A DNA stretch of 64,000 nucleotides, taken from an uncultured Erysipelotrichaceae bacterium. Lineage in GTDB: Bacteria; Bacillota_I; Bacilli_A; RFN20; CAG-826. Under the pieces are notes generated by a model that worked only from the letters and a program-made list of their open reading frames with translations, was not told where the DNA came from and did not search any database. The DNA is taken from the NCBI GenBank assembly GCA_902791935.1, contig CADAXQ010000001.1, positions 41,561 through 105,560 of the forward strand. Direction: 5' to 3'. This document shows, one piece after another, positions 1 through 64,000 of this stretch. Numbering within the stretch: the stretch's first letter is position 1; the number at the start of each line of letters is the position of its first letter. Position numbers and translations under genes: made by a program.

Positions 1-1416
1 GCCTATAAAGCTTGATGGGAAGCCAAAATATTGGCTTGAAGAAGAAACGTAGGCATCTTCCGAAGAACAGGTGAGTTCAAACGATTCCATTGCGTCTACG
101 GCCGTGGCAGGAAGGATATTGCTTAACAAAACGTTATAGGTCTTGCCAGCATAGAAGACAGCATCCGATTTCGTCGCGTTCTTTTCGGCGCTGATGATGA
201 CATCATATTGCTGGTAGAAGCGGTCATTTAAATCAAAGGCGCCATCGGCATTTGCTTTCTTGTCGCCCGTCTTGTAACTGCCCCGATACGTCGTCCGACT
301 GACCCGGTCTCCTTTGACATTGGTATCGGTGTTGTAGGCATAACGGATTTCTTGGGCGTCCCAAGAAGATAACATGCCGTTTGCCAAGAATGTCACATCT
401 AGCGAACGTTCATAGAACGAACTCCCCGAAATGGCGTCGGCTTTAAACGAATAAGAAAGATCCGTTTTGGCGGCTTGGAAGTTTTGAACGACCGAGGAAG
501 ACAAGAAGTCATTGCTTCCTAAGAAATAGTTTTGTAACAAATCGCCGAAACCATAGAACGCCACTTGATTCGGGGCGGCATAAGCAATGGTGCTTAAAGC
601 CATGTCAGCTTTAGACCGATCAATTTCTTGACTCGAAGACGCCGCATTCACGATGGTTTGCGAAGTGTTTGCGCCGACAAAACTCATACTCTTCCAACCC
701 GTTGCGGTTTGGCTTTGCGTCAATTGCAGGTATTTGCCTGCTTCTTCGGCGTGGACAATCCGTCTCGTTTCCGTACTTTCGCCTTCTTGTAACACGACTT
801 TTAATTCGTTTTGTTTGCCGGCATAGGGTGTGGCTTCCACGTTTTGCTTTGCCAACAATGTTTCGTCATTCGCGCCATAGGAAACAACTTCATACGTGGC
901 AGCATTCACGGCCACTTGCTCTTTGGCTTTGCTTGCCGATAATGCCGGCAATAAGTCTCTTGTTACGGCACTCGCATACGGATAAACGACTTTTAAGCTC
1001 ACTTGGCTAGAGAGCCCGTTATCTGTTGCGGCCGTGATTTGAACGACCGGAACGGCATCATCCGTGATTTTTAAAGCTTTTAAGGTGTTGCCCTCTATGG
1101 CAACGTAGTCAGGACGAGAAGACGTGACTGTGACTTGGTTCGTTGCTCCTTCTGGCGCGAGAGCATAAGAAAACGATAACGATTCTCCGACTTCTAAGAT
1201 GTTTTTCTCGATATTGAGCTTAATTTCCGTTGCTTCCACAGTCGATACATCGGAACTAGAAGAAGATGATGAAGTAGAGGAAGATACGGACGAATCCACG
1301 CTCTGAGAGGATTCTTGCGCTGAGGAACTACTGACAGTAATGGTTTTGTTACAGCCGGTGATGGCAAAGGCGGAAAGGACCAAAAGTAATGTTTTAGCGT
1401 GGCGGGCTTTGGACAT
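1..1416 (-). CDS. surface lipoprotein, N-terminal part only (gene runs off the left edge); Ser-rich linker followed by a bacterial Ig-like (Big_2-type) segment
   Basis: Minus-strand reading from the ATG at 1416..1414 (GGAGG SD complement at 1424-1428) gives MSKARHAKTLLLVLSAFAITGCNK..., a signal peptide plus lipobox (AITG|C). A poly-Ser linker follows and the frame stays open to position 1. It is absent from the ORF track because no stop lies in the window. Confidence 0.8.
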   Translation of the reverse strand, partial: MSKARHAKTLLLVLSAFAITGCNKTITVSSSSAQESSQSVDSSVSSSTSSSSSSSDVSTVEATEIKLNIEKNILEVGESLSFSYALAPEGATNQVTVTSSRPDYVAIEGNTLKALKITDDAVPVVQITAATDNGLSSQVSLKVVYPYASAVTRDLLPALSASKAKEQVAVNAATYEVVSYGANDETLLAKQNVEATPYAGKQNELKVVLQEGESTETRRIVHAEEAGKYLQLTQSQTATGWKSMSFVGANTSQTIVNAASSSQEIDRSKADMALSTIAYAAPNQVAFYGFGDLLQNYFLGSNDFLSSSVVQNFQAAKTDLSYSFKADAISGSSFYERSLDVTFLANGMLSSWDAQEIRYAYNTDTNVKGDRVSRTTYRGSYKTGDKKANADGAFDLNDRFYQQYDVIISAEKNATKSDAVFYAGKTYNVLLSNILPATAVDAMESFELTCSSEDAYVSSSSQYFGFPSSFIG

Positions 1417-1481
1417 AGATAAGCCTCCTTTAATGAAATCACCTCATGGTAAAGGACAAAAAGAGAAAAAGCAAGCATTTA

Positions 1482-1516
1482 AGTATATTAAAACCTCATT
1501 TGCAAACGAGGGATGA
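1482..1516 (+). repeat. left terminal inverted repeat of the IS
   Basis: 1490-1516 is the exact reverse complement of 2684-2710. Outward extension to about 1482/2718 has 2 mismatches. The core is itself an imperfect palindrome (CCTCaTTTG/CAAAcGAGG). Confidence 0.8.
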
Positions 1517-1596
1517 TTTTTTAAAGTGTTATAATTGACTCGCCCAGGGAAAAAGGATGGGCAATCAAATGGCCTTTCCACGGCGGCGTCGCAGAT

Positions 1597-2673
1597 TTGA
1601 CTTGGCGGTCCTGCGTCGCCGTCGTGGAAAAGCCGACCGCCAAAAACATGAAACAGAAAAAGGGAAAGCCCCTTTTCACGTCGCTGCGACAATTTTCGTG
1701 GTCCGGGGAAAAGGGGAGGACCGGGACGGAGGCCATGATCGAGGCCACCGTTTTGGAGTGGTACGAGCAAAAGCACAGAAAGCCTTCGCCGGAGGAGCTG
1801 GCGCTCATCAATTCGATCAAGCCGAAATGCTGCCCGCATTGCGGCGGGACGTTCGCAAAAGACGGGTTCAGGGGATCGGGGATAAGAAGCTTCGAATGCT
1901 GCGAATGCGGCAAAAAGTTCACGGCTTTGACGGGCACGATCTTCGATTCGAAAAAGATACCCATCAGCGAATGGATAGAGTTTCTGCTCCACCTGTTCGA
2001 ATTCCATTCGCTGAAGACGTCGGCGTCGGACAATAGAAACGCGGAAACGACCGGCCGCTACTGGCTTTCCAAGGTCTTCGCCGTGCTCCGAGGAATCCAG
2101 GACGAAATCGTCCTGTCCGGGAGGGTTTGGATCGACGAGAAGCTCTTCGACGCCCCGAAATCCGAGAAGGAATCGGCCAAAAGGGGCTCGGGCGCCAAAG
2201 GCGGCTCGGCCAGGGGCTGCCAATACTATGTGGCCTGCGGGACCGACGGGAAGCGCAGCTTCTACGTCGTCGCCGGAAAAAGCAAGCCGGGCGACAAGGC
2301 CATGCTCAAGGCATACGGAAAGAGAATCGCCGAATGCTCGACCTTGGTCCACGACGGCGAAAGGGGCCACAACGCCGTCATCGACGCGCTCGCCTTGAAA
2401 AGCGAGGTCCACACAAGCGCCGAAACCCGCGGAATGAAGGACGAGGACAATCCTTTGGACGAGATAAACGATCTCCACGACAAAATGGAGAAGTTCATGC
2501 GGGCCCATTCCGGCTACGATCGAGCAAGCCTTCAGGACTGGATGAATCTGTTTTGGCTGTTGACGAACGGGCCGAGGGACAAAATGGACAAGGTGAAATG
2601 GTTCCTGGAGATGGCGCTTTCGAAGAAAATCCGAATAAAATACCGCGACAGATTCGGGAAAACCGAGAAATAA
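1597..2673 (+). CDS. IS1595-family (ISXO2-like) DDE transposase with N-terminal zinc ribbon
   Basis: Zinc-ribbon motif CCPHCGG-x16-CCECGKKF, followed by candidate catalytic acidic residues in VWIDEKLF and LVHDGERGHN. Length is about 350 aa and the ORF is flanked by IRs. The true start may be an internal Met (for example MKQKKGK at about 1648). Confidence 0.8.
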   Translation: MTWRSCVAVVEKPTAKNMKQKKGKPLFTSLRQFSWSGEKGRTGTEAMIEATVLEWYEQKHRKPSPEELALINSIKPKCCPHCGGTFAKDGFRGSGIRSFECCECGKKFTALTGTIFDSKKIPISEWIEFLLHLFEFHSLKTSASDNRNAETTGRYWLSKVFAVLRGIQDEIVLSGRVWIDEKLFDAPKSEKESAKRGSGAKGGSARGCQYYVACGTDGKRSFYVVAGKSKPGDKAMLKAYGKRIAECSTLVHDGERGHNAVIDALALKSEVHTSAETRGMKDEDNPLDEINDLHDKMEKFMRAHSGYDRASLQDWMNLFWLLTNGPRDKMDKVKWFLEMALSKKIRIKYRDRFGKTEK

Positions 2674-2683
2674 TCGAATCTAT

Positions 2684-2718
2684 TCATCCCTCGTTTGCAA
2701 ATGAGGTTTTAGTATATT
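2684..2718 (-). repeat. right terminal inverted repeat of the IS
   Basis: Reverse complement of 1482-1516, with the perfect 27-bp core at 2684-2710. Confidence 0.8.
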
Positions 2719-2819
2719 AAATATTTTGACGCGTGCACGTGAAAAAATGCGTTCGCCTTGCGTTCCTCCTTGATTTTCGAGATAATCCCCCTAGATTCCA
2801 AAAAGGAGGACGATACGAT

Positions 2820-2951
2820 ATGAAAAAGACGACTATCCCTTGGCTATTCGCGGCTTCTCTCCTCTTGGCGGCTTGTGGAGAAACGATTGCTCCTTCCCCC
2901 TCAAGCACCATTCCTTCGTCGATTAGCTCTTCTCAACCCACGGATGTATAA
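2820..2951 (+). pseudogene. 5' fragment of a lipoprotein gene (signal peptide + lipobox + Ser/Pro linker), ended by an in-frame TAA
   Basis: GGAGG SD at about 2804-2808, ATG at 2820, MKKTTIPWLFAASLLLAACGETIAPSPSS... (lipobox LAA|C). TAA at 2949-2951 is in the same frame as the 687-aa ORF that starts at 2979 (2979-2820=159, a multiple of 3). Confidence 0.7.
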
Positions 2952-2978
2952 TCGTTCATTCGCGAGACGATTCTTTCG

Positions 2979-5042
2979 ATGGCGAACGGCAATTTTGCCT
3001 TAACCTATGACATCGGTGGTCATTCCTTTACTGACACCATCAACCCCCGTTACACGTACACGGGCTATTTGCAAAAAGGCAGCGTGTTGCTCCAAACCTA
3101 CGGAACTACGCCCTATGCATATGATTACACCATCAGCCAAGATGGCGTGGAAATCCGTGGCCAAACTTTCGATGAATTCTATCAAAAGCAAGAAGTTTCT
3201 TCGTTAGCGTACCGCAATCACTTTGCTGATGCTGCCGCTTGGAAATTCGAAGGCACCGTCACCAACGACGAGTTTATCTCTACCGAAAGTGGCCTTTTAA
3301 ACGCATTCCAAGATCAATTGGATTTCACCGGCATCAAAAAGATTGGCTTAGCCGAAAAAGATGGCTTACTTAACGTCCATCTTTATGCGTCTGATCCAAC
3401 GACTGGCAAAGATTACATCCCCGAAGGTGGCGATGTTGTGGTTTCTTCAATCGGAAGCGCGTCGCTTCCCGAAGTGGAAGCCTTGTTATCCACCTGGAAA
3501 AACGATGCGAACGGTTATCAAGGAAGCCTAGATAATGTGACGGGCGACGTCTCTTTTGTCTCGGCCATCTATGATTATTTCTATTTAGATGAATCGGACC
3601 AAATCGAGCGGCAAGGTTATTCGAATCTTGACCGTTATGGCGACTATGTGCGGATTACCGATATCGACGAAGAAGGAGCCGGCCGCGCTTATACCTATGA
3701 AAAGCAAACGGATGGCGAAACGCTTTCCTTAGTCGGTGTGAACGCCAAAAACGAGATGAAGAAGACGAGCACCACGACGACCTATTCTTCGTTTGGCTTC
3801 TACACGGCGGATTCGTTCCCAAGAACCCAATTCCAACAAATCGGCTCCGATGCCGATTATTACACCTATTTAGGCACGGACGCAACGAAGTTAGCTTATG
3901 CCATCACCCAACACCAACGGTTCTTAGAATGGCCAGTGGTAGAGGCGAAAATGAAAGTCGAGAATGGCAAAATCACGCAATTTGTCTTTACGACGGACAT
4001 CATGCTTGATCGGGATACCGGCCGTTATTTCTACCGTTATGCCGATGTTCGGGTGCAAGATACCCCGAACGTAATCGAAGGACCAGTCCTTAAAACTCCA
4101 TCGGCCGATGATGCTGAAATTCAAGGATACTTAGCCAATCTGAACCAAGACGATTCCGTATTCACTAGCCTCGGCAAAGACTCTGCTTGGGAAGGAAATC
4201 GTGTCACCAAAGCCGTCAAAGGCACGGACTTCTATCTCAAAGGCACCTATTACACCGATGAGGAGGGAAATCCAACCACTTTGGAAAAGAATGGCGATGG
4301 TTACTTCTTAAGTGGTGACAAGCTTTATTCCTTCACCTTCAACGATGCTGGCGAAGTTACGACATTTAACAAAAATCCATTGTCTAAAACCTTAAAAGAG
4401 GTAGCTGGCTTCTCTATTTCCAGTGCCGTATTGAAAAAAGACGGCAACACCTTAACCACCTATGGTGATATCTTGGATTTAGGGGATTTCATCGGTGCAG
4501 TCGACAATCCTTTAACGGTTGATCCTTCGACGTTCAATATGGGTATTGTCAATGGCAAAATTGGAACGATCCACTTCGCTTATCAAGGTGGGATGGAAGA
4601 CGTTACGCTAGATTATGCAACAACTAGCATGCCTGTAACACTGCGTTCCAACATTGAAAAAGCCGTGGCTGCCTTAAATCCCAGTGAGCGGGAAACTTTC
4701 GCAGATGATTCTTCAAAAACCACTGTTTACGATTCGATGGTTGAACAATGGGGCGAAGATGTCGCCAAAAAAGTTCCGTATTTGAGAAACCGTACCTGGG
4801 AAGAAGCTAATCCCAACAGCACCTATTTTGACGGCTATTACGATGAAAGCACTTCCGAATTTATCATTTCCGTTTGGGAAACCGTTGACTCTTATACCGA
4901 AGCTTACAAGGCATATTTGAAAGAACTCGGTTATATGAGCAGCGACAATGTAACATTCGAAAATCAGACGGATGGACTCCAAATCAAGGTGAACGCAGAC
5001 GATCAGTACCAATTCATCATCGTCAAATTGTTGAAAGCGTAA
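2979..5042 (+). CDS. large hypothetical surface protein (687 aa) lacking its own signal peptide; probably the mature part of the interrupted lipoprotein gene 2820..5042
   Basis: Long ORF with clean coding character. It has no signal peptide and no SD before the ATG at 2979, and it is in frame with the upstream lipoprotein leader across a single TAA. I recognise no family. Confidence 0.75.
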   Translation: MANGNFALTYDIGGHSFTDTINPRYTYTGYLQKGSVLLQTYGTTPYAYDYTISQDGVEIRGQTFDEFYQKQEVSSLAYRNHFADAAAWKFEGTVTNDEFISTESGLLNAFQDQLDFTGIKKIGLAEKDGLLNVHLYASDPTTGKDYIPEGGDVVVSSIGSASLPEVEALLSTWKNDANGYQGSLDNVTGDVSFVSAIYDYFYLDESDQIERQGYSNLDRYGDYVRITDIDEEGAGRAYTYEKQTDGETLSLVGVNAKNEMKKTSTTTTYSSFGFYTADSFPRTQFQQIGSDADYYTYLGTDATKLAYAITQHQRFLEWPVVEAKMKVENGKITQFVFTTDIMLDRDTGRYFYRYADVRVQDTPNVIEGPVLKTPSADDAEIQGYLANLNQDDSVFTSLGKDSAWEGNRVTKAVKGTDFYLKGTYYTDEEGNPTTLEKNGDGYFLSGDKLYSFTFNDAGEVTTFNKNPLSKTLKEVAGFSISSAVLKKDGNTLTTYGDILDLGDFIGAVDNPLTVDPSTFNMGIVNGKIGTIHFAYQGGMEDVTLDYATTSMPVTLRSNIEKAVAALNPSERETFADDSSKTTVYDSMVEQWGEDVAKKVPYLRNRTWEEANPNSTYFDGYYDESTSEFIISVWETVDSYTEAYKAYLKELGYMSSDNVTFENQTDGLQIKVNADDQYQFIIVKLLKA

Positions 5043-5055
5043 TCATCTACATGTT

Positions 5056-5089
5056 AAAAAGCCTGGTGGAAATGCTCCATCAGGCTTTT
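5056..5089. terminator. bidirectional rho-independent terminator between convergent genes
   Basis: GCCTGGTGGA (5061-5070) pairs with TCCATCAGGC (5076-5085), a 10-bp stem with one G-T pair. It is flanked by an A-run upstream and a T-run downstream. Confidence 0.7.
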
Positions 5090-5101
5090 CATTAACCCGG
5101 T

Positions 5102-5737
5102 TTAGGATTGCGCAGAGGCTGCTTTTAAATAATTCAGAACTCCGTCTTTAAAATCGGCAGAGGCGTTAGACGTAAATTCGATAACGCATAGAGAAACATC
5201 ACCCGATTTCATGATATAAAACGCATCCGAATCGCTGTCTATTTTGAAAGGAAGACTCGAATAAGGGAAGAAAGAACTTACAAACCAATAGTTGATCGAG
5301 CCACGATCATCCTTGTTATTTGGATCTAACGGGACCATGCGATGCTCGTAGAATTCTTTTCCTTCAACTGGCAGAAAGCGAATCGCAGCATAAGAAGAAG
5401 GATAAGTCTTTGAAATCACGCAACCCCATGCTTGGCGATCATGAAGATAGAGGCATTCTTTCGGGTGACTGTCATCGTCTTTCACGCGACCCTCGTTGAC
5501 GCATTCATCAATGCCGGAGATGGAATAGTCATAAGCGAATCCAACGTCAGATGATGAAAGATCGAACCAGCGCGGATTGGTTTCTTCTCGACATTCATTT
5601 TGCTTTTTCCAAGAAGAAATGGCAGAAGCCAAATCGTCATAACGGTCAATAAAGACACGTTGACTTCCTAAATGCTGGAGGCAGCCATTGCATAGTAAAG
5701 CAACGCAAGCAAGAGGAATGAAAGAACGTTTTTCCAT
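5102..5737 (-). CDS. hypothetical lipoprotein (211 aa)
   Basis: Internal ATG at 5737 preceded by GAAGGAG. The N-terminus MEKRSFIPLACVALLCNGC has a lipobox (LCNG|C). The longer ORF-track start at 5806 lacks an RBS. Confidence 0.7.
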   Translation of the reverse strand: MEKRSFIPLACVALLCNGCLQHLGSQRVFIDRYDDLASAISSWKKQNECREETNPRWFDLSSSDVGFAYDYSISGIDECVNEGRVKDDDSHPKECLYLHDRQAWGCVISKTYPSSYAAIRFLPVEGKEFYEHRMVPLDPNNKDDRGSINYWFVSSFFPYSSLPFKIDSDSDAFYIMKSGDVSLCVIEFTSNASADFKDGVLNYLKAASAQS

Positions 5738-6120
5738 AATAGCTCCTTCAGAACGATTATTCTTCTTTAGCAATTTTTCAGCGCTCGAAGACGGTTTGTA
5801 TTTCAAAAATGTCTTCGCTCGTCTAAAACAGATGGAGCATTTAATACATACTCATCATACATCAAAAAACAAACTTAAAGAAAATTCAAACATATCGAAC
5901 ATAATCCAGGTATTTCGTTTAAAAATAGTTAAGCATAACCAAATCTCTATCCAGCGCTCTATCTATAAATAAAGCGCTTTGGACAAAGAAGCAAACGATG
6001 ATTTGTCTCTTTCCTAGTAGACATACCTCGGCAGTTTTAACGGCACTATCCTTTCTCTTTTTGTGGATACTGCGACTATTTTGCGTTACAATCGCTACGT
6101 ATTAATAAGGAGTATTAACA

Positions 6121-6678
6121 ATGAACGTTACTGAATTACGTCCCGGAAACTACTTTGAGGACGAAAACACCCTTTACCAAGTCATCGACATCTTATTGAA
6201 CAAGACGGCCATGCGGAAGATGGTCGCAAAGGTGAAGGTCAAGAATGTTCGTACTGGCGCCATCACTGAAATTGCTCGTAACTCTGGTTATGATGTGGAA
6301 CTCGTGAGCATCACCAAGAAGAACATGCAATATCTCTATGACAGCGGCACGACCTTGGTTTTCATGGATCCAAAAACCTATGAACAAGTCGAACTTCCAA
6401 AAGCGAACCTCGAACACGAAATTCCTTATCTCGCCCCAAACGGCGAAATCGTCATGGTTTCGTATGAAGACGAAATCCTCGGTATCGAACTTCCTGCCAA
6501 AGTTGCCTTGGAAGTCGTTGAAACCGAAGCTGGCGTCCGTGGCGACACCATCAGCAATGGTGGCAGCAAAGACGCGAAACTCGAAACTGGTTTAGTCATT
6601 CGTGTTCCTCTCTTCATCAACGTTGGTGAAAAAGTCCTCGTTGACACGACGACTGGCAAATACGACAAGAGAGCATAA
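6121..6678 (+). CDS. efp: translation elongation factor P
   Basis: Full-length colinear similarity to EF-P, including the C-terminal GDTxxGGxKxAxLETGxxxxVPLFI block. AAGGAG SD lies upstream. Confidence 0.95.
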   Translation: MNVTELRPGNYFEDENTLYQVIDILLNKTAMRKMVAKVKVKNVRTGAITEIARNSGYDVELVSITKKNMQYLYDSGTTLVFMDPKTYEQVELPKANLEHEIPYLAPNGEIVMVSYEDEILGIELPAKVALEVVETEAGVRGDTISNGGSKDAKLETGLVIRVPLFINVGEKVLVDTTTGKYDKRA

Positions 6679-6681
6679 GCC

Positions 6682-6903
6682 ATGTCCCTCGAAGTTTGGC
6701 AGTTTGTTCTCTACATTATCCTTGCTTTAATCGTTGGCTTAGTTGGTGGATTCTTTGGCGCTCGGGCCTTAATTAAGTACCAGTTGAAGAAGAACCCTCC
6801 AATCAACGAGAAAATGATTCGCGCGATGTTTGCCCAAATGGGTCGGAAGCCATCAGAAGCTCAAGTCCGCGCCGTCATGAACTCGATGACGAAGAACCAA
6901 TAA
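6682..6903 (+). CDS. UPF0154/YneF-family small membrane protein
   Basis: 73 aa with one N-terminal TM helix, then the conserved block NPPINEKMIRAMFAQMGRKPSEAQV typical of YneF/UPF0154. Confidence 0.85.
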   Translation: MSLEVWQFVLYIILALIVGLVGGFFGARALIKYQLKKNPPINEKMIRAMFAQMGRKPSEAQVRAVMNSMTKNQ

Positions 6904-6922
6904 GTCGTATCGAAAGGCAAAT

Positions 6923-6949
6923 CAGCCCTGACATAAATCAGGGCTTTTT
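6923..6949 (+). terminator. rho-independent terminator after efp-yneF
   Basis: AGCCCTGA (6923-6930) pairs with TCAGGGCT (6937-6944), followed by a T-run. Confidence 0.8.
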
Positions 6950-7242
6950 TCGTGCCCTAGAATCAAGGATAGATTGACTTGTTTTGAACCGACTGATTTT
7001 CATAGTATGCAAGAGGCGAAAGTTATAGAAGGGTAGAAGAAGTTGCGCCCTTCATTTGTGTCTATCCCTTAGTGCCTCGTGACGATGCGTTTCCGTGAAT
7101 ATCTGAGCAGTAGGCAAGGAGAGGAAGTGGGTATAAAATCGGCAAAAATACCTCGTTCCCTATTTTTTCACACATTTTTCACCTTACCGTATTCAATTCA
7201 AAATTTAGTCAATCATTAACATTTGATGAAATCTAATATTTT

Positions 7243-7274
7243 TAAACAAAAAGTGGAGAATTAACTTTTCTCCA
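7243..7274 (-). terminator. rho-independent terminator after plsY
   Basis: GTGGAGAA (7252-7259) pairs with TTCTCCAC (7267-7274). On the minus strand the stem is followed by TTTTTGTTT. Confidence 0.75.
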
Positions 7275-7313
7275 CCATAAAATATAGATTGCTAGAAAAC
7301 TACTAATTATTTC

Positions 7314-8045
7314 CTATTTCCAATCGACTTGTTTTTCTTGTCCTTTTTTGATTCTTTGGATGTTAGAAGCGTGGCGGATCCAAACCAAAATGCAGATGGC
7401 CATTAAGACTACTGCCCGTTCCCAACCATAGAAGTTACCGCCGTAAGGAAGTGGGCCTGCGCCGAAGTTCCACATGAAGTAAGTGAGTTTATTTTGGCTC
7501 CAAATCGTGACGCCATACATCAACCATTCAAAGAGGACTGTGGTGGCGCTTAACGTTAACGTCGAAATCGACATGACTTTTGTTTTCTTGAATAACGGGA
7601 AGAAGGCCACAATACCGAATGCCGAAGAAAGCCAGCTTGTTCCGAATGCCGCCCCGGAGAAGCAGGCAACCGCTTTGCCACCCTGGAACTTCAGCCAAGG
7701 GGAGAAACAATGGCCAAACGCCGCAAAGAACAACGCCAAATAGTTGTAGAAAATGCCGTCGTCCCATAGCGTGACGGTGTTTCGTAATCCTGAGTAGGAG
7801 AGAATCGCCCAGATGGTCCAATACACGACAGCGGTCTTCAAGGCATCCATCACAATCGTAATCACGCCGATTTTTTTGCCAAATACCCGACCCGTATTCG
7901 TTCCCCCGGAATTGTGGGATCCATATTTTCTCGGATCGTCATGAAAGAAAATGTGACCGATGATGATGCCGTTAGGAATGCTTCCAACCAAATAGCCAAA
8001 CACACAGAATACGACGGCAACCAATATGTTGTACCCAATGCTCAT
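7314..8045 (-). CDS. plsY: glycerol-3-phosphate acyltransferase PlsY
   Basis: Polytopic membrane protein with the PlsY motifs GSIPNG and SHNSGGTNTGR. It sits next to parE as in Bacillus/Staphylococcus. Confidence 0.9.
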   Translation of the reverse strand: MSIGYNILVAVVFCVFGYLVGSIPNGIIIGHIFFHDDPRKYGSHNSGGTNTGRVFGKKIGVITIVMDALKTAVVYWTIWAILSYSGLRNTVTLWDDGIFYNYLALFFAAFGHCFSPWLKFQGGKAVACFSGAAFGTSWLSSAFGIVAFFPLFKKTKVMSISTLTLSATTVLFEWLMYGVTIWSQNKLTYFMWNFGAGPLPYGGNFYGWERAVVLMAICILVWIRHASNIQRIKKGQEKQVDWK

Positions 8046-8194
8046 TTCTTTCTCCCTATCCCATTTGTCAAAAAGAACTTCCCTATTATGCGTTTTTAGG
8101 GTTACTTTTTCAACTTGTCACGCGTATAATAACGTAGTTAAAGTATTCATAACCTTTATGGTAGAATACGAAGAATCTATTAACTAATCACGAT

Positions 8195-10168
8195 ATGGCT
8201 AACGAAGAGAAAGACGAATTCATCGCTGCCGAGGAAAACTACACTGCCAAAGACATTGAGGTCCTTAGCGAGTTAGAGGGCGTTCGTAAACGTCCTGGCA
8301 TGTATATTGGAAGCACAAACCTCACTGGTTTGCATCATTTGGTATGGGAAATTGTCGATAACGCCGTGGATGAAGCTGTGAATGGCTACGGAAAGAAAAT
8401 TACCGTCACGATGATGCGGGATGGCTCCATTCAAATTGAAGACGAAGGACGTGGCATCCCCGTGGATATCCACCCCCAAGCTCATATTCCTGCCGTTCAA
8501 TTGCTTTATACGACGCTCCATTCTGGTGGCAAATTCAATAGCAAGGTCTATCAAACTTCTGCGGGTTTGCATGGCGTAGGCGCCACCGTAACAAACGCCC
8601 TTTCCGAATTTTTGGAAGTGACCATCTACCGTGAAGGCAAGATCTATCACATTGCCTTTCATAATGGCGGGCAGCTTTTGACCCCGTTAGAAGTTTTGGG
8701 CAATACGAGCAAACATGGCACGACCGTCCATTTCAAACCCGATCCAAAGATTTTCCCAAACACGAAATTCTCTTGGGATACGATTTATAACCGCTTGGAA
8801 GAGAAAAGCTATCTTTTAACCGGCGTTCATTTCATTTTGCGTGACCAAAAAAGTGGCAACAGTCATGAGTTCTATACGGAACATGGCTTACGCGAATACG
8901 TGCAATCGTTAACGCAAAACAAGACACCTTTAGGCGATATCATCGATTACACTGACAATTCCAACCCCATTCGTATCGAGATTGCCATGCAATGGTGCAA
9001 TGGCGACTATAATGAGAATGTGATTTCCTACGCCAACGACGTGAAAACCGCTGATGGCGGTACCCATGAAATCGGTTTTAAGACCGCGTTGACGAAGACA
9101 TTAAACGATTGGGCCCAACAAAACGAGATTATCAAACCGAACCAAACGATTGATGGCACCGATATCCGTGAAGGCTTAACCGCCGTGCTTTCCGTCAAAG
9201 TCCCCGAAAACCTTTTGGAATATGAAGGCCAGACCAAAGGCAAATTAGGAACGCCAGAAGCAACATCCGTCGTTTCAAACTCCTTCCAAAATTTCTTCCT
9301 TTATTATTTAAATGAACACAAAGACTTTGCGATTGACTTAATCAAGAAGTGCCAAGCTTCGAAAGACGCTAGAGAAGCGGCTCGGAAAGCAAAAGAAGCC
9401 GCCCGTGGCGCGAAAAAGAAGACCGTCGACTATGTCATCTCCGATAAACTTGCAAGCGCTCAATCGAAAGATTATGCGAATAACGAGCTCTTCATTGTCG
9501 AAGGCGACTCGGCTGGCGGCTCTGCCAAAACCGGTCGTGATCGGCTGCATCAAGCCATTTTGCCATTACGTGGCAAACCACTCAACACCGATAACGTCAC
9601 GATCGATAAAATCGTCAGCAATGTAGAATTCTCCACGTTGATTCAAACGATTGGCGCTGGTGTTGGCCAGAACTTCGATATCAGCGAAGCCCGTTATGGC
9701 AAGATCATCATCATGACCGATGCCGATACCGATGGCGCTCACATCCAAACGCTGCTTTTAACGTTCTTCTATAACTTCATGAAACCGTTAATCGACGCCG
9801 GCATGATTTATATCGCGCAACCGCCGTTATATCGGGTCTATAAGAAGAGCGATCCTTCCAAACACATCTATTGCTGGGACGATAAGCAATTAGAAGAAGC
9901 CAAAGCCAAGATTGGTGCCGGATACGGCATCAACCGTTATAAAGGTTTGGGTGAAATGAACGCCTCCCAATTAGCCGAAACCACCATGGACAAAAAGAAG
10001 CGGGTCTTGCTCCAAGTCAAAATCGACGATCCTTTGGTGGTGGAGAAACGAATCGGAATCTTAATGAGCAAAGACTCTTCAGCCCGCTGGAATTGGATTC
10101 AAGAAAATGTCACCTTCAATGACGAAGATAAATTCTTAGAAGAGCTTGAAGGGGAGAAAAGGAAATAA
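8195..10168 (+). CDS. parE: type IIA topoisomerase B subunit, called topoisomerase IV ParE by synteny
   Basis: GHKL ATPase motifs (GLHHLVWEIVDNAVDEA), Toprim EGDSAGG, PLRGK. The plsY-parE-parC neighbourhood is as in Firmicutes. Confidence 0.85.
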   Translation: MANEEKDEFIAAEENYTAKDIEVLSELEGVRKRPGMYIGSTNLTGLHHLVWEIVDNAVDEAVNGYGKKITVTMMRDGSIQIEDEGRGIPVDIHPQAHIPAVQLLYTTLHSGGKFNSKVYQTSAGLHGVGATVTNALSEFLEVTIYREGKIYHIAFHNGGQLLTPLEVLGNTSKHGTTVHFKPDPKIFPNTKFSWDTIYNRLEEKSYLLTGVHFILRDQKSGNSHEFYTEHGLREYVQSLTQNKTPLGDIIDYTDNSNPIRIEIAMQWCNGDYNENVISYANDVKTADGGTHEIGFKTALTKTLNDWAQQNEIIKPNQTIDGTDIREGLTAVLSVKVPENLLEYEGQTKGKLGTPEATSVVSNSFQNFFLYYLNEHKDFAIDLIKKCQASKDAREAARKAKEAARGAKKKTVDYVISDKLASAQSKDYANNELFIVEGDSAGGSAKTGRDRLHQAILPLRGKPLNTDNVTIDKIVSNVEFSTLIQTIGAGVGQNFDISEARYGKIIIMTDADTDGAHIQTLLLTFFYNFMKPLIDAGMIYIAQPPLYRVYKKSDPSKHIYCWDDKQLEEAKAKIGAGYGINRYKGLGEMNASQLAETTMDKKKRVLLQVKIDDPLVVEKRIGILMSKDSSARWNWIQENVTFNDEDKFLEELEGEKRK

Positions 10169-10171
10169 CCC

Positions 10172-12787
10172 ATGGCGAAACGGAACGAGAAAAAAGAGCC
10201 CGTCATCGTGGAAAACATCATTTCCGACACGTTAGACGAATTGATGGGCATGAAATATGCGATCTATGCGAAAGACGTCATTCAAGATCGTGCCATCCCC
10301 GATGCCCGTGACGGTTTAAAACCCGTCCAGCGCCGCATCATTTTCGACATGTTCAAAACAGGGAACACCATCGATAAACCCACGAAGAAATGCGCTCACA
10401 TCGTCGGTGACGTCATGGGCAAATATCACCCGCATGGCGACTCTTCGATTTACGAAGCGCTCGTGCATATGTCACAATCTTGGGCTTATCGGTATCCTTT
10501 GATCGATTTCCAAGGGAACAACGGTTCCATCGACGGCGATGGCCCGGCCGCTTATCGTTATACTGAAGCACGGCTTAGCGCTTTATCGAACGAACTCGTC
10601 GCCGATTTAGACCGCAATACCGTCGACATGGAATTAACGTTCGATGATACAGAATTAGAACCGACCGTTTTGCCATGCCGTTTCCCCAATTTGCTAGCCA
10701 ACGGCGCCGAAGGCATTGCCGTCGGGATCGCCACCAGCATCCCGCCTCATAACTTACGCGAACTTGTTTCGGCGATTTCTTATCGAATCAAACATCCGAA
10801 CTGCGATATGGACGCCTTGCTTCGTTATGTTCCCGGCCCTGATTTCCCAACCGGTGGCATCATTTACGAAAACGATGCATTGAAAGATATCTACCGCACA
10901 GGCAAAGGCAAAGTCACGATTTCTTCTCGTTACGAAATCATCGATGAACCCGATAAGCCCAAGCAAATCATCATCACAGAGATTCCTTATCGGACGAACA
11001 AATCGGAGCTAGTGAAAGCCATCGATCAAATCCGTCACGACAAGACAATTCCTGGCATTGATGAAGTACGGGACGAGACCGATAAGAGCGGTCTTCGGAT
11101 TGCGATCGACTTAAAAGATGAGGCAAAGCCAAGCGCCATCATTGCCTATTTACTCCAAAAGACGCCACTAAAAACGAATTACAGCGCCCATATGGTGGCC
11201 ATTGTCGATAACCGTCCTAAGACGATGGATCTCATTTCGTACTGCGATTGCTACATCGCCCATCAGTTGGACGTCATTTCGAGACGGACACGTTTTAACT
11301 TAGAAAAAGACCAAGCCCGTTTAAACATCGTCGAAGGCTTAATCCATGCCATCTCGATATTGGATGAGGTCGTGAAAGTCATCCGCGCTTCGCAAGATAA
11401 AAGCGACGCGAAAAAGAACATTGAAGCCGCTTTCGGTTTCAATGACGCCCAAGCAGAAGCCATCGTGATGATGCCGTTATACAAATTAAGCCATACGGAT
11501 GTCACGACGTTAGAAAACGAAGCGAAGTCATTACACGAAGATATCGATTATCTCAATTCGTTATTGTCAAACCAAGACAAGCGGGAAGACGTCATTATCG
11601 CGGACTTAAACCGCATCGCCAAAACTTATGGCGATAAGCGTCGTACGGAAATTCGCCCTGCCGAAGAAGAAAACATCGTCGTGAATAAACGCGACTTAAT
11701 CGCCGAAGAAGAGACGATGGTCGTCGCCACACGCGATGGTTATGTGAAACGTTCTTCACTCAAGAGTTGGAAAGGCTCTGGTGGTCATAATGGGATTCGT
11801 CCTGGTGTCAAAGCTGGTGACGCGTTCGTTTTTGAATGCCAATGCTTAACGACGGATTATCTCATTTTGTTCACGAGCAAAGGCAACTATGCCTACATTC
11901 CGGTGAATGATATCAAAGAGGCGAAGTGGAACGACGAAGGCTTCCATCTTTCGAGCCTCATCAGCATTCCTGCCGAAGATAAGCTGATCGGCGGTTTTGC
12001 CGTCCGTCACTTCCGGAATGACCTCTACATCTTAATGTTAACGGCCCATGGTTATATCAAACGGGTGCCGCTTTCTTCGTTAGAAGTCGTCCGCCACTCG
12101 AAAGCCATCGGCGCCATCCGCCTTTCGAAAGATGACCGCTTAATTGATGTCGCCTATACGGGTGGCAATGACACGGTCTTTGTTTTCTCTGAAGATGGCA
12201 AAGTTTCTGCCTATAACGAAAATGAGATTCAAATCTCGAATCCACGGACCTCTGGCGTGAAAGCCGGTTCGTTCCGCGGCAAAGAATTAGCGGGCTTATT
12301 AACATTCTTGCCCGATGAGAAATCGGAAAAGATTTTGCTTGTCACAAACCGCGGCTGCACCCGCGTTGTGGATTTATCACACTATACGCCCGGGCATCGG
12401 TTAGACAAAGCCGCTCCGTTATTCGACATGTTCAAGAAAGAGCCGCATGAAATCGTCTATCTTGAGAAAGTCGGCGATAAAACTGCGCCTTATAGCCTTG
12501 ATGCCGTGATGGAAGATGGCACGCGTTCGGATATTGTCTTTGATGATTTCTATCTCACGCCGAGTGAGAAATATGTGAAACGTCCTGATTCTTTCCCTGC
12601 CAAGGCAAGAATCATCCAAATCTCGCAAGAGAGTTCGCCTTTATTAGACGATTCCATCCCGTCGACGCCGCTCCCAGAAAAGCCAGCAGAGCCTGAAGAA
12701 GCCCCTGAAGCCGAAGAGAAGAAAGAAAGCGATGAGTTCGAGCAGCTTTCTTTGTTCGATGACTTAGATGACTTGGATCACAAATGA
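10172..12787 (+). CDS. parC: type IIA topoisomerase A subunit, called topoisomerase IV ParC; acidic C-terminal tail
   Basis: [10 protein letters not shown] and HPHGD motifs, and AAYRYTE with the catalytic Tyr. No canonical GyrA box (QRRGGKG) in the C-terminal domain. It follows parE. Confidence 0.85.
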
Positions 12788-13323
12788 ACCATAACGCCAT
12801 CCCTTTTGCCATCGCGAAGTCGTTCTATCGCATTCCATTGTCGTTTTATCAAGAGAATGATATCCATTATCTCTTATTAGATTTGGATAATACGTTAGCC
12901 TGTTATCGCGACACCGAACCAACGCCCGAAGCCATTGCCCATATCCGTTATCTTCAAGAAAACGGCATCGTGTGCGCCATTGCCTCGAACAACACGTCTC
13001 AACGAGTCTATACCTTTGCCAAAGACTTAGGCATTCCGGCCTATTGCCGTATGCATAAACCATTCGCCAGTGGGATCCGCCGTGTGTTAAAACAAGAAGG
13101 GTTAGATCCAAAGAAGACCGTCCTGATTGGCGACCAAATCATGACGGACGTCTATGCAGGAAACCGCGCAGGCATCCGTGTGATTCTCTGCTATCCGTTA
13201 ACGAAGCTCGATCCGCCTTGGACGAAGGTCAATCGTTTCTTCGCCCGTCCGAAGAAAAAGAAGTTATTCCTAGAGCCATACCGCTCTTCCTGGAAGGAGG
13301 TACCAGACGATGAGTCAAATTGA
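12784..13323 (+). CDS. yqeG: YqeG-family HAD phosphatase
   Basis: HAD motif I LLLDLDNTL and motif IV GDQIMTDV. ATGA overlap with parC. First gene of a yqeG-yqeH-yhbY-nadD-yqeK-rsfS cluster as in B. subtilis. Confidence 0.85.
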   Translation: MNHNAIPFAIAKSFYRIPLSFYQENDIHYLLLDLDNTLACYRDTEPTPEAIAHIRYLQENGIVCAIASNNTSQRVYTFAKDLGIPAYCRMHKPFASGIRRVLKQEGLDPKKTVLIGDQIMTDVYAGNRAGIRVILCYPLTKLDPPWTKVNRFFARPKKKKLFLEPYRSSWKEVPDDESN

Positions 13324-14467
13324 AAGTCTCCGTCGTTGCTACACCTGTGGCGCAGTCTTACAAAGCCAAGACCCCACCAAAGAAGGCTATATCGCCCCCG
13401 AAACGCTTGCGGCGCACGCGGAAAAAGACGTGCTTCTTTGCGAAGCGTGTTACACCAGACGGAAATTCAACCGTCTCCCTTCTTCCGTGCAACATGACCA
13501 CACGTTTATGACGATGATTGGCGATGCCCTCGCATCAGGCGCCATGATCGTCCATATCATTGATCTCACGTCATTTGAGTGTTCGTTTGATCCGCGCTTG
13601 CCGCGAAACGCGGTCCCGAATCATATCGTCATCGGGAACAAACGTGATTTGTTGCCCGCTTCTTGGACAGACGAACAATTAAAATCCTATATTATCTATG
13701 TCTTCCAAAAGAATGGCATCACGTTAAAACCAGAAGAGATATTCTTAACTTCATTGCTGTCGTCAAATACTGATATTTCAGAGATTGAAAACGCGATCGA
13801 GACGAAACGGCAAGGTCATGATGTCTATATCATTGGTTCGTTAGGCGCCGGAAAGTCAAAGTTCTTCGATGCCTATCTCCGTCATTATAAGAACCCATCG
13901 CAACATCCCGTCGGGGTAAGCCATTACTACGGCACGGAAGCGAACGTCATGAAAGTTCCGTTAGATTCGACGAGTTTCCTTTACGACGTGCCTGATTTAG
14001 CCGTCTCGAATTCGTTCTTGCGTTACAAAGAGGATGCTGCATTGCAACGAGCGTTGCAAACGGTACGTCCTTTCCCTGTCAGAAGAACTGGCATTGTTAA
14101 AGGCGGCTCATTATTTATCGGCACCTTAGCCCGGATTGATTACTGGGATGGCGATGCTTTATCGTTCCCGGTGACCGCATATTTTCCAGAGAAAATCCCT
14201 TTAAAGTCCGTTCTTCCGAAGCGAGAAATGAATGCCTTATTTGTGAAATATCTTGAAAAGAAGACTTGGAAGCCAACGTTGTCTTGCCTTTCTTCCATGG
14301 CGGACTATGATGGTTTCGAGCTTTCCATTGAAGGCGACGAGGAAGAAGAAATCGCGATTGCTGGGCTCGGTTGGATTCAGTTCCGTAACCGAGGCAAACG
14401 CATGACGTTACGCGTGTATGTGCCGCGAGGCATCGGCATCGATTTCGGGAAAGCCAAAGGAAAATAA
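13310..14467 (+). CDS. yqeH: ribosome-biogenesis GTPase YqeH (circularly permuted GTPase)
   Basis: N-terminal Zn finger (CYTCG...CEACY), G4 NKRD placed before G1 GSLGAGKS (permuted order), and synteny. Confidence 0.9.
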   Translation: MSQIESLRRCYTCGAVLQSQDPTKEGYIAPETLAAHAEKDVLLCEACYTRRKFNRLPSSVQHDHTFMTMIGDALASGAMIVHIIDLTSFECSFDPRLPRNAVPNHIVIGNKRDLLPASWTDEQLKSYIIYVFQKNGITLKPEEIFLTSLLSSNTDISEIENAIETKRQGHDVYIIGSLGAGKSKFFDAYLRHYKNPSQHPVGVSHYYGTEANVMKVPLDSTSFLYDVPDLAVSNSFLRYKEDAALQRALQTVRPFPVRRTGIVKGGSLFIGTLARIDYWDGDALSFPVTAYFPEKIPLKSVLPKREMNALFVKYLEKKTWKPTLSCLSSMADYDGFELSIEGDEEEEIAIAGLGWIQFRNRGKRMTLRVYVPRGIGIDFGKAKGK

Positions 14468-14470
14468 ACT

Positions 14471-14758
14471 ATGTTGACACCAAAAAACAAAGCGCTATTA
14501 AAGAAATTAGCCAATCCGTTAAAGCCTCAATTGACATTAGGAAAAGGCGAAGCCGATCCGAAAGTCATGGAAGCGATTGACCATTCTTTGACCGCGCATG
14601 AACTGATTAAAATCCGGGTACTCCCCAATGCGAATACCACGTTAGAAGAATTAGCAAACGCCATCTGCTCGGCAACCAAAGCCGATTTGGTCGATATCAT
14701 CGGCCGCGTCTTGATTCTCTACCGCCCGAATCCGAAGAATCCGCGGATTGTGCTTTGA
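14471..14758 (+). CDS. yhbY: YhbY/YqeI CRM-domain RNA-binding protein
   Basis: 95 aa with the CRS1/YhbY pattern (LKKLANPLKPQLTLGKGE...ELIKIRV) and synteny. Confidence 0.85.
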   Translation: MLTPKNKALLKKLANPLKPQLTLGKGEADPKVMEAIDHSLTAHELIKIRVLPNANTTLEELANAICSATKADLVDIIGRVLILYRPNPKNPRIVL

Positions 14759-14759
14759 T

Positions 14760-15887
14760 ATGGAAAAACTCATTCTCTTTGGCGGAACGTTCGATCCGGT
14801 GCATCGGGGTCATTTACGCATCGCAAGGGAAGCGTCATTGCGTTATAACGCCGATGTCGTTTTCTTGCCGAACAAAACGCCACGCTGGAAAACACCTGGC
14901 GCCAGCGCGGAAGACCGTCTTGCGATGTTACGCCTCGCGTTAGAAGAAGATGGCTCTCCTTCCTTCCGTATCGATGACCGCGAGTTAAAACGTCCAGAAG
15001 AAGTTTCTTATTCGATTGATACCATTCGTGAATATCGGAAGAAATATCCGCGTTATAAGCTTTATTTCTTAATGGGCGCAGATGAAGTGAATCTCTTCCC
15101 CAAATGGAAAGATGCGGAGGAAATCGCGAATACTGTCCATCTCATTTATTCTGGCAGACCAAAAGAAGCAATCGATCCTGAAATCGTAAAGACCTATCAT
15201 TTTGAATCTTTGGAATTTAATGGTTCAGGTGAAGTTTCTTCTTCATCCGTAAGAACGTTACATTCGGTTGATGTGCCTTCTAAGGTTTTAACCTATATTG
15301 AAGAACATCAGTTATATTTCATCCCCAAAGTTCATTCTTATTTAAAGGATAAGAGATTTCATCATTCTTTATCGGTTGCCCACGTGGCTTATGCGATTGC
15401 TATCACGAATCATATCTCCGATCCCGGACGTGCCTATATTGCCGGGGTCTTGCACGATATCGGGAAAGAGTTGCCGCCTGAAAAGTCTTCCGCCATCATG
15501 AAGGAAGCTTATCCAGAATATGTCGACTATCCTGCGTTTTCATGGCATCAGTTTACGGGTGCCTATCTCGCGGAGCACGATTTCGCCATCACGGATAAAT
15601 CGATTTTGGACGCGATTGAATATCATTGTACAGGCAAAGCCCATATGGCGCCTTTGTTAAAAATCATCTTCGCGGCCGATAAGATTGAACCCACCCGTGG
15701 CTATGATTCTTCTGCCTTGATTAAAGCCTGTTTAAAAGATTACTATGTCGGGTTTTTGAAAGTCATCCAAGAGAACGCGAAATTCTTAGACGCGAAGGGT
15801 GGAAAAGACAGTACCGAGCTAAGTCGGGAATGTTATGAAGAATATTTAAGTCAAGAGAAAGCAAAGAAAAGGAAAAAAGAAAAATGA
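14760..15887 (+). CDS. nadD: fusion protein: nicotinate-nucleotide adenylyltransferase NadD + HD-domain hydrolase YqeK
   Basis: The N-terminus has GGTFDPVHRGH (nucleotidyltransferase). The C-terminal half has the HD motifs HSLSVAH...LHDIGKE. ATG at 14760 is preferred over the TTG at 14748. Confidence 0.9.
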   Translation: MEKLILFGGTFDPVHRGHLRIAREASLRYNADVVFLPNKTPRWKTPGASAEDRLAMLRLALEEDGSPSFRIDDRELKRPEEVSYSIDTIREYRKKYPRYKLYFLMGADEVNLFPKWKDAEEIANTVHLIYSGRPKEAIDPEIVKTYHFESLEFNGSGEVSSSSVRTLHSVDVPSKVLTYIEEHQLYFIPKVHSYLKDKRFHHSLSVAHVAYAIAITNHISDPGRAYIAGVLHDIGKELPPEKSSAIMKEAYPEYVDYPAFSWHQFTGAYLAEHDFAITDKSILDAIEYHCTGKAHMAPLLKIIFAADKIEPTRGYDSSALIKACLKDYYVGFLKVIQENAKFLDAKGGKDSTELSRECYEEYLSQEKAKKRKKEK

Positions 15888-16213
15888 AAGAAGAAAAGTT
15901 AGTCACCGAGATCAAAGCGATCTTAGAAGACAAGAAAGCGGAAGATGTCGTCGCGGTAGATGTCAGCGACCGGACACCATTCTCTGATTATTATGTCATT
16001 GCGACCGCACCGAACGAACGGGCGATGGAAGCAACGGCCCAGGCATTAGAAGACGGCCTTTGGGAGAAGGAACAAATCGAAACAAAGAAGGAAGGACAGT
16101 TGGAGTCCGGCTGGATTGTAGTAGACTGTGGACGTGTCCTAGTCAGTATCTTCACCGCTGAAATGCGTGCGCATTATCAGTTCGATGATTTGTTCAAAAT
16201 CGCGAAAGCATAA
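15884..16213 (+). CDS. rsfS: ribosomal silencing factor RsfS (iojap family)
   Basis: 109 aa with the conserved DYYVIATAPNERAMEA and WIVVDCGRVLVSIF blocks. ATGA overlap with nadD/yqeK. Confidence 0.9.
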   Translation: MKEEKLVTEIKAILEDKKAEDVVAVDVSDRTPFSDYYVIATAPNERAMEATAQALEDGLWEKEQIETKKEGQLESGWIVVDCGRVLVSIFTAEMRAHYQFDDLFKIAKA

Positions 16214-16255
16214 TTCGTCAATTTATTGGTTATAAAAAATAAAAACGGATTAATA

Positions 16256-16289
16256 AACACTCCGATAGCCAAAGCAGGAGTGCTTTTTT
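16256..16289 (+). terminator. rho-independent terminator after rsfS
   Basis: CACTCC (16258-16263) pairs with GGAGTG (16277-16282), followed by CTTTTTTG. Confidence 0.7.
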
Positions 16290-16490
16290 GCTGCGCCGAA
16301 TGCAAAGCAATCAAAAGGGCTAAAATCAAAATAAATTAACTGATTAGACACGATATACCGATATTTGTAAATCGAGCAAGTATTCCGTTTTATCGGTAAA
16401 GTAGTAGAAAAGGAATATCCATTCGAAAATCAAAATAAAAACTCATTTATAAAAATCATTACACTTCTATAAAATACATATTTTTATCAA

Positions 16491-16518
16491 ACTTCGCATA
16501 ATGTCCATTATGTTAATA
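16491..16518. other. dif: dif chromosome-dimer resolution site (XerC arm / 6-bp spacer / XerD arm)
   Basis: ACTTCGCATAA-TGTCCA-TTATGTTAATA. By hand alignment it matches E. coli dif (GGTGCGCATAA-TGTATA-TTATGTTAAAT) at 21/28 positions. It matches B. subtilis dif (ACTTCCTAGAA-TATATA-TTATGTAAACT) at 19/28. It lies in a non-coding gap at the plus-to-minus strand switch, and xerD is 1.7 kb away. Confidence 0.85.
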
Positions 16519-16926
16519 AAAAGAAGTATAAATACGCTTTTTATGCTAATTTTATAAAATTAATGATAAATTTATTCACACAAAAATATAAAAATTAACA
16601 ATTTTATTAACAATATTTGTAAACTACTAAATAAAAACTATTACTAATTTTTAATTTCGAATCGATTATTTCTAAATTTTGCTTAATTGTTTTGCTATCA
16701 TCAAAAATGATCTTTTAATATTTTTCCTTAATTTTTATTTAAATTGACGTATGTCTAATCGGTAATTCTATGCGTCTACAATGTCTCAAAACCCCTATTT
16801 TTGGTTTATCATCTGATATCTTCATCACAAAACAACCTTTTTCAATCGGCTTTTATTTTCCTTATTTTATATCGTCAATTTTTATCAACTTTTCTATCAC
16901 GATTTTTTTCTTGTTTTCGAAAAAGA

Positions 16927-16958
16927 AAAAGCGATCTCTTTTTAGAAGGGGTCGCTTT
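16927..16958 (-). terminator. terminator hairpin downstream of deoB
   Basis: AAAGCGA pairs with TCGCTTT around a 16-nt loop. On the minus strand the stem is followed by TTCTTTTT. Confidence 0.55.
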
Positions 16959-17008
16959 CGTTGTTCATAGAATTTATAATCGGTATTTTATTATCGATTT
17001 ATATTTCT

Positions 17009-18202
17009 TTATTTCAGTATCTCTTCAATGGGCTCGCCGATGAGATGATCCGGTTTCGTGAGTCCAAAGTTTTTCAGAATCGTTGCGCCCATGTCTCCAA
17101 AGCAAGCACGCTCTTCTAAGTAACGTCCGTCGGTAATCGCCGGTGAATACGCCAACAACGGAACTTTCTCTCTCGTGTGATCCGTTCCTTTGAACGTCGG
17201 ATCGTTTCCATGGTCGGCAGTAATCAATAACAAATCATCGGGACGCATGACTTGCATCATCTCTCCAACGCGTTTATCAAAGTCTTCTAAGGCATGCGCA
17301 TAACCTGGCGCGTTCCGTCTATGACCGTATTCGGAATCGAATTCAACCAGGTTTACGAAACATAGTCCTTCCCAATCTTCGTTTTTGACTTGCTCGATGG
17401 TTTTATCCATGCCATCCATGTTCGAAATGGTATGAACCGTCTTAGTGACGCCGGCCATGTCGAAGATATCGGAGATCTTTCCAATGCAGCTCGTCATAAA
17501 ACCATGGTCTTTTAAAGCGTCCATATCCGTTTTTACCGGGGGTTGCAACGCGTAATCGTGGCGATTTGGAGTCCGCTTAAAGTTATCTTTGTTGGTTCCG
17601 ATATAAGGACGTGCAATTACTCGCCCTACTCGCCATTCTGGCTTCATGCAGATTTCGCGGGCGATCTCACAGCACCGATAAAGCTCTTGTAAGCCCGTAA
17701 CTTGTTCATGGGCGGCAATTTGAAGGACGGAATCGGCGGATGTATAAACAATCAACGAATTCTCTTTCATTTGCTCTTCGCCGAGGACTTTCAAGATTTC
17801 TGTGCCGCTCGATGCATAGTTTCCAATGACTTTATGGCCGGTTCTTTGTTCTAATTCATCAATCAGTTCTTTCGGGAATCCGGTATCCGTAAATGTTTTA
17901 AAAGGATGTGTCGTTAAAACGCCCATCATTTCCCAGTGGCCCGTCATCGTGTCTTTGCCATTCGATGCTTCGCGGCAACGGAGACTAAAACTATGTCGGT
18001 GATCTTTTACCGGTTTAACTCCCATGATGTCATCGAGTTCACCGATACCCATCGATTCCATATAAGGAACATGGATGCCGCCAACGGAGGCGGCCGCATG
18101 GGCCCAGGTATTAGAACCAACATCGCCAAAACGATCGGCATCGGGCTCTTCGCCAACGCCTGCGCTATCGGCAACAATCAAGAAGATTCGTTTGTATTTC
18201 AT
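17009..18202 (-). CDS. deoB: phosphopentomutase
   Basis: Full-length similarity to DeoB/Drm (IVADSAGVGE..., GHWEMMG, TADHGNDPT). ATG at 18202 with a GAGAGGA SD is preferred over the ORF-track start at 18247. Confidence 0.93.
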   Translation of the reverse strand: MKYKRIFLIVADSAGVGEEPDADRFGDVGSNTWAHAAASVGGIHVPYMESMGIGELDDIMGVKPVKDHRHSFSLRCREASNGKDTMTGHWEMMGVLTTHPFKTFTDTGFPKELIDELEQRTGHKVIGNYASSGTEILKVLGEEQMKENSLIVYTSADSVLQIAAHEQVTGLQELYRCCEIAREICMKPEWRVGRVIARPYIGTNKDNFKRTPNRHDYALQPPVKTDMDALKDHGFMTSCIGKISDIFDMAGVTKTVHTISNMDGMDKTIEQVKNEDWEGLCFVNLVEFDSEYGHRRNAPGYAHALEDFDKRVGEMMQVMRPDDLLLITADHGNDPTFKGTDHTREKVPLLAYSPAITDGRYLEERACFGDMGATILKNFGLTKPDHLIGEPIEEILK

Positions 18203-18253
18203 TGTCATTCCTCTCTTTTTGACGAGGGTTGACTCTCGTCCCTTCATTGTAGG

Positions 18254-19138
18254 TTATTTCCGCGAAGCATACAAATCATAGGCACTCATGATGCGGCGCG
18301 TAGAAACTTCAGTGTAAATCTGGGTCGTTGCAATCTTGGCATGCCCTAACATCTCTTGCACGGCCCGTAACGAGGCGCCATTTTCTAATAAATGCGTCGC
18401 AAAGCAATGCCGTAACGTGTGCGGCGAGATAGAGGCTTCGATGCCCGCCGCTGCGGCATAACGCTTCACCTGCACAAAGAAATAATTCCGGGAGATTGGT
18501 TTCCCCTCGCGATTCAAAAACAAGACATTGCTCCGATGACCGGGGTTTCGCGCTCTTGGACCATTTACATATTTTTCTAAATATTCCAAGGCAAAAGATG
18601 AAATCGGGACCGTTCGTTCTTTGTTGCCTTTCCCATAGACTGTGACGAGCCCATCCGTCAAATTTACATTTTTAAATTGTAAAGATAATAATTCCGAAAC
18701 ACGGAGCCCGGTCGCATACATGACTTCGAGCATGGCACGATCGCGAATTCCGTTGTCTTTCGTGAGGTCGGGCATCGCAAAAAGACGATTGATATCTTCC
18801 TCATCGATGACGACCGGCAACCGTTTTGCCGGTTTTGGCTTGTCGTCATAAGATATCGGTCTTCCTTTCCTGATTCCTTCCGCCGAAAGGAAATTGAAAT
18901 AATGACGGAGGAAGCTATAACGGCGGAGAATGGTCGCCGCAGCCATGCCATTATTGTCTTCTTCGCGAAGAAACGTCGGAATCATGTCTTCATCAAGGTC
19001 TTTCGTGTCTTTCACGTCCGGAAACGAACGAAGAAAGATCTTAAAATCTTCGCGATAATCCTCGACGGTTGCCTTACTCGCGACATTTTCGAGGCGTAAA
19101 TTTTGTAAGAAATATTCTAACGATTCATGAATTTCCAT
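18254..19138 (-). CDS. xerD: tyrosine recombinase XerD-type
   Basis: C-terminal catalytic block HTLRHCFATHLLENGASLRAVQEMLGHAKIATTQIYTEV. It is adjacent to deoB as ripX-drm is in B. subtilis. Confidence 0.85.
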   Translation of the reverse strand: MEIHESLEYFLQNLRLENVASKATVEDYREDFKIFLRSFPDVKDTKDLDEDMIPTFLREEDNNGMAAATILRRYSFLRHYFNFLSAEGIRKGRPISYDDKPKPAKRLPVVIDEEDINRLFAMPDLTKDNGIRDRAMLEVMYATGLRVSELLSLQFKNVNLTDGLVTVYGKGNKERTVPISSFALEYLEKYVNGPRARNPGHRSNVLFLNREGKPISRNYFFVQVKRYAAAAGIEASISPHTLRHCFATHLLENGASLRAVQEMLGHAKIATTQIYTEVSTRRIMSAYDLYASRK

Positions 19139-20315
19139 CTTTTTTCTTCGCCTCGCTGGCTAATAATAAGGCTGGTTTATCCATTTTCCGGTTTAATTCG
19201 TTCACCAAAAGCTTCGTTTTATCGAGTTTTTCGTATTCTCCATAGTTCCAAAAATTCATTTGAACCGTTTCTTCGTGCGGATCCACGAGATTATCCAAGG
19301 CGACCCCGACCAAACGTGTCATCATGCCTAAATAATTTGCTTCATAGAGGCGGCAGGCATTCATATAGATGGTCTCGGGATCATCAGTGGCTTCACTTAA
19401 GGTGTTGGATTTCACATGGCTTCGGAATTCAGAATCTTTTAAGGTCAAGCGGATGGTTTTGCCTTTTTTCTTATCCCGTTTTACACCAGCCGCCACTTCC
19501 ATAGAAAGTTGGTGAATCTTGCTTTTAATAAAGTCGACGTCGTTCGTGTCGTAATCAAACGTTTCAGAGTGCCCTAATGACTTCGGATCCATCGGGGTCG
19601 GGTCGACGACATCGGAGCTCCGGCCATTCACGGCTGCTTTTAAAGAGGCGTACGACTTACCGAATAATTCCATGAGCCTTGGATCGTCCTTAGCGGCCAT
19701 CTTTTGAAAATCACCGATGGTTTGAATGCCGAGCGCCTGAAGATGCGGAACCGTTTTCTTTCCGATGCCAAAACAAGCGCCGACGGGCAAAGGATAAAGC
19801 TTTGTAGCTAAATCTTTTCGATAAATAAATGTAATGCCCATCGGCTTTTTCATATCGCTTGCCATCTTGGCTAAGAATTTCGTCGGGGCGACACCAATCG
19901 AGCATTTGAGACCGATTTCTTTTAAAAGGCCTGCTTGGATGTTCCCGAAATACCGATAGGCATCATGAACGTGTTGGGTCGCTTTCGTCATGTCCACATA
20001 TCCTTCATCAATCGATGCTTCCTCGATGATTAAGGAATACCGCTTCAAATAAGCAAAAAATGAGCGGGACAGCATGGAGTAATAGCCAAAATCTGGCGGC
20101 ACAAAGATCGCCTGCGGACAAAGTTCCTTGGCTTGGTAATAAGGCATGGCGGAGTGCACGCCATAAGCGCGGGCTTGATAAGAAGCCGTCGCCACCACAG
20201 AACGGGGACTTTCTCCTGCGACAACGATAGGCTTGCCACTCCATTCAGGATGGCGCAGCTCTTCGGCACAGGCGAAGAAAGCGTTGAGATCGATATGCAT
20301 GATGACCTTGCTCAT
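19125..20315 (-). CDS. dinB: DNA polymerase IV (Y-family)
   Basis: IMHIDLNAFFACAE and SIDEGYVDMT motifs, 396 aa. Confidence 0.92.
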   Translation of the reverse strand: MSKVIMHIDLNAFFACAEELRHPEWSGKPIVVAGESPRSVVATASYQARAYGVHSAMPYYQAKELCPQAIFVPPDFGYYSMLSRSFFAYLKRYSLIIEEASIDEGYVDMTKATQHVHDAYRYFGNIQAGLLKEIGLKCSIGVAPTKFLAKMASDMKKPMGITFIYRKDLATKLYPLPVGACFGIGKKTVPHLQALGIQTIGDFQKMAAKDDPRLMELFGKSYASLKAAVNGRSSDVVDPTPMDPKSLGHSETFDYDTNDVDFIKSKIHQLSMEVAAGVKRDKKKGKTIRLTLKDSEFRSHVKSNTLSEATDDPETIYMNACRLYEANYLGMMTRLVGVALDNLVDPHEETVQMNFWNYGEYEKLDKTKLLVNELNRKMDKPALLLASEAKKKDGNS

Positions 20316-20371
20316 AGCAATCTCATTGTAACCGAAATCAAGGAGTGATGTCGGTAAGAAAACGGAATGAA

Positions 20372-22243
20372 TTATTTTCTTTCGATGTCAAGCGAAACTT
20401 GATCGACAGATAGACCAAAACGTTTTTCTTGATGGTCAACCGAATCATAAGAAACGAATGTTTGAGGAACGGCGTAATATCGGAACTTTCCGGCATAATG
20501 ATGTTCAAATAAGTATTTTTCTACCGATTTCGTAAAACCTTCGGTAGTGCCATATGGGTCATAGACGATGATTTCGGGGCAGACAAGGAATTTTTCTAAC
20601 GTTTTCTCATCAATTGGGTTTAAGAACAAAGGACGGACAAAATTTGCTTGGTAACCATCCAGTAATAATTTACTGAATAATTGTTCCCCTTTTGGTCCAA
20701 CAGCGAGAATTACCGATTTATCGTTTTGAATCGGGGTTAGGACTTTCCAATCTCCAAAGTCGAAAATGTCGGATTTCACTTCCCCATTTGGATGCTTTGT
20801 CCAGGCATTGGGATAACGAATGGCGAAGACACCATGGCCTTTTTCGAGTGATAACGCCATAAGCCGTTTTGCTTCAGAGAACGTTCCTGGCATGCTGACG
20901 GTCACGTTAGGAATCGCCGCGAGATAAGCTTCGTCATAAATGCCCATATGGGTTTCGCCATCTTTGCCAACCAGGCCAGCGCGATCAATGCACAAAGTCA
21001 TGTCGGCATGAATCCGGGCGCAATCATGTAAAAGTTCATCAAACCCACGTTGTAAAAACGTAGAATATATCGAAAGAATCGGATGATAACCAGTCAATGA
21101 TAAGCTTCCGGCCATTGTGACGGCGTGTTCTTCGGCTATGCCGACATCAAATGAACGTTCTGGGAAATCGGTAAAACAGGATTCTAGTTTGCTCCCCTTC
21201 TCCATCGCGGGACAAATCAGTAAGGTGTTCGGAACGCTTTCCAAGGCGGTATGAATCAAATCGCCCATGTAACTCGGCCACGCAATTTGCCCCTCATGGG
21301 CATCTTTCGGAAGTCCTGTTTCGATATCAAACGGAGGCACGCCATGCCATTCGCCGGTTTTGTCTTTTTCGGCGGGTTCATAACCTTTTCCTTTGATGGT
21401 ATGAACGTGGATAACGACCGATTTCGTCGCGTTTTCTGCGCCTTTAAACGCCTTTTCTAGCAAATGGATATTATGGCCATCCACTGGACCCATGTAGGTA
21501 AAGCCCATGTTATCGAACATCGTGGTCGGCACAAGCATTTGTTTGACACGACGTTTGATGAAATAGGTAAATTGGTAAAAGCCACGTCCTACTGCCGTTC
21601 GATATAACACGCGTTGATAGCCGGCCTTCATGTGGTTATAGGCTTTTGCCGTCGAGATTTTCCGGAAGAAACGGCCTAAACCGCCGATCGGACGGGAGAT
21701 TGACATGTGGTTGTCATTCAAAATCACGATGACTTTATTCCGACGGCATCCAATATTGTTTAAGGCCTCAAAAGCAAGGCCGTTCGCAATAGAGGCATCC
21801 CCAATTAAGGCGATAACGTTATATTTTTCTCCTTTGAGGTCACGCGCAATCGCGAATGCTTCAGCAGCCGATAACGAAGTCGAACTATGACCGGCTTCGA
21901 AACAGTCATAAATCGATTCGTCACGGCGTAAAAAGCCCGATACACCGCCATTTTCATTTAAATGATCCAGGCTTCTGCCCGTTAAAAGTTTGTGGGCGTA
22001 ACATTGATGCCCAACATCGAAAATCAATTTGTCTTTTGGGAAATCAAAAAATCGATACAAGGCGACAATGAGTTCAACAACACCAAGATTGCTTGCCAAA
22101 TGCCCGCCATGGACCGAACAAGCTTCGATAATTTCTTTTCTCAGGTCATGGCAAAGCAATTTCAAAGAACGGGAGTCCAAAGTTTTCACAATGGACGGAT
22201 CTCGAATCTCTCTTACGTTGATGCGTTGTATTTCCTTGGCCAT
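20372..22243 (-). CDS. dxs: 1-deoxy-D-xylulose-5-phosphate synthase
   Basis: GGHLASNLGVVEL, the GDASIANGLAFEALN TPP motif, 623 aa. The xseA-xseB-dxs order is as in Bacillus. Confidence 0.95.
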   Translation of the reverse strand: MAKEIQRINVREIRDPSIVKTLDSRSLKLLCHDLRKEIIEACSVHGGHLASNLGVVELIVALYRFFDFPKDKLIFDVGHQCYAHKLLTGRSLDHLNENGGVSGFLRRDESIYDCFEAGHSSTSLSAAEAFAIARDLKGEKYNVIALIGDASIANGLAFEALNNIGCRRNKVIVILNDNHMSISRPIGGLGRFFRKISTAKAYNHMKAGYQRVLYRTAVGRGFYQFTYFIKRRVKQMLVPTTMFDNMGFTYMGPVDGHNIHLLEKAFKGAENATKSVVIHVHTIKGKGYEPAEKDKTGEWHGVPPFDIETGLPKDAHEGQIAWPSYMGDLIHTALESVPNTLLICPAMEKGSKLESCFTDFPERSFDVGIAEEHAVTMAGSLSLTGYHPILSIYSTFLQRGFDELLHDCARIHADMTLCIDRAGLVGKDGETHMGIYDEAYLAAIPNVTVSMPGTFSEAKRLMALSLEKGHGVFAIRYPNAWTKHPNGEVKSDIFDFGDWKVLTPIQNDKSVILAVGPKGEQLFSKLLLDGYQANFVRPLFLNPIDEKTLEKFLVCPEIIVYDPYGTTEGFTKSVEKYLFEHHYAGKFRYYAVPQTFVSYDSVDHQEKRFGLSVDQVSLDIERK

Positions 22244-22297
22244 TTTTTATACTTAAAAAATACTAAATTTAAACTAATTATAGAACGGTAAAATCGA

Positions 22298-22504
22298 TTA
22301 TTCTTTCGATGTATCCTTAAGTTTTTCCACTTCTTTCTGCGCATTATCTAAAGTTGTCTTTAATTCTTTGATTAATGCCATTCCTTCTTGATAAAGCGCA
22401 AACGATTCTTCTAAAGGAAGCACAGAATTTTCAGTTTTTTTGACAATCTCGTTCAACCGATTTAAGTTGTCTTCGAAAGATTTTGCTTTTTTCTTTTCCG
22501 CCAT
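22298..22504 (-). CDS. xseB: exodeoxyribonuclease VII small subunit
   Basis: 68 aa with the FEDNLNRLNEIVKKTE...LPLEES..LYQEG pattern. It follows xseA. Confidence 0.9.
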   Translation of the reverse strand: MAEKKKAKSFEDNLNRLNEIVKKTENSVLPLEESFALYQEGMALIKELKTTLDNAQKEVEKLKDTSKE

Positions 22505-22505
22505 A

Positions 22506-23720
22506 TTAGTTTTTCCCTTCTTCGATGGTAGAAACGATTATACCATCTTTCAATTTTGTGTTGAGTCGTTGCCCTTTATGGGCTTGTTTCACGGAAGTAA
22601 TAGGCTTCCCTGATTCGTCTAGCGTGACGGAGTAGCCGCGTTTAATCACATTATCGGGATTCACGGACTTTAATCTAGCCGCGTAGCCTTCGAGTTGCTT
22701 TTGTGCCAGCAACAAGCGATGTTGCTCCGCTAAAGTCAAGCGTTCTTCGAGGTTTTTTGTCTCTTTAATCGCATTTTCGTACAAGGAAGCAGGATTCGTA
22801 AAGAATGGCCGTTTGGCTAAATGCTCAACTTGTTGTCTGAGATTGCTCATATAGGTCTCGTTCGCATTCTCGAGTCGTTCTTCTAAATCCAGTAACTGTC
22901 GCCGAATCTCTTCTTGATCGGGGGTTGCCGCTTCCGCTGCTCCCGTCGGCGTAGAAACGCGTAAATCCGAAACGTAGTCGATTAACGTCGTATCGATTTC
23001 ATGTCCAACTGCCGAAATGGTCGGAATCGGACAAGCAGCAACAGCGCGGACCAGTTTCTCGTCGTTAAAAGCGGAAAGGTCTTCGCTAGAGCCGCCGCCA
23101 CGCGCGATGATTAAAGTATCAAGTGGATAGGTTTCTGCCGTTTCTAGGGCCGTTAAAATGCTTTTAGGGGCATCTTTGCCTTGAACCTGTGCGGGGAATA
23201 GATAAATATCGGTCAATGGCCAACGTCTCGTGATGTTACGAATTAAGTCCGCCTCAGCTGCGCTGTCTTTTCCCACAATTAAGCCAATGGCATCGGGAAA
23301 ACGCGGAATCGGCCGTTTCCGGCTCTCGTCGAATAATCCTTCGGCGGCCAGCTTCTTTTTTAACGCTTCTAACGCCAATAACGCCGCGCCTTGGCCAAAC
23401 GGATAAATCATCGCCACTTGTAAGCTATAACGGCCGCGTGGAACGTAAACGGTGACGTTGCCATAGGCGATCACTTCATCTCCATCTTTGGGTTCGAACG
23501 GCAAATAAAGATAATTATCAGACCACAAAATGCAAGATATGACGCTGCCTTTTTCGTCTTTCAGGTCGAAAAAGACGCCGCTTCGATAACGTTTCCAATT
23601 GGAAATCTCTCCTTTGACGGCAAGGCCACGTAAATCGTCCTCTTCTTCTAGTTTGTGCTTGATTAACGTATTGAGGACAGTAACGGAAATATAAGAAATC
23701 GATGGTTTTGGATCTGGCAT
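22506..23720 (-). CDS. xseA: exodeoxyribonuclease VII large subunit
   Basis: OB fold at the N-terminus, the IIARGGGSSEDL motif, 404 aa. Confidence 0.93.
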   Translation of the reverse strand: MPDPKPSISYISVTVLNTLIKHKLEEEDDLRGLAVKGEISNWKRYRSGVFFDLKDEKGSVISCILWSDNYLYLPFEPKDGDEVIAYGNVTVYVPRGRYSLQVAMIYPFGQGAALLALEALKKKLAAEGLFDESRKRPIPRFPDAIGLIVGKDSAAEADLIRNITRRWPLTDIYLFPAQVQGKDAPKSILTALETAETYPLDTLIIARGGGSSEDLSAFNDEKLVRAVAACPIPTISAVGHEIDTTLIDYVSDLRVSTPTGAAEAATPDQEEIRRQLLDLEERLENANETYMSNLRQQVEHLAKRPFFTNPASLYENAIKETKNLEERLTLAEQHRLLLAQKQLEGYAARLKSVNPDNVIKRGYSVTLDESGKPITSVKQAHKGQRLNTKLKDGIIVSTIEEGKN

Positions 23721-23725
23721 CCTTC

Positions 23726-24133
23726 TTATTGTACCAGGACTTTATCTAAAATCGCGTTGACAAACTTATAATCTTTCGCGTCCAAATACGTTTTCGCGAA
23801 ATCAACGGCCACATTGATGACAATTTTGCGGTCGGTTTTCTCATCACCATAAAAATATTGGCAATACGCCAATAACAAGATGGCTTGCTCTAAATGATTC
23901 AGACGTGAGAATTGCCATTTCGGCATTCTAGCTTGATAAATCGGGATAATTTCGGCTTGATGCTTCAAGGCGGCGATAAACATCCGTTTGACGAAGGCGT
24001 CGCACTTTTCGTAAGGAAGATCGCAAAGGCCGGATACCATTTCTTCTACGTCTACGGGCAAGCCTGCTTCTGCGTAGAGCAAGGCGTCATAGATGCAAGT
24101 CAGGGCGGTTTTTTGTGCTTCTGTGCGGTACAT
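23726..24133 (-). CDS. nusB: transcription antitermination factor NusB
   Basis: About 135 aa helical protein with the NusB pattern (R.EAQK.AL..IY; FVNAILDKV). The yqhY-nusB-xseA order is as in Bacillus. ATG at 24133 is preferred over the TTG at 24145. Confidence 0.85.
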   Translation of the reverse strand: MYRTEAQKTALTCIYDALLYAEAGLPVDVEEMVSGLCDLPYEKCDAFVKRMFIAALKHQAEIIPIYQARMPKWQFSRLNHLEQAILLLAYCQYFYGDEKTDRKIVINVAVDFAKTYLDAKDYKFVNAILDKVLVQ

Positions 24134-24227
24134 AACAAAGATCAAGTTCCTACGAACGGTAGAAAGTTTACACTAAAGTTCACTTTATTACGAGAGGAAA
24201 GAAGCGCTTTCTTCGACTTTTTGAACA

Positions 24228-24259
24228 AAAGAAAAAGCCAAGCGTAGAATCGCTTGGCT
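24228..24259 (-). terminator. rho-independent terminator after the asp23-like gene
   Basis: AGCCAAGCG (24236-24244) pairs with CGCTTGGCT (24251-24259). On the minus strand the stem is followed by TTTTTCTTTT. Confidence 0.8.
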
Positions 24260-24269
24260 AAAGGATGAA

Positions 24270-24611
24270 TCAGTGAAGCGTGGAAACTTTGATTTCAATG
24301 GAGAAAGGAACGGTCTCACACATCATCAAAATCGCGTCGGCAACGTGGTTTTGGATCTCTGCGCAGACATCTTTCACTGGAACGCCACGTTTAATTGAAA
24401 CATCGAGTTTGATTTCCACTTTGCCATCTTTCCGGAAAACAACGGAAACCGGACGGTCCAAAAGGAATGGGAGTTTCTTATTTCGCGAAGCGACCGAAGC
24501 GTTTTGCACTTGGTTCGTCGCGATGGAAGCAATTTTCGTGAACGCTTTCCGAGAAATGCCCATTTTTCCGCGGTTGCTATAGTGATTGAGGTAATAGTAT
24601 TCGCTTGCCAT
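24270..24611 (-). CDS. Asp23/Gls24-family (YqhY-like) protein
   Basis: 113 aa, MGISRKAFTKIASIA...VEIKLDVSIKRGVPVKDVCAEIQNHV is typical of the Asp23 family. Its position upstream of nusB matches yqhY. Confidence 0.85.
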   Translation of the reverse strand: MASEYYYLNHYSNRGKMGISRKAFTKIASIATNQVQNASVASRNKKLPFLLDRPVSVVFRKDGKVEIKLDVSIKRGVPVKDVCAEIQNHVADAILMMCETVPFSIEIKVSTLH

Positions 24612-24649
24612 GGCTTTATTGTAATGAAATTCGATATGAAAGACCAGTT

Positions 24650-26623
24650 TTAGGGTCGGATCCAGCCAAGAATCTTGGCCGTGACTTGTTCTGGGGTGAA
24701 GCCAAGGTCTTTGACAACCGCTGCTGCCGGTGCACTTTCGCCATAACGGTCTAAAGAGACAACGTGATCAGCAAAGCGATACCAAGTATCACCGGCCAAC
24801 ATCTCGAGCGCGATGCGTTTTGAGCGAGGCAAAGATAAGACGGCATCTTGTTTTTCTTGCGGCAAAGACAAGAACCGTTCCGTCGAAGGCATCGAAATGA
24901 CTTCTGTATCGATTCCTTGGGACAAAAGCTGTTGTTGCACGGAAACGGCGAGCGAAACTTCGCTTCCCGAAGCAATAAGCTGATACATGGCTTTGCCTTT
25001 GGCAGGGGCAATCACATAGGCGCCATTCTTGACGCCTTCTTCTGAAGATTTCGCTTCTAAAGGAAGGTTTTGTCTTGTCAAAATGATGGCGGTCGGATGG
25101 TCTTTGCTATCTAACGCAAGTTTCCAAGCCGCGAACGTTTCGCGGTCATCGCAAGGACGGATGACGTCGGCTCCTGGCATCGTACGTAACGCCGCCAATT
25201 GTTCAATCGGCTCATGGGTCGGGCCATCTTCTCCGACGGCAATCGTATCGTGGCTAAAGAGATAAATCGCGGGGATGTGTTCTAAGCAAGCCATCCGGAT
25301 GGCGCTCTTCATATAGTCGCTAAAGACTAAGAACGAGCCGACATAAGGAATGACTCCGCCATGGAGCAACATACCGTTTTGAGCAGCAGCCATCGCGAAT
25401 TCACGAATGCCAAAGTCAATGTTCTTCGCATTGCGGTGATTGGCGTCAAATCCCGTATTGTCCGGCAAAATTGTCTTTACGGACGAGGCGACGTCAGCAC
25501 TGCCGCCGAACGTGAATGGAATGGCAGAAGACAAAGCCACTAAGAATCTTCCCGAGGCATTCCGGGTCGATTCTTCCATCTTGATTTCGGGATCCGCAAA
25601 CGAATAGGCCTTCCAGTTCCGGCTAAACGCATTTTTCCAGTCTTCCGCGGCTTCAGGGTGTTTCGTATCCCAAGCCGCCTTTTTGTCCTCATAATGCGCA
25701 TAGGCCTCGGCACCGCGCTTTCCAAAGGAATCACGTAAGTCGGCATACACTTCTTCAGGCACCGTAAAAGCGGGATAGTCATAGTGATAGAACGCTTTCG
25801 TTCCTGCCGCATCCGCGGCACTTAATGGGGCGCCATGCGTCTTGTGAGAACCCGCGTTTTCACTGCCATAGCCGATGATGGTATGGAGATGAATCATGGT
25901 CGGACGCGAAGAGCCTTTTGCTTTTGCGATGGCGTTAGAAATAGCGGAAACATCGTTGCCATCGAAGATTTCGATGACATTCCAACCTGCCGCTTCAAAA
26001 CGGAGATTCTCATTTTCCGTCATGGAATCAGACGTCGGTCCGTCTAATGTCGAAGTATTTTCGTCGTAAATCAAAATGAGTTTATTGAGCGCTAAATGGC
26101 CAGCTAAGGAAATCGCTTCTTGCGAAATGCCTTCTTCTAAGCAGCCATCGCCACAAAGGCAATAGGTGTAATGGCCATAAAAGTCCTTGGCGTCAGGATA
26201 GGAAGCGCAAATTTTCGCTTCTGCCATTGCCATGCCGACCGCTTGGCCAATGCCTTGCCCTAATGGGCCAGCCGTCGCATCCACACCGGCAGTAACACCA
26301 TATTCAGGATGGCCTGGCGTTCTTGAATGTAATTGCCGAAATTGCTTTAAATCATCGATGGTAACATCATATCCCGCGATATGAAGCATCGCGTAAAGGA
26401 GCGCACTATTGTGGCCACTAGAAAGGACGAAACGGTCGCGGTTCTCCCACTTAGGATGTTTCGGATCGGCGATTAAATGGTCGTGATAGAGCGCATACAT
26501 CGCAGGGGCAACGTCGAGTGCCATCCCAGGATGGCCGCTCTTTGCTTGTTCAATTTCGTCGAGTAGCAAGCAACGGATGGCAGCAACAGACAATTCGCAG
26601 GACGACAGTTTCGATTCCGACAT
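24650..26623 (-). CDS. tkt: transketolase
   Basis: SGHPGMALD, GDGCLEEGISQEA and GEDGPTHEPIEQL motifs, 657 aa. Confidence 0.96.
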   Translation of the reverse strand: MSESKLSSCELSVAAIRCLLLDEIEQAKSGHPGMALDVAPAMYALYHDHLIADPKHPKWENRDRFVLSSGHNSALLYAMLHIAGYDVTIDDLKQFRQLHSRTPGHPEYGVTAGVDATAGPLGQGIGQAVGMAMAEAKICASYPDAKDFYGHYTYCLCGDGCLEEGISQEAISLAGHLALNKLILIYDENTSTLDGPTSDSMTENENLRFEAAGWNVIEIFDGNDVSAISNAIAKAKGSSRPTMIHLHTIIGYGSENAGSHKTHGAPLSAADAAGTKAFYHYDYPAFTVPEEVYADLRDSFGKRGAEAYAHYEDKKAAWDTKHPEAAEDWKNAFSRNWKAYSFADPEIKMEESTRNASGRFLVALSSAIPFTFGGSADVASSVKTILPDNTGFDANHRNAKNIDFGIREFAMAAAQNGMLLHGGVIPYVGSFLVFSDYMKSAIRMACLEHIPAIYLFSHDTIAVGEDGPTHEPIEQLAALRTMPGADVIRPCDDRETFAAWKLALDSKDHPTAIILTRQNLPLEAKSSEEGVKNGAYVIAPAKGKAMYQLIASGSEVSLAVSVQQQLLSQGIDTEVISMPSTERFLSLPQEKQDAVLSLPRSKRIALEMLAGDTWYRFADHVVSLDRYGESAPAAAVVKDLGFTPEQVTAKILGWIRP

Positions 26624-26689
26624 TTTTCTTCTCCTTTTAGTCGTTTTTTAGTGTTTTATCGACATTTCCTATTATCTTAGATAATAGAA

Positions 26690-28420
26690 CTACTCCTTCT
26701 TTATTTCGATACCAACGGTATCTAACGCTTCTTGACTCACGGTCGAAGGCGCTTTCGACATCGGGTCAACGGCTTGTAAGTTCTTTGGGAAGGCAACAAC
26801 ATCACGAATGTTGTCGGTGCCACAGAGAATCATGGAAAGACGTTCGAGTCCGAGGGCGAAGCCAGCATGGGGTGGCACGCCATATTGGAAGGCGCGTAAG
26901 AACCAGCCAAACTTACGTTCGACGTCTTCGTCGCTTAAGCCGAGCAAGCGGAAAATCTTCCACTGCGTATCGTGATCGTAGATACGAAGCGTTCCTCCAC
27001 CGGCTTCATAACCATTGATGACGATGTCATAGGCGTAAGCAAGCACGGAAGCTGGGTCCGTATCAAGCAAAGGCAAATCTTCATCACGAGGACGCGTGAA
27101 TGGATGGTGTTCAGCCGTGAAACGATTCGTTCCTTCGATGGGATCGAACATCGGGAAGTTCACTACCCAAAGCAAATCATAGGTTCCTGGCTTCACGAGG
27201 CCGAGTTCCTTCGAATATAACGTACGGATAGCGCCTAAACCGAAATCAATATCGCGCCGATCGTCGCTCGAAGCCACCAATAAGACGTCACCGTCGTTCC
27301 AGCCTAGTTTTTGCATTAAGGCCGCTTGAACATTCTCTGGCAAGAATTTCACGACGGAGCCTTCTAACGCCCCACCAATCTTTTTGATGGCAATCACGCC
27401 TTTGAGATTGAATTTACGAGCTTCTAACGATAACGTATCCACTTTCTTCCGGCTCGTCTCCGCTGCCACTCCTGGCACCAAGATGCCTTTGACATAGCGG
27501 GCGTTCTTAAAACCTTCGAATGAGGAAGCATGGAATTCTTCCGTTAAATCGTTGAGCTTTAAGCCATAGCGGGTATCGGGTTTGTCAGAACCATATTGAT
27601 CCATGGCATCCCAGTAGTTCATCCGCCGTAACGGCAGCTTGATATCGACATTTACAATTTCCTTAAAATAACGAGAAAGCAGTCCTTCCGCTAAGGTCAA
27701 AACTTGATCTTGATCCATGAAGGACATTTCCACGTCGATTTGGGTGAATTCCGGTTGGCGGTCAGCCCGTAAGTCTTCATCGCGGAAGCAACGAGCAATC
27801 TGATAATAACGTTCAATGCCGCCAATCATCAAAAGCTGTTTGAAGAGCTGTGGAGATTGTGGCAACGCATAGAAGCAGCCATGGCGAAGCCGCGAGGGGA
27901 CCAAATAGTCACGGGCACCTTCGGGGGTAGCCAAATCCAAAATCGGAGTCTCCACCTCTAAAAAGCGGTTCGCATCGAGGTATTCGTGCGTTAAACGAAC
28001 GATTTTGGCACGGGTGCGGAGATTATTCAGCATGCAAGGACGGCGTAAATCGAGATAACGATATTCAAGTCTCGTATCTTCGAGCGCATCGGTCTTATCG
28101 GCAATGATAAACGGCGTCGTATCCGCTTTGTTAATGACTTTGAGTTCCTTGACAACGACTTCGATTTCACCCGTTGGGAGCTTTGGATTCGGCACGTCCT
28201 TTTTCCGTACGGCGCCTTTTACTTGAAGCACGTATTCATTACGGACGTCAGGAACTTTCGAAGGATCTTCAACACAAAGTTGCACAATCCCCGTATTATC
28301 GCGCAAATCAATAAATTCGATGGCCCCAAGGTTACGTCTTGTCGAAACCCAGCCTACCAACGTGACTTCACGGCCCGCGTCTTTCGCGCGTAGCTCGCCA
28401 TTATAATCGGTACGTTCCAT
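26690..28420 (-). CDS. aspS: aspartate--tRNA ligase
   Basis: Class II motifs (FRDEDLRADRQPEFTQID; GGGTLRIYD; GLERL), 576 aa. It follows hisS. Confidence 0.96.
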   Translation of the reverse strand: MERTDYNGELRAKDAGREVTLVGWVSTRRNLGAIEFIDLRDNTGIVQLCVEDPSKVPDVRNEYVLQVKGAVRKKDVPNPKLPTGEIEVVVKELKVINKADTTPFIIADKTDALEDTRLEYRYLDLRRPCMLNNLRTRAKIVRLTHEYLDANRFLEVETPILDLATPEGARDYLVPSRLRHGCFYALPQSPQLFKQLLMIGGIERYYQIARCFRDEDLRADRQPEFTQIDVEMSFMDQDQVLTLAEGLLSRYFKEIVNVDIKLPLRRMNYWDAMDQYGSDKPDTRYGLKLNDLTEEFHASSFEGFKNARYVKGILVPGVAAETSRKKVDTLSLEARKFNLKGVIAIKKIGGALEGSVVKFLPENVQAALMQKLGWNDGDVLLVASSDDRRDIDFGLGAIRTLYSKELGLVKPGTYDLLWVVNFPMFDPIEGTNRFTAEHHPFTRPRDEDLPLLDTDPASVLAYAYDIVINGYEAGGGTLRIYDHDTQWKIFRLLGLSDEDVERKFGWFLRAFQYGVPPHAGFALGLERLSMILCGTDNIRDVVAFPKNLQAVDPMSKAPSTVSQEALDTVGIEIKKE

Positions 28421-28422
28421 AA

Positions 28423-29763
28423 TTATTCCTTCTTTTCTTCGACTTCTTCGTGATGATGTGTATGCCCACAGCCATCGTCATCTTCTTCAAATGGCGCAAT
28501 GGCTTTATCGAGTTCTTCTTCTAAGTGTGTCAAATCAATTTCTTTTTGCTCTTTCGTACTTAAGTTCTTTAATTGAGCCACGCCACGGTCAAGCTCATCT
28601 TGCCCGATGATCAAAGCGAATTTCGCATGGCGGCGTTCCGCTTTCTTAAAGGCTGTGCCGAGTTTGATGGAAGCAAGCGGCGTATCGCAAGAGAAGCCAA
28701 GCGAACGCACTTCTTCCACGATATCGAAGACGTCATCTAACACTTCTTCGCCAACGGGGATGACATAGAAATCAATGCCATGGTCGAGGTCTTTTAATAA
28801 TCCATCTTCTTTGGCGACGGCATAAACCCGTTCCATGCCCATCGCATAGCCGACACCGGCTAAATCCGGTCCGCCAAGTTCTTTGACGAGTCCGCCATAG
28901 TGTCCGCCGCCGCAAAGAGCGCCATAGTCCACACCCGAAGCGCTAATCGCGTGGATTTCAAAAACGACTTCAGAGTAGTAATCTAAGCCACGGACCAACG
29001 ATTCATCGATTTCGTATTCAATGCCGAGGTCATTAATGATCGATAAGGTCTCATAGAAGCGTTTTTCGGAGGCTTCCGACAAATAATCTTTGATTTTCGG
29101 CGCGCCTTTCGCAATTTCTTGGTCATGTGCGACTTTGCAATCTAAGATTCGTAACGGATTGAGTTTAATCCGTTCGTGGCAGTCGTCGCACATTTCATCG
29201 ATGTGGGCGGAGAAATATTGCTTTAAGGCATCGCGATATGCCGCGCGGGAAGCGTCATCACCAATCGAGTTGATCTTGAGCGATAGCTTTTGAAAACCAA
29301 GCATATAAAGTGTCTGCATGGCCATGATGATGCATTCCGCATCGGCTCTTGCGCTATCGGCGCCGATTTCTTCGACACCAAATTGATGGAATTGCCGATA
29401 CCGTCCAAGTTGTGGCCGTTCATAACGGAACGCTGGGCCGCAATAATAAAGTTTTAAGGGCAAATCTTCGGTGGCATATAGCTTATTCGAAACGACGCTA
29501 CGAACGACGCCGGCCGTGAATTCCGGCCGCATGGTGACGGAACGATCACCTTTGTCTAAGAACGTATACATCTCTTTCCGAACGACGTCAGAACTAGAAC
29601 CAGCGCCACGCGAGAATACTTCGGTGTATTCGAGCACGGGCGGCATGATTTGACGATAGGCATAGAGTTCGACGGTAGCGGAGAAAACATCGCGGATATA
29701 GCGCATGCCTTCCATTTCTTCTCCGAAGAGATCGTGTGTACCTTTTACGGGTTGATAAATCAT
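28423..29763 (-). CDS. hisS: histidine--tRNA ligase with a short His/Cys/acidic C-terminal tail
   Basis: GTHDLFGEE, MRPEFTAGVVR, FRYERPQLGRYRQFHQFGVE, 446 aa. The tail is ...DDDGCGHTHHHEEVEEKKE. Confidence 0.95.
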   Translation of the reverse strand: MIYQPVKGTHDLFGEEMEGMRYIRDVFSATVELYAYRQIMPPVLEYTEVFSRGAGSSSDVVRKEMYTFLDKGDRSVTMRPEFTAGVVRSVVSNKLYATEDLPLKLYYCGPAFRYERPQLGRYRQFHQFGVEEIGADSARADAECIIMAMQTLYMLGFQKLSLKINSIGDDASRAAYRDALKQYFSAHIDEMCDDCHERIKLNPLRILDCKVAHDQEIAKGAPKIKDYLSEASEKRFYETLSIINDLGIEYEIDESLVRGLDYYSEVVFEIHAISASGVDYGALCGGGHYGGLVKELGGPDLAGVGYAMGMERVYAVAKEDGLLKDLDHGIDFYVIPVGEEVLDDVFDIVEEVRSLGFSCDTPLASIKLGTAFKKAERRHAKFALIIGQDELDRGVAQLKNLSTKEQKEIDLTHLEEELDKAIAPFEEDDDGCGHTHHHEEVEEKKE

Positions 29764-29775
29764 GCTGATACTCCT

Positions 29776-32034
29776 TTAATGAACAATTCGTTTCACATCG
29801 AACACGCTCTTGAGGGCAAGTAGTGCCGTGAAGAGATCTTCGAGCGTTTGAGAATCTGAGACATAGACCGTCACGCCCGTAACGGCCGTCATCGATTCTT
29901 GAATGACGTGGCATTTGAGATTGTCCACCGCGATATTCTTCGCGGAGAACACGCCCATGATGTCCGTCAATAAGTTATTGCGGTCACCCGCATAGATTTG
30001 AATGGCCACCGGATAGGTGGAAATGCCTAAATCCTCATTCCAATGGACCGGGATCGTCCGTTTGCCGGCATTGGCAATATTCGGGCAAGTGATGCGATGC
30101 ACGATGATGCCTTTCCCCTTGGAAACGTAGCCAACGATGTCGTCTCCTGGAATTGGGCAACAACATTTCGCCAAGCTGATCGCTAAGTTATCGACGCCAT
30201 CCACCACAACGGGATTCTTCGCATCCATGGACGAATGATGTCGTATTTCTTTGACGTCGCTGCTTTTTTTCCGGACATGAAGGAAGTCAATGATCTGATA
30301 AGGCGTCACATTACGGCTCGAGATGGCTTCGTATAAGGAATCCGTATCGGCCATATGGAATTCATCCAAGACTTTTTGGTCAATCATCTTGACCATATCC
30401 GCTTCCGAGATGTCCTGTGCTTTGAAGGATTCTACACAAGCGGTATAGCCTTTTTGAATGTTTTCTTGCCGTAAGAACGCCGAATTCTTTTGAATGGCTT
30501 TCTTGATGTGCGATTTTGCACTGGCGGTTTTTGCGATTTCTAACCAGCCTTGGTTCGGGCCAGGAGAGTTTTTTGAAGTCTTGATTTCGCAGACATCACC
30601 CGTCTTTAAGATGGTGTTTAATGGGACCATGGTGCCATTGACGACCGCACCGACCGCAGAATCCCCGACTTTCGTATGAATCTTATAAGCAAAGTCTAGC
30701 GTGGTCGCGCCATTAGGAAGGTCAATGACCTTGCCTTTTGGTGTAAAGACATAGACGTTCGCATTGAAGATGTCGTTTGACAAGGCGGCCATGTAGTCTT
30801 TGGCATCGGCCGTATTTTCTTGGTCTGACATCGAAACAAAATCACGGAACCAATGTAATTTGTCTTCGATATCTTTCTGTTCTTCGCGAGCGTTATAGCT
30901 CGAGCCTTCCTTGTATTTCCAGTGGGCTGCCACACCTTCTTCGGCCACTTGGTCCATTTCTTCCGTTCGAATCTGAACTTCGTAAATGTTGCCATCGCCA
31001 GAAACAATCGTCGTATGTAACGACTGATACATGTTTGGTTTTGGCATAGCGATGTAATCTTTGAACCGTCCCGGAATCGGCTTGAATGTCGCGTGCACAA
31101 TCCCTAAGATTTCATAACATTGCAAAATGGTGTTTGTGATGACACGAACGGCTAAAACATCGTAGATTTCATCAAAATTGTAATGTTTCAAATACATTTT
31201 CCGATAAATGGAATAAATCGATTTGACCCGTGATTCCATCCGGAAGGGAATGCCTTGTTCAAATACCAAGTCCGCAATCCGTTTCTTTAAGTTATTTAAA
31301 GATTCTTGACGGTTCTTTTCCCGCTCGTTTAATAAGTTAAGAATCTCGTTATATTTATCGGGTTCAAGGTATTTCAAAGACAAGTCTTCCATTTCAGACT
31401 GCATCTTATAGATACCTAACCGATGGGCAATCGGGGTAAATACCTCTAATGTTTCTTTGGATAATGCTTTCTGCCGTTCTGGCTTTAAGGCATCTAACGT
31501 CCGTAAATTATGGAGACGGTCCGCGAGTTTCACGATGATGACCCGGACATCTTTGGCCATGCCTAAGAAAATTTTACGGTGATCTTCCGCTTCGAAATCT
31601 TGTTCGGTACGATGCGAAAGTTTCATGCGTTGAATCTTCGTTAACGAGTCAACGATCATGGCGACATCATTTCCGAATTGTTTCCGGATGTCTTCAATCG
31701 TTAAATCCGTATCTTCGACGGTATCGTGTAATAAACCAGCTGCCAACGTTTCTGGACCGACTTGAAGTTGCGCCAAAATATAAGCGACTTCGATCGGGTG
31801 TTGAATATAAGGTTCCCCAGACTTCCGGAAGACGCCGGCATGTTTAGTTTTGGCTAGCTCATAAGCGTCGGCCACCATCTTCCGCGATTTTTCATTTTTG
31901 ATATAGCTAAAAGCAAGCTCCCGAAGATCTTCGTAAGTGTGCATCGGGTAGCCGCCATTCGGGAGAATCTTCTTCGGCTCCGAAGGCGCTTCGTTGGTTT
32001 TGGTTTCGACTTTCGTTTCTTCCATGGTTATCAT
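29776..32034 (-). CDS. relA: bifunctional (p)ppGpp synthetase/hydrolase Rel
   Basis: HD hydrolase domain (HPIEVA...LLHDTVEDT), RelA/SpoT synthetase domain, and TGS and ACT regions. The start may be the ATG at 32025 (see the leaderless finding). Confidence 0.95.
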   Translation of the reverse strand: MITMEETKVETKTNEAPSEPKKILPNGGYPMHTYEDLRELAFSYIKNEKSRKMVADAYELAKTKHAGVFRKSGEPYIQHPIEVAYILAQLQVGPETLAAGLLHDTVEDTDLTIEDIRKQFGNDVAMIVDSLTKIQRMKLSHRTEQDFEAEDHRKIFLGMAKDVRVIIVKLADRLHNLRTLDALKPERQKALSKETLEVFTPIAHRLGIYKMQSEMEDLSLKYLEPDKYNEILNLLNEREKNRQESLNNLKKRIADLVFEQGIPFRMESRVKSIYSIYRKMYLKHYNFDEIYDVLAVRVITNTILQCYEILGIVHATFKPIPGRFKDYIAMPKPNMYQSLHTTIVSGDGNIYEVQIRTEEMDQVAEEGVAAHWKYKEGSSYNAREEQKDIEDKLHWFRDFVSMSDQENTADAKDYMAALSNDIFNANVYVFTPKGKVIDLPNGATTLDFAYKIHTKVGDSAVGAVVNGTMVPLNTILKTGDVCEIKTSKNSPGPNQGWLEIAKTASAKSHIKKAIQKNSAFLRQENIQKGYTACVESFKAQDISEADMVKMIDQKVLDEFHMADTDSLYEAISSRNVTPYQIIDFLHVRKKSSDVKEIRHHSSMDAKNPVVVDGVDNLAISLAKCCCPIPGDDIVGYVSKGKGIIVHRITCPNIANAGKRTIPVHWNEDLGISTYPVAIQIYAGDRNNLLTDIMGVFSAKNIAVDNLKCHVIQESMTAVTGVTVYVSDSQTLEDLFTALLALKSVFDVKRIVH

Positions 32035-32062
32035 TATACCTTTTTAGCCATCATAAAGCGCG

Positions 32063-33619
32063 TTATATCGCACGTTCCGCCATTAAATCGAGGCTTTCTT
32101 CCCCTTTGAATTCATTCCGTTTCATCGTGAGTAATAACGAAACTTTCTCATCGGGTTCAAACGCGTCTTGCCCTAAAGAGAACGAAAGAATCTTCGTATC
32201 GTTCGTGAGACGCACACAAAGATACTTCCCTTCTTTTAAATAGGTAAACGTCGTTGGATTTAACCCATCAAGCCGGAATTTTGGGGCTTCCCATTCCATT
32301 CCGAACGGGGCGAATGTCCGTAAGATCCGGTAAGAGGTCATATTGCATTCATTTAAAGCAATCGGAATGGCTTCTTTTTTCTTCGGGGCCAATTTATGTT
32401 TTAACGCAGAGAAAATGAAATCTTTTTTAAAAGAATCGAAATCGCTTTCTTTGATGGTGCAACCAGCCGCAAACGCATGCCCGCCTTGATGTAAGAACGA
32501 CGTTTTCGCTTCTTGGAATGCCTTTAAGATGTCAAAGCCTTCTTTGGAACGTAACGAGCCAACGAGATATCCTTTGTTCTTTTCGTCCAAAGAAAAGACC
32601 GCAATCGGTTTGTCATATTGGCTAAGTAGTCGTCCCGCCAATAAGCCATTTAATCCTTCCGGAAGACTGCTTTTTACGACAATCGCGGCATCTTCGGGAT
32701 GAATTTCTAAGGAATCGGCCGCTTGTTTCGTCAGCTCTTTCCGTTTCTCATTCACTTCATTGATCCAAGCTGCCCGTTTTTCTTGATCGGCGGAAAACGG
32801 CGTCGGTTCAGAGAAATAATGAAGCAGTCGATTGATGGTCGTTCCCGTTTCATAACGGCCAATGGAATTGATCTTTGGAATAATCTCTAATTGGAATGTG
32901 CTTTCATCCAGTGTCGTTTGACTGGTTAAAGCCTTAATTGTCGGGTAATCCTTATGATTCACTTCTTCTAGCATCAAACGGACAATCACGCGGTTATAGT
33001 CGCGAAGTGGCATTAAATCGCTTAAGGTAGAGATGGCCCCTAAACACATCAAATAAGGGTCGACCGTTTGCAATAACGCTTTCGAAAACACGAAAGAAAG
33101 ATAGCCTGCAGAAATCGGGACATCACCATAAGCCAAGGCGGTAGGATGAATCAAAACGTCAGCTTCGGGGGCGGTTTCATCCATTTCATGGTGATCTAAA
33201 ACAATCACTTTCATGCCGAGTGCTTTGGCTTTTTGAAGCGCTTCATGAGCCGTCACCCCATTATCACAAGTCATGATGGCGGAGAATCCCTTCTCGTGGA
33301 TTTTCTCGACATTTTTGGCATTTAAGCCATAGCCATCTAAATAACGCGATGGCAAATAACCGGCGACAGATAAGCCAAAATGTCTTAGCGCCGCGACTAA
33401 AATCGAGCAAGACATGACGCCATCGGTATCATAGTCGCCATACACAAGAATCCGTTGTTTCTTGTCGCGAAGTTCTTGTATTAAAGCAATAGCCTTTTTC
33501 GTGTCTTCCTTATCATCAATCCATGGGATAGACGAAAGCGAAGGGGCGAGCGTTAATTGCTCATAATCCCCTTCGCTCAAATCGTAATATTGGCAGAGTC
33601 TTTTGACGAAAGAATCCAT
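32063..33619 (-). CDS. recJ: single-stranded-DNA-specific exonuclease RecJ (short form)
   Basis: DHH motifs (GDYDTDGV, DNGVTA, VLDHH) and DHHA1 GGHAFAAG. The secDF-recJ-rel order is as in Bacillus. Confidence 0.9.
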   Translation of the reverse strand: MDSFVKRLCQYYDLSEGDYEQLTLAPSLSSIPWIDDKEDTKKAIALIQELRDKKQRILVYGDYDTDGVMSCSILVAALRHFGLSVAGYLPSRYLDGYGLNAKNVEKIHEKGFSAIMTCDNGVTAHEALQKAKALGMKVIVLDHHEMDETAPEADVLIHPTALAYGDVPISAGYLSFVFSKALLQTVDPYLMCLGAISTLSDLMPLRDYNRVIVRLMLEEVNHKDYPTIKALTSQTTLDESTFQLEIIPKINSIGRYETGTTINRLLHYFSEPTPFSADQEKRAAWINEVNEKRKELTKQAADSLEIHPEDAAIVVKSSLPEGLNGLLAGRLLSQYDKPIAVFSLDEKNKGYLVGSLRSKEGFDILKAFQEAKTSFLHQGGHAFAAGCTIKESDFDSFKKDFIFSALKHKLAPKKKEAIPIALNECNMTSYRILRTFAPFGMEWEAPKFRLDGLNPTTFTYLKEGKYLCVRLTNDTKILSFSLGQDAFEPDEKVSLLLTMKRNEFKGEESLDLMAERAI

Positions 33620-36336
33620 CAGTCATTAATTCCGATAAAGATGGCTTCTTCCGGTTCGCTGCTCTTTTTCTTTTGCTGGCTCTTCTTCGAACGCGGACGA
33701 TTCGCCCAAGAAGTCCGGACCGAGCGAGCGGCGACGTCTAAGCCGAGGCTTAATTGCACCGAGTAAGATGGCAACAATGTCAAAACGAGGGCAAGTGCTA
33801 CCAAAATACCGATGGCAGCGCCTAAGAAGATCATGCGGTCCACTTGTGGCGCAATGGCGAGGAAAGGCAAGCAAATTCCGATGGCAGCTAACGTAGCCAC
33901 AATGGTATCCCCGGCACTTTGCGATCCAGCCGCCAGTAACATACTGTTCCGGAATGACAAAGCTTTCTTGTCTTTTTCGCGGCTATCTTTGATGAGTTCA
34001 CGTTCTTTGTTCAGCGGATAGAGTGCCAAATAGAAGCCCATCGCAACCGCAGCAATGATGCCAATGCCAGCAATCGGTGTCACGGCAAGACGCGTCAAAG
34101 CAAAGAATCCACCGACAATAACGCCACTCCCCATCGCGATAATCGAGGCAGGAAGTGAACGAGAGAGACGGAAACGTAACGCATAGTAAGCCATCAAGGC
34201 AATCGAGGCGATACCGACGGCTAAATAGACAGAACCCATGGTTGGGCTACCCGCTTCATAGGTCACACGGTTGGCGTTCACTGTAATTGCATCGGCATCC
34301 GCGTTCGTGTCAACCACTTCTTGAAGGGCTGTCGTGAGATAGGTTTCGCTACTTGTGCCATCGATGACAAATGGATAAACCGTTTCCGCATCGAAGTATT
34401 GCGTTAATGGGATTTGGAAGTGATAAACCGTGTATTGCACGACTTGCAGGCCATCGTTAATGGAAACCGTGGTGTTTTCTAACGAGATTTGGCCGTCAAT
34501 ATATTGCGTTAAATCCTTATCCTTATAGGTAATGTGGGACAAGAGATTGTCACGGACTTGATCTTGTGTTGAAAGCGTACGGGTACTTTGCGAATCCGTT
34601 TGCACACGATACTCTACGGCAATTGACGTCGTATTTTCGTAAGCACCGGCGTAATTGAATATGCCACCTTTCGAAGGAGCGAAAATCGACATGCCGATGA
34701 TGGATGCAAGGCAAAGCGCCCCGCCTGCAATTGCCCAAACTTTCTTGTGTTTGCCAAAGTCTTTGTCGGCATAAGGTCCAAAATACGTTTGTTTTTGTTC
34801 GGCCATTAAGTTCGGGACACGGCTTTCATCAAGGAAGTAAACCGAGCCAGGATGTTTTTCACAATCATTGTCGTTGGCTAACATCCAGCCTTCGAGCTTA
34901 CCAAGCGTGAGATTTAAGACGGTTCCGAAGAACACCGTCAAGATTAAAGAAAGGCCAAGTTTACCGACAGCGCCTGGGATTAAGCCATAAACGCAAAGAC
35001 CAACAATCAAGGAAACGATATTGGCGTCTAACATCGGCCAAACCGATTTCTTATAGGCTTCGGATTCGGCTTTCTTAAGCGTACGTCCCTTATACATTTC
35101 TTCTTTGAGCTTGGCGTAATAGTAGGCACCGCCAAACATCGTCACGCCGACCCCTAACATGAAGCCAACGATGGCACCGATACCAAACTGGGCGCCGAAA
35201 TAAGCAAAGAGAAGAATGCCAAATTCTAAGGCAAGGACGCCATTCGAAACGATGGAGAGCGCTCCCCAGTGATAGAAGAGAGCCAGCACAAGCGCCACAA
35301 CGCCGAGCGCAACGACGCAAGCAATCATCGTGGGTCCCCAATGGACCGATAAATGCCAGTCACTTGCTTTCGTTAAGGCGTCCACGGTTGCTGGAACTGT
35401 GACCGAGTAATCAAAAGTAATGTCGTAATTATATTCTTTGGCGTTTAGCACTGAGCAATAGTAAAGGGCAGCTTTATACGCAGCCCCAGCTTTGGAAGAA
35501 TCGAAATTCCCATTTTTGATGGCGTCAGAGTTCGGCACCAATTGGAATTTCTTGTAGTTGTTATTCTCGTTGCTGGAATCCACATACCAAGCATTCGCGG
35601 CACTTTCGCCGAAAATCAAACGTTTGGCCATGTTGGGATCATAGTCATCAGAAGACGTATTGGTCGCCGCAAGATAGTTGTCGCCTTCTTGCATATGGTT
35701 CCAAAGAACGATGTAGGAGTAAGACGCTTCGGTCGAGGCCGAGGAGTCGGCTTCGTGGGAATTATCCGAGGCGTATTTAATGAGTTCGTTTAATTCGCCT
35801 GTTTCGCCTTGGGCATTGACTTCAATCGTAACGACCGGGACGTTGTTGATATATTCAATTTGTGCTTCGTGGCCATCAAACATGGCGTTATCGCGGTAAG
35901 AAGCATGGGATGGGGCGCCTTTTTGAATGTCTTGGGTCGGGGCGCCGACGCCAATTGTGATATCTTGGCCAGAGAACGAAAGATAATCTTCAAGATAACG
36001 ATATTCCGTATCGTCTTGCGAGGCAGTACGCACCACGACTTTGATGGTGTCGTAGCCTTCTTTGTTCACTTCCGCTTCAATGTTCCAGTTCTCTAAGCGG
36101 TCTTTCATTTCTTCGGCGACTTCGTCCACCGCGCCATAACCATCGGTTTGTTGAATGTAGTTTTCAGTCAAAACACCATTGTAGGTCGTGTCTTTTTTCG
36201 AAATCTTAAAATACAACGCGCGACTGTCGCCATAGCTCACGTCGGTGTCCATCATCGTGACGGCTTTCCCCATGGTGGCCAAAGAGCCAAGCATTAACAG
36301 GGCGCTCGTCAGAATGTATCCCCATTTCCGTAACAT
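33619..36336 (-). CDS. secDF: fused protein-export membrane protein SecDF
   Basis: Large extracytoplasmic domain followed by two 6-TM SecD/SecF blocks. ATG at 36336 with GGAGGAACGAT upstream (MLRKWGYILTS...) is preferred over the ORF-track start at 36465, which would overlap the ruvB terminator. Confidence 0.88.
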   Translation of the reverse strand: MLRKWGYILTSALLMLGSLATMGKAVTMMDTDVSYGDSRALYFKISKKDTTYNGVLTENYIQQTDGYGAVDEVAEEMKDRLENWNIEAEVNKEGYDTIKVVVRTASQDDTEYRYLEDYLSFSGQDITIGVGAPTQDIQKGAPSHASYRDNAMFDGHEAQIEYINNVPVVTIEVNAQGETGELNELIKYASDNSHEADSSASTEASYSYIVLWNHMQEGDNYLAATNTSSDDYDPNMAKRLIFGESAANAWYVDSSNENNNYKKFQLVPNSDAIKNGNFDSSKAGAAYKAALYYCSVLNAKEYNYDITFDYSVTVPATVDALTKASDWHLSVHWGPTMIACVVALGVVALVLALFYHWGALSIVSNGVLALEFGILLFAYFGAQFGIGAIVGFMLGVGVTMFGGAYYYAKLKEEMYKGRTLKKAESEAYKKSVWPMLDANIVSLIVGLCVYGLIPGAVGKLGLSLILTVFFGTVLNLTLGKLEGWMLANDNDCEKHPGSVYFLDESRVPNLMAEQKQTYFGPYADKDFGKHKKVWAIAGGALCLASIIGMSIFAPSKGGIFNYAGAYENTTSIAVEYRVQTDSQSTRTLSTQDQVRDNLLSHITYKDKDLTQYIDGQISLENTTVSINDGLQVVQYTVYHFQIPLTQYFDAETVYPFVIDGTSSETYLTTALQEVVDTNADADAITVNANRVTYEAGSPTMGSVYLAVGIASIALMAYYALRFRLSRSLPASIIAMGSGVIVGGFFALTRLAVTPIAGIGIIAAVAMGFYLALYPLNKERELIKDSREKDKKALSFRNSMLLAAGSQSAGDTIVATLAAIGICLPFLAIAPQVDRMIFLGAAIGILVALALVLTLLPSYSVQLSLGLDVAARSVRTSWANRPRSKKSQQKKKSSEPEEAIFIGIND

Positions 36337-36427
36337 ATCGTTCCTCCGTGCCTCACCGAAAAAATCGGCTAGCAATGCGGTTATTATTTTACGCGCGCAC
36401 CCGTAGGGTGACAAGGGGAAAGACGAG

Positions 36428-36456
36428 AAAAGAAAAAGCCCCGTGAACGCGAGGCT
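36428..36456 (-). terminator. rho-independent terminator after ruvB
   Basis: Minus-strand AGCCTCG...CGGGGCT stem (one G-U pair) followed by TTTTTCTTTT. Confidence 0.65.
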
Positions 36457-36461
36457 CTGTA

Positions 36462-37472
36462 TCAAATTAAATATCCTTGATGAGGCAATCCCAAATGTTC
36501 TCTGGCTTTATTGGTGACTTCCCGACCTCTCGGCGTACGGTTAATCATCCCAATCATCACGAGATAAGGTTCGTAAACATCTTCTAAATTTGTGATTTCT
36601 TCGCCAATTGCAGAGGCAATAGACTCGATACCGACCGGTCCGCCATGGAAACGTTCAATGATGGTCCGAAGATATTTAATGTCCACATCATCCAAGCCAA
36701 GATCGTCGATTTTTAGGGCTTTCATCGTCTGGAGAGCGACTTCGCTATCAATATGATCTTTGCCTTCATAAGAAGCAAAATCACGGACGCGGCGGAAAAT
36801 GCGGTTCGCAATCCGTGGCGTGCCCCGACTTCTGGAAGACAAAATTGAGACGGCATCGGGATCAATCGGCATCTTGAGTACCTTTGAAGTCCGGGTGATA
36901 ATCAGACCGATTTCATCTTGCGAATAGAAATCGATTTTGGCAGAGATGCCAAAACGAGCCCGTAAGGGCGCGCTTAAATCGCCCGCTCTTGTCGTTGCAC
37001 CGACTAAGGTGAAAGGAGGTAAGGCCATATGTAATGGCTTCGCCGCCCCATCGCGGTTAATCATGATGGTTAACTCATAGTCTTCCATCGCGCCATAGAG
37101 CACTTCTTCCACGGGACGAGGCAACCGATGGATTTCATCGATAAAAAGAACGTCCCCTGGTTCTAATTCACAAAGTATCGCGGCTAAATCGCCCGTTTTC
37201 TCAATGGAGGGGCCATTGACGACTTTGATATTGCCACCCATTTCATTGGCGATCACGTAAGCCAATGTGGTCTTGCCTAAGCCAGGCGGGCCGTAAAGCA
37301 AAACATGGTCTAACGGCTCTTCCCGCTTTTTCGCGGCGCCGATAAAGACTTTAAGATTCCGCTTTAATTCGGATTGTCCGACATATTCTTTCAGATTTTT
37401 CGGACGTAACGTCAAATCCGTCGAAAGATCTTCGGCTTCCGCATTGCCATCTACGATACGATTCTTGCTCAT
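36462..37472 (-). CDS. ruvB: Holliday junction helicase RuvB
   Basis: Walker A GPPGLGKTT, DEIHRL, 336 aa. It overlaps ruvA. Confidence 0.97.
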   Translation of the reverse strand: MSKNRIVDGNAEAEDLSTDLTLRPKNLKEYVGQSELKRNLKVFIGAAKKREEPLDHVLLYGPPGLGKTTLAYVIANEMGGNIKVVNGPSIEKTGDLAAILCELEPGDVLFIDEIHRLPRPVEEVLYGAMEDYELTIMINRDGAAKPLHMALPPFTLVGATTRAGDLSAPLRARFGISAKIDFYSQDEIGLIITRTSKVLKMPIDPDAVSILSSRSRGTPRIANRIFRRVRDFASYEGKDHIDSEVALQTMKALKIDDLGLDDVDIKYLRTIIERFHGGPVGIESIASAIGEEITNLEDVYEPYLVMIGMINRTPRGREVTNKAREHLGLPHQGYLI

Positions 37473-38038
37473 GAGCGAGACGCCTTCCCGAGCTGTCGTA
37501 ACGCCAAACGAAGGATTTCTTCGTTCGAAGCGTTGGGCTCATTGATTTTTGCGAGGGTATCATCAATATCTTTGGCTTTGAAACCCAAAGAACGAAGCGC
37601 AGCCCGCACTTCATCATATTGATGGGGGTCACCTTTCGTGTTCGTGTCGGCCAAGTGACCTTTGAGGTCCAAAATAATCTGGGCGGCTGCTTTAGGACCA
37701 ATACCCGGCAACTTTTTAAGATACGTTGTGTTGCTCGCTTGGATGGCTTTGAAAAGTTCATCTGGCGTCGTGGCGCTTAAGGCGGTAATGGCGGTCTTTG
37801 GGCCGATACCTTTCACTTGAATCAACGAACCGAATGCTTCTTTCTCGAGTTTGTTTGTGAAGCCCACGAGATAATGATCATCTTGGCTATAGACTTCATA
37901 GGTATAAATCGTGGTGTTTTGCCCGACATGCCATTCAGCAGGGCGCGATACAAAAAGCTCGAAGCCAATGCCGTTTACTTCGATAGCAACTTGACTATCG
38001 GTCACTTCCACAATCGTTCCGGTTAATGAGTAATACAT
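37469..38038 (-). CDS. ruvA: Holliday junction DNA-binding protein RuvA
   Basis: MYYSLTGTI...GIGFEL, HhH motifs (VKGIGPKTA, LPGIGPKAA), 189 aa. Confidence 0.93.
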   Translation of the reverse strand: MYYSLTGTIVEVTDSQVAIEVNGIGFELFVSRPAEWHVGQNTTIYTYEVYSQDDHYLVGFTNKLEKEAFGSLIQVKGIGPKTAITALSATTPDELFKAIQASNTTYLKKLPGIGPKAAAQIILDLKGHLADTNTKGDPHQYDEVRAALRSLGFKAKDIDDTLAKINEPNASNEEILRLALRQLGKASRS

Positions 38039-38041
38039 CGC

Positions 38042-38134
38042 TTAAGCTACCAATCCAATCAAAATTAAGAACAACAATCCGAAAAACGCTGCCACAAACG
38101 TCATGATGCCAATAAACGCGCGCTCGTTTTTCAT
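38042..38134 (-). CDS. candidate 30-aa hydrophobic micro-protein (MKNERAFIGIMTFVAAFFGLLFLILIGLVA)
   Basis: ATG at 38134 and TAA at 38042-38044, giving a single predicted TM helix. An extended -10 box (TGTATAAT) ends 6 nt before the ATG and there is no SD. It is below the ORF-track size cutoff. Confidence 0.4.
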   Translation of the reverse strand: MKNERAFIGIMTFVAAFFGLLFLILIGLVA

Positions 38135-38159
38135 GGGTTCATTATACACGTTTCTCAGC

Positions 38160-39434
38160 TTATTCCGCGTAAGTGAAATCAAATTGATTGATGCGGACGG
38201 TATCGCCGTCTTTCGCACCAATTTTCTTTAATTTTTCATCCACGCCTTGTTTCTCTAAGAACGTTAACAATTGATCGACACCTTCATCGGTCGTGACGTT
38301 GATTAAAGCAGCACGTGCTTCAATGCGCTCGCCATGGATTACCCATACGCCATGAGGATCACGAACAATTTCGTAGGAATCATCCGCACTTTCATGGGCA
38401 TCGTAGACTTTCATCTCCGTTTCGGCGTTGACGCCTTGAAGTGGGAAGAATGGTGTCTTTTCAATTAAATCTTCAATTTGATAGACCAATTCATTCACGC
38501 CTTGATGCGTTAAAGAACAAAGAGGAACGGATTCAAATCCAAGCTTCTTATCGAATTCTTTCTTCCGTTCTTCTGCCCCTTCTGAGTCCATTTTCGAGGC
38601 AACGACAATCTGCGGCCGTTTCTCAAGTTCTGCCCCATAATCTTTGAGTTCTTCGTTGATCGTGCAGTATTCCTCGTAGGGATCGCGTTCGCCACTCATG
38701 GAAACGAGATGCACCAAAACACGGCAACGTTCAACGTGCCGTAAGAACCGGATGCCTAAGCCTTTGCCTTCGTGGGCACCTTCAATTAAGCCGGGTAAGT
38801 CCGCCATGACAAAACTACGGCCGTCAGGCAAAACCACGACGCCAAGATTCGGCGCCAACGTGGTAAACGGATAATCGGCAGTCGGAACATTTGCTTTAGT
38901 CGTGACGTTTAAGAACGTTGACTTTCCGACGGATGGATAACCAACTAAGCCGGCATCCGCTAACATCTTTAATTCAAGAATGAGCCGTTTTTTCTCGCCA
39001 GGATGCCCGTTTTCCGCGATTCTAGGAATGCGGTTACGCGAAGACTTGAAGCAAGTGTTGCCACGGCCGCCACGGCCGCCTTTTGCCACACAAACAATCT
39101 CGCCATCTTCTTTCAAATCGGCGAGGACGCGGCCCGTTTTCTCTTCGGTCACAATCGTGCCGCAAGGCACTTCCACCGTCACATCCGGACCATTTCGGCC
39201 ATACATGTTTTTATGCATGCCTTTTTCGCCATCCATCGCCATGATGACACGGGAATGGCGGAAGTTATAAAGCGTGTTGAGATTCCGTCTAGCGACGAGA
39301 TAAATGGAGCCACCACGGCCACCATTGCCGCCATCGGGCCCGCCTTTTGCAGTATTCCGATCTTGCAAGAAAGAAACGGCGCCATCGCCGCCTTTGCCAC
39401 TACGAACTTCAATGACACAACGATCAATTAGCAT
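38160..39434 (-). CDS. obg: GTPase Obg
   Basis: Gly-rich Obg fold (GGDGGNGGRGGSIY), G domain GYPSVGKST, C-terminal TGS-like OCT domain, 424 aa. Confidence 0.96.
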   Translation of the reverse strand: MLIDRCVIEVRSGKGGDGAVSFLQDRNTAKGGPDGGNGGRGGSIYLVARRNLNTLYNFRHSRVIMAMDGEKGMHKNMYGRNGPDVTVEVPCGTIVTEEKTGRVLADLKEDGEIVCVAKGGRGGRGNTCFKSSRNRIPRIAENGHPGEKKRLILELKMLADAGLVGYPSVGKSTFLNVTTKANVPTADYPFTTLAPNLGVVVLPDGRSFVMADLPGLIEGAHEGKGLGIRFLRHVERCRVLVHLVSMSGERDPYEEYCTINEELKDYGAELEKRPQIVVASKMDSEGAEERKKEFDKKLGFESVPLCSLTHQGVNELVYQIEDLIEKTPFFPLQGVNAETEMKVYDAHESADDSYEIVRDPHGVWVIHGERIEARAALINVTTDEGVDQLLTFLEKQGVDEKLKKIGAKDGDTVRINQFDFTYAE

Positions 39435-40210
39435 GTTTTTTCTCTCTCCTCAAGACGCGAAGGAAGCGCTGCCCGCTCTTCTTTGCTTAAACGATAATGC
39501 TTTTTTTGGTGATGGATGCGGCATAAATCTTGAAAGAAACGCCATGAAGTCCGAAGCGGATGGCCTAAGCTCGAAGCAGGGTCATCGGTCCAATGCGTTG
39601 GGATTTCTTTCACGGAATAACCATTTAGTTTTAAGAAATAAAGGTATTCGACGTCGAAGGCAAAGCCTGCAATCGTCTGCTTTTCAACCATTTTCTTTGC
39701 CACGTCGGTGCGGAAAAGCTTGTAACCGCACTGGGTGTCATGGATGCCATGGAAATGGAACATCGCATGGATGACTCTTCTTGAACCCCAGGAAATAAAG
39801 CGGCGGATGGCGCTTTGTGGGTTCTCAATGACGGATCCTTTCGAATGGCGCGACGCGATAAACGCATCGTAGCGGTCAATCTCGGGAAGAATGGCTTCGA
39901 ATGTTTTTAAATCCGTCGCAAAGTCCGCGTCCATAAACAAGACGTAATCGCCTGTTGCTGCCTCGATACCTAATTGAACCCCGTGGCCTTTGCCAGGGAT
40001 GGGGGTATGTGGCAATAGATGCACTTGTGGCGGCAACTCTTTCGCGCCGTCCCAAAGAATCTTTTGTTCTTGTTCCGTTGAGGCATTGCAAACAATGATG
40101 AAATCATAGTCAATGCCTAGCGAATCAAAATAGGGAACCCCTAATGCTTTCAGATTCTTAAGCAACTTTTCACTTTGGTTTTTTATGGCAATCACAACAT
40201 CTAGTTTCAT
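39428..40210 (-). CDS. family 2 glycosyltransferase (polyprenol-phosphate glycosyltransferase-like)
   Basis: GT-A fold signature with the DxD motif in VLFMDADFATD. 260 aa with no TM segment. Its 3' end overlaps the obg start. Confidence 0.8.
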   Translation of the reverse strand: MKLDVVIAIKNQSEKLLKNLKALGVPYFDSLGIDYDFIIVCNASTEQEQKILWDGAKELPPQVHLLPHTPIPGKGHGVQLGIEAATGDYVLFMDADFATDLKTFEAILPEIDRYDAFIASRHSKGSVIENPQSAIRRFISWGSRRVIHAMFHFHGIHDTQCGYKLFRTDVAKKMVEKQTIAGFAFDVEYLYFLKLNGYSVKEIPTHWTDDPASSLGHPLRTSWRFFQDLCRIHHQKKHYRLSKEERAALPSRLEEREKTC

Positions 40211-40242
40211 GGTGTTTATTATTATAAGGCATTCTCTTTAGA

Positions 40243-40274
40243 GAACAAAACGGCCCCGTATGACCGGGACCGTT
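40243..40274 (-). terminator. rho-independent terminator after rpmA
   Basis: Minus-strand AACGGTCCC...GGGGCCGTT stem followed by TTTGTTC. Confidence 0.75.
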
Positions 40275-40287
40275 TCAAGAACTGAGG

Positions 40288-40584
40288 TTATTTCGCAGCG
40301 GGTTGTTGTGGATAGACGGAAACTTTCTTCCGATCTTTCCCCATGCGCTCGAATTTGACCACGCCGTCAACGATGGCATAAATCGTATCGTCGCCGCCGC
40401 GTTTCGTTCCGGCACCCGGATGGACCTTCGTCCCTCTTTGCCGATAAAGAATATTGCCTGCTAAAACATATTGGCCATCGCCAACTTTCGCACCGAGTCT
40501 ACGGCCAGCAGAGTCACGGCCGTTTTTCGTGCTGGAAACGCCTTTTTTCGAGGCGAACCATTGCAGATCAATGACGAAATTCAT
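40288..40584 (-). CDS. rpmA: 50S ribosomal protein L27 with N-terminal propeptide
   Basis: [10 protein letters not shown]|[15 protein letters not shown]: the Firmicute-type cleavable extension precedes the conserved ASKKG. Confidence 0.96.
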
Positions 40585-40895
40585 TTTTGCTTCCTTTCTA
40601 GCTTCACGTACTTTGGTGACAAAGCCGCGATGCTTTCATATTGTTTCTCGAGCGTTTCGAGAACAATTGCGTCATGCTCGGAGACTTCCTTAATAGCCTC
40701 TAAGTAGACATTGCCAGGTTCGTTTTTACTTTTGTAGGTTGTGGCCGGGTCATCTTGTAAGGCATTTAAACCCATGGTGACACCGCTTACGGCAGAACAC
40801 ACGATGTCGGATCCATAAGGACCAGATTCGGCATGTCCTTTCACTTCCAACGAATGGAAATGACCGTGAATCGTGACAAAAGTAATTTGAATCAT
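40581..40895 (-). CDS. prp: ribosomal-processing cysteine protease Prp (YsxB family)
   Basis: 104 aa lying between rplU and rpmA. The GHA...DIVCSAVS motif carries the catalytic His and Cys. Confidence 0.9.
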
Positions 40896-41203
40896 TAGGC
40901 GTTGATGCTTTCAATCACCAAGCAAGTATAGGGTTGCCGATGGCCTTGTTTCTTGCGCTCATTGGCTTTGCTCTTGTACTTGTAGACGGTGAGTTTTTCG
41001 CTCAAGCCTTGTTTTTCGACTTTGGCAACGACCGAAGCACCTTTCACATAGGGTTTGCCAACGACCGTTTTGTCTCCGCCAACGAAAAGCACTTTGTAGA
41101 GCGTCACTTCTTTGCCGGCTTCTCCGTCGATTTTTTCAACGAAGATTTTGTCTCCGACAGAGACTTTGACTTGCTTGCCGCCAGTCTCTACGATTGCGTA
41201 CAT
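40895..41203 (-). CDS. rplU: 50S ribosomal protein L21
   Basis: [14 protein letters not shown]... ATG at 41203 with AAGGAGG upstream is preferred over the ORF-track start at 41221. Confidence 0.96.
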
Positions 41204-41305
41204 ATTTGTCCTCCTTTTCACTTAGACTCGCTTGGATGGCCGAAGCACGAAACTTCTGTTAGGCGCCATTTTAATGCGGTTGAGGCGCTAAGGAGCGTCA
41301 CAACG
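41204..41305 (-). promoter_or_regulatory. rplU 5' leader with a conserved-looking hairpin (possible L21-leader-type ribosomal autoregulatory element)
   Basis: Candidate promoter TTGTGA-N16-TATAGT (the -10 at 41312-41317 on the minus strand). The roughly 100-nt leader contains the hairpin CTTAGCGCC...GGCGCCTAA (41258-41293). The family assignment is not verified. Confidence 0.35.
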
Positions 41306-41363
41306 TTAATAACTATATCAGGAAAATTCCAAATCACAACGGAAAAACGTTCTTTTTCGAAGA

Positions 41364-41400
41364 AAGTGAAGACGAAGGAAGCCATATGTCGTCTTCACTT
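41364..41400 (-). terminator. terminator hairpin after radC
   Basis: 12-bp stem AAGTGAAGACGA pairs with TCGTCTTCACTT. The U-tract is weak (TTCTTCG). Confidence 0.6.
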
Positions 41401-41462
41401 TCTCTCAGTTTTTCGTCTTGCTCTCCCTGACGTTACGCCTAGAAAACGTGTCCACCCCGCTT

Positions 41463-42167
41463 CTAGGCGTTACGTCTACCAGTTTCCTTTCGATCAGGAA
41501 CGAGTAATGCATTCTCCCGAAACGAGAAGTATGCCTCGCGGGAAAGGATGAGATGATCTTGCAAAGAAACGCCAATCACTTTGGCACGCTTAGCAAGATC
41601 GATGGTGTAAGTCACTTCCCCTGGCGAAGGCAAGACACTTCCAGAGGGATGGTTATGAAGAAGCATAAATGACGCAAAGTTCGGATCGTTTAATTCCGAT
41701 AGAACGCTTCTTGGGGAGGAAGAGACGTGTTCTTCGCTCCCTTCGAATAAGAGCCGTTCTTGGCAAAGCCGGCCCCGCCTATCGAAGCAAAGCAATACGA
41801 CGCTTTCGCGTTTCTTCGCGCCTAAGGTCAAGCGATAATGGTCAAAGATTTCTTGCGGATCTAGCGGATTCGTGTATGGTTGTCGCCTTTCTTTGCGGCG
41901 TGCCACTTCAAAGGTGGCGCTAAGCCGTTCGGCTTTCGCTATAGAGATGCCTTTGATCTTTCGAAAATCGGCACCCGTCAACGTTGATAACGTCGCAAAA
42001 TCGTGATACGTCGTTAAAATCTCTTCGGCCAATTCCAGCACATCTTTTCCGGCGTATCCATTGCCAAGCAGCAAGGCAAGAAGCTCGCTGTCAGACAAAG
42101 AAGATATGCCTTCTTTTTTGGCTTTCTCTCTTGGCCTAGACGCCAATGGCAAATCCCGAAGTTTCAT
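41463..42167 (-). CDS. radC: RadC-like JAB-domain protein
   Basis: N-terminal LPxxxRPREK, then an HhH region, then the C-terminal JAMM motif LLHNHPSGSVLPS. The start at 42167 forms an ATGA overlap with the upstream small ORF. Confidence 0.9.
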   Translation of the reverse strand: MKLRDLPLASRPREKAKKEGISSLSDSELLALLLGNGYAGKDVLELAEEILTTYHDFATLSTLTGADFRKIKGISIAKAERLSATFEVARRKERRQPYTNPLDPQEIFDHYRLTLGAKKRESVVLLCFDRRGRLCQERLLFEGSEEHVSSSPRSVLSELNDPNFASFMLLHNHPSGSVLPSPGEVTYTIDLAKRAKVIGVSLQDHLILSREAYFSFRENALLVPDRKETGRRNA

Positions 42168-42346
42168 TTCCAGGTAAATTGCCATCCGCCCGGCATTTTT
42201 GCGCTCCCGCTGCCTGAGCGGAACATGCGGTAAACCACCACGGCCGTAATCGCGATAGCTAAGACAGCCATCACAGCAGCCAAGGTAATCCCAGCGCCAG
42301 GAACAAGCGTCATTTTCTCTTGCTCCGTCAATTCGTATCCTTGCAT
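42164..42346 (-). CDS. small membrane protein (60 aa), unknown function
   Basis: Strong AAGGAGGG SD, one TM helix (GAGITLAAVMAVLAIAITAVVVY), and ATGA coupling to radC. Confidence 0.65.
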   Translation of the reverse strand: MQGYELTEQEKMTLVPGAGITLAAVMAVLAIAITAVVVYRMFRSGSGSAKMPGGWQFTWK

Positions 42347-42380
42347 AGAAAACCCTCCTTCACTTTAAGAAAGGAGGGAT
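42347..42380 (-). terminator. rho-independent terminator after valS whose 3' arm is the SD of the next ORF
   Basis: Minus-strand CCCTCCTT-loop10-AAGGAGGG followed by TTTTCT and then the ATG at 42346. Confidence 0.65.
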
Positions 42381-42406
42381 TTTGAAGAATGGGACAAATT
42401 TTTTGC

Positions 42407-44995
42407 TTATTTTTGCAAAGAATGGAGTTTTTCTTCCAAGGTGACAAGCATCGCTTTGTTTTGAGCAAGCTTCGTTTGCTCCGCTTCGACTTTCGCTTTC
42501 GGCGCTTTTTGTAAGAAGCCTGGATTCGAAAGAATCTTTTCGGAACGTGCGATTTCAAAATGCAAAGAATCTTGTTGTTCCGAGAGCCTCTTCCGTAACA
42601 CTTCGGGATCGACGTCCTCTTCTACCACCATTTCACATCCGGGGTATAAGAACGGGCTTCCTTCGAGTGCTTCAGGACGAATCTCATAAGAAGACGCAAA
42701 GGCAAAACGGGTCAAATATTCGCCAGATCCGGCAAACGGCTCTCGGGGAGAAACCGCAAGCTTCACTTTTGCGTTCGGCGCAATGCCATGGGACGACTTG
42801 TAGTTCCGGATGTCTTTGATCATGGCTAAGAGAATCGCGACTTGATCGCTGGCTTTCTTGTCGAGTAGCTTCCGTTCATAGACGGGGTACGTCTCTAACA
42901 TGATGGAATCCAAATGGCCAGGCAAGCTAAGATACATTTCCTCACTCACAAACGGGGCATAAGGATAAATCATCAAGATGATGTCTTTGATCGTCCAATA
43001 TAGCACGTCTTTGGTGACGGCTGCTTCTTCGCCGCCATGCGCTAACGAAATCTTGGAGAATTCAAGATACGACGAGCAGAAATCATCGTAGACGAAGTCA
43101 TAAAGTGTCGAAGACGCCTGACCAAATTGATATTCGTCCATCTTGGCCCCGACTTTCTTGATGGTCCGTTCCAAGTGGTCGACCAAATAACGGTCAAGCG
43201 TTCCGAGCTTCTTTTTCTCTAAGGGACGCGGCGTATAGTCTTCACCAAGCACGCCTTCCACATAACGGCAAGCGTTCCAAATTTTATTTAAATACGCCTG
43301 CGCGGAAGCGACTTTGGCATCAGAATAACGCATATCCATGCCTGGCGCCGCATTCGTGGTGATGAAATAACGTAATGCATCGACGCCATAACGGTCAATC
43401 ACATCCAAAGGATCGATACCGTTCCCGAGCGACTTTGACATCTTCCGTCCTTGCTCATCGCGGACTAAGCCGTGGATGATGACTTTTTGGAAGGGGGCTT
43501 TGCCGGTGAAATGAAGCGAATCAAACACCATGCGTGACACCCAGAAGAAGATGATGTCATAAGCCGTCACCATGACGCTCGTGGGGAAATAACGTTGATA
43601 ATCAGGCGAAGTCGTATCGGGCCAACCCATGGTCGCGAACGGCCAAAGGGCGCTTGAGAACCACGTATCCAAGACGTCTTCGTCTTGACGGTATAGTTTC
43701 GGATCCGGTGCTGTTTCGCTGACTAACACCTCGCCGGTTTCTTTGTTGTAATAAGCCGGAATCCGGTGCCCCCACCAAAGTTGACGGGAAATGCACCAGT
43801 CTTCGATGTTGCTCATCCAACGCAGCAAAACTTTTTCAAACCGCTTCGGCAAGAATTCCACTTTGCCCTGCGTCTTTTGATAAGCCAAAACCGCATCCGC
43901 TAACGGCTTCATCTTGACAAACCATTGCTTGGAAAGCATCGGTTCGACAACGGCGCCGCTCCGTTCTGAATGGCCAACGGAATGGACGATTTTTTCAATT
44001 TTGATCAAATGCCCTTCTGCTTTGATTTTTTCGACCAATGCTTTTCGGCATTCATAACGGTCCATTCCTTGATAAGGGCCGCATTTTTCGTTCATATGAG
44101 CGGTTTCGTCCAATACTTTGATGAAAGGGAAGCCGTATTTTTTGGCCAAAGCAAAGTCGTTTGGATCGTGAGCTGGAGTGCATTTCATCGCCCCAGTGCC
44201 GAATTTCATATCGACATAGGAATCAGCCATCAAAGGCAATTTTTCACCATTCGCAGGATTAATCACTTGTTTTCCGATATATTTCTGATAACGCGGATCT
44301 TTGGGATTTACAAAGACGGCCGTATCGCCAAACATCGTTTCCGGACGGGTGGTTGCCACCACAATAGAATCATTCGAATCTACGATGTCATAACGGAAAT
44401 AGAAGAAATCGCCGGGATCGTCTTGGTGAACGATTTCAATGTTGGACAACGCCGTCCGTAATTCTGGATCCCAATTGGTAATCCGCTCGCCTTGATAAAT
44501 CAATCCTTCTTGGTAAAGGGTGACAAACACGTGCTTCACGGCTTTGGAAAGGCCTTCGTCTAACGTGAACCGCTCTCTGGAATAATCGAGTGATAAGCCC
44601 ATTTTTTTCCATTGTTCATGGATGGAGGCGGCATATTCATCTTTCCATTCCCAGGCTTTCTTTAAGAAGCCTTCCCGTCCTAAGTCATAACGAGAAATGC
44701 CTTGTTCCCGTAACTTCGCTTCGACTTTCGCTTGGGTGGCGATGCCCGCATGATCCATGCCGGGCAACCACAAGACATCATATCCTTTCATCCGTTTATA
44801 ACGGGCGATGATGTCTTCGTAAGTCGTGTTCATCGCGTGGCCAAGATGTAATTTGCCCGTCACGTTCGGCGGTGGAATCACCAGCGAAAACGGCGGCTTA
44901 GATTTATCTTGTCCCGCTTTGAAATAGCCGGCATTCACCCAACGTTCATACTTGCCTTCTTCGACTTTCTTGGGATCGTAATGTTTGTCGAGCAT
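42407..44995 (-). CDS. valS: valine--tRNA ligase
   Basis: The HIGH motif appears as PNVTGKLHLGH. KMSKS and a C-terminal coiled coil are present. ATG at 44995 with an AAAGGAG SD (MLDKHYDPKKVE) is preferred over the start at 45028. Confidence 0.96.
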   Translation of the reverse strand: MLDKHYDPKKVEEGKYERWVNAGYFKAGQDKSKPPFSLVIPPPNVTGKLHLGHAMNTTYEDIIARYKRMKGYDVLWLPGMDHAGIATQAKVEAKLREQGISRYDLGREGFLKKAWEWKDEYAASIHEQWKKMGLSLDYSRERFTLDEGLSKAVKHVFVTLYQEGLIYQGERITNWDPELRTALSNIEIVHQDDPGDFFYFRYDIVDSNDSIVVATTRPETMFGDTAVFVNPKDPRYQKYIGKQVINPANGEKLPLMADSYVDMKFGTGAMKCTPAHDPNDFALAKKYGFPFIKVLDETAHMNEKCGPYQGMDRYECRKALVEKIKAEGHLIKIEKIVHSVGHSERSGAVVEPMLSKQWFVKMKPLADAVLAYQKTQGKVEFLPKRFEKVLLRWMSNIEDWCISRQLWWGHRIPAYYNKETGEVLVSETAPDPKLYRQDEDVLDTWFSSALWPFATMGWPDTTSPDYQRYFPTSVMVTAYDIIFFWVSRMVFDSLHFTGKAPFQKVIIHGLVRDEQGRKMSKSLGNGIDPLDVIDRYGVDALRYFITTNAAPGMDMRYSDAKVASAQAYLNKIWNACRYVEGVLGEDYTPRPLEKKKLGTLDRYLVDHLERTIKKVGAKMDEYQFGQASSTLYDFVYDDFCSSYLEFSKISLAHGGEEAAVTKDVLYWTIKDIILMIYPYAPFVSEEMYLSLPGHLDSIMLETYPVYERKLLDKKASDQVAILLAMIKDIRNYKSSHGIAPNAKVKLAVSPREPFAGSGEYLTRFAFASSYEIRPEALEGSPFLYPGCEMVVEEDVDPEVLRKRLSEQQDSLHFEIARSEKILSNPGFLQKAPKAKVEAEQTKLAQNKAMLVTLEEKLHSLQK

Positions 44996-45009
44996 CTCTT
45001 TTCTCCTTT

Positions 45010-45228
45010 GTGGCAAAGAAAAAGCCACGTCTCTCCAAATAGGGACGCGGCGCGTGGTACCACCCTAATTCTGAAGCCACGGCTTCAGCACTTTTTATGG
45101 CCTTCTCGCGGCCAACGGGACTTCTTCCGGTTCTCCGAAGCGACTCACCAGCGTTTGGGGCGGAATTTGCAGCATCTACCACTCTCTAAGCCCAAACGTT
45201 CCTGGATCCCTCTTCTTCCACGAACAAA
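45010..45228 (-). promoter_or_regulatory. T-box leader (tRNA-sensing riboswitch) controlling valS
   Basis: On the minus strand: a TATAAT -10 (45232-45237) and an AGAGAG box. The canonical T-box sequence AATTAGGGTGGTACCACGCG is at 45049-45070. It overlaps the terminator GCCGCGTC...GACGTGGC + TTTTTCTTT (45015-45052). A candidate GUC (Val) specifier lies at 45142-45144. Confidence 0.85.
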
Positions 45229-45257
45229 GGTATTATAGGAACCAAAATCAAAGAAAT

Positions 45258-46391
45258 CTAGCCTTTTTTCGGCAAGAAGAGACCAAGCAAAACCTCGCGT
45301 TCTTCCTTGCTTCCGCCCGCGTGATGGGCTTTTAATGGATGGGGGTTAGGCTTATCTAGCGAGTTCAATAACGAGGTTTTCTTGCAAGCCAGCGCTTGGA
45401 AATCCCCGATGAACTCTTCGAAATGAGCGTTCGGCGTTCCTTCCCCGAAGTAGCCATTTTGGAGCACTTCTTCTTTGGTGAACAACTGAAAGTCAGGGAA
45501 ACGCTTACGGAACTCCGTAGCAAAGAATTCCTTCTTCTCTGGTTTTACCCAGAAAGTGGCATTTCTTCCTTCGATGCACATCGGGCGCGTCAAACATTGG
45601 GCCAACGCCGGATAAGCGGCCAGATCTTGATAAGTCACGTCGATTAAGCCATGATCGGCCATCGTGAAAACCAAGACATCGGGATTTGCTTTCGCAAAGC
45701 GCCGAAGCATGCGGTTGATGGAACGATAATCATGCCACGCCCAAGGGCTCTTCACCCCGTGGTGATGCAAATCATGATCGGGCAAGGTCGAATAAGAATA
45801 AAGGAACTCACCACCTTCTTCTTGAAAGAAATGTGTCGCCTGGATGCCCATTTCTCGGATGGATTTAGGCGCCCCTTCTCCCCCGACGGGGGCCACATAA
45901 GAAAGTTTCGCTTTGACGCCGACTTGTTGTAGTAACGTATCAAGCATGACTTTCGGGCAATACGTCTCCATATAGCTTTTCTCCCCAGAAGGCACTTTTT
46001 CCTCGGTGAGAGAGTTGCGGTTCGGGAACACGTCCACGGGATAGCCTAGTTTCTCCATATATAAGGACCAGCCAAGCCAGCCGGTTTCGCAAGGCCACTT
46101 CGCGGTCAAAAATGCCGTGGTAGCCGCCACCGTGGTTGGCGGATTCGTGCTTTGAATGGTATGAAACGCATGAGCAAGCAAGAAACGATTGGTTCTCGGA
46201 TATAAGGAAAGGTTATATTTGCCAGCCCCATCAAAGAGGAAAACGCAGATTTTTCGGTGTCCTTCTAAGACTTTATCCACGGCTTCGCAGGTGGGGTGAA
46301 ATGGCGTTACGCCGTAATGCTTTAATAAGGAGTTCGAAAAGCCCACTAAGCTGTCACGACGTTCAAAAAATGATTCAGGGTAATGATTCAT
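45258..46391 (-). CDS. alkaline-phosphatase-superfamily enzyme (type I phosphodiesterase/nucleotide pyrophosphatase-like)
   Basis: Metal and nucleophile motifs FLFDGAG, NPPTTVAATTAFLT, DHDLHHHG, MADHG. The start at 46391 (MNHYPE...) is chosen because the longer ORF-track form overlaps the upstream permease gene. Confidence 0.75.
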   Translation of the reverse strand: MNHYPESFFERRDSLVGFSNSLLKHYGVTPFHPTCEAVDKVLEGHRKICVFLFDGAGKYNLSLYPRTNRFLLAHAFHTIQSTNPPTTVAATTAFLTAKWPCETGWLGWSLYMEKLGYPVDVFPNRNSLTEEKVPSGEKSYMETYCPKVMLDTLLQQVGVKAKLSYVAPVGGEGAPKSIREMGIQATHFFQEEGGEFLYSYSTLPDHDLHHHGVKSPWAWHDYRSINRMLRRFAKANPDVLVFTMADHGLIDVTYQDLAAYPALAQCLTRPMCIEGRNATFWVKPEKKEFFATEFRKRFPDFQLFTKEEVLQNGYFGEGTPNAHFEEFIGDFQALACKKTSLLNSLDKPNPHPLKAHHAGGSKEEREVLLGLFLPKKG

Positions 46392-46455
46392 AGCGGGATA
46401 TCTTAAGGGAAAAAAACCGGTTTCGCAAGCGGAATTATCTTCCTTTTTTCGCGAT

Positions 46456-47373
46456 TTAACGAAGGTCGACTTTACGGAACTTGAAGATGCCGGCAAAAAG
46501 GGTGATGGCGGAAGCAAGAACGATCTCCACTCCCGCGACCATGGACAAATAGCCATTGCGGTCAGCGTGGGTGACCCACTCGCCGTCTTTGGTGATTTCA
46601 TAAACGCAGGATTGCGAAAAAGAAGAAAAAGAACGAATCCAAAAATGCGGCAGCCAAACTTCAAGAAGGAACGGGAACTTCCGTTCGTGCGCCTCGATGC
46701 TTTTGCCTCCCAAAGAGAAGAAAACCATGCCGACGACAAACAAAATCAGAAACACCACCGCGCCAAAAATGACGCCGATCCAGCCGTTATGAAAATTGGC
46801 GCAGGCTGAAAAACAAATGAGATAACAGACAAGATACACCAAAAAGGTCATCGCTAAGCTTTGTAAGAAGATCCACTTCTCTTGCGAGGCAGGAAGCGAA
46901 TCAGAGTATGACGCATTGTTTCCAAGCGGAAAACCCATCTCGGGGCAAAAAGGAACCTTTAAAAGGAGGGCAAGCAAGGTGGCAAGAAGTTGGAAGGCAA
47001 GAACGAGGCTGATGGCCAGGACAAAACCCGCCAAAGCCATAGAAAGAAAAATCTTCGTTCTGCTTTTGCCAGATAGGGCCTGGCTTTTGATGGTGCCCGT
47101 TCGGAACTCCTCCCCCACGAACACAATGGCAAACCCGATGGAGAACAAAAAGAATGGATAGGGAGGGACGAAAGTAACGGAGCGAATGCTTTCGCTGGAA
47201 AAGATTTGCATGCTAAAAGGCAAAATCAAAAGATTGGCAATGCCGATCGTTCCTTTAAAAATAGTCGTCGCAAGAATGGCGAAAACAATACCAAGCGCTC
47301 CAAAAAGAGCGAAAGCAATCCAATAGGCAACGCTTTTTCTCATGCGAAACAGGATTAATTTAAGGCTATTCAT
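46456..47373 (-). CDS. ABC-2-type transporter permease
   Basis: 305 aa with about 6 TM helices. It overlaps the ATPase gene by 8 nt. Confidence 0.8.
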   Translation of the reverse strand: MNSLKLILFRMRKSVAYWIAFALFGALGIVFAILATTIFKGTIGIANLLILPFSMQIFSSESIRSVTFVPPYPFFLFSIGFAIVFVGEEFRTGTIKSQALSGKSRTKIFLSMALAGFVLAISLVLAFQLLATLLALLLKVPFCPEMGFPLGNNASYSDSLPASQEKWIFLQSLAMTFLVYLVCYLICFSACANFHNGWIGVIFGAVVFLILFVVGMVFFSLGGKSIEAHERKFPFLLEVWLPHFWIRSFSSFSQSCVYEITKDGEWVTHADRNGYLSMVAGVEIVLASAITLFAGIFKFRKVDLR

Positions 47374-48268
47374 CGCTGATCCTCCCGTGAGAATAAAGAT
47401 GCATCAGGCTTTCTTTTGTAATCGAGACATCTTCTGGTGAGATTCCGCTTTGTTTTAACGATTCGAGGAGGACAAGCGGATCGTCGTTGCAAACGAGAAA
47501 ATAACGGTTGTCTTTTTGTTCGTAAGCGATGCCCTTTTCGCGGAAAAAATCCAGGCAACGTTTCGAATCCGAAGAGAAGAAAGAAACAATCCGTTGTTCT
47601 TTTTCCGCGAGTTCCTCTCGGTAAAAAGTCTTCACGATTCGGCCAGCTTCCAAGAAAACAAAACGATCGCAAAGTTCTTCGAGCTCTGGAAGATTGTGGC
47701 TCGAAATGACAAACGCAACGCCTTTTTCGCGATTGATGCTGCAAATTTGGTCTTCGATTTGTTTGAGCCCAAGGGGATCCAAACCATTAAACGGTTCGTC
47801 TAAAAGAACGACTTCGCAACCACTATATAGAGCCGTGGCAAGCGACAACCGCTGCTTCATCCCCAAAGAGAAATTTTTCACCGGTTTTGTGTGATTTTCT
47901 AATCCTACTGCTTGAATGGCATTACGAATCGCATCGTTATCGATGGCAAGGCCACGTCCTAAAGCGTATGCCTTCAAATTGTCTTGTGCCGACAAATTGG
48001 GATATAAACTAGGGGCATTGATGGTTGCGCCGATTCTCGCTTTTGCAGCGTCAAATGCCTTTCCTTTTGTTTCGCCATGATAGGCGATTTCTCCCGAATC
48101 CGGAACAATAAGGCCACACAAGAGCCGCAAAAGAGTCGTTTTTCCGGCGCCATTAGGGCCAATTAATCCAACGATTTGCGATGGGAAAATATCCAATGAG
48201 ACATCTTTGATGACTTTCTCTCTACGAAATCGTTTTGTAAGGGAACGAGCTTCTAAAATTGGCGTCAT
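47366..48268 (-). CDS. ABC transporter ATP-binding protein
   Basis: Walker A GPNGAGKTT, signature LSLGMKQRL, Walker B VVLLDEPFNGLD. Confidence 0.93.
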   Translation of the reverse strand: MTPILEARSLTKRFRREKVIKDVSLDIFPSQIVGLIGPNGAGKTTLLRLLCGLIVPDSGEIAYHGETKGKAFDAAKARIGATINAPSLYPNLSAQDNLKAYALGRGLAIDNDAIRNAIQAVGLENHTKPVKNFSLGMKQRLSLATALYSGCEVVLLDEPFNGLDPLGLKQIEDQICSINREKGVAFVISSHNLPELEELCDRFVFLEAGRIVKTFYREELAEKEQRIVSFFSSDSKRCLDFFREKGIAYEQKDNRYFLVCNDDPLVLLESLKQSGISPEDVSITKESLMHLYSHGRISDE

Positions 48269-48359
48269 ATAACAAAAAATCGAATCCGTTTACTTTATTG
48301 TAGTCTTGGCCAAAAAACATCAACGTCATCTCACTGGCTGAAAAAAACAAGTTGAGTTC

Positions 48360-48920
48360 TTATGACAGTTTTAGCATCCCTGCGACTTTTTTTCGTAACA
48401 AAGCAGGATTGTCGTCTTTGGAAAAGAGAATGCGTTCATCCCCATAGGGGCGTTGTAACGCCTTTTGCTTTTCGCTTTGATTGGCTTTGTCGGCCTTTGA
48501 AAAGACCACTAAAGTCGGTATCGATTCTTTTTCTAAATAAGAAAATAACAAAAGATCATCCTCATTTGGTTCTAAACGGCAATCGAGCAAGAACACGCAT
48601 CCACGAAGCAGCGGATTCTCGAAATAACGTTCCATCATGGCGCCAAAAGCGTCGTCTTCTTTTGACCCATAATGCGTATAACCATATCCAGGCGAATCCA
48701 CCAAATAAAAGGCATCATCGATCAAAAAATAATTCAAATAACGGGTTTTGCCGGCGCGTTTCGAAGAATAGGCCAGCTTTTGCCCCGTTAGAGTATTAAT
48801 CAAGGAAGATTTCCCAACATTGGAACGACCGACAAAAACCAATTCTGGAAGTTTGTCTTTCGGCCGATAGTCCAACGACGGGGCAGAAATGATATAACGC
48901 GCTTTTCGAAAATCGATCAT
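48360..48920 (-). CDS. engB: ribosome-biogenesis GTPase EngB/YsxC
   Basis: G1 GRSNVGKSSLIN, G3 DSPGYG, G4 SKADK, 186 aa. It lies downstream of lon as in Bacillus. Confidence 0.93.
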   Translation of the reverse strand: MIDFRKARYIISAPSLDYRPKDKLPELVFVGRSNVGKSSLINTLTGQKLAYSSKRAGKTRYLNYFLIDDAFYLVDSPGYGYTHYGSKEDDAFGAMMERYFENPLLRGCVFLLDCRLEPNEDDLLLFSYLEKESIPTLVVFSKADKANQSEKQKALQRPYGDERILFSKDDNPALLRKKVAGMLKLS

Positions 48921-49048
48921 GCTTAGATTATAGCAAAAAGGAGTACGTTTTTTTAAAAGGTCACAAGCTTTGAAGTGATGAATGGTTTCATTCTCACCTC
49001 GCTGAAATCGCTAAATCATCGCCGTTTAAATTTGACTTGTTCGGTTTG

Positions 49049-49259
49049 TCAATAGACCCCATGCCTATGGACCTTGTATTTTTTCCCGTTAAGCTCGATG
49101 TACTCCAATGGGTGTATCCTCAAAGTGCCAAGGATAATAATCATAGGAATCAAGATGCACCAACACATAGTATTTCTCGTGCTTAGCCATAATAAAGCAA
49201 GTATCGGGCTGTCCCATTTGGTCCCATCCTTCCCTTTTATCGTAGCAAAATGTAGACAT
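49049..49259 (-). pseudogene. decayed paralog of the 100-aa partner gene (internal deletion plus frameshift)
   Basis: The ATG at 49259 gives MSTFCYDKREGWDQMGQPDTCFIMAKHEKYYVLVHLDSYDYYPWHFEDTPIGVHRA*. Compare MFTFCYDKKE...MARHEKYYVLAYLDPYDYVP in the intact copy. The C-terminal homology IELNGKKYKVHRHGVY* (compare IIELREKRYQIHRYSGE*) continues in another frame down to 49049. Confidence 0.75.
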
Positions 49260-49263
49260 AAGA

Positions 49264-49362
49264 TTACGAGTTACGGGGATAAGTTGTATATCCGCTATCG
49301 TTTTTGATATGCAAGAGTGCGAAGAGAGAGTTGGCGCGCTTGTTTAAATTGAGTTTTTTCAT
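49264..49362 (-). pseudogene. orphan 3' remnant of a paralog of the 457-aa gene (last ~26 codons only)
   Basis: Translation gives MKKLNLNKRANSLFALLHIKNDSGYTTYPRNS*. The intact gene ends ...PPYKRAHSLFGLLRIKGDGGYTTYPQKP*. DNA identity is obvious by eye, and the 4-nt stop-to-start spacing to the next ORF is the same. Confidence 0.75.
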
Positions 49363-49365
49363 TTG

Positions 49366-49668
49366 CTATTCGCCACTATATCGATGAATTTGATATCTTT
49401 TTTCGCGAAGTTCGATGATCGCGTAATTTGTCAGAATTTCAATTACTTTGGGATTCAATTCTGCACATAGTATGGCATCTTCTTCTTTGCTCTCTGGCTC
49501 CATGTCTTCAATAAGCGTATTTTTAAAATACAGCGGAACGTAATCATAAGGATCAAGATAGGCCAGAACATAGTATTTTTCGTGCCTGGCCATAACAAAG
49601 CAAAGACAAGACATATGCCAGAAGACATCTTCTTCCATTTCTTTTTTGTCGTAACAAAATGTAAACAT
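49366..49668 (-). CDS. 100-aa cytoplasmic partner protein of unknown family (candidate immunity/antidote)
   Basis: The ATG at 49668 lies 4 nt after the TAA of the upstream gene. There is no signal peptide or TM segment, and the C-terminal half is acidic. The start was chosen because the decayed paralog begins at the equivalent MxTFCYDK. Alternative starts are at 49707 (ATG) and 49731 (TTG). Confidence 0.75.
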   Translation of the reverse strand: MFTFCYDKKEMEEDVFWHMSCLCFVMARHEKYYVLAYLDPYDYVPLYFKNTLIEDMEPESKEEDAILCAELNPKVIEILTNYAIIELREKRYQIHRYSGE

Positions 49669-49672
49669 AACA

Positions 49673-51046
49673 TTACGGTTTTTGGGGATAGGTTGTATAG
49701 CCGCCATCGCCTTTGATTCGCAAGAGCCCAAAGAGCGAATGGGCCCGTTTATATGGCGGAGCTTCTATCCTCACGACCTTGTCGTCTTTCTTTTCTCCTA
49801 GATGGTAATGGTTCCACCCGAATAAATCGCCTTGGTCTACGGTCTTGTCATAGACAAGCAAGCTGTAATTACCATTGATTCGGTTAGAACCTAAGGCCAT
49901 CATCCTTTTAGCTTTGTTATTGTACCACGTGTAAGTGCAAACCCCGAAATCGTAAAGCTTGTTGTTGACAACAAAATCCTCGTCTACTTCCGCATAGCAA
50001 ATCCACCAGTGTTTTCCTTTTTCTTTAGCAGGATTCCCCATATGACCCATCAGCCATATTTTTTCGTTACGTCTGCTTTCGTCAGTAATGCTTTTCGCCA
50101 TATCCAGCGTGATGATTGTGTCGATGAATTCTAGTGTTCGCCCGCCAGCATTAACTCTTTTAGCGACTTTGGACTCCTCTCCTTTGGCCGCAGCATCGCC
50201 AAAGTAGGTATCAATGAGGGAAGAGAACAAGGTGAACTGTTCCTTAAACCAAGTTTTTATTTCTTCCATCTTTTGACTAATCGCAGCCCAATTCTCAACA
50301 ATGATGACAGTCAAAGCAACAAGAGCGCCCACAATCAACATCACGGCTAATGCCCATCCGATGAACGGAATCCAAGAAGCAGAGAGACCAACGGTCATGG
50401 TGGATATGCATGAAGTGAAGGCGGTAATGATCGTTTCACCAAGCCCTGCTCCAGAGAGGATTGCGACAATTCCAGCTGTGGCAGCCGCGGCAACTCTGGT
50501 AATGGTTGTTCCGCCTGAATCGATCGTCGGATGCAAGGGCATTATCGGATCAATGGGGTTCGTCGGTATAGTCGCATGGTTGTACTTCAAATCGATGTTA
50601 AGATCCTGATAGAAGCTGTGATTCAAAGTCACATAGCGGTCAAAATTATAGTCTTGACTTCTCAATGTTTCATATTTTTGAAGTTGCTCTGAGGTCAAGG
50701 ATGCTTCAAGATCGGTTTGATAATCATACATGACTTGGCTGAAATCTGGAGCTACATAGTTGATATCAAATTCAGGAAGTTCGATGGCTTCCTTGTCATC
50801 CACGTTCAAACCGGCAATGTTCAAATAATCAGGAAACTCATTTTGATAACTGTTTATGGCACGTTCAAACACAACCTCAGGATCTTCCGTGGTATCAAGA
50901 ACGTCGTTCATTGCTTTTTTGATGTTGCGAACCAGCTGCGTCTTTGTCTCATTTGCCTTTGCAACCGCATAGTTGCTATTTTTGCAAGCGGTCACAAAAG
51001 CGAATAAAACAGCCATTAAAGTAGCAAAAAACTTTTTAGACTTCAT
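49673..51046 (-). CDS. 457-aa lipobox-bearing multi-TM protein with an uncharacterised ~200-aa C-terminal domain (candidate toxin/effector)
   Basis: MKSKKFFATLMAVLFAFVTAC is a signal peptide plus lipobox. A domain of about 165 aa follows. Next is a hydrophobic block VAAAATAGIVAILSGAGLG-E-TIITAFTSCISTMTVGLSASWIPFIGWALAVMLIVGALVALTVIIV (2-3 TM helices). Last is a soluble C-terminal domain (…HWWICYAEVDED…GWNHYHLGEKKDD…KRAHSLFG…GYTTYP) with no family I can name. Confidence 0.8.
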   Translation of the reverse strand: MKSKKFFATLMAVLFAFVTACKNSNYAVAKANETKTQLVRNIKKAMNDVLDTTEDPEVVFERAINSYQNEFPDYLNIAGLNVDDKEAIELPEFDINYVAPDFSQVMYDYQTDLEASLTSEQLQKYETLRSQDYNFDRYVTLNHSFYQDLNIDLKYNHATIPTNPIDPIMPLHPTIDSGGTTITRVAAAATAGIVAILSGAGLGETIITAFTSCISTMTVGLSASWIPFIGWALAVMLIVGALVALTVIIVENWAAISQKMEEIKTWFKEQFTLFSSLIDTYFGDAAAKGEESKVAKRVNAGGRTLEFIDTIITLDMAKSITDESRRNEKIWLMGHMGNPAKEKGKHWWICYAEVDEDFVVNNKLYDFGVCTYTWYNNKAKRMMALGSNRINGNYSLLVYDKTVDQGDLFGWNHYHLGEKKDDKVVRIEAPPYKRAHSLFGLLRIKGDGGYTTYPQKP

Positions 51047-51267
51047 ACCATATCTCTCTTTTTTAATTTTAATTTATCATTTTTACTAAAATGCGTCAAT
51101 ATCACGAATACTGACAGCATACCGCCAAGCAAGAACGCATGCATAGGAAGCGAATTTTCGTAATTAGTGAGCAAAATTGACCTATGTCTGAATAAAAAGC
51201 CATATGTTCAAATCCAAAAAGCAAATCAAGACAACGAAAATTCATTCCATCATTGGCTATTTTCCAT

Positions 51268-51303
51268 ATAAAAAACCTCTGCTGTTTTGGGAACAACAGA
51301 GGT
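51268..51303 (-). terminator. strong rho-independent terminator after lon
   Basis: Minus-strand CCTCTGTTG...CAGCAGAGG (9-bp stem) followed by TTTTTTAT. Confidence 0.85.
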
Positions 51304-51340
51304 CATGAATTAGGATGAAGTAACCAAGTGGCAGGAATGT

Positions 51341-53731
51341 TTAAGCATTCGTCGCCGCTGGCTTGTTTTCGCTTGGTGTGACTGGCGTAGGTGCAGGGAC
51401 GTTATCCGGTCCAAAGAGATAAGGAAGCGCATCATCGACCTTCTTCATATAGACGATCTTTAAGCCCTTCTTCACTTCTTCGGGGAGTTCATCGACATCT
51501 TTGCGGTTTTCTTCCGGCACAATGATGGTCTTAATACCACTCCGTAAGGCCGCGAGGGATTTCTCCCGTAAGCCGCCAATCGGAATGACGTTGCCGCGTA
51601 ACGTGACTTCGCCAGTCAAGGCGACATTGTTATCCACGGGTTTGCCAGTCAAGGTCGAAAGAATGGCGCAAGTAATCGCAACACCGGCACTCGGGCCGTC
51701 TTTTGGCACGGCACCTTCTGGGAAATGCAAGTGAATCTCGTTCTTTTCGAACATCTCCGGTTGGATGCCATAACGGTCAGCGTTCGCCCTCACATAGTCC
51801 AGAGCAATCAAGCAGCTTTCCTTCATGACGTCCTTTAAGTTACCGGTCGTCACTAAGCCGCCTTTGCCTTGGAAATGCGTTGCTTCAATTGGCAAGATAT
51901 CGCCACCGAATTCCGTATAAGCAAGACCTGTCACCACCCCAACCTGCGGTTCTTTTTCTTTCTTGGTGTCTTCGAAGATTTCAACGCCAAGATACTTCCG
52001 AACTTGGGCGGCATCCACAACAATTGGTTTTGGATGCTCAGGGTTACGGATGAGTTCCACCACGGCTTTTCGGCAACAAGATGCGATCAAACGCTCTAAT
52101 TCACGAACGCCGGCTTCGCGGGTATAGAACTCAATGATTTCTTTTAACCCATCTTCAGGGAAAGTGATATCCCCTGCTTTTAAGCCGTTCGCGTTCATTT
52201 GCTTCTGCACCAAGAATCCTTCGGCAATCTTAAGTTTTTCAATCTCGGTATAAGACGGGACTTCAATCAGTTCAAGACGGTCGCGGAGCGGCGCAGGAAC
52301 GTTCTCAAGATAGTTCGCGGTCGCGATGAATAGAACATTCGACAAATCATAAGGTTCTTCGAGGTAGTTGTCGTTAAACGAGGAGTTTTGTTCCGGGTCT
52401 AAGACTTCAAGCAAGGCGCTCGAAGGATCGCCTTTGTAATTCGATCCGCCGACTTTATCGATTTCATCGAGCAAGAATACCGGATTCGTCACGCCAGCCT
52501 TCGTCATGCCTTGGATGATGCGGCCTGGTAAGGCGCCGACATAGGTTCTCCGATGGCCACGGATTTCCGCTTCGTCGGAAACACCGCCTAATGAGCACTT
52601 ATAGAACTTCCGTCCTAAGGCGCGAGCGATGGATTTCGCTAACGAAGTTTTGCCACATCCCGGGGGTCCGTAGAAGCAAAGAATCGGGGCTTTGAGATTA
52701 CCCGTCGATTTCTTGACGGCAAGGTACTCAATAATCCGTTTCTTGACTTTGTCGAGACCGTAATGGTCTTCGTCCAAAATCTTTTGCACGTTGGCCAAAT
52801 CATCGTTGTCTTCGGTCTTTTGATACCATGGAACACCCAGTAACGTCTGGATGTAGTTCATGATGAGCGAGGATTCCAAAGACGCTTCGGGCATCATCTC
52901 ATAACGATGTAATTCCGATTTGACTTTGGCTTTGATGTTTTCGGGATAAGGGTTCTTCTCGATCTTTTGCCGAATGGCATCCACATCGTCTGCCGAATCC
53001 TTTCCTTCACCGAGTTCATCTTTAATCGCGCGCATCTTCTCCCGCAAGAAGTATTCCTTTTGGGATTGTTCGGCACGTTCCCGAACCGTTTCGTCGAGTT
53101 TTTCATCGATTTGGTTCAGTTGTTCTTGTTGTTTGACGGCTGCCAAAATGGCTTTCAAGCGTTCATTGACGTTCCCTTCGGATAAGAGCTTGATTTTTTG
53201 CTCCACCGAGAAAGGGAGATAGCCCGAAAGCGTATCGGCGATATCGGCTGGCGATCCGCCTCTTCCTAAAGAGTTAATGGCGCTCTTAGGGATATTTTGT
53301 CCGATGGACGGACTGTTCCCAATGGTAGTGACGATGTCGCGGATCAAGGTCACAATCTCGTTTTCGTCACCGGTCGTATCTTCAATTAACGTGCCATCAG
53401 CTAAATACGTGCCATTGTCTAAACGAATGTTACTTAACGCAACCCGTTTCGAGCCAATGACGCGAATTCGGATGGTATCGCCTTTTTCTTGATAATCGAC
53501 AATGCGGCAAAGCGCTGCGGTTGTATAGACATCTTCGGGAACTTTGATGTCATCTACTTTTTCATCTTTCTGAACGCCGACGAACAATAAAGAGTTCATC
53601 TGGTCGTGTGCGCGGCGTGCCGCCTCTTTGCTATAGGCCCGACCTGCTTCGATGGATTCGGTCATGTTTGGGAACACAACCAAGCCCTTCGTAATCAGGA
53701 AGGGAAGAGTTAAAGGTTCTTTGCTGTCCAT
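51341..53731 (-). CDS. lon: ATP-dependent protease Lon
   Basis: LON N-terminal domain, Walker A GPPGCGKTS, protease motif KDGPSAGVA, 796 aa. Confidence 0.97.
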   Translation of the reverse strand: MDSKEPLTLPFLITKGLVVFPNMTESIEAGRAYSKEAARRAHDQMNSLLFVGVQKDEKVDDIKVPEDVYTTAALCRIVDYQEKGDTIRIRVIGSKRVALSNIRLDNGTYLADGTLIEDTTGDENEIVTLIRDIVTTIGNSPSIGQNIPKSAINSLGRGGSPADIADTLSGYLPFSVEQKIKLLSEGNVNERLKAILAAVKQQEQLNQIDEKLDETVRERAEQSQKEYFLREKMRAIKDELGEGKDSADDVDAIRQKIEKNPYPENIKAKVKSELHRYEMMPEASLESSLIMNYIQTLLGVPWYQKTEDNDDLANVQKILDEDHYGLDKVKKRIIEYLAVKKSTGNLKAPILCFYGPPGCGKTSLAKSIARALGRKFYKCSLGGVSDEAEIRGHRRTYVGALPGRIIQGMTKAGVTNPVFLLDEIDKVGGSNYKGDPSSALLEVLDPEQNSSFNDNYLEEPYDLSNVLFIATANYLENVPAPLRDRLELIEVPSYTEIEKLKIAEGFLVQKQMNANGLKAGDITFPEDGLKEIIEFYTREAGVRELERLIASCCRKAVVELIRNPEHPKPIVVDAAQVRKYLGVEIFEDTKKEKEPQVGVVTGLAYTEFGGDILPIEATHFQGKGGLVTTGNLKDVMKESCLIALDYVRANADRYGIQPEMFEKNEIHLHFPEGAVPKDGPSAGVAITCAILSTLTGKPVDNNVALTGEVTLRGNVIPIGGLREKSLAALRSGIKTIIVPEENRKDVDELPEEVKKGLKIVYMKKVDDALPYLFGPDNVPAPTPVTPSENKPAATNA

Positions 53732-53771
53732 GTTCTGCCTCCTTTACGCAAGGAACATTATAGGGATATCG

Positions 53772-53798
53772 TTAGCACTTGCAAGCATTAAGTGCTAA
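53772..53798. promoter_or_regulatory. CIRCE operator (HrcA binding site) overlapping the lon promoter
   Basis: TTAGCACTT-N9-AAGTGCTAA against the consensus TTAGCACTC-N9-GAGTGCTAA. The -35 TTGCAA (53779-53784) lies inside it. A 16-nt spacer separates it from the TATAAT -10 (53757-53762), and an AAAGGAGG SD follows. Confidence 0.85.
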
Positions 53799-53964
53799 AA
53801 CATGCAAAAAATATTCGTTGTCATCGAAATTCCAGTTTTTATGAAACAAGAAATTATCACTGCCTTATTTTTATTATATAGGATAAAGACGTAACCAGGG
53901 TGAAAGATGCTCACGGAAATGAAAAGGCGTATCTTACGACACGCCTCATGGTTTTTAGAAAACC

Positions 53965-55386
53965 TTATTTGCTTTCCTTTTTCGGAGCCGCTTTCTTGGC
54001 AGGAGCTTTCTTCTCCGCTTTCGGGGCTTCGGCCTCTTCGGCTTTTGGAGCAGCTTTTTCTGCCTTCGGAGCAGCTTTCGCGGCTTTCGGAGCGGCTTTC
54101 TTCGCAGAAGCCATCACGAAGTCACGGACTTTGCGGTCAGCAAGCTGATTCTTGAAGTCGTCCATGTTCTTTTCGAGAATCGAACGGACTTCTTCTTCCT
54201 TCATCTTGTATTGTTCGGCCATCTTCTTGATTTCGGCATCGACATCCGCATCGGTGACATCGAGTTTTTCTTGGACGCCGATTTCGTGAAGTGCCAAGAA
54301 CTCTTTGAGGTTGTTCTCCGCATTCGCGAGATAAGTCTTTTGCAAATCTTCGGCTTTCGTCCCAGTGATATCGAGATATTGTTCGAATGTTAAGCCATTT
54401 TGCTCAATTTGCTTCTTGAGGTTGTCTTCCATTTGCTTCGCTTCGTTTTGGATGATGGATTCATCGATTACGAACGAGGCGTTCTTGACGATTTGGGCCA
54501 CCAAAGTGTTATAGAAGGCATTTTCGGCTTGTTGCACTTTTTGTGAAAGCAACGTCTTCTTTTCGTAGTCTTGGAGTTCGGCGACGGTCGAGACGTCTTT
54601 GATGTTCAAATCTTTGACGGCTTCGTCATTGAGTTCGGGGATTTGTTTTTCCTTCACTTCGTGCATCGCGACTTTGAACGTGGCTTCTTTGCCGGCGAGT
54701 TCTTTCACATAGTTCGTCGGGAACGTGACTTTGATTTCTTTCTTGTCGCCATCTTTCATGCCGACGAGTTGTTCTTCGAAGCCCGGGATGAATTGATGTG
54801 AGCCAAGTTCTAAGCTGTAGTTATTCGCTTGTCCGCCTTCAAATGCCTTAAGTTTGCCTTCGGCATCGGGGAGATAACCATCGAAATCAATCACGACGGT
54901 GTCGCCGAGTTTGGCTGGACGTTCGGCCAAAACGAGTTCGGCATTGCCTTTTAACAATTGATCAATCGCGTCTTTCACTTCGTTATCGGTGACAGACGGC
55001 GCTTCTTCGGTCGCTTCTAAGCCTTTGTATTCGCCAAGTTTCACTTCTGGCACGAGCACCATGGTATAGACCAATTCAAGCTCGTCTTTGCTTAATTTCG
55101 TCACATTGACTTGTGGACGATACATCGGCGAAAGCTTTTCTTCGGTGATGACTTGGGCGAAGACGGGATTCAATACTTCTTCAATCGCTTCGTTCCAAAG
55201 CGCTTCTTGGTTGATGCGTTCGGCCACGAGTTGACGTGGGGCTTTTCCTGGACGGAAGCCTGGCACGTTCACATGGGCGGCTGCCTTGTTGAACGCTTTT
55301 TCTTGCGCAGCGTTCCAAAGGTCTTTGTCGACATCCACGACGACTTTGGCGCGGCTGGGCGTAATTTTTTCTACTGTGTGTTTCAT
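53965..55386 (-). CDS. tig: trigger factor with a Lys/Ala/Pro-rich repetitive C-terminal tail
   Basis: N-terminal ribosome-binding motif GFRPGKAP, an FKBP PPIase domain, and a C-terminal arm domain. The extra tail is AKKAAPKAAKAAPKAEKAAPKAEEAEAPKAEKKAPAKKAAPKKESK. Confidence 0.95.
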   Translation of the reverse strand: MKHTVEKITPSRAKVVVDVDKDLWNAAQEKAFNKAAAHVNVPGFRPGKAPRQLVAERINQEALWNEAIEEVLNPVFAQVITEEKLSPMYRPQVNVTKLSKDELELVYTMVLVPEVKLGEYKGLEATEEAPSVTDNEVKDAIDQLLKGNAELVLAERPAKLGDTVVIDFDGYLPDAEGKLKAFEGGQANNYSLELGSHQFIPGFEEQLVGMKDGDKKEIKVTFPTNYVKELAGKEATFKVAMHEVKEKQIPELNDEAVKDLNIKDVSTVAELQDYEKKTLLSQKVQQAENAFYNTLVAQIVKNASFVIDESIIQNEAKQMEDNLKKQIEQNGLTFEQYLDITGTKAEDLQKTYLANAENNLKEFLALHEIGVQEKLDVTDADVDAEIKKMAEQYKMKEEEVRSILEKNMDDFKNQLADRKVRDFVMASAKKAAPKAAKAAPKAEKAAPKAEEAEAPKAEKKAPAKKAAPKKESK

Positions 55387-55488
55387 AACTTCGTTACCCT
55401 CAATTTCCGTAACGGGTATAAATATACCCTATCTCTGCTTGCTTTCCAAACGAAAATCGCGGAAAAACAGCAAAAAACGCCCCTTTGG

Positions 55489-56424
55489 TTATACTTTGAG
55501 GCGTTCGGCGGCATTTAAGACGGCTTCGACTTGGGATTTTGCCATTTTTGCTTCGGGATAAGAAAGCCCGAGTTTCTTCGCTTCCTCTTCCTCATTCCAA
55601 GCCGATCTTAGATAAGTATGGGCCAACGTTTCAAAGACCCATAAATACAACGATTCATCCGCTACGTCTTTTAAAAACGAATCCGGGAATAGCTCAAAGA
55701 AATAATTATTGGCCAAATCATGCGCGACCCCCGCCAAAGAAGGATCTTTTAACGTTTGGTCTAAGCGGGTCAAGAAATGACGATAAGCCGATTCTTCATA
55801 AGGCGGCACGACTTCTTTCGGAACAAGGCGATAGACTTTGCCATTCTTCATGAATGTGACGTTTTGGTCATACTTGGCCTTGCAAAGCAAAATCAACGCA
55901 TAGGTTTTGACGAGATTCGAAGGTGAAGTCTCTAGCAATTTCGCTAGCGTTTTGGCATAGCGAAGCGTGTCGGCATCTTGGAAATTGGCAAGATAAGATA
56001 ACGCTTCATAAGGATCTTTCGGATGTAATAACTTCTCTTCGACTTCTTCAGGAGAGGAAATCGCCGGACGAAGACTGGCCCGTTCTGCCGTGCGAATCCG
56101 TAACGGAAGCGCCCGTAATTGTTCTTCGACTTCTTGTGAGACGTAAGGATAATTCTCAAATACCGCCATATCATCGTAGGCTTCATCGAATTCTTCTAAG
56201 GCAAAACGGAGCTCAAAGTTCGTCTTTAACGTCAATAAAGGATTGGTTTGAAATAAAGAATCGCGATAACGAAGGCAAAGCTGCATGGCCTCTTTGCCGC
56301 GATTTAAAGCCAGTAAGGCGGCGATGCGATAAAAAAGATCATTCGGTGCCGTCTTGCCTTCACTTTCTTTCAAGACGGCATCATACTGTCCTTTTGCCAT
56401 TGCGTCTTGGTAATTCCATGCCAT
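55489..56424 (-). CDS. hypothetical helical-repeat (TPR-like) protein in the position of B. subtilis ysoA upstream of tig
   Basis: 311 aa, predicted all-helical with repeat-like N-terminal segments. The call rests on position only. Confidence 0.55.
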   Translation of the reverse strand: MAWNYQDAMAKGQYDAVLKESEGKTAPNDLFYRIAALLALNRGKEAMQLCLRYRDSLFQTNPLLTLKTNFELRFALEEFDEAYDDMAVFENYPYVSQEVEEQLRALPLRIRTAERASLRPAISSPEEVEEKLLHPKDPYEALSYLANFQDADTLRYAKTLAKLLETSPSNLVKTYALILLCKAKYDQNVTFMKNGKVYRLVPKEVVPPYEESAYRHFLTRLDQTLKDPSLAGVAHDLANNYFFELFPDSFLKDVADESLYLWVFETLAHTYLRSAWNEEEEAKKLGLSYPEAKMAKSQVEAVLNAAERLKV

Positions 56425-56504
56425 ACGGCAATTTTAGCCGAAAGCGTAGGAGAAAGGAATGCGTGACGTTCCTTTTTCTAAGAAAAAACGCTAGAATGAG
56501 AACG

Positions 56505-57245
56505 ATGAAAACGAAGGTTTTGCCTCTTTTAGGAATCGTTCTCTTCTTAAGCGCTTGCTCGACTTCTTCCTCCCCTGAGGTCAGTCGCGACGCTGCGCTT
56601 TCGCTATTAAAACGCTTTGACCTGGAGATTAATTACACACCGTCGCGCATTCCGCCCGTTCGTTATGCGTTACAAGAAAAGATGTCGACCTATGTAGAAG
56701 ATGACGCCTACACGATTGAAGATGTTCAAATCGACCGTGAACTTGACCGGGAGAACCATTATTGCTACGCCAAAATCCAAGGCACGAAAGAAGGCCATCC
56801 CTATATTCATGAAAGCTGGACTTATATCTCGATCGACAAAAACATCACCTGCCATTATTGGAATGGTTACGAAAACGGGAAATGGATCAAAGAACGTTAC
56901 CGCTTAGAAGTGAAGAAAAACGAAGAAAGTTGGGAAAATACCGCTTCGGAAGAAATCAAAGAGATGAACCGTCTTTATGGTCAAATGGCCTTGACATTCT
57001 ATCAATATCTGCTGGATATGAAGGGCGAAACGAACGGGGAATACCATTCGAATGATGGGACGTCTTTGACGTTTGTTTCCGAAGACGATTCCTATCGTTA
57101 TGAAGGGGAATTCCAAAATAACCTCTATCAATCAGGGGCTCGTATCAACAAAGAGACAGGCATGTATTATCAATCGAAGGTTTCCTGGAATCATTGCGAT
57201 ATCTCAATGCCAAGTCTTGATTATTTCCCGTTACGAACCGAATGA
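56505..57245 (+). CDS. hypothetical lipoprotein (246 aa)
   Basis: MKTKVLPLLGIVLFLSACSTSSS carries a lipobox (LSA|C). The first 190 codons of the ORF-track form (55923..) are antisense to the neighbouring gene. An alternative start lies at 56496. Confidence 0.75.
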   Translation: MKTKVLPLLGIVLFLSACSTSSSPEVSRDAALSLLKRFDLEINYTPSRIPPVRYALQEKMSTYVEDDAYTIEDVQIDRELDRENHYCYAKIQGTKEGHPYIHESWTYISIDKNITCHYWNGYENGKWIKERYRLEVKKNEESWENTASEEIKEMNRLYGQMALTFYQYLLDMKGETNGEYHSNDGTSLTFVSEDDSYRYEGEFQNNLYQSGARINKETGMYYQSKVSWNHCDISMPSLDYFPLRTE

Positions 57246-57272
57246 AAAACGGCCGTTTATCGGCCGTTTTGC
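57246..57272. terminator. bidirectional terminator between convergent genes
   Basis: AAAACGGCCG-TTTAT-CGGCCGTTTT is a perfect 10-bp stem with A/T runs on both sides. Confidence 0.8.
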
Positions 57273-59624
57273 TTACTTCACGTTTTGATCTACCCGCCAA
57301 AGTTCAAAGAAACCACGGAAGGGATGGCCGTTTGCTTGAAGAAGGATGGCTTCCATCACATGCATCCGTAGGTTACCACATTCTTTCATGACGCGAAGGC
57401 TTGCTCCGATGGAAGAAGCGATGGCCATCTTGTAGCCGGCATTTTCTTTCCCGCCTGGCGCGTGACGATAAATCTTCCAGATGGCTTGCTCAGCACCTTT
57501 TTTCACGACGCGGCCAAGCCAAGAATGTTTTGCCACGTCGCGTAAGCAATCATTCATTGTGTAAGTGCCTTTTTGATGCGGCTTTGGCTCTACTATCTTT
57601 CGCCCCGTTAAGGCTTCAAAATCTTCAACACTCGGAACATGGTCTAACGTGTGATACACCTTCGGTGCGTTATCTTGAACTGTCACACCATCGATATGTT
57701 CCTCCAGTCGTAATGGCAAGTCACGGCTAGAAGGACCGGAGCAGTAGACATAATCCCCGCTCACGACTTGGAAACGACCGTCATGCCAAATGGAGAAAAA
57801 CGAATCCTCTATCTTAAAACGAACCTCTTTCCGTTCGTTTGGGCCAAAGCATACCTTTTGAAAACCTACCAAATTCCGTAGCGGTCTATACACCTCTCCG
57901 GGATTTTGGGGGTTTTCCACATAGAGTTCTATGACTTCTTTGCCAGGAACATTCGATGTGTTCTCGACTTCTACGACAATCGTATCGTTTTCTTTTCGGA
58001 TGTTTCGATAAGCAAAGGACGAATAACTAAGGCCATAACCAAAGGGATAGGCAACATCTTTCTGCCGTTTGTCATAGTCACGATAACCGACATAGACACT
58101 CTCAAGATAAGGTACGAATTTCTTTCCAAACGTCGCTTCGCTTAAGCTATCTTCTCCGAATGGCCACGTGCAGGCGGTTTTGCCGCACGGATTGGCTTTA
58201 CCAAGCAACAAACGATCCACCGCTTCTCCTACGCCTTCTCCTCCTAATCCTAGAGAGAGGATAGCCGACACTTGATCCCGAAAGGGAAGTAACACAGGAG
58301 AACCCGTCATCAACAAGACAATGACGTCTTTCTCGGCGTGACATAAGGCGTCAAGCACTTGTCTCTCTCCTTCCGGAAGCGATAAAGAATCGCGGTCAAA
58401 GCCTTCGGATTCTGCGTCGTCTGCTAAACCGGCAAAGAAAAGAACGGTCTTTTTCTCTTTCGTTATTTCTAATGCTTTCTGGATTCGTTCTTGACTTGTA
58501 CTCCCGTTCCCGAGATACCCCTCTGCATAAGGAAGCTCTGGATGTAACGATAAGAACGAAACGAGATGTTTGGGATTTAAGTGACTCGAACCACCGCCTT
58601 GATAATGCGGCTCTTTCGCGAGTCTTCCGACCACCGCCACGTCTTGATAATCAGCAAGTGGCAATACGCCATCGTTTTTGAGTAAGACAGCCGACTCACA
58701 TTCCGTGGTGACGGCAATCTGATGATGGGCGTCAAAGTCACAAGAATAGGATTCTTTCAGGATATTTTGTGTTTTTGAGGTAAAAGAGAGAAGGCGGGTT
58801 ACGCTTTCGTCAATCACTTTCTCGTCTAGCGTGCCTTCTTGAATGGCTTTCAAGACGGCTTTCTCTCCATAGGCAGCGTTCCCCGGCATCGCTAAATCAA
58901 GGCCAGCTTCATAGGCTTTCACACGGTCGTTGAGTCCGCCCCAATCCGACATGGCAATCCCGTCAAAGCCCCATTCGTTACGTAATGTATCGCGTAATAA
59001 CGTCTTGTTGTCGCTGGAGAAAACCCCATTGACTTGGTTATAGCTCGACATGATGCCTTGAGGTTTTGCTTCTTTGACCACGATTTCAAATGGTTTGAGA
59101 TAGAGCTCATGTAGTGCCCGTTCATCGACTTCGGCATCCATGACGAAACGGTAATTTTCTTGCGAGTTGACGCAGAAATGTTTCACGCATGCGCCAACAC
59201 CAGTACTTTGGATGCCCCTCGTGTAGGATGCCGCTATCTTGCCAGCTAGCAAAGGATCTTCGCTAAAATACTCAAAACTCCGTCCGCCTCTAGGATTGCG
59301 GATCAAATTCACGCCTGGACCTAGCACCATAGAGACATGAAAATGTTTTGCTTCCTCACCTAAGGCTTGCCCTTGTAAGAAGGCAAGCTCAGGGTCAAAC
59401 GAGCAAGCCAAGGCAGAAGAAAATGGGAATGCCGTTGAAGGGTAAGAAACATTCACATTCGACGCTTGGGACACATCTTGTTTCCGAATGCCACATGGCC
59501 CATCACTCGTAATCAAGATGGGTAACGGATGTTTCTTGAACGTCTTGGATTCGTACATGTTACGCCCGCTACCAAGCGCGATCTTCTCTTTTAAGGATAA
59601 AGATGATAGAAATTCTGACATCAT
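57273..59624 (-). CDS. glycoside hydrolase family 3 beta-glucosidase
   Basis: GH3 motifs (KHFxxNxQExxR, GIAMSDWGG with the nucleophile Asp), C-terminal Fn3-like domain, 783 aa. Confidence 0.9.
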   Translation of the reverse strand: MMSEFLSSLSLKEKIALGSGRNMYESKTFKKHPLPILITSDGPCGIRKQDVSQASNVNVSYPSTAFPFSSALACSFDPELAFLQGQALGEEAKHFHVSMVLGPGVNLIRNPRGGRSFEYFSEDPLLAGKIAASYTRGIQSTGVGACVKHFCVNSQENYRFVMDAEVDERALHELYLKPFEIVVKEAKPQGIMSSYNQVNGVFSSDNKTLLRDTLRNEWGFDGIAMSDWGGLNDRVKAYEAGLDLAMPGNAAYGEKAVLKAIQEGTLDEKVIDESVTRLLSFTSKTQNILKESYSCDFDAHHQIAVTTECESAVLLKNDGVLPLADYQDVAVVGRLAKEPHYQGGGSSHLNPKHLVSFLSLHPELPYAEGYLGNGSTSQERIQKALEITKEKKTVLFFAGLADDAESEGFDRDSLSLPEGERQVLDALCHAEKDVIVLLMTGSPVLLPFRDQVSAILSLGLGGEGVGEAVDRLLLGKANPCGKTACTWPFGEDSLSEATFGKKFVPYLESVYVGYRDYDKRQKDVAYPFGYGLSYSSFAYRNIRKENDTIVVEVENTSNVPGKEVIELYVENPQNPGEVYRPLRNLVGFQKVCFGPNERKEVRFKIEDSFFSIWHDGRFQVVSGDYVYCSGPSSRDLPLRLEEHIDGVTVQDNAPKVYHTLDHVPSVEDFEALTGRKIVEPKPHQKGTYTMNDCLRDVAKHSWLGRVVKKGAEQAIWKIYRHAPGGKENAGYKMAIASSIGASLRVMKECGNLRMHVMEAILLQANGHPFRGFFELWRVDQNVK

Positions 59625-62204
59625 TTACTCCTCCTCTTGTAACGGGCGTTCAAACACATAATGCCCAGGCTCTAAAAGCAACGATTCCTCATGGAAAATA
59701 AACGTTGCTTTCGTGTTCGAAGGAACATCGATGACGAAAGAAACCTTCTCTCCGTCCTTTTGCCAAGACAACGCCACGTTGCCATAGATGCTTTGATAGG
59801 TGGCCGACACGGCATTCTCTTTGCTAAGCATCGAAAGAATCGGCTTTAACACGAATTCATTCTCTTGCTTGATTTGAATGCCTGCCATACCATCAAACAA
59901 CCATTCGACCATCGCCCCTTTGGAATAATGGTTCAAAGAAGCAATACCTGCTTGGCTATTAGGGCCTTCCCAACCTTCCCACACAGTGCCGGTATTATGG
60001 ATGGCCATATATAACCAACCCGGTTCTTTCTCATTTTCTAGCAAACGATAAGCGTAATCGGGGTCAATGCCGGAAAGCACATAGAGGATGAACGGAGTCG
60101 ATAAGAAGCCGGTTCCGACTCGCCAGTCATAATGGTCCAGCGCTTCGACTAAACGTTTTTTAGCGTATGCTTCTTCGCCTGGTTCTAACAAATGTAGATA
60201 TAATGGGCGAACTAAATTCGCTTGTCTGTCGGTATCTAACGGATAGGCTTTCGTTTTCCGTAACGCTTGATAGGCACGTTTTGTGCCTTCTTCAAACCGC
60301 TTTACCTGATCTAAGAAAGGATCTTCGGGTAAACCTAAAATCTCAGCAATCTTTAATACTAACGACAACATCCAGCACGTATAGGCCGTCGAAACTTCGG
60401 GGTGCGGTGAAGCAAAGTCATACCAATGGAATTCGCAAACATCCTTCGGTTCAGCCCATTCGCCATACGATTGGCCCCAATTCACGAGGTAACGACGATT
60501 CTTGCCATGGAGATGCGTATATTTCGAATAGGGTGCCCCGACTTTGCCACACCGGCTCATCAAGAAGCGCGTATAACGGACGATATTGGGCCAATATTTC
60601 TTGAGTAACCGATCATCGCCATACTGCCGATAGAATCGGTATGGTGTTAAGATGCCGACATCAGCCCAGCCACTGCTGCCATCCATCGGACTCATGTACC
60701 AGTCCTGGGCGCTATAGGGCGCAATCTGCGGCAATTTGCCCGACCGGGTTTGCTCGTCAAAGACGTCTTGCAGGTGTTTCTTCGTGAAGGCGGCATAGTC
60801 ACAAAGGTAGCTTGCCGTCTTAAAGAATACCTGACTATCGCCCGTCCAGCCCATCCGTTCACGAGTCGGGCAATCGGTAGGAATGTCTAACGAATTCGAC
60901 AACAAACTATTTCGGGTGTTTTGGACAAACGTGTTAATCAAAGGATTGTCGCATTCAAATGTCGAGACGGAAGCAATGTTGCTATGTAACGAAATCTGAT
61001 GAATGTTTTCTTTCTTAAGTGGCAACGCCGTCTTGATTTCGGCATATTGGAAGCCCCCGAAATAGAAGAGAGGCCGATATTCGTTTTTTCCTGGTTTTAA
61101 GGCCAGGTGCAACTCTTGTAATGGGGATTTCTTGCCGTGATAGACGCATTGCACATTTTTCAAGGTAACGTGACCGTTCGAATCTAAGATCTCGCCCATC
61201 CGAACATCGACGGTTTCGTTTCCTTTCGCTTCGAGAGATAACGAAATATATCCGGTCGTGTTCTTCTTAAATTTCACGACATAATCGCCTTTTTCGATCT
61301 CTTGGATTTCTAATGGTTCTCCTTCATCAATTTCGATGGGGCGAACGTTTTCCCAAGCGGAGAAGCAAGGTTCAAGATAAGAACATACCTTGGCTTTCTT
61401 TTGGAACGAAGGCGTGAAACGAAGGTCAACGACTTCTCCGTCTTTTAAGTCATTGAACCGAATGGGACCATCATTAGACCAATCCCAAGAATCGTCGGTC
61501 AGAACTTCTTCTTTTCCTGCCGAGGTCTCATATTCAAGTTGCCCATAGACACGCGTCTCTTTGCCAAAGACGTTCCGCCTTCCTTTGGCCCCGATACTGC
61601 CGCGATACCAACCATCGCCCAAAATGAAGACAAGTTCGTTCTCTCCCACTTTTAAGTCCGCTTTTACGTCATAGACGGCATAAGGCATCCGTTTATGATA
61701 TTCGGCGCTGCCAGGAAGCAAGGGATCGCTGATGCGTTTACCATTCAAATAGACGGAAAGCACACCACACGCACTCACGTAAAGATAGGCTTTCTTAGGA
61801 ATTTCAGGAACGTCAAAGACTTTCCGGAAATAATCGGCAGGATAACGTTCTTTTTTGCTCACATGGTAGTTACCGCTGATCCACTTCGCATGGAAATCGT
61901 CGGGATGAAGCAAACCGATTGTGAAACCATGGGTTTCACTTTCTTTGCCCCATTCCCCTTTTTCGTCGCGTAACGTTAACGTAAACGACACCTCGTCGCG
62001 GGAGAATAACGTCTCCGGGAAATCAAGATGCATCGAAGAGGTCTCTACTTCTATCGTCTTTTTCTCTCCCCCGTTCTTAGCATAGGTCAGGCGATAAGCC
62101 GTCTGCGCTTTGCCTCCCACATCCGCCCAAGTAATCCGGGGCGAACGTTCTTCAATACCTAAGGGATGATCGAGATATTCTGTCCGAATCGTAATGGCTT
62201 CCAT
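59625..62204 (-). CDS. glycoside hydrolase family 78 alpha-L-rhamnosidase
   Basis: The N-terminus LDHPLGIEERSPRITW and the catalytic-domain block DCPTRERMGWTGD are typical of GH78. 859 aa. Its stop directly abuts the GH3 start. Confidence 0.9.
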   Translation of the reverse strand: MEAITIRTEYLDHPLGIEERSPRITWADVGGKAQTAYRLTYAKNGGEKKTIEVETSSMHLDFPETLFSRDEVSFTLTLRDEKGEWGKESETHGFTIGLLHPDDFHAKWISGNYHVSKKERYPADYFRKVFDVPEIPKKAYLYVSACGVLSVYLNGKRISDPLLPGSAEYHKRMPYAVYDVKADLKVGENELVFILGDGWYRGSIGAKGRRNVFGKETRVYGQLEYETSAGKEEVLTDDSWDWSNDGPIRFNDLKDGEVVDLRFTPSFQKKAKVCSYLEPCFSAWENVRPIEIDEGEPLEIQEIEKGDYVVKFKKNTTGYISLSLEAKGNETVDVRMGEILDSNGHVTLKNVQCVYHGKKSPLQELHLALKPGKNEYRPLFYFGGFQYAEIKTALPLKKENIHQISLHSNIASVSTFECDNPLINTFVQNTRNSLLSNSLDIPTDCPTRERMGWTGDSQVFFKTASYLCDYAAFTKKHLQDVFDEQTRSGKLPQIAPYSAQDWYMSPMDGSSGWADVGILTPYRFYRQYGDDRLLKKYWPNIVRYTRFLMSRCGKVGAPYSKYTHLHGKNRRYLVNWGQSYGEWAEPKDVCEFHWYDFASPHPEVSTAYTCWMLSLVLKIAEILGLPEDPFLDQVKRFEEGTKRAYQALRKTKAYPLDTDRQANLVRPLYLHLLEPGEEAYAKKRLVEALDHYDWRVGTGFLSTPFILYVLSGIDPDYAYRLLENEKEPGWLYMAIHNTGTVWEGWEGPNSQAGIASLNHYSKGAMVEWLFDGMAGIQIKQENEFVLKPILSMLSKENAVSATYQSIYGNVALSWQKDGEKVSFVIDVPSNTKATFIFHEESLLLEPGHYVFERPLQEEE

Positions 62205-62205
62205 C

Positions 62206-64000: not shown

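Follow-up and report, generated by a model that had tools for sequence, protein, structure and literature searches.

The stretch of DNA analysed here, referred to as the window, is 64 kb long and corresponds to C1:41561-105560 of G000, the draft genome of an uncultured Bacilli bacterium (54 contigs, 1.93 Mb, 45% GC, 92% complete). Positions without a contig name refer to the window. Two sets of genes converge on an AT-rich gap of 795 bp (16214-17008). To the left of it, the plus strand encodes efp, parE (8195-10168), parC (10172-12787), yqeG, yqeH, yhbY, nadD/yqeK and rsfS, with plsY among them on the minus strand. ParE and ParC form topoisomerase IV, and their genes belong to a conserved core block that is syntenic with the relatives G005, G009 and G072. 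In B. subtilis, parE and parC are terminus-proximal. The last gene of the yqeG-yqeH-yhbY-nadD/yqeK-rsfS operon is rsfS (15884-16213, plus strand; TIGR00090, 84.4 bits), whose 3' end points towards the 28-bp site described below. Within this operon nadD and yqeK form a single fused ORF of 379 aa (14748-15887) with a full-length match to PRK07152, a model of the fusion, which is also kept in relatives. To the right, the minus strand encodes deoB, xerD, dinB, dxs, xseA and about 30 further ORFs. The phosphopentomutase gene deoB (17009-18247, minus strand; NF003766, 532 bits) is the first gene of this run and also has its 3' end towards the site.

The initial annotation described a strand switch in this gap, and indeed the plus-strand genes end at 16213 and the minus-strand run opens at 17009. 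It counted about 40 consecutive minus-strand genes, which is too many: we count about 33, with some 30 ORFs of 98 aa or more as far as 55386 and three more beyond an ambiguous stretch of 1.7 kb. In that stretch (55489-57245), the sole ambiguous one of the run, a 311-aa ORF on the minus strand overlaps a 440-aa ORF on the plus strand with a GTG start, and neither has a Pfam match. The housekeeping operons on the left do run on the plus strand as was claimed, but farther left the genes are mostly on the minus strand again. Likewise, the gap had been called the only long non-coding gap of the window; it is the longest, but there is a second one of 635 bp at 6679-7313.

Within the gap lies a putative dif site of 28 bp, ACTTCGCATAA-TGTCCA-TTATGTTAATA (16491-16518, plus strand; G000:C1:58051-58078), which occurs only once in the window. 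The proposed 11-6-11 layout was confirmed, with two 11-bp arms that form an imperfect inverted repeat around a 6-bp centre, as in dif. The inner parts of the arms, CATAA and TTATG, form a perfect 5-bp inverted repeat. By analogy with the dif sites of E. coli and B. subtilis, the left arm ACTTCGCATAA (16491-16501) would be the XerC-type arm and the right arm TTATGTTAATA (16508-16518) the XerD-type arm; the latter reads TTATGTWAA throughout the order. The centre TGTCCA (16502-16507), the presumed strand-exchange region, is where the sites of relatives differ most.

Counted by hand, the site is identical to E. coli dif at 8 of 11 positions in the left arm, 4 of 6 in the centre and 9 of 11 in the right arm, so both figures given before (21/28 overall and 9/11 in the XerD arm) are right, and a genome-wide mismatch scan also gives seven mismatches. 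As evidence, however, this likeness is at chance level in this genome: mononucleotide-shuffled genomes are expected to contain 0.4 sites with seven mismatches or fewer, and the next best real site has eight (20/28). The site is the genome-wide best match to the dif of E. coli and H. influenzae. Against B. subtilis dif it has 9 mismatches in 28 positions, which is level with several chance matches.

Since raw identity fails to separate the site from chance, we used a weight matrix made from 48 distinct sites of related genomes, with G000 left out. The site scores 44.7 bits, and the next positions in the draft score 13.6 and 12.3 bits and both fall within coding regions. The claim that this is the single best copy in the genome therefore stands for the 92%-complete draft, which has no equal or better site. 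The matrix is partly circular because this site supplied the pattern by which the sites of the relatives were found; the pattern has no bearing on arm positions 1-6, the gene context or the polarity data.

The 28-mer is found within three mismatches in 8 of 24 genomes of the same GTDB genus, in single copy each time. The core pattern YATAAT-N5-TTATGTWAA is present in 27 of 28 genomes of the family (in single copy in 24 of those) and in 90 of 121 genomes of the order, and a reversed control pattern is rare. Arm positions 1-6, ACTTCG, lie outside the search pattern and are nonetheless kept in nearly all core-pattern matches; they are missing precisely from the few matches that are without the gene context. 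In an alignment anchored on the site, the information per position is 1.60 bits in the arms, 0.69 in the centre, and 0.34 and 0.43 in the 30-bp flanks. The 28-mer is thus a sharply bounded island of conservation. Central variants in the relatives include GTCCA, GTCTA, AACCA, GCCCA and TTCCA, among others, and a variable central spacer within fixed arms is what would be expected of the core site of a tyrosine recombinase. The context, with nadD/yqeK-rsfS on the plus strand, then the site, then deoB/xerD/dinB on the minus strand, recurs in about 50 genomes, other families of the order included, and the orientation of the site relative to the flanking genes is constant in all of these. The positions of rsfS and deoB beside the site are kept in relatives, and in many of them xerD adjoins it. 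The nearest records for the XerD protein come from ‘uncultured Erysipelotrichaceae bacterium’ RUG13633 (89% identical) and RUG14006 (66%), with ‘Bacilli bacterium’ MAGs next. RUG14006 has the site with one central change and the same gene context.

A palindrome with a perfect 5-bp inner inverted repeat that lies in AT-rich DNA between convergent operons could also be an operator through which a transcription factor controls the yqe operon or deoB, or belong to a bidirectional terminator, with no relation to Xer recombination. We consider this highly improbable. The site is located at the 3' ends of both operons, away from their promoters. Its outer arms are asymmetric and match the dif arms of Firmicutes and E. 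coli, and it is the arms that are fixed and the centre that varies. The site is kept where deoB is 2 kb off and where xerD takes the place of deoB as neighbour, and it coincides with the global polarity switch described below. There is no G+C-rich stem and, for the whole gap, no match in Rfam; promoter- and terminator-like sites in the gap are at the level of shuffled sequence.

Another reading is that the site is an attachment or junction site, or a scar, of a mobile element that exploits Xer (IMEX) rather than the primary dif. It could draw on the AT-rich 0.8-kb gap and on a 9/10 copy of the XerD arm, TTATGCTAAT at 16541-16550, 22 bp downstream of the site. Conservation does not extend to this half-site even in the closest relative in which the region is present, and the gap has no more repeats than chance would give in AT-rich DNA. 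No second dif-like site was detected in the draft assembly and no phage or plasmid genes in the gap. Several relatives have additional DNA between dif and deoB, which was considered as a mobile element and rejected: it is an ordinary pair of minus-strand genes for a permease-like protein and a lipoprotein. An origin from an IMEX thus seems very unlikely, and we regard the site as the primary dif. The extra pair (L062:13122-14988 in G005 and L155:2805-4661 in G078) encodes a multi-pass permease-like membrane protein of about 275 aa and a lipobox protein of about 343 aa. Between genera these proteins share 33-41% identity, and neither matches a Pfam family. The pair is absent from G000, where there is a 490-bp AT-rich spacer instead.

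The genome encodes the proteins that a dif site would need. The distance from the site to xerD (18254-19138, minus strand), given before as 1.7 kb, is 1,735 bp. Its product is a tyrosine recombinase of 294 aa that scores higher with the XerD model (TIGR02225, 305.6 bits) than with the XerC model (277.4 bits). Aligned from end to end with E. coli XerD (1A0P), it has the catalytic motifs LRVSE (Arg), GKGNKER (Lys), HTLRH, LGH and IYT (Tyr) in register. A XerC-like paralogue is encoded at C17:24678-25595 (XerC 320.9 bits, XerD 306.2 bits), and its catalytic motifs were seen by eye. Both proteins score under the equivalog cut-offs and over the cut-off of the PRK00283 subfamily. C12 encodes a third tyrosine recombinase, a distant integrase of the phage type. 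Lastly, a 1000-aa ORF on C21 encodes an FtsK with a gamma domain (one PF09397 match, 52.7 bits). The genome thus contains cognate Xer paralogues and a gamma-domain FtsK, together with a candidate polar word (see below). A system of the XerS/difSL type, in which a 31-bp site lies beside the gene of a single XerS recombinase of about 356 aa, does not fit: the site measures 28 bp and not 31, the 294-aa XerD reaches only 120.4 bits with the XerS model, and there is a second Xer paralogue.

The initial annotation proposed to check replication polarity over the whole replicon. The 54 contigs of the draft rule out a whole-replicon GC skew, so skew extrema per contig and a polar word found de novo were used. 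The search for strand-skewed octamers left C1 out and covered 25 other contigs (1.18 Mb). On these contigs AGAAGTGS has a leading:lagging ratio of 181:9 (AGAAGTGC 68:1, AGAAGTGG 113:8), and the skew is present in both co-oriented and head-on genes and does not depend on gene orientation. With 309 occurrences, about one in every 6.3 kb, the word is 2.7 times as frequent as the mononucleotide composition predicts. By the published standard for FtsK-orienting polar sequences (KOPS), over 75% of the copies are on the leading strand, the share near dif is 90% or more, and there is no less than one copy per 40 kb (PMC3384302); AGAAGTGS has all three properties. In this genome the skew of the known KOPS, SRS and lactococcal words is no more than 64-68%, compared with 95% for AGAAGTGS.

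Only two of the contigs of 20 kb or more clearly switch word polarity from one part to another: on C16 the words diverge and dnaA is present, and on C1 they converge. The last plus-strand word on C1 is at 50,905 and the first minus-strand word at 63,887, which brackets dif at 58.05 kb; to the right of dif, C1 has no word on the plus strand and 17 on the minus strand. In the window, the nearest word on the left is AGAAGTGC at 9345-9352 (plus strand), which points rightward to dif. On the right there are six minus-strand words, the first being AGAAGTGG at 22327-22334 and the others at 28707, 34314, 37100, 45464 and 46873, and all six point leftward to dif. Run on the draft contigs, the polarity check thus agrees with the position of the site.

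AGAAGTGS may be an FtsK-orienting word of the KOPS type, and would then be a new one that differs from GGGNAGGG, GAGAAGGG and GAAGAAG; the guide word would also turn over fast within this group of small-genome Bacilli. We hold this proposal to be as likely as not. In G009 and G072, AGAAGTG(S) also flips at dif but is sparse, and other words are more skewed there. The most skewed ones are GGGGAGAG or AGGGGAG in G009 and G005, and AAGTGGT in G072 (GGGGAGAG 24:0 in G009, AAGTGGT 31:2). If AGAAGTGS is indeed the guide word, the group would provide a natural series for the co-evolution of FtsK-gamma and its DNA code with base composition.

On the large contigs of G000 the skew has its normal polarity: the strand with most of the genes is also the one rich in G. 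Of the contigs that reach 30 kb, C1 alone has a cumulative G-C curve with a large internal maximum (an excursion of 548; the next is 112). This maximum had been predicted at about 16.5 kb of the window. It was found at C1:44 kb, which is about 2.4 kb in the window and 14 kb to the left of the site. One explanation is that the site is a true dif but that replication forks usually meet about 14 kb to the left of it (about 2-3 kb in the window), at the border of a strain-specific island. Besides the position of the maximum, this is consistent with the 13-kb core block efp...rsfS (C1, 45-58 kb), which has a skew of -0.024 despite genes on the plus strand, about two standard deviations from the genome mean of windows oriented with the leading strand. 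Moreover, Kono et al. concluded that termination occurs near dif and not at dif (PMC3025954). However, the GC skew in this genome is weak (0.02-0.03) and noisy, with the wrong sign in 18% of 13-kb windows. The coding strands of the core genes are C-rich in congeners too, so the negative skew of the block may stem from the genes themselves. The AGAAGTGS word at C1:50905 still points rightward, a high-GC element with strongly positive skew sits right at the maximum, and the island to the left is recent DNA in which the skew need not mirror local replication. For these reasons we consider a meeting point so far from dif possible but doubtful. Between dif and skew shift points, distances of 0-1.39% at one sigma have been published, with outliers below 3% (PMC3025954); the offset of 14 kb, which is 0.7% of the assembly, lies inside this range.

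The high-GC patch (about 50% GC; 1444-2720) coincides with the cumulative skew maximum and adds to it. It has long ORFs of 354 aa on the minus strand and 358 aa on the plus strand. The Pfam search gave a sub-threshold zinc-ribbon match alone (E = 0.01) and no DDE transposase domain. The patch lies in the strain-specific island C1:1-47,000, the right end of which is window 1-5,800. This island has almost no counterpart in the contigs of relatives, abuts the conserved terminus block and has a positive skew. Its genes are mostly on the minus strand, which would be head-on if the plus strand leads there. A prophage or ICE was considered as the cause of the head-on genes and rejected, since Pfam shows ordinary accessory genes and no integrase. 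The genes encode ABC and MFS transporters, surface proteins of the BspA-type LRR and Big_2 kinds, a DUF3427 helicase, an M13 peptidase and a melibiase, and the large island ORFs at 1-1416, 2979-5042 and 5102-5806 have no match in Pfam or NCBIfam. Because the island is strain-specific and head-on and contains three polar words (two on the plus strand and one on the minus strand), the left replichore is poorly documented in this assembly. It is represented there only by the core block of 10 kb, the positive skew of the island and the synteny with relatives.

Polarity was also compared in three relatives with long contigs, the congeners G005 and G009 (53-58% GC) and the family member G072 (25% GC). 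Over spans of hundreds of kb, the share of genes on the plus strand falls from 71% left of dif to 16% right of it in G009, from 80 to 15% in G005 and from 75 to 12% in G072. In G072 the GC skew is about +0.17 before dif and about -0.2 beyond it, which is a classical terminus signature. A block of 15 kb (C1:82-97 kb) lies to the right of dif on the minus strand in both G000 and G072. In G005 and G009 the same block is on the opposite side of dif and strand-flipped, and is still co-oriented with replication. This is the pattern of a terminus-symmetric rearrangement.

The dif site lies where gene orientation and AGAAGTGS converge, and therefore the window spans the junction of two replichores. 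The earlier reading that the window includes the terminus is supported by the AGAAGTGS convergence, the gene-strand flip in relatives, the skew flip in G072 and the conserved context. From these lines of evidence we infer with high confidence that 16491-16518 is the chromosomal dif (XerCD) of this bacterium, at its replichore junction. By the paradigm of E. coli and B. subtilis (PMC5357621), it would act when an odd number of crossovers has joined the sister chromosomes. The two dif sites, each with XerC bound to ACTTCGCATAA and XerD to TTATGTTAATA, would then synapse at the closing septum. FtsK, steered to dif by polar words, would bring the sites together and possibly activate catalysis, as it does with XerD in E. 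coli, or else serve only to position the DNA, as in B. subtilis. The dimer would be resolved via a Holliday junction, by one pair of strand exchanges and then another over the 6-bp centre.

In B. subtilis, dif works with CodV (XerC), RipX (XerD), SpoIIIE/SftA and SRS (GAGAAGGG). The site described here has the same 28 bp and 11-6-11 layout, and in B. subtilis dif the left arm also starts with ACTTC and the right arm with TTATGT. Both organisms have two paralogous recombinases and a near-terminus site. In B. subtilis, too, the leading strand has polar octamers that are oriented towards dif (PMC5357621; PMC3384302), and no direct activation of XerD by a translocase is known (PMC5357621). The systems differ in that one gamma-domain translocase was detected in G000 and B. 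subtilis has two, that the SRS word is only 68% skewed here, and that xerD lies beside dif here. With the E. coli system (XerC/XerD, FtsK and the KOPS GGGNAGGG), the shared positions of dif include CGCATAA and TTATGTTAA, and both systems have a gamma-domain FtsK and a single-copy site at the replichore junction. The outer left arm is ACTT here and GGTG in E. coli, and GGGCAGGG is only 64% skewed in G000.

As in the difSL/XerS system of Lactococcus and Streptococcus, the recombinase gene adjoins the site. The polar motif is A-rich, non-canonical and GAAG-related, like the atypical lactococcal and streptococcal KOPS GAAGAAG; the streptococcal KOPS candidates GTAGAAG and GAAGCAG have also been proposed (PMC3384302). 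In contrast, the site in G000 is a classical one of 28 bp instead of 31 bp, there are two Xer paralogues, the recombinase scores about 305 bits as XerD compared with about 120 as XerS, and GAAGAAG is 65% skewed. Dif sites of Firmicutes and Tenericutes have been predicted by the same inference from uniqueness, palindromic arms, proximity to the skew shift point and the presence of Xer genes (Kono et al., 2011; Le Bourgeois et al., 2007). The present lineage of uncultured, small-genome Bacilli MAGs is outside these surveys. Kono et al. found xerC usually near dif and xerD near the origin (PMC3025954), whereas here it is xerD that lies beside dif.

The site type is already well known, and what we describe is the expected machinery in the expected place. 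Modestly new are an order-wide dif consensus with a fixed place downstream of rsfS, the location of xerD beside dif, the candidate FtsK word, and the reversed sign of the skew in higher-GC congeners. The site fixes the terminus in the draft genome of an uncultured rumen/gut bacterium, which aids contig ordering and peak-to-trough growth estimates. For an order of bacteria known only from MAGs it provides the dif consensus ACTTCG-YATAAT-N5-TTATGTWAA, always downstream of rsfS. GC skew alone would mislead in this group, as it is weak and 14 kb off in G000 and of opposite sign in higher-GC congeners.

In G009:C2 (L040-L059, dif at 242,999) and G005:C1 (L060-L069, dif at 52,268) there is a cumulative G-C minimum at dif. 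The gene-rich, leading strand is C-rich in these two genomes, so the sign of the skew is reversed, whereas G000 and G072 obey the usual rule. Origin and terminus calls based only on skew would therefore be swapped in G009 and G005. A GC3 skew of -0.14 on the coding strand of G000 could account for the reversal where GC is high and the gene-strand bias strong. Lastly, GTTTGAGAG, CTCTCTGAC and similar words occur about 50 times on G005:C1 (L060-L069), on one strand only, and look like a large CRISPR-type repeat array within the first 200 kb of that contig.

Follow-up and report, generated by a model that had tools for sequence, protein, structure and literature searches.

We analysed a 64,000-nucleotide stretch of DNA (the window) in which a two-gene cassette lies between lon and engB in the chromosome, with lon upstream of its first gene. 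This gene encodes a 457-aa protein, here regarded as a putative polymorphic toxin, and is followed by a gene for a small partner, its putative cognate immunity protein. Behind this resident pair lies a damaged second copy of the end of the first gene and of the partner gene, to which we refer as the orphan. The features of the locus are the following.

51071..51099, minus strand: promoter-like sequence in front of the toxin gene, TTGACG-17-TAAATT, including a TG (consensus scan, pattern match only).
49673..51046, minus strand: resident gene, putative polymorphic toxin; open reading frame (ORF) of 457 aa, ending in KRAHSLFGLLRIKGDGGYTTYPQKP and a stop codon.
50159..50197, minus strand: conserved junction, residues 284-296, DAxAxGEES..., with D284 and S292 invariant in alignments.
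49676..50158, minus strand: variable C-terminal domain, the putative effector, residues 297-457.
49366..49668, minus strand: resident partner, putative cognate immunity protein of 100 aa, starting MFTFCYDKKE, 4 nt after the toxin stop.
49264-49362, minus strand: orphan tail ORF of 32 aa, ending in KRANSLFALLHIKNDSGYTTYPRNS and a stop codon.
49264..49341, minus strand: orphan toxin tail, 25 codons matching toxin residues 433-457, plus stop (tblastn).
49260..49263, minus strand: orphan spacer, TCTT, the 4 nt from the tail stop to the orphan-partner ATG (read directly).
49049..49259, minus strand: orphan partner (putative immunity) pseudogene (tblastn and comparison with three sister contigs, L018-L020).
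49107-49259, minus strand: N-part of the orphan partner, beginning MSTFCYDKRE, within the 56-aa ORF 49089-49259.
49052-49105, with the stop at 49049-49051, minus strand: C-part of the orphan partner, in the other frame, ending in IELNGKKYKVHRHGVY and the stop codon.

A first, sequence-only reading of this DNA had described a decayed copy of the toxin tail and partner downstream of the intact pair, and the sequences it quoted were all found on the minus strand. Local nucleotide alignment of orphan positions 49093-49341 with resident positions 49497-49750 gave 183 identical columns out of 246 (74%), with a score of 140 against 19.4 +/- 2.3 for 500 dinucleotide shuffles (z = 52). The repeated unit consists of the final 25 codons of the 457-aa gene, a 4-nt spacer and the partner gene. 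The spacer is indeed equally long in both copies, as had been claimed (TGTT in the resident, TCTT in the orphan), and the ATG directly follows it in each. In tblastn searches of the 64-kb window, the orphan tail matched its resident counterpart at 17 of 23 residues (E = 1e-5) and residues 1-53 of the partner matched with 53% identity (E = 8e-15, or 2e-13 once SEG and composition correction were applied), while residues 85-97, with E = 0.34 taken alone, are collinear with the remaining matches. The homology of the orphan to the toxin begins only at codon 433; the 24 nt from the resident partner stop to 49341 are without counterpart, and the codons MKKLNLN (49342-49362), which form the 5' part of the tail ORF, show no homology. 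The pairwise alignment of the two segments that had been suggested as a check is therefore significant and not low-complexity. Chance or low-complexity similarity in place of a true repeat, whose probability we put at practically nil, is refuted by the shuffle z-score over the 246 columns, by tblastn E-values obtained with SEG and composition correction on, by the collinear order of tail, spacer and partner in both copies, and by the presence, in register, of the nucleotides missing from the orphan in the sister contigs.

These missing nucleotides account for the lost middle part of the partner paralogue. They correspond to an 87-nt deletion between 10-nt direct repeats, CATCGA[A/G]CTT, with the junction within 49091-49100; the deletion is confined to the window, and L018, L019 and L020, which are three more samples of the same species, retain the 87 nt. 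The C-terminal homology lies in another frame owing to a +1 frameshift, one extra G at 49105/49106 (ATTGGAG in the orphan against ATTGAAG in the resident), which is common to the window and all three sister contigs. Both lesions agree with the sequence-only reading, as does the plus-strand ORF 49074-49307, which is present and is antisense to the remnant. With both lesions repaired, the orphan partner and the resident partner share 60% identity from end to end, with saturated synonymous sites (pS 0.71-0.78), a pN of 0.22 and a dN/dS of about 0.12, and among neutral simulations at the orphan-resident divergence only 2% remained without stop codons. Since dN/dS is this low and stop-free neutral simulations are this rare, the divergence accumulated mostly under protein-level selection and the inactivation is recent. 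Judged by these substitution patterns, the orphan partner functioned as a gene during most of its existence and has died only lately.

The remnant might conceivably still function, through expression of the 56-aa N-part or the 32-aa tail ORF or as a 5' untranslated or regulatory region of engB. In a consensus scan, no terminator-like site separated the orphan from the partner gene on one side or from engB on the other, which makes read-through from the upstream operon into the orphan plausible; an engB promoter-like site lies just downstream (48927-48956), and the 56-aa ORF is unbroken in all four strains (the window and L018-L020). This last observation is, however, uninformative because the strains differ by about 1% or less. 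Over the roughly 970 nt compared among them, the only indels fall inside the orphan (the 87-nt deletion and an A6/A7 run), which fits relaxed constraint. Moreover, the orphan tail lacks two family-invariant residues (H436 changed to N, G440 to A), and the orphan partner has its conserved C-terminal half (KPKVIxILTNYATIEL) deleted or out of frame. We consider a functional remnant very improbable.

The search of other strains proposed in the sequence-only reading was successful in part: L018-L020 carry the orphan with its 87 nt, still frameshifted, while no swapped or expressed orphan-type allele was recovered. An intact expressed allele of the orphan type was absent among 1.84 billion representative proteins, where two fragments only (P0073 and P0074) were returned, and none was present in JGI metagenome contigs. 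Likewise, these proteins and contigs contained no strain with an orphan-type expressed pair (toxin end KRAHSLFGLLHIKNDSGYTTYPRNS, partner start MSTFCYDKREGW), and a word-indexed search with the partner as query returned the partner itself and nothing else.

The 457-aa protein has 67 homologues, most of them full length. Its N-terminus resembles a lipoprotein signal, with MKSKK followed by a hydrophobic stretch and the lipobox VTAC. The lipobox, though present in the window protein, is not conserved across the family, other members of which have a hydrophobic N-terminus without the Cys. A conserved N-terminal domain is followed by a hydrophobic helical segment (about residues 186-250), the junction and the variable C-terminal domain. 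Hydropathy and flanking charge are consistent with 1 to 3 hydrophobic helices, and given this range the C-terminal domain could be cytoplasmic. AF2 models were obtained for the full-length protein (pLDDT 84, pTM 0.82) and for the C-terminal domain (pLDDT 91, pTM 0.87), and within this domain Y372, T373, A379, H413, H415, H436, F439 and G440 are invariant in alignments. The resident partner is acidic (pI 4.75), is without a signal peptide and belongs to a tiny family, with 9 representatives among the 1.84 billion proteins; partners across the loci of the toxin family are all acidic and without hydrophobic N-termini.

Neither protein had a convincing match in the databases searched. With Pfam, NCBIfam and PADLOC, nothing significant was obtained for the toxin, for its partner or for the two orphan ORFs. 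In Pfam, none of ten partner proteins from other loci scored above threshold (weak SH3, Tudor and chromo hints had E of at least 0.05), and 31 C-terminal domains gave nothing consistent. A PDB sequence search with a profile of the C-terminal domain had a best E of 0.41, which is noise. Foldseek against the PDB returned only helical noise for the full-length model (for example nuclear-receptor ligand-binding domains, E of at least 0.24) and matches with E of at least 0.37 and TM of at most 0.21 for the C-terminal domain model. The best Foldseek match to this domain in BFVD (E = 0.009) was rejected on its TM of 0.27-0.36 and rmsd of 12 A, and a weak tblastn match at window positions 18656-18829 falls in a tyrosine recombinase gene and is due to chance (hhalign probability 0.4%). 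Polymorphic toxins as defined by Zhang et al. 2012 (PMC3482391) have a C-terminal domain from a recognised toxin family or one that also occurs on other delivery scaffolds; no such toxin family was found here in Pfam, NCBIfam, PDB-sequence or Foldseek searches. A profile search for the C-terminal domain on other scaffolds (LXG, Rhs and other delivery modules) returned same-family proteins and fragments only. The domain is found with one N-terminal architecture only, unlike many classic polymorphic toxin domains, a point that counts against reading the pair as toxin and immunity protein. A link to the Tox-REHH DNase toxins, which have active-site Arg, Glu, His and His (bioRxiv 10.64898/2026.09.22.753552), is unsupported when the described active-site residues alone are compared with those conserved here: ten C-terminal residues are invariant (S, L, Y, T, A, H, H, H, F and G), and neither Arg nor Glu is among them.

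Comparison of the family as a whole is more informative about the type of cassette. When N- and C-terminal identities were computed pairwise among 57 full-length homologues, they averaged 55% and 34%, respectively, correlated at 0.20 and were discordant across the junction (residues ~284-296). In 91 pairs an N-terminal identity of at least 80% is combined with a C-terminal identity below 40% (95% against 25% in one example), while 35 pairs are discordant in the opposite sense. Close relatives therefore share a conserved N-terminus and differ by a replaced C-terminal domain, as the definition of polymorphic toxins describes (PMC3482391). A coupled downstream gene, which overlaps the toxin gene or begins close behind it, is present in 17 of 17 genome loci. 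These partners fall into families A-F that track the C-terminal types, in agreement with the co-varying downstream immunity gene of the same definition (PMC3482391), and types A and B are related to each other, as are their partners (hhalign 94.6%). All C-terminal types have one scaffold and shared motifs, so that the diversity stays inside one domain family and does not involve the swapping of unrelated toxins. Related records are labelled mostly Bacilli or Mollicutes.

Orphan cassettes near a full-length gene also recur, being found at 49049-49341 of the window and at loci L006, L002, L023, L024 and L025; the tail-plus-partner units of L006 and L002 belong to other species and are independent of the one in the window. 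In L006, a type-C tail (19 codons, with stops) and an intact type-C partner lie behind a type-A resident pair (7699-8128). In L002, a tail ending in THPDSLKN and a stop precedes another partner (7912-8462), and the orphan again differs in type from the resident pair. L025 corresponds to the L022 locus with a deletion of 1654 bp and has lost the toxin but kept the putative immunity gene, and L023 and L024 retain a C-terminal fragment from the junction onward together with an immunity gene, the fragment in L024 beginning at residue 293. Arrays of immunity paralogues are present in L005 and L012. The claim that orphans mark a polymorphic toxin-immunity locus under turnover is thus supported by the 91 discordant pairs, by the matching of partners to C-terminal types and by L006, L002 and L025. 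The sequence-only reading had also taken the orphan for the main evidence of the cassette type; the type stands, though family-wide modularity is stronger evidence for it than the orphan itself.

These observations make it probable that 49049-49341 is the dead remnant of an earlier toxin-C-terminus and immunity module in a polymorphic toxin-immunity locus. By this account, the 457-aa protein would be exported via its N-terminal signal or lipoprotein sequence and delivered to neighbours, its variable C-terminal domain would act as the effector around the three invariant histidines, and the small acidic partner would neutralise this domain in the cytoplasm of the producer. New modules of C-terminal domain and immunity gene would arrive by recombination, with the left crossover in the conserved N-terminal part or in the junction (~residues 284-296), which is the presumed left-hand recombination point, and with the right end formed by illegitimate joining close to where the old toxin gene ends. 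Such an event would push downstream what is left of the old module, namely the final 10-25 toxin codons and the immunity gene, of which the latter may be temporarily useful against neighbours still making the old toxin and would later decay. In the window, this decay has taken place: it proceeded from the +1 frameshift, carried by all four sampled strains, to the repeat-mediated deletion in the window strain only, and the tail has lost its invariant His and Gly as well. The orphan is accordingly a fossil of past turnover: it cannot donate for toxin swapping because only 25 toxin codons are kept, and it is not a working immunity gene because its partner is frameshifted.

Within the window, the orphan matches the resident pair in type and each is the closest relative of the other, which makes an old local duplication possible there. 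Tail and partner would then have been duplicated in tandem and both paralogues long kept as a two-gene immunity array until one decayed, with no displacement involved. This is consistent with the shared C-terminal and immunity type and spacer length, with the paralogue arrays of L005 and L012 and of Firmicutes T7SS loci (PMC9484751), and with a repaired orphan partner that is closer to the resident (60%) than to the partners of other species (54-56%). That lead is nonetheless merely 4-6 points, and the saturated synonymous sites imply a very old duplication throughout which a useless 25-codon tail would have had to survive. Furthermore, duplication cannot yield the orphans of L006 and L002, which differ in type from their resident pairs, so displacement does operate in the family, and we regard duplication as an unlikely origin for the window orphan.

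Still less probable, in our judgement, is that the cassette is not inter-bacterial at all and represents an intracellular two-gene system, toxin-antitoxin-like or anti-phage, with the orphan a decayed antitoxin copy. In such a system, a membrane-anchored protein with an extracellular sensor domain would carry a cytoplasmic effector restrained by the small partner. If the protein crosses the membrane once or three times, its C-terminal domain would indeed lie in the cytoplasm beside the signal-less partner; the profile search never placed this domain on known secretion-system carriers, and defence systems diversify fast too. Against this, PADLOC gave no matches and the gene order is toxin, then partner. 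C-terminal domains that are exchanged between proteins with 95% identity at the N-terminus, displaced tail-plus-partner units of another type, and variants that have lost the toxin and kept the immunity gene are hallmarks of polymorphic toxins and not of toxin-antitoxin or defence systems (PMC3482391, PMC5361080). Membership in the type II toxin-antitoxin systems is likewise contradicted by the 457-aa length of the toxin, its signal-like N-terminus and hydrophobic helices, and the lack of toxin-antitoxin matches in Pfam and PADLOC.

Displacement of toxin modules has precedents in known systems. In the T6SS auxiliary clusters of V. cholerae, a new module replaces the effector while the old 3' end and immunity gene stay downstream (Kirchberger et al. 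2017, PMC5361080), and homology-facilitated illegitimate recombination was proposed as the mechanism (PMC5361080). This displacement mechanism, which accounts for the orphan immunity arrays of Vibrio, fits the tail-plus-partner units of the window, L006 and L002. On the other hand, there is no T6SS context here, the carrier is a putative Sec-type signal-peptide protein with hydrophobic helices, neither the effectors nor the immunity proteins are related to Vibrio families, and the window has one dead member where Vibrio arrays contain as many as six genes, all intact. Features in common with the MafB/MafI system of Neisseria (Jamet and Nassif 2015, PMC4436062; PMC3482391) are a lineage-restricted conserved N-terminal domain followed by a conserved junction and a polymorphic C-terminus, with the immunity gene immediately behind it and further C-terminal/immunity cassettes in the vicinity; MafB has a signal peptide, to which the signal-like N-terminus of our family may correspond. 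MafB/MafI differs in that the 457-aa protein has no Pfam match to the MafB N-terminal domain, lon rather than a MafA-like lipoprotein gene lies upstream, its C-terminal domain comes after a hydrophobic helical segment, and the C-terminal domains of our family vary on one fold while the toxin domains of MafB are unrelated to each other.

L023 and L024, with a C-terminal fragment from the junction onward and an immunity gene, resemble the orphan modules of CDI and Rhs loci. Classic CDI and Rhs orphans retain the conserved pre-toxin motif, which is VENN for CdiA and PxxxxDPxGL for Rhs, and recombination can bring them back into use; this is not the case for the 25 codons of the window orphan. As described by Poole et al. 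2011 (PMC3150448) and Koskiniemi et al. 2014 (PMC3967940), cdiA-CT/cdiI and Rhs-CT orphans form strings of displaced or silent modules behind the expressed gene, and Rhs C-terminal displacement is attributed to Jackson et al. 2009, as cited in PMC5361080. The 457-aa protein belongs to neither group: Pfam found no domain in it, TPS, filamentous-haemagglutinin and RHS-repeat domains included, its sequence has no VENN motif, and it is short for an Rhs/YD-repeat protein at just 457 aa. Within the same phylum, the T7SS LXG and EsaD/EsaG arrays combine polymorphic toxins with strings of non-identical immunity paralogues and tandem-copy recombination (Garrett et al. 2022, PMC9484751), and the 87-nt repeat-mediated deletion and the arrays of L005 and L012 resemble them. 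No LXG or WXG domain was found in the 457-aa protein with Pfam, and its signal-peptide-like N-terminus would suggest Sec rather than T7SS export. A possible analogy is offered by myxobacterial SitA (Vassallo et al. 2017, PMC5562445), in which lipobox-anchored polymorphic toxins with cytoplasmic immunity need no injection machine. SitA nevertheless travels by outer-membrane exchange, the organisms here are not diderm myxobacteria, and the lipobox is not conserved in our family.

The putative toxin family had been undescribed until now, while footprints of toxin-module turnover such as this orphan are ordinary and already known from other toxin loci. The orphan is of value because it draws attention to two genes, annotated everywhere as 'hypothetical protein', as a likely inter-bacterial toxin-immunity system in a poorly known group of uncultured gut bacteria, with a putative effector domain that has a confident model and no structural relative in the PDB, and with several new candidate immunity families. 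The family also provides a natural series, from the intact pair through an immunity gene that is displaced but intact and a locus that has lost its toxin and kept its immunity gene to a fully dead orphan, for studies of the turnover of competition systems in the gut, and the window contributes a dated case of pseudogene decay, in which a frameshift shared by four strains was followed by a strain-specific deletion between short direct repeats. More tentatively, and as a possibility that we rate below even chances, the cassette may represent a new family that is restricted to uncultured reduced-genome gut Bacilli/'Mollicutes', is Sec-exported (not T5SS, T6SS or T7SS) and is embedded in the membrane via its helical segment, with an effector fold that is absent from the PDB and has three invariant His, and with at least six acidic immunity families that are unrelated or distantly related. 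If this is true, these Sec-exported, membrane-anchored toxins would be delivered to neighbouring cells by a route as yet undescribed.

The resident pair, a 457-aa putative toxin gene and a 100-aa partner (putative immunity) gene, is followed by an orphan unit (49049-49341, minus strand) that repeats the toxin's end and the partner. The elements of this arrangement, all on the minus strand, are:

49673-51046, minus strand: 457-aa ORF, putative toxin, ending in TAA and followed by the 4-nt spacer TGTT
49366-49668, minus strand: 100-aa ORF, resident partner, starting after the TGTT spacer
Straight after the resident partner's stop codon, minus strand: 24 nt without counterpart, unrelated to the resident copy
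After those 24 nt, minus strand: orphan toxin tail, 25 codons repeating the end of the 457-aa gene
3' of the orphan tail, minus strand: second 4-nt spacer, TCTT, then the second partner-gene copy, as read from the sequence

The two tails end in KRANSLFALLHIKNDSGYTTYPRNS (orphan) and KRAHSLFGLLRIKGDGGYTTYPQKP (457-aa gene), each followed by a stop. Local nucleotide alignment of resident 49497-49750 with orphan 49093-49341 gave 183 identical columns out of 246 (74%) and a score of 140, compared with 19.4 ± 2.3 in 500 dinucleotide-preserving shuffles (z = 52). In protein-level searches within the 64-kb window, the orphan tail matched the toxin end (E = 1e-5) and partner residues 1-53 matched the orphan (E = 8e-15, and 2e-13 once SEG and composition correction were applied), so the similarity is neither low-complexity nor due to chance. 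For the final 13 residues of the partner the match, in another frame, is weak by itself (E = 0.34) but collinear with the rest, and no further copy of the unit was found at the protein level in this window. These results bear out the sequence-only reading, which had described a decayed tandem repeat in the same tail-spacer-partner order with a frame-shifted C-terminal end.

Contigs of four other samples encode the 457-aa protein at 99% identity; three of them (L018, L019 and L020, all from the same species) reach through the orphan and were aligned with the window. All four sequences share an extra G (ATTGGAG; window 49105/49106) that throws the orphan partner out of frame. The middle part reported as lost corresponds to 87 nt absent from the window only; in the other three contigs it is kept, flanked by near-identical 10-nt direct repeats (CATCGAACTT ... 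CATCGAGCTT), and the lesion is a deletion between them. An A-run in the orphan's C-part (49081-49086) is 6 A long in the window and in L020, but 7 A long in L018 and L019, where it constitutes a second frame change. Public collections list the orphan partner pieces as separate 56-aa and 68-aa "proteins" (P0073, P0074). That the 56-aa fragment retains a function is unlikely, as the sole indels among the four strains lie inside the orphan. In the orphan toxin tail the family-invariant H436 and G440 are replaced. The orphan is a dead relic rather than a cassette kept in live reserve.

Its inactivation is recent. When the extra G is removed from the L020 orphan partner, a 98-aa protein results that is 60% identical to the resident partner end to end. 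Between the two, pS is 0.71 (synonymous sites saturated) and pN 0.22, giving a dN/dS of about 0.12, and only 2% of neutral simulations at this divergence remained stop-free. Together these values indicate that the orphan partner was a working gene under selection for most of its history. Transcriptional read-through into the orphan is plausible from the sequence: the toxin gene is preceded by a promoter-like site, and no terminator-like site was found between the partner, the orphan and engB.

Neither the 457-aa protein nor its partner has a family match in Pfam, NCBIfam or PADLOC. We identified 67 homologues of the former, mostly full length (430-480 aa) and all unnamed or "hypothetical". Related genome records number 17, and their labels mostly read uncultured Bacilli, "Mollicutes" or Candidatus Onthovivens; among the few bins otherwise named, L001, L007 and L014 (Hallerella, Bacteroides uniformis and Lachnospiraceae) carry a Bacilli/"Mollicutes"-type cassette and are probably mis-binned contigs rather than true hosts. 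Alignments of the family reveal the following layout:

N-terminus: hydrophobic; lipobox VTAC in the window protein, its Cys not conserved in the family
Residues about 40-165: well-conserved domain
About 186-250: hydrophobic helical segment
About 284-296: conserved amphipathic stretch ending DAxAxGEES
C-terminal domain: much more variable, with shared motifs STYTWYNN, GWNHYH, AHSFFG and YPxNP

Invariant residues of the C-terminal domain are Y372, T373, A379, H413, H415, H436, F439 and G440. Hydropathy indicates one strong (227-250) and two weaker hydrophobic helices, and the C-terminal domain could lie outside or inside the cell. AlphaFold2 gave confident models both for the full-length protein (pLDDT 84, pTM 0.82) and for the C-terminal domain (pLDDT 91, pTM 0.87). 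Foldseek searches with them against PDB and BFVD found no relative, a C-terminal domain profile had no match among PDB sequences, and no recognised toxin family was found for this domain.

On average, two family members share 55% identity over the N-terminal region and 34% over the C-terminal one. In 91 pairs the N-terminal regions are at least 80% identical and the C-terminal regions less than 40% (e.g. 95% vs 25%), and 35 pairs are discordant in the opposite direction. This discordance indicates that C-terminal domains have been swapped between backbones. Each of the 17 genome loci has a small gene that overlaps the toxin end or begins close behind it; the family of this gene changes with the toxin's C-terminal type. 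C-terminal types A and B are about 50% identical and their partners are remote homologues (hhalign 94.6%). All partners are acidic (pI 4.2-6.6) and without a signal sequence; the window-type family is very small: a set of 1.84 billion proteins contains 9 representatives of it.

Displaced modules recur at other loci. Downstream of the type-A toxin-partner pair in L006 lie the final 19 codons of a type-C toxin, which have acquired stops, then the type-C spacer with ribosome-binding site and an intact type-C partner; in L002, the resident pair is followed by an 8-codon tail of another type (..THPDSLKN, stop) and a further partner gene. L005 and L012 each hold several partner paralogues, which are multi-copy immunity arrays or tandem cassettes; the extra copies, 78-91% identical to the resident one, lie both upstream and downstream of the toxin gene:

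L005:3614-4251 and 6390-7462: extra partner paralogues
L012:4810-5873: extra partner paralogues

L025 (2192-2876), a variant 95% identical to the L022 locus (3497-5705), carries a 1654-bp deletion that has removed toxin codons 1 to about 383 and the 3' part of a methyltransferase gene; ~73 codons at the toxin's end remain and the immunity gene is intact, a "toxin lost, immunity kept" genotype. The 116-aa fragment from this type of deletion (P0090) has 260 member sequences, and the L025 type is a common variant of a sister species' locus. In L023 and L024, which are unrelated genomic contexts, a partner accompanies a frameshifted C-terminal fragment that is truncated at its 5' end and starts at residue 240 and 293, respectively.

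Damaged toxin genes were also observed elsewhere. On a same-species ENA contig the resident toxin is frameshifted at about codon 358, in the C-terminal domain, giving 375-aa and 76-aa products, and in another sample 7 residues (QNEFPDY) are missing in frame from the N-terminal domain; these variants (P0103 + P0101, and P0107) could reflect real inactivation or assembly errors. In 4 of the 17 related genome loci, including both Candidatus Onthovivens MAG copies, frameshifts or stops break the toxin gene into 2-4 ORFs and the partner is intact, which could be pseudogenisation or MAG assembly errors:

L011:336-1637: split toxin gene
L015:6001-7301: split toxin gene
L016:2827-4223: split toxin gene
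L017:5995-7434: split toxin gene

L004 contains a 100%-identical copy of the toxin's first 101 codons (2074-2376) ~4 kb upstream of the full gene (6001-7338) and, downstream of the latter, a phage-terminase-like ORF (8806-9246), which suggests a recent rearrangement or insertion.

In the window, the cassette (region 48800-51400) is flanked by lon (51341-53731) on one side and by engB/ysxC, a GTPase gene (48360-48920), on the other, with a somewhat lower G+C (0.37-0.45) than the flanking housekeeping genes (0.46-0.52); sister species hold it in other contexts (L022). These features are consistent with the cassette having inserted into a conserved cluster of housekeeping genes. Elsewhere, a 687-aa ORF (2979-5042, plus strand) and a 948-aa ORF (33619-36465, minus strand) had no Pfam match at E <= 1e-5. 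A tblastn match of the toxin N-terminal region within a XerC/D-type tyrosine recombinase gene (18254-19138, minus strand; Phage_integrase and SAM-like N-terminal domain) was dismissed as chance.

An immunity gene that outlasts its toxin, with old modules apparently pushed downstream together with the old toxin's 3' stub, matches the sequential-displacement model of Vibrio T6SS clusters and Rhs loci (PMC5361080), and agrees with how polymorphic toxins are generally defined (PMC3482391). The left end of an incoming module would integrate by homologous recombination, and its right end would be joined illegitimately close to the old 3' end. An old local duplication would instead explain why orphan and resident partner are mutual closest relatives (60% identity vs 54-56% to other species' alleles). 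We consider this origin unlikely, and displacement favoured, given that synonymous sites are saturated, that a useless 25-codon tail would have had to survive, and that the orphans in L006 and L002 differ in type from their residents. Less probable still is an intracellular toxin-antitoxin or defence system; the C-terminal domain is compatible with a position inside the cell and was never found on known secretion carriers, but the population-level hallmarks speak against it.

Membership in the CDI, Rhs, LXG/T7SS or MafB families was rejected, as the domains that define them are absent. The locus comes closest to two systems. Neisseria MafB/MafI likewise combine an N-terminal domain specific to their lineage with a polymorphic C-terminus and spare cassettes, and their signal peptide would correspond to the signal-like N-terminus here; with the Vibrio T6SS immunity arrays this locus may share its displacement mechanism. 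Tox-REHH, a recently described divergent HNH DNase toxin, is defined by Arg and Glu (bioRxiv 10.64898/2026.09.22.753552); these are not among the invariant residues here, a distinction drawn from the conserved residues.

With C-terminal exchange, type-matched partners and orphans in other loci, both the observation and its interpretation as a mark of polymorphic toxin turnover stand, and the locus would behave functionally like a polymorphic toxin-immunity system. The 457-aa protein would be exported by Sec, its C-terminal domain acting as the putative toxin and the partner neutralising it. Three invariant His and cytoplasmic acidic partners suggest that this domain is probably a histidine-dependent or metal-dependent hydrolase with a cytoplasmic target. 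The orphan exposes a putative toxin family without earlier description.

Follow-up and report, generated by a model that had tools for sequence, protein, structure and literature searches.

Genes 1 and 2 of an insert between lon and engB probably encode a toxin and its immunity protein, and would define a polymorphic toxin family, so far without a name, in uncultured gut Bacilli. Both genes lie in the 64,000-nucleotide stretch of DNA that was analysed, hereafter the window. An initial annotation had read them as a polymorphic toxin/immunity locus with a lipid-anchored carrier. Sharp recombination at a junction within gene 1, pairing of C-terminal subtype and downstream gene, orphan units, strain-variable presence of the cassette and a related carrier ending in a Tox-PL-2 domain together gave strong support to the toxin/immunity part of this reading; the lipid anchor proved not to be a trait of the family. 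The remaining statements of that annotation about the sequence stood, save that the scope of the lipobox, the length of the C-terminal domain and the description of the hydrophobic block were corrected.

The claimed insertion into the lon-engB junction proved to be real. Comparison of the junction among relatives, as the annotation had proposed, revealed both presence and absence of the block. In L029, whose tig and lon genes are 99.6% and 99.4% identical to those of the window, engB is reached 59 nt after the lon stop codon, and homology with the window breaks off at 51341 and restarts at 48941 (Table 1). lon also adjoins engB in four more distant relatives (L030, L031, L033 and L035, with lon 64-76% identical). 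The cassette is an accessory insert whose presence or absence differs between strains. Several metagenome contigs of the same species hold it at the same lon-engB position, as expected if the pair were core housekeeping genes of this region, but it is absent from the strain 99% identical at tig/lon and from all more distant relatives examined, and homologues in other genomes were never found beside lon or engB among the loci examined. The empty sites refute the housekeeping explanation, to which we assign virtually no probability. Strains 99% identical at tig/lon can differ in whether they carry the insert, which makes it a handle on strain competition in gut metagenomes.

Table 1. Features of the tig-engB region, given in window coordinates.
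Feature	Position	Strand	Remarks
tig	55386-53965	(-)	
lon	53731-51341	(-)	
Inserted block	48942..51340	(-)	2.4 kb, strain-specific; from lon stop codon to engB -10 box
Terminator-like hairpin downstream of lon	51274..51304	(-)	13-bp stem and T run; consensus scan
Promoter-like site upstream of gene 1	51071..51099	(-)	TTGACG-17-TAAATT with TG extension; consensus match alone
Gene 1	49673..51046	(-)	457 aa, carrier and putative effector; coordinates include stop codon; ORF list
Signal peptide, residues 1-21	50984..51046	(-)	lipobox V-T-A-C at residues 18-21; from sequence
Conserved helical N-terminal domain, residues 50-145	50612..50899	(-)	predicted extracellular; column identity 0.5-0.66
Three-helix hydrophobic module, residues 181-251	50294..50506	(-)	homologous to phage tape-measure proteins
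Junction helices, residues 252-292	50171..50293	(-)	conserved, amphipathic; end in F-x-DA-x-A-x-GE-x-S; recombination boundary
Putative C-terminal effector domain, residues 293-457	49676..50170	(-)	variable, subtype A/B, ~165 aa
Invariant histidine codons	49739..49810	(-)	H413 49810-49808, H415 49804-49802, H436 49741-49739
Gene 2	49366..49668	(-)	100 aa, signal-less, family cl0; predicted cognate immunity protein
Orphan remnant of gene 1 C-terminal tail	49264..49341	(-)	74% identical to residues 433-455, own stop codon; tblastn
Degenerate second putative immunity gene	49089..49259	(-)	56-aa ORF, 53% identical to gene 2 residues 1-53
engB promoter-like site	48927..48956	(-)	consensus scan; -10 box just inside resumed empty-site homology
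engB	48920-48360	(-)	

As described before, gene 2 starts 4 nt past the stop codon of gene 1 (ATG at 49668), suggesting translational coupling. Gene callers place its start at an upstream ATG (49707), giving 113 aa; alignments of gene 2 homologues begin at the 100-aa start. The degenerate spare copy is also present, at 49089-49341, where the orphan tail is followed after a 4-nt gap by the 56-aa ORF, the same spacing as between genes 1 and 2. In sister strains L025, L026 and L028 this remnant is 87 nt longer and amounts to a frameshifted, near full-length second copy. The remnant in the window may be what is left of an earlier unit of C-terminal domain and immunity gene, displaced by recombination at the junction motif.

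The gene 1 family comprises ∼70 protein clusters from uncultured gut Bacilli (67 homologous clusters, and 137 representatives by further search). The homologues are full-length and come from gut Bacilli MAGs, in which several copies are frameshifted. Among the loci compared, the position of the cassette differs lineage by lineage. Most copies are chromosomal and sit at ordinary housekeeping junctions; some belong to temperate phages or prophages, where they are placed between HNH and terminase genes and not among the tail genes, and the closest distinct homologue adjoins GmrSD and DNA methyltransferases in a restriction/defence island. We found no secretion or processing gene, nor any other neighbouring gene, conserved across the loci. 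An upstream ORF with an HExxH motif is confined to one carrier clade, and the precomputed Pfam lists for neighbouring genes contained no subtilase.

Gene 1 matched nothing in Pfam, NCBIfam, PADLOC or PDB. In NCBIfam the best hit was DS1_2, below threshold (E 0.09), and in PADLOC no defence or toxin-antitoxin model was matched. When gene 1, gene 2, the remnant and the five partner families were scanned against Pfam, NCBIfam, PADLOC and PHROG, the only matches were to tape-measure PHROGs. Pfam scans of 24 family members gave no LXG, WXG, Rhs or CdiA domain, and the original observation that the protein lacks these or other known delivery domains therefore holds for Pfam, NCBIfam and PADLOC.

The N-terminal 290 residues of gene 1 form a conserved carrier. 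Its signal peptide is followed by a helical ectodomain of ∼100 aa, which a variable Pro-rich linker joins to the three-helix membrane module; a junction helix terminating in the motif DAxAQGEES closes the carrier. An AF2 model of the full-length protein reached a pLDDT of 84.9, with the helices of residues 50-145 modelled at pLDDT >90; this helical domain had no family match. The N-terminus resembles a Sec signal peptide, as judged from sequence. It had been described as a lipoprotein signal peptide, and V-T-A-C is indeed found in this copy. Searching signal-peptide ends for [LVI][ASTVI][GAS]C, we recovered a lipobox in just 2/58 family members, position 21 being Gly in 40/58, so a lipid anchor is not a family property.

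Beyond residue 292, conservation of the carrier gives way to at least five C-terminal subtypes, exchanged independently of the carrier. P0013 and P0052 are 93% identical in their N-terminal parts vs 23% in their C-terminal parts, and for P0008 and P0009 the values are 46% and 84%. In each of five independent pairs, identity drops abruptly at residues 290-293. Alignment thus shows gene 1 to be chimeric, with a conserved carrier joined to an exchangeable domain of ∼165 aa (about 293-457), shorter than the ∼200 aa first claimed since residues 252-292 belong to the carrier. If this is correct, DAxAQGEES is a new junction motif marking the swap point, and can be used for metagenome mining. Unrelated C-termini are found on the same carrier in P0111 and P0142. 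P0111 is uninformative, as no further relatives were found and its neighbour, a 405-aa protein, has only weak LysM and trypsin-like matches. Apparent fusions to RNR in P0144 and to Big_2 in P0155, considered as alternative carriers, were rejected and read as recombination or gene-calling remnants; P0155 consists of a partial gene 1 C-terminal tail joined to a Big_2 surface protein.

Each C-terminal subtype is followed within 0-20 nt by a small signal-less gene of its own family. Subtypes A/B were paired with cl0, C with cl2, D with cl4, and E with cl1 or cl5, in 24/24 loci, a match that reports genetic linkage and in part reflects shared descent of whole cassettes. A word-indexed search with gene 2 returned the identical protein alone, and its relatives were then located by position in related loci. 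cl0 homologues stand behind every A/B-type C-terminal domain, and cl0 is unrelated to the remaining partner families. Judged by these pairings, the C-terminal domain and the downstream small gene travel as one unit relative to the carrier. If they encode immunity proteins, the partner genes add at least five new immunity families. Downstream of many loci, displaced C-terminal tails and extra partner genes accumulate. Orphan tails and/or orphan partners were present in the window and in the L011 and L009 arrays, and non-cognate extra partner genes at L002, L005, L006 and L094. Exchanged C-termini, a subtype-specific downstream gene and orphan units are all features of polymorphic toxins as defined in PMC3482391.

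A recognised toxin family or fold, which also belongs to that definition, was not found for the gene 1 C-terminal domain in Pfam, NCBIfam, PDB-sequence or Foldseek searches, in line with the earlier remark that the domain could be placed in no family. Its alignments (A1-A3) contain invariant residues, namely Y372-T373, A379, H413-x-H415, H436 and G440. None of 58 full-length and 34 C-terminal-domain sequences, distant members included, departs from the HxH…H triad, and the three His together with the YT…A motif persist among sequences <20% identical. In the AF2 model of the domain (pLDDT 92.6, pTM 0.88), the invariant His fall within two beta strands or where these begin, as read from the model's secondary structure, and could bind metal or act in catalysis. 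The structural search proposed in the initial annotation returned neither a benign nor any other match for this confidently modelled domain: Foldseek found no neighbour in PDB (best E 0.43, TM-score <=0.22). For the full-length model, PDB gave only spurious helical matches (best E 0.27), and the best BFVD match was a 121-aa unknown protein (E 0.043). HNH/EndoVII, LAS/M23 peptidase, cupin, HIT, 2H phosphoesterase and BECR RNase were each considered and rejected, having no search support and misfitting motif spacings or companion residues. A likeness to NKG2D and C-type lectins, obtained with the C-terminal profile against PDB sequences (E 0.22), was dismissed as a non-significant motif resemblance. 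The family would add a confidently modelled candidate effector domain with an invariant His triad and no detectable structural relative.

The 65-residue hydrophobic block, for which 2 or 3 TM helices had been suggested, was modelled by AF2 as three helices (181-199, 204-223 and 231-251); only the third is strongly hydrophobic, being alone in having a negative Hessa-scale sum. PHROG tape-measure families were matched by 18/24 members (best E 6e-8), and every named PHROG match was a tape-measure protein. The module and these proteins have in common the motif ..IP.IGW..ALIALTVIIV-NW(D)xI, and hmmsearch with the family reached PhageMin_Tail/TMP_3 proteins. On the evidence of sequence, the membrane module and phage tape-measure proteins share a common origin. 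A glycine zipper was rejected as a family feature, small-xxx-small motifs in helix 1 numbering 5 here vs a family median of 1. A related module occurs in another carrier, a distant relative of this one, where it is followed by Pfam Tox-PL-2 (E 2.4e-15). The hydrophobicity sum yields one strong membrane helix after the signal peptide, and predicts the N-terminus outside and the C-terminus inside. By this prediction the C-terminal domain would be kept in the producer's cytoplasm, unlike an exported toxin. Flanking charges and the positive-inside rule gave no clear topology either way.

We propose that the C-terminal domain is an enzyme working in the cytoplasm, where the gene 2 product, itself cytoplasmic, would bind and block it. 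The tape-measure-like module would put the protein into membranes. During phage infection, tape-measure proteins enter the membrane from outside; by the same route, the module might bring the toxin domain through the membrane of a neighbour or travel with it. Orphan partner genes could guard against the toxins of other strains. Further, the tape-measure-derived module could itself be the delivery or trigger device, and the HxH…H domain a new enzymatic toxin fold, a proposal that we regard as unlikely. As a delivery device, gene 1 would be a toxin integral to the membrane, its C-terminal domain lying in the producer's cytoplasm. It would reach neighbours through transfer of membrane or vesicles, or insert itself from outside as a tape-measure protein does on entering a host; this would mean secretion-system-independent delivery of polymorphic toxins in Gram-positive gut bacteria. 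As a trigger, the module would act as a decoy, assembling together with the tape-measure protein of a phage during injection, DNA entry then leading to release of the effector in the cytoplasm, which would constitute a new type of injection-sensing abortive infection. Membrane fusion favoured by a wall-less host was also considered and set aside, most RF39-type Bacilli being predicted to have a cell wall (PMC10868615).

Several observations speak against a toxin: the C-terminal domain matches no known toxin family or fold, the C-terminus is predicted to be cytoplasmic, no conserved secretion or processing partner gene was found, and several copies are frameshifted, albeit in MAG assemblies. 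Copies in prophages or beside restriction genes would also suit a defence role, and an effector/antidote defence module was the other possibility named in the initial annotation. The pair might accordingly serve the cell that makes it, as a toxin-antitoxin, abortive-infection or superinfection exclusion module anchored in the membrane, with gene 2 restraining the cytoplasmic C-terminal domain. On contact with the tape-measure protein of a phage during injection, the tape-measure-like module would then either block the channel or free the effector. Lipoprotein or membrane exclusion proteins aimed at tape-measure proteins exist, for instance Ltp of phage TP-J34. The homology of the module to these proteins, the predicted inward C-terminus, partners devoid of signal peptides, the accessory copies between HNH and terminase genes of prophages and the GmrSD and methyltransferase neighbours of the closest distinct homologue are all consistent with such a role, in which gene 1 would be an unusual example of a host protein that imitates the injection apparatus of phages. 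We nonetheless consider it rather unlikely: PADLOC and defence families were unmatched, most copies lie at housekeeping junctions outside defence islands, and the conserved secreted ectodomain would be left with no obvious role. Moreover, a conserved carrier with displaced tails and non-cognate orphan arrays is typical of intercellular toxins and not of toxin-antitoxin or abortive-infection systems.

It is still less probable, and in our view doubtful indeed, that gene 1 encodes no toxin but a variable protein of the surface or membrane (for example an adhesin, a receptor-binding protein or a membrane protein of phage origin), whose C-terminus binds a ligand and whose partner is a chaperone or regulator. 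The lack of a detected toxin fold or family, the weak C-type-lectin likeness and the joining of the P0155 partial tail to a Big_2 surface protein would suit this explanation. Yet the lectin match is not significant, and invariant His and YT…A at <20% identity are more suggestive of an active site than of a binding face that varies. Since the partners have no signal peptides, they would be unable to meet an outward-facing domain; orphan partner genes would be pointless for a chaperone, and Tox-PL-2 on a related carrier also argues against a surface protein.

We return to the putative toxin-immunity pair for comparison with known systems. In Gram-positive bacteria, the polymorphic toxins known to date come chiefly from T7SS/LXG, WapA/Rhs, MuF and S8-PTS. 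To our knowledge, interbacterial weapons are undescribed in uncultured reduced-genome gut Bacilli, and we know of no exchange machinery in these Bacilli. Gene 1 does not qualify as an Rhs/WapA or CdiA toxin (Rhs/YD or haemagglutinin repeats, VENN, CdiB), with no Pfam match and only 457 aa. Nor does it qualify as an LXG/T7SS toxin (an LXG domain with WXG100 or EssC nearby), no Pfam match being found in 24 members and no neighbours being conserved. Polymorphic toxin systems may have lineage-specific N-terminal domains after the signal peptide (Zhang et al. 2012, PMC3482391). Sec-type systems of this kind (PMC3482391; WapA/WapI of B. subtilis, MafB of Neisseria) share with the gene 1 loci a conserved N-terminal trafficking region, an exchangeable C-terminus, a co-varying downstream immunity gene, orphan units and strain-variable presence. 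Gene 1 differs from them in having an integral membrane module and none of the carrier domains described so far (Rhs, LXG, MafB, filamentous haemagglutinin and others), in its junction motif and HxH…H domain, both outside Pfam, and in its host, an uncultured gut lineage of Bacilli.

The initial annotation had suggested that the delivery mode would be undescribed. The carrier does lack a known delivery domain, but its module is recognisable as tape-measure-derived and has precedents in Tde1 and, for membrane tethering, in SitA. Like tape-measure proteins (PHROG 28, 58, 4200 and others; PhageMin_Tail, TMP_3), gene 1 has the three-helix module and the NW(D)xI helix. Unlike them, it is 457 aa long with a signal peptide, has neither a long coiled coil nor PhageMin_Tail/TMP domains, lies outside tail gene clusters, and possesses a polymorphic C-terminus with a putative immunity gene. 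If the toxin reading is true, gene 1 represents a new carrier type derived from a phage tape-measure module, making membrane crossing without a dedicated injection machine conceivable. In the Agrobacterium T6SS effector Tde1, a tape-measure-like glycine-zipper hydrophobic region is needed for crossing the target's cytoplasmic membrane (PMC10240207). By analogy, gene 1 may likewise fuse a tape-measure-like hydrophobic segment to a toxin domain. Tde1 differs in being T6SS-fired, Gram-negative and without a signal peptide, and in having a short N-terminal hydrophobic region; compared with its glycine zipper, the small-xxx-small pattern of gene 1 is strong in this copy and not family-wide. SitA proteins are myxobacterial lipoprotein toxins moved by TraA/B-dependent outer-membrane exchange, with cytoplasmic immunity proteins (PMC5562445). 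A membrane-tethered polymorphic toxin transferred without an injection machine is a possible analogy to gene 1, though SitA are true lipoproteins of a diderm and the gene 1 family has few lipoboxes.

S8-PTS of Gram-positive bacteria (PMC9424270) resemble gene 1 in their Sec signal peptide, non-toxic N-terminal domain, polymorphic C-terminus, downstream immunity gene and occurrence in Bacillota. Gene 1 differs in adding a membrane module and in lacking an associated S8 peptidase, a family-wide partner gene and, in scans made without a dedicated BetaH profile, a BetaH domain. MuF toxins of temperate phages (PMC3482391; PMC12226406) likewise form phage-borne cassettes of toxin and immunity genes with a phage-derived N-terminal module. 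MuF toxins lack a signal peptide, and packaging in the capsid is their presumed route, whereas gene 1 combines a signal peptide with a tail-derived membrane module and is mostly chromosomal.

Comparison with related contigs showed that the cassette, which comprises gene 1 (a carrier with a putative C-terminal effector), gene 2 (its predicted immunity partner) and a remnant copy, is a strain-variable insertion between lon and engB. The flanking genes named in the initial annotation agreed with Pfam assignments, and gene 1, gene 2 and the remnant matched no model in Pfam, NCBIfam or PADLOC. In a metagenome contig (L029) whose Tig and Lon proteins are 99.6% and 99.4% identical to those of the window, the cassette is absent and 59 nt separate the lon stop from engB. 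DNA homology between this contig and the window stops exactly at the lon stop (51341) and restarts immediately ahead of the engB -10 box, at 48941. lon also adjoins engB in four further, more distant relatives (lon 64-76% identical). The cassette was found in same-species contigs from other samples, in one of which an IS element with a DDE_Tnp_1 transposase gene (L025:3184-4434) separates lon from a gene 1 called 10 residues shorter (447 aa, P0001). Given these empty sites and homologues located elsewhere, gene 1 and gene 2 are not core genes of this junction in all relatives, and a housekeeping role is excluded; this refuting condition, set in the initial annotation, thus came out in favour of its reading. 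Beyond the junction, L029 differs more strongly (L029:3566-4622 versus window 48382-51800): identity falls to 87% in engB and to 64% and 60% in the two ABC-transporter genes, against 99% for tig and lon, indicating a recombination breakpoint exactly at the lon/engB junction that holds the cassette.

Features of the cassette region, gene 1 and related loci
Feature	Location or members	Strand	Remark
tig	55386-53965	minus	
lon	53731-51341	minus	upstream neighbour of cassette
terminator-like hairpin	51304-51274	minus	3' of lon
promoter-like site	51099-51071	minus	ahead of gene 1
gene 1, 457-aa ORF	51046-49673	minus	
gene 2, 100-aa ORF	ATG at 49668	minus	4 nt past gene 1 stop
gene 1 tail repeat	49341-49264	minus	about last 25 codons of gene 1, 74% identical, own stop
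second partner remnant, 56-aa ORF	49259-49089	minus	4 nt past tail repeat; 53% identical to first half of gene 2
engB promoter-like site, then engB	engB 48920-48360	minus	downstream end
signal-peptide helix	gene 1 N-terminus		AlphaFold2 model
low-confidence helix	gene 1 residues 26-49		AlphaFold2 model
helical domain	gene 1 residues about 50-145		AlphaFold2 model
disordered Pro-rich linker	gene 1 residues 146-180		AlphaFold2 model; variable or deleted in relatives
three hydrophobic helices	gene 1 residues 181-199, 204-223, 231-251		AlphaFold2 model
amphipathic helices	gene 1 residues 253-291		AlphaFold2 model
alpha/beta domain	gene 1 residues 294-453		AlphaFold2 model
HExxH ORF	L090:7573-7941; L015:6543-6929; L006:6430-6753; L010:6367-6753; L094:1203-1583 and 7367-7750		
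A/B with cl0	window, L001-L004, L006, L009, L011, L023, L093, L094		C-terminal subtype with partner family
C with cl2	L007, L010, L015		as above
D with cl4	L005, L020, L022, L090		as above
E with cl1	L008, L012, L014, L018, L089		as above
E with cl5	L013, L016, L017		as above
YLGK…LCTxP…YAKEL..IH	P0140, P0142, P0148, P0157		further C-terminal motif
VLCIGRD…LVTxPYYY	P0111, P0168, P0179		further C-terminal motif
GKPHVHF…DGT.HD	P0187, P0200		further C-terminal motif
YYHFHD..H.IHVWYG	P0169, P0186, P0191		further C-terminal motif

A word-indexed search with gene 1 returned 67 clusters of proteins 430-470 aa long, none of them with a Pfam domain or an informative name, and an exhaustive profile search with the family returned 137 representatives. 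By record title, the hosts are uncultured gut Bacilli ('Mollicutes', Ca. Onthovivens, Ca. Enterosoma), which probably belong to GTDB order RF39. None of the homologues examined, in 22 loci from genomes and a number of long metagenome contigs, adjoined lon or engB; some followed ftsZ, some lay between genes for tRNA modification and glycosyltransferases, and some neighboured GmrSD and DNA methyltransferases. One carrier clade has its homologues within a temperate phage, flanked by an HNH endonuclease gene on one side and by terminase genes on the other. An IMG/VR contig (L094, 829-10089) contains the HNH and HExxH gene pair twice: one copy runs directly into amidoligase, GGCT and terminase genes, the other into gene 1 (A/B type) with cl0 and cl2 partners, so the phage backbone is observed both with and without the cassette. 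The HExxH gene, a 122-128-aa hydrophobic ORF with the motif HEYGH that immediately precedes gene 1 in a single carrier clade, has no Pfam match and is missing from the window; it might be a processing protease or merely part of the phage backbone. Downstream of one D-type cassette (L090:10192-12452) lie an IS-like 293-aa ORF and short ORFs resembling fragments of tape-measure or LysM proteins.

Alignment of the family indicated that the two ends of gene 1 have different histories. Mean pairwise identity is 53% over residues 1-295 and 34% over residues 296-457; P0013 and P0052 are 93% identical N-terminally and 23% C-terminally, and P0008 and P0009 show the reverse (46% and 84%). In five such pairs identity drops within three residues of 290-293, just past a conserved junction motif, F-x-DA-x-A-Q-GE-E-S. 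At least five C-terminal subtypes exist, and a single carrier clade, with identities of at least 70%, bears four of them. Among more distant proteins, some retain the membrane module and junction behind other N-termini, and others have quite different C-termini (P0111, P0142, and the GKPHVHF and YYHFHD…IHVWYG types). Judged from these alignments, carrier and putative effector are separate evolutionary units. In P0193 (346 aa), one of these distant proteins, the Pfam polymorphic-toxin domain Tox-PL-2 (papain-fold toxin 2) follows a related membrane module (E 2.4e-15, 57 bits, cut-off 25); the N-terminus of P0193 resembles an integrase or IS gene fragment that gene calling has joined on. Related carriers bear at least four more C-terminal types, none with a Pfam match. 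Partial E-subtype tails were also seen in frame with a truncated ribonucleotide reductase (P0144, 490 aa) and a Big_2 lipoprotein (P0155, 368 aa), fusions that are probably recombination or gene-calling remnants.

At every locus with downstream DNA, a signal-less ORF of 100-180 aa begins 0-20 nt past gene 1. These partners fall into families, of which cl0, the family of gene 2, has short and long forms that match each other (hhalign probability 95%) and is unrelated to the rest. cl1 matched cl5 (94%), cl2 (75%, N-terminal 26 residues only) and cl4 (42%); cl2, cl4 and cl5 gave no hhalign match among themselves, and a KFKxGDxV-like N-terminal motif is common to all four. C-terminal subtype and partner family agree in 24/24 loci, and since C-terminal domains have been reassorted among carriers, shared descent of whole cassettes is not the only source of this pairing. 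Extra units frequently lie downstream: the order in L011 is gene 1(A), cl0, E-type tail fragment with cl1, cl0, A-type C-terminal fragment, cl0; L009 carries cl0 three times; and non-cognate extra partners occur in L002, L005, L006 and L094. The window's remnant has the architecture of such downstream units, 4-nt spacer included. Three same-species contigs (L025, L026, L028; about 6600-6737) retain 87 nt missing from the window (49061-49107) and from L024, making their second partner gene nearly full length, though frameshifted (one reading frame covers gene 2 residues 1-53, another residues 53-98). Taken together, these comparisons establish gene 1 as a modular carrier plus putative effector, the latter inherited with its partner, and reveal orphan units downstream of gene 1 and an accessory and mobile distribution, phages included.

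The full-length AlphaFold2 model of gene 1, built from an alignment of 58 sequences, was confident (pLDDT 84.9, pTM 0.80). The lipobox noted in the initial annotation is real in the window copy, but only 2/58 members have one, most carrying Gly at the Cys21 position; the lipid anchor is incidental. By plain Hessa-scale sums, helix 3 (-3.95) is the sole strong membrane span and helices 1 and 2 are marginal (+2.2 and +2.9), with family medians in agreement. In four short proteins (P0097, P0104, P0110, P0114; 168-217 aa) the membrane module is deleted and the signal peptide plus first 50-90 residues join straight to the C-terminal domain; these could be decayed copies or secreted variants.

Residues 183-273 match PHROG tape-measure families, phrog_28 being matched by 18/24 family members (best E 6e-8). 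The named PHROG families matched were tape-measure proteins without exception and included no holin or other membrane family, which speaks against hits driven by composition alone. Searched against 1.8 billion library sequences, the family profile extends to proteins with Pfam PhageMin_Tail or TMP_3 domains, and an alignment gives the common pattern …(L/I)P.IG…AALIA(I/L)(G/T)V(L/I)…(K/Q)NWDxI…(W/F). These matches establish that the membrane module descends from tape-measure proteins, which leave the tail by ejection and are believed to pass into the host membrane from its outer side. In the T6SS DNase Tde1, an N-terminal tape-measure-like hydrophobic region is needed for crossing the target's inner membrane (PMC10240207).

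The C-terminal domain alone, modelled from 34 sequences including distant members, gave a very confident model (pLDDT 92.6, pTM 0.88). Foldseek found no neighbour for it in the PDB (best E 0.43, TM-score <=0.22), nor for the full-length model in BFVD. A profile search against the PDB returned only a non-significant C-type-lectin-like motif: residues 346-385 (window 49892-50011), HWWICY…CTYTWYNNKAKRMM, resemble the lectin opening WICY…W.E.A..C. The match, to NKG2D (E 0.22), was rejected as evidence, and Foldseek gave no lectin-fold support. Y372-T373, A379, H413-x-H415, H436 and G440 do not vary, even among members <20% identical. In the DSSP string H413-x-H415 lies on one beta strand and H436 opens another, two strands later in sequence, a modelled placement that could suit a metal or catalytic site.

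We propose that the C-terminal domain would be an enzyme toxin acting in the cytoplasm and gene 2 its immunity protein, made in the cytoplasm; the 4-nt spacing of the two genes suggests translational coupling. Orphan partners may guard against toxins of other strains, and the tape-measure-like module would handle membrane insertion or translocation. Delivery is the weak point of this toxin model. With a cleaved signal peptide ahead of a single strong hydrophobic helix, or of three helices, the N-terminus is predicted to be outside and the C-terminus inside the producer, a topology expected to fit the signal-less partner and not a simple secreted toxin. Delivery would need vesicle or membrane-exchange transfer, self-insertion after release, or proteolytic processing, to which the HExxH ORF may be relevant. 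The predicted topology would also suit a defence module acting on its own cell, as would the locations in prophages and beside GmrSD and the homology to tape-measure proteins; in such a module a tape-measure decoy would sit in the membrane, with an effector in the cytoplasm and an antidote. We regard this as the serious rival, if an improbable one: it is opposed by displaced C-terminal tails, by orphan partners of non-cognate type, by conservation of the ectodomain and by the many sites at housekeeping junctions. The invariant histidines, together with cytoplasmic partners, make it less likely that gene 1 encodes a variable surface protein without toxicity.

The observation is real, and the toxin-immunity reading, the main idea of the initial annotation, holds up. 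Gene 1 and gene 2 share with polymorphic toxin systems three genetic criteria, namely a C-terminus that behaves as a module, a downstream partner specific to its subtype, and orphan cassettes, and differ in that the C-terminal domain is not a recognised toxin domain. Because the defining domains of LXG, Rhs/WapA, CdiA, MuF and S8-PTS are absent, gene 1 belongs to none of these; it contains the membrane module of a phage tape-measure protein but is not one. The pair is best filed as a predicted polymorphic toxin-immunity system, new in its tape-measure-derived carrier, junction motif, effector domain and immunity families. A limited literature search found no published description of it, which is absence of evidence only. 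The finding gains interest if the tape-measure module proves to be a delivery or sensing device.

Elsewhere in the window, two large ORFs of 687 aa (2979-5042, plus strand) and 948 aa (33619-36465, minus strand) have no Pfam match at E 1e-5, in otherwise housekeeping surroundings (gyrase/topoisomerase IV, dxs, transketolase, aspS, relA). A 493-aa TTG-start ORF in the mechanical list (45258-46739, minus strand) overlaps an ABC permease gene (46456-47373, minus strand) by about 280 nt; since gene callers give a 377-aa product with a weak Phosphodiest match, the long TTG start is probably wrong.
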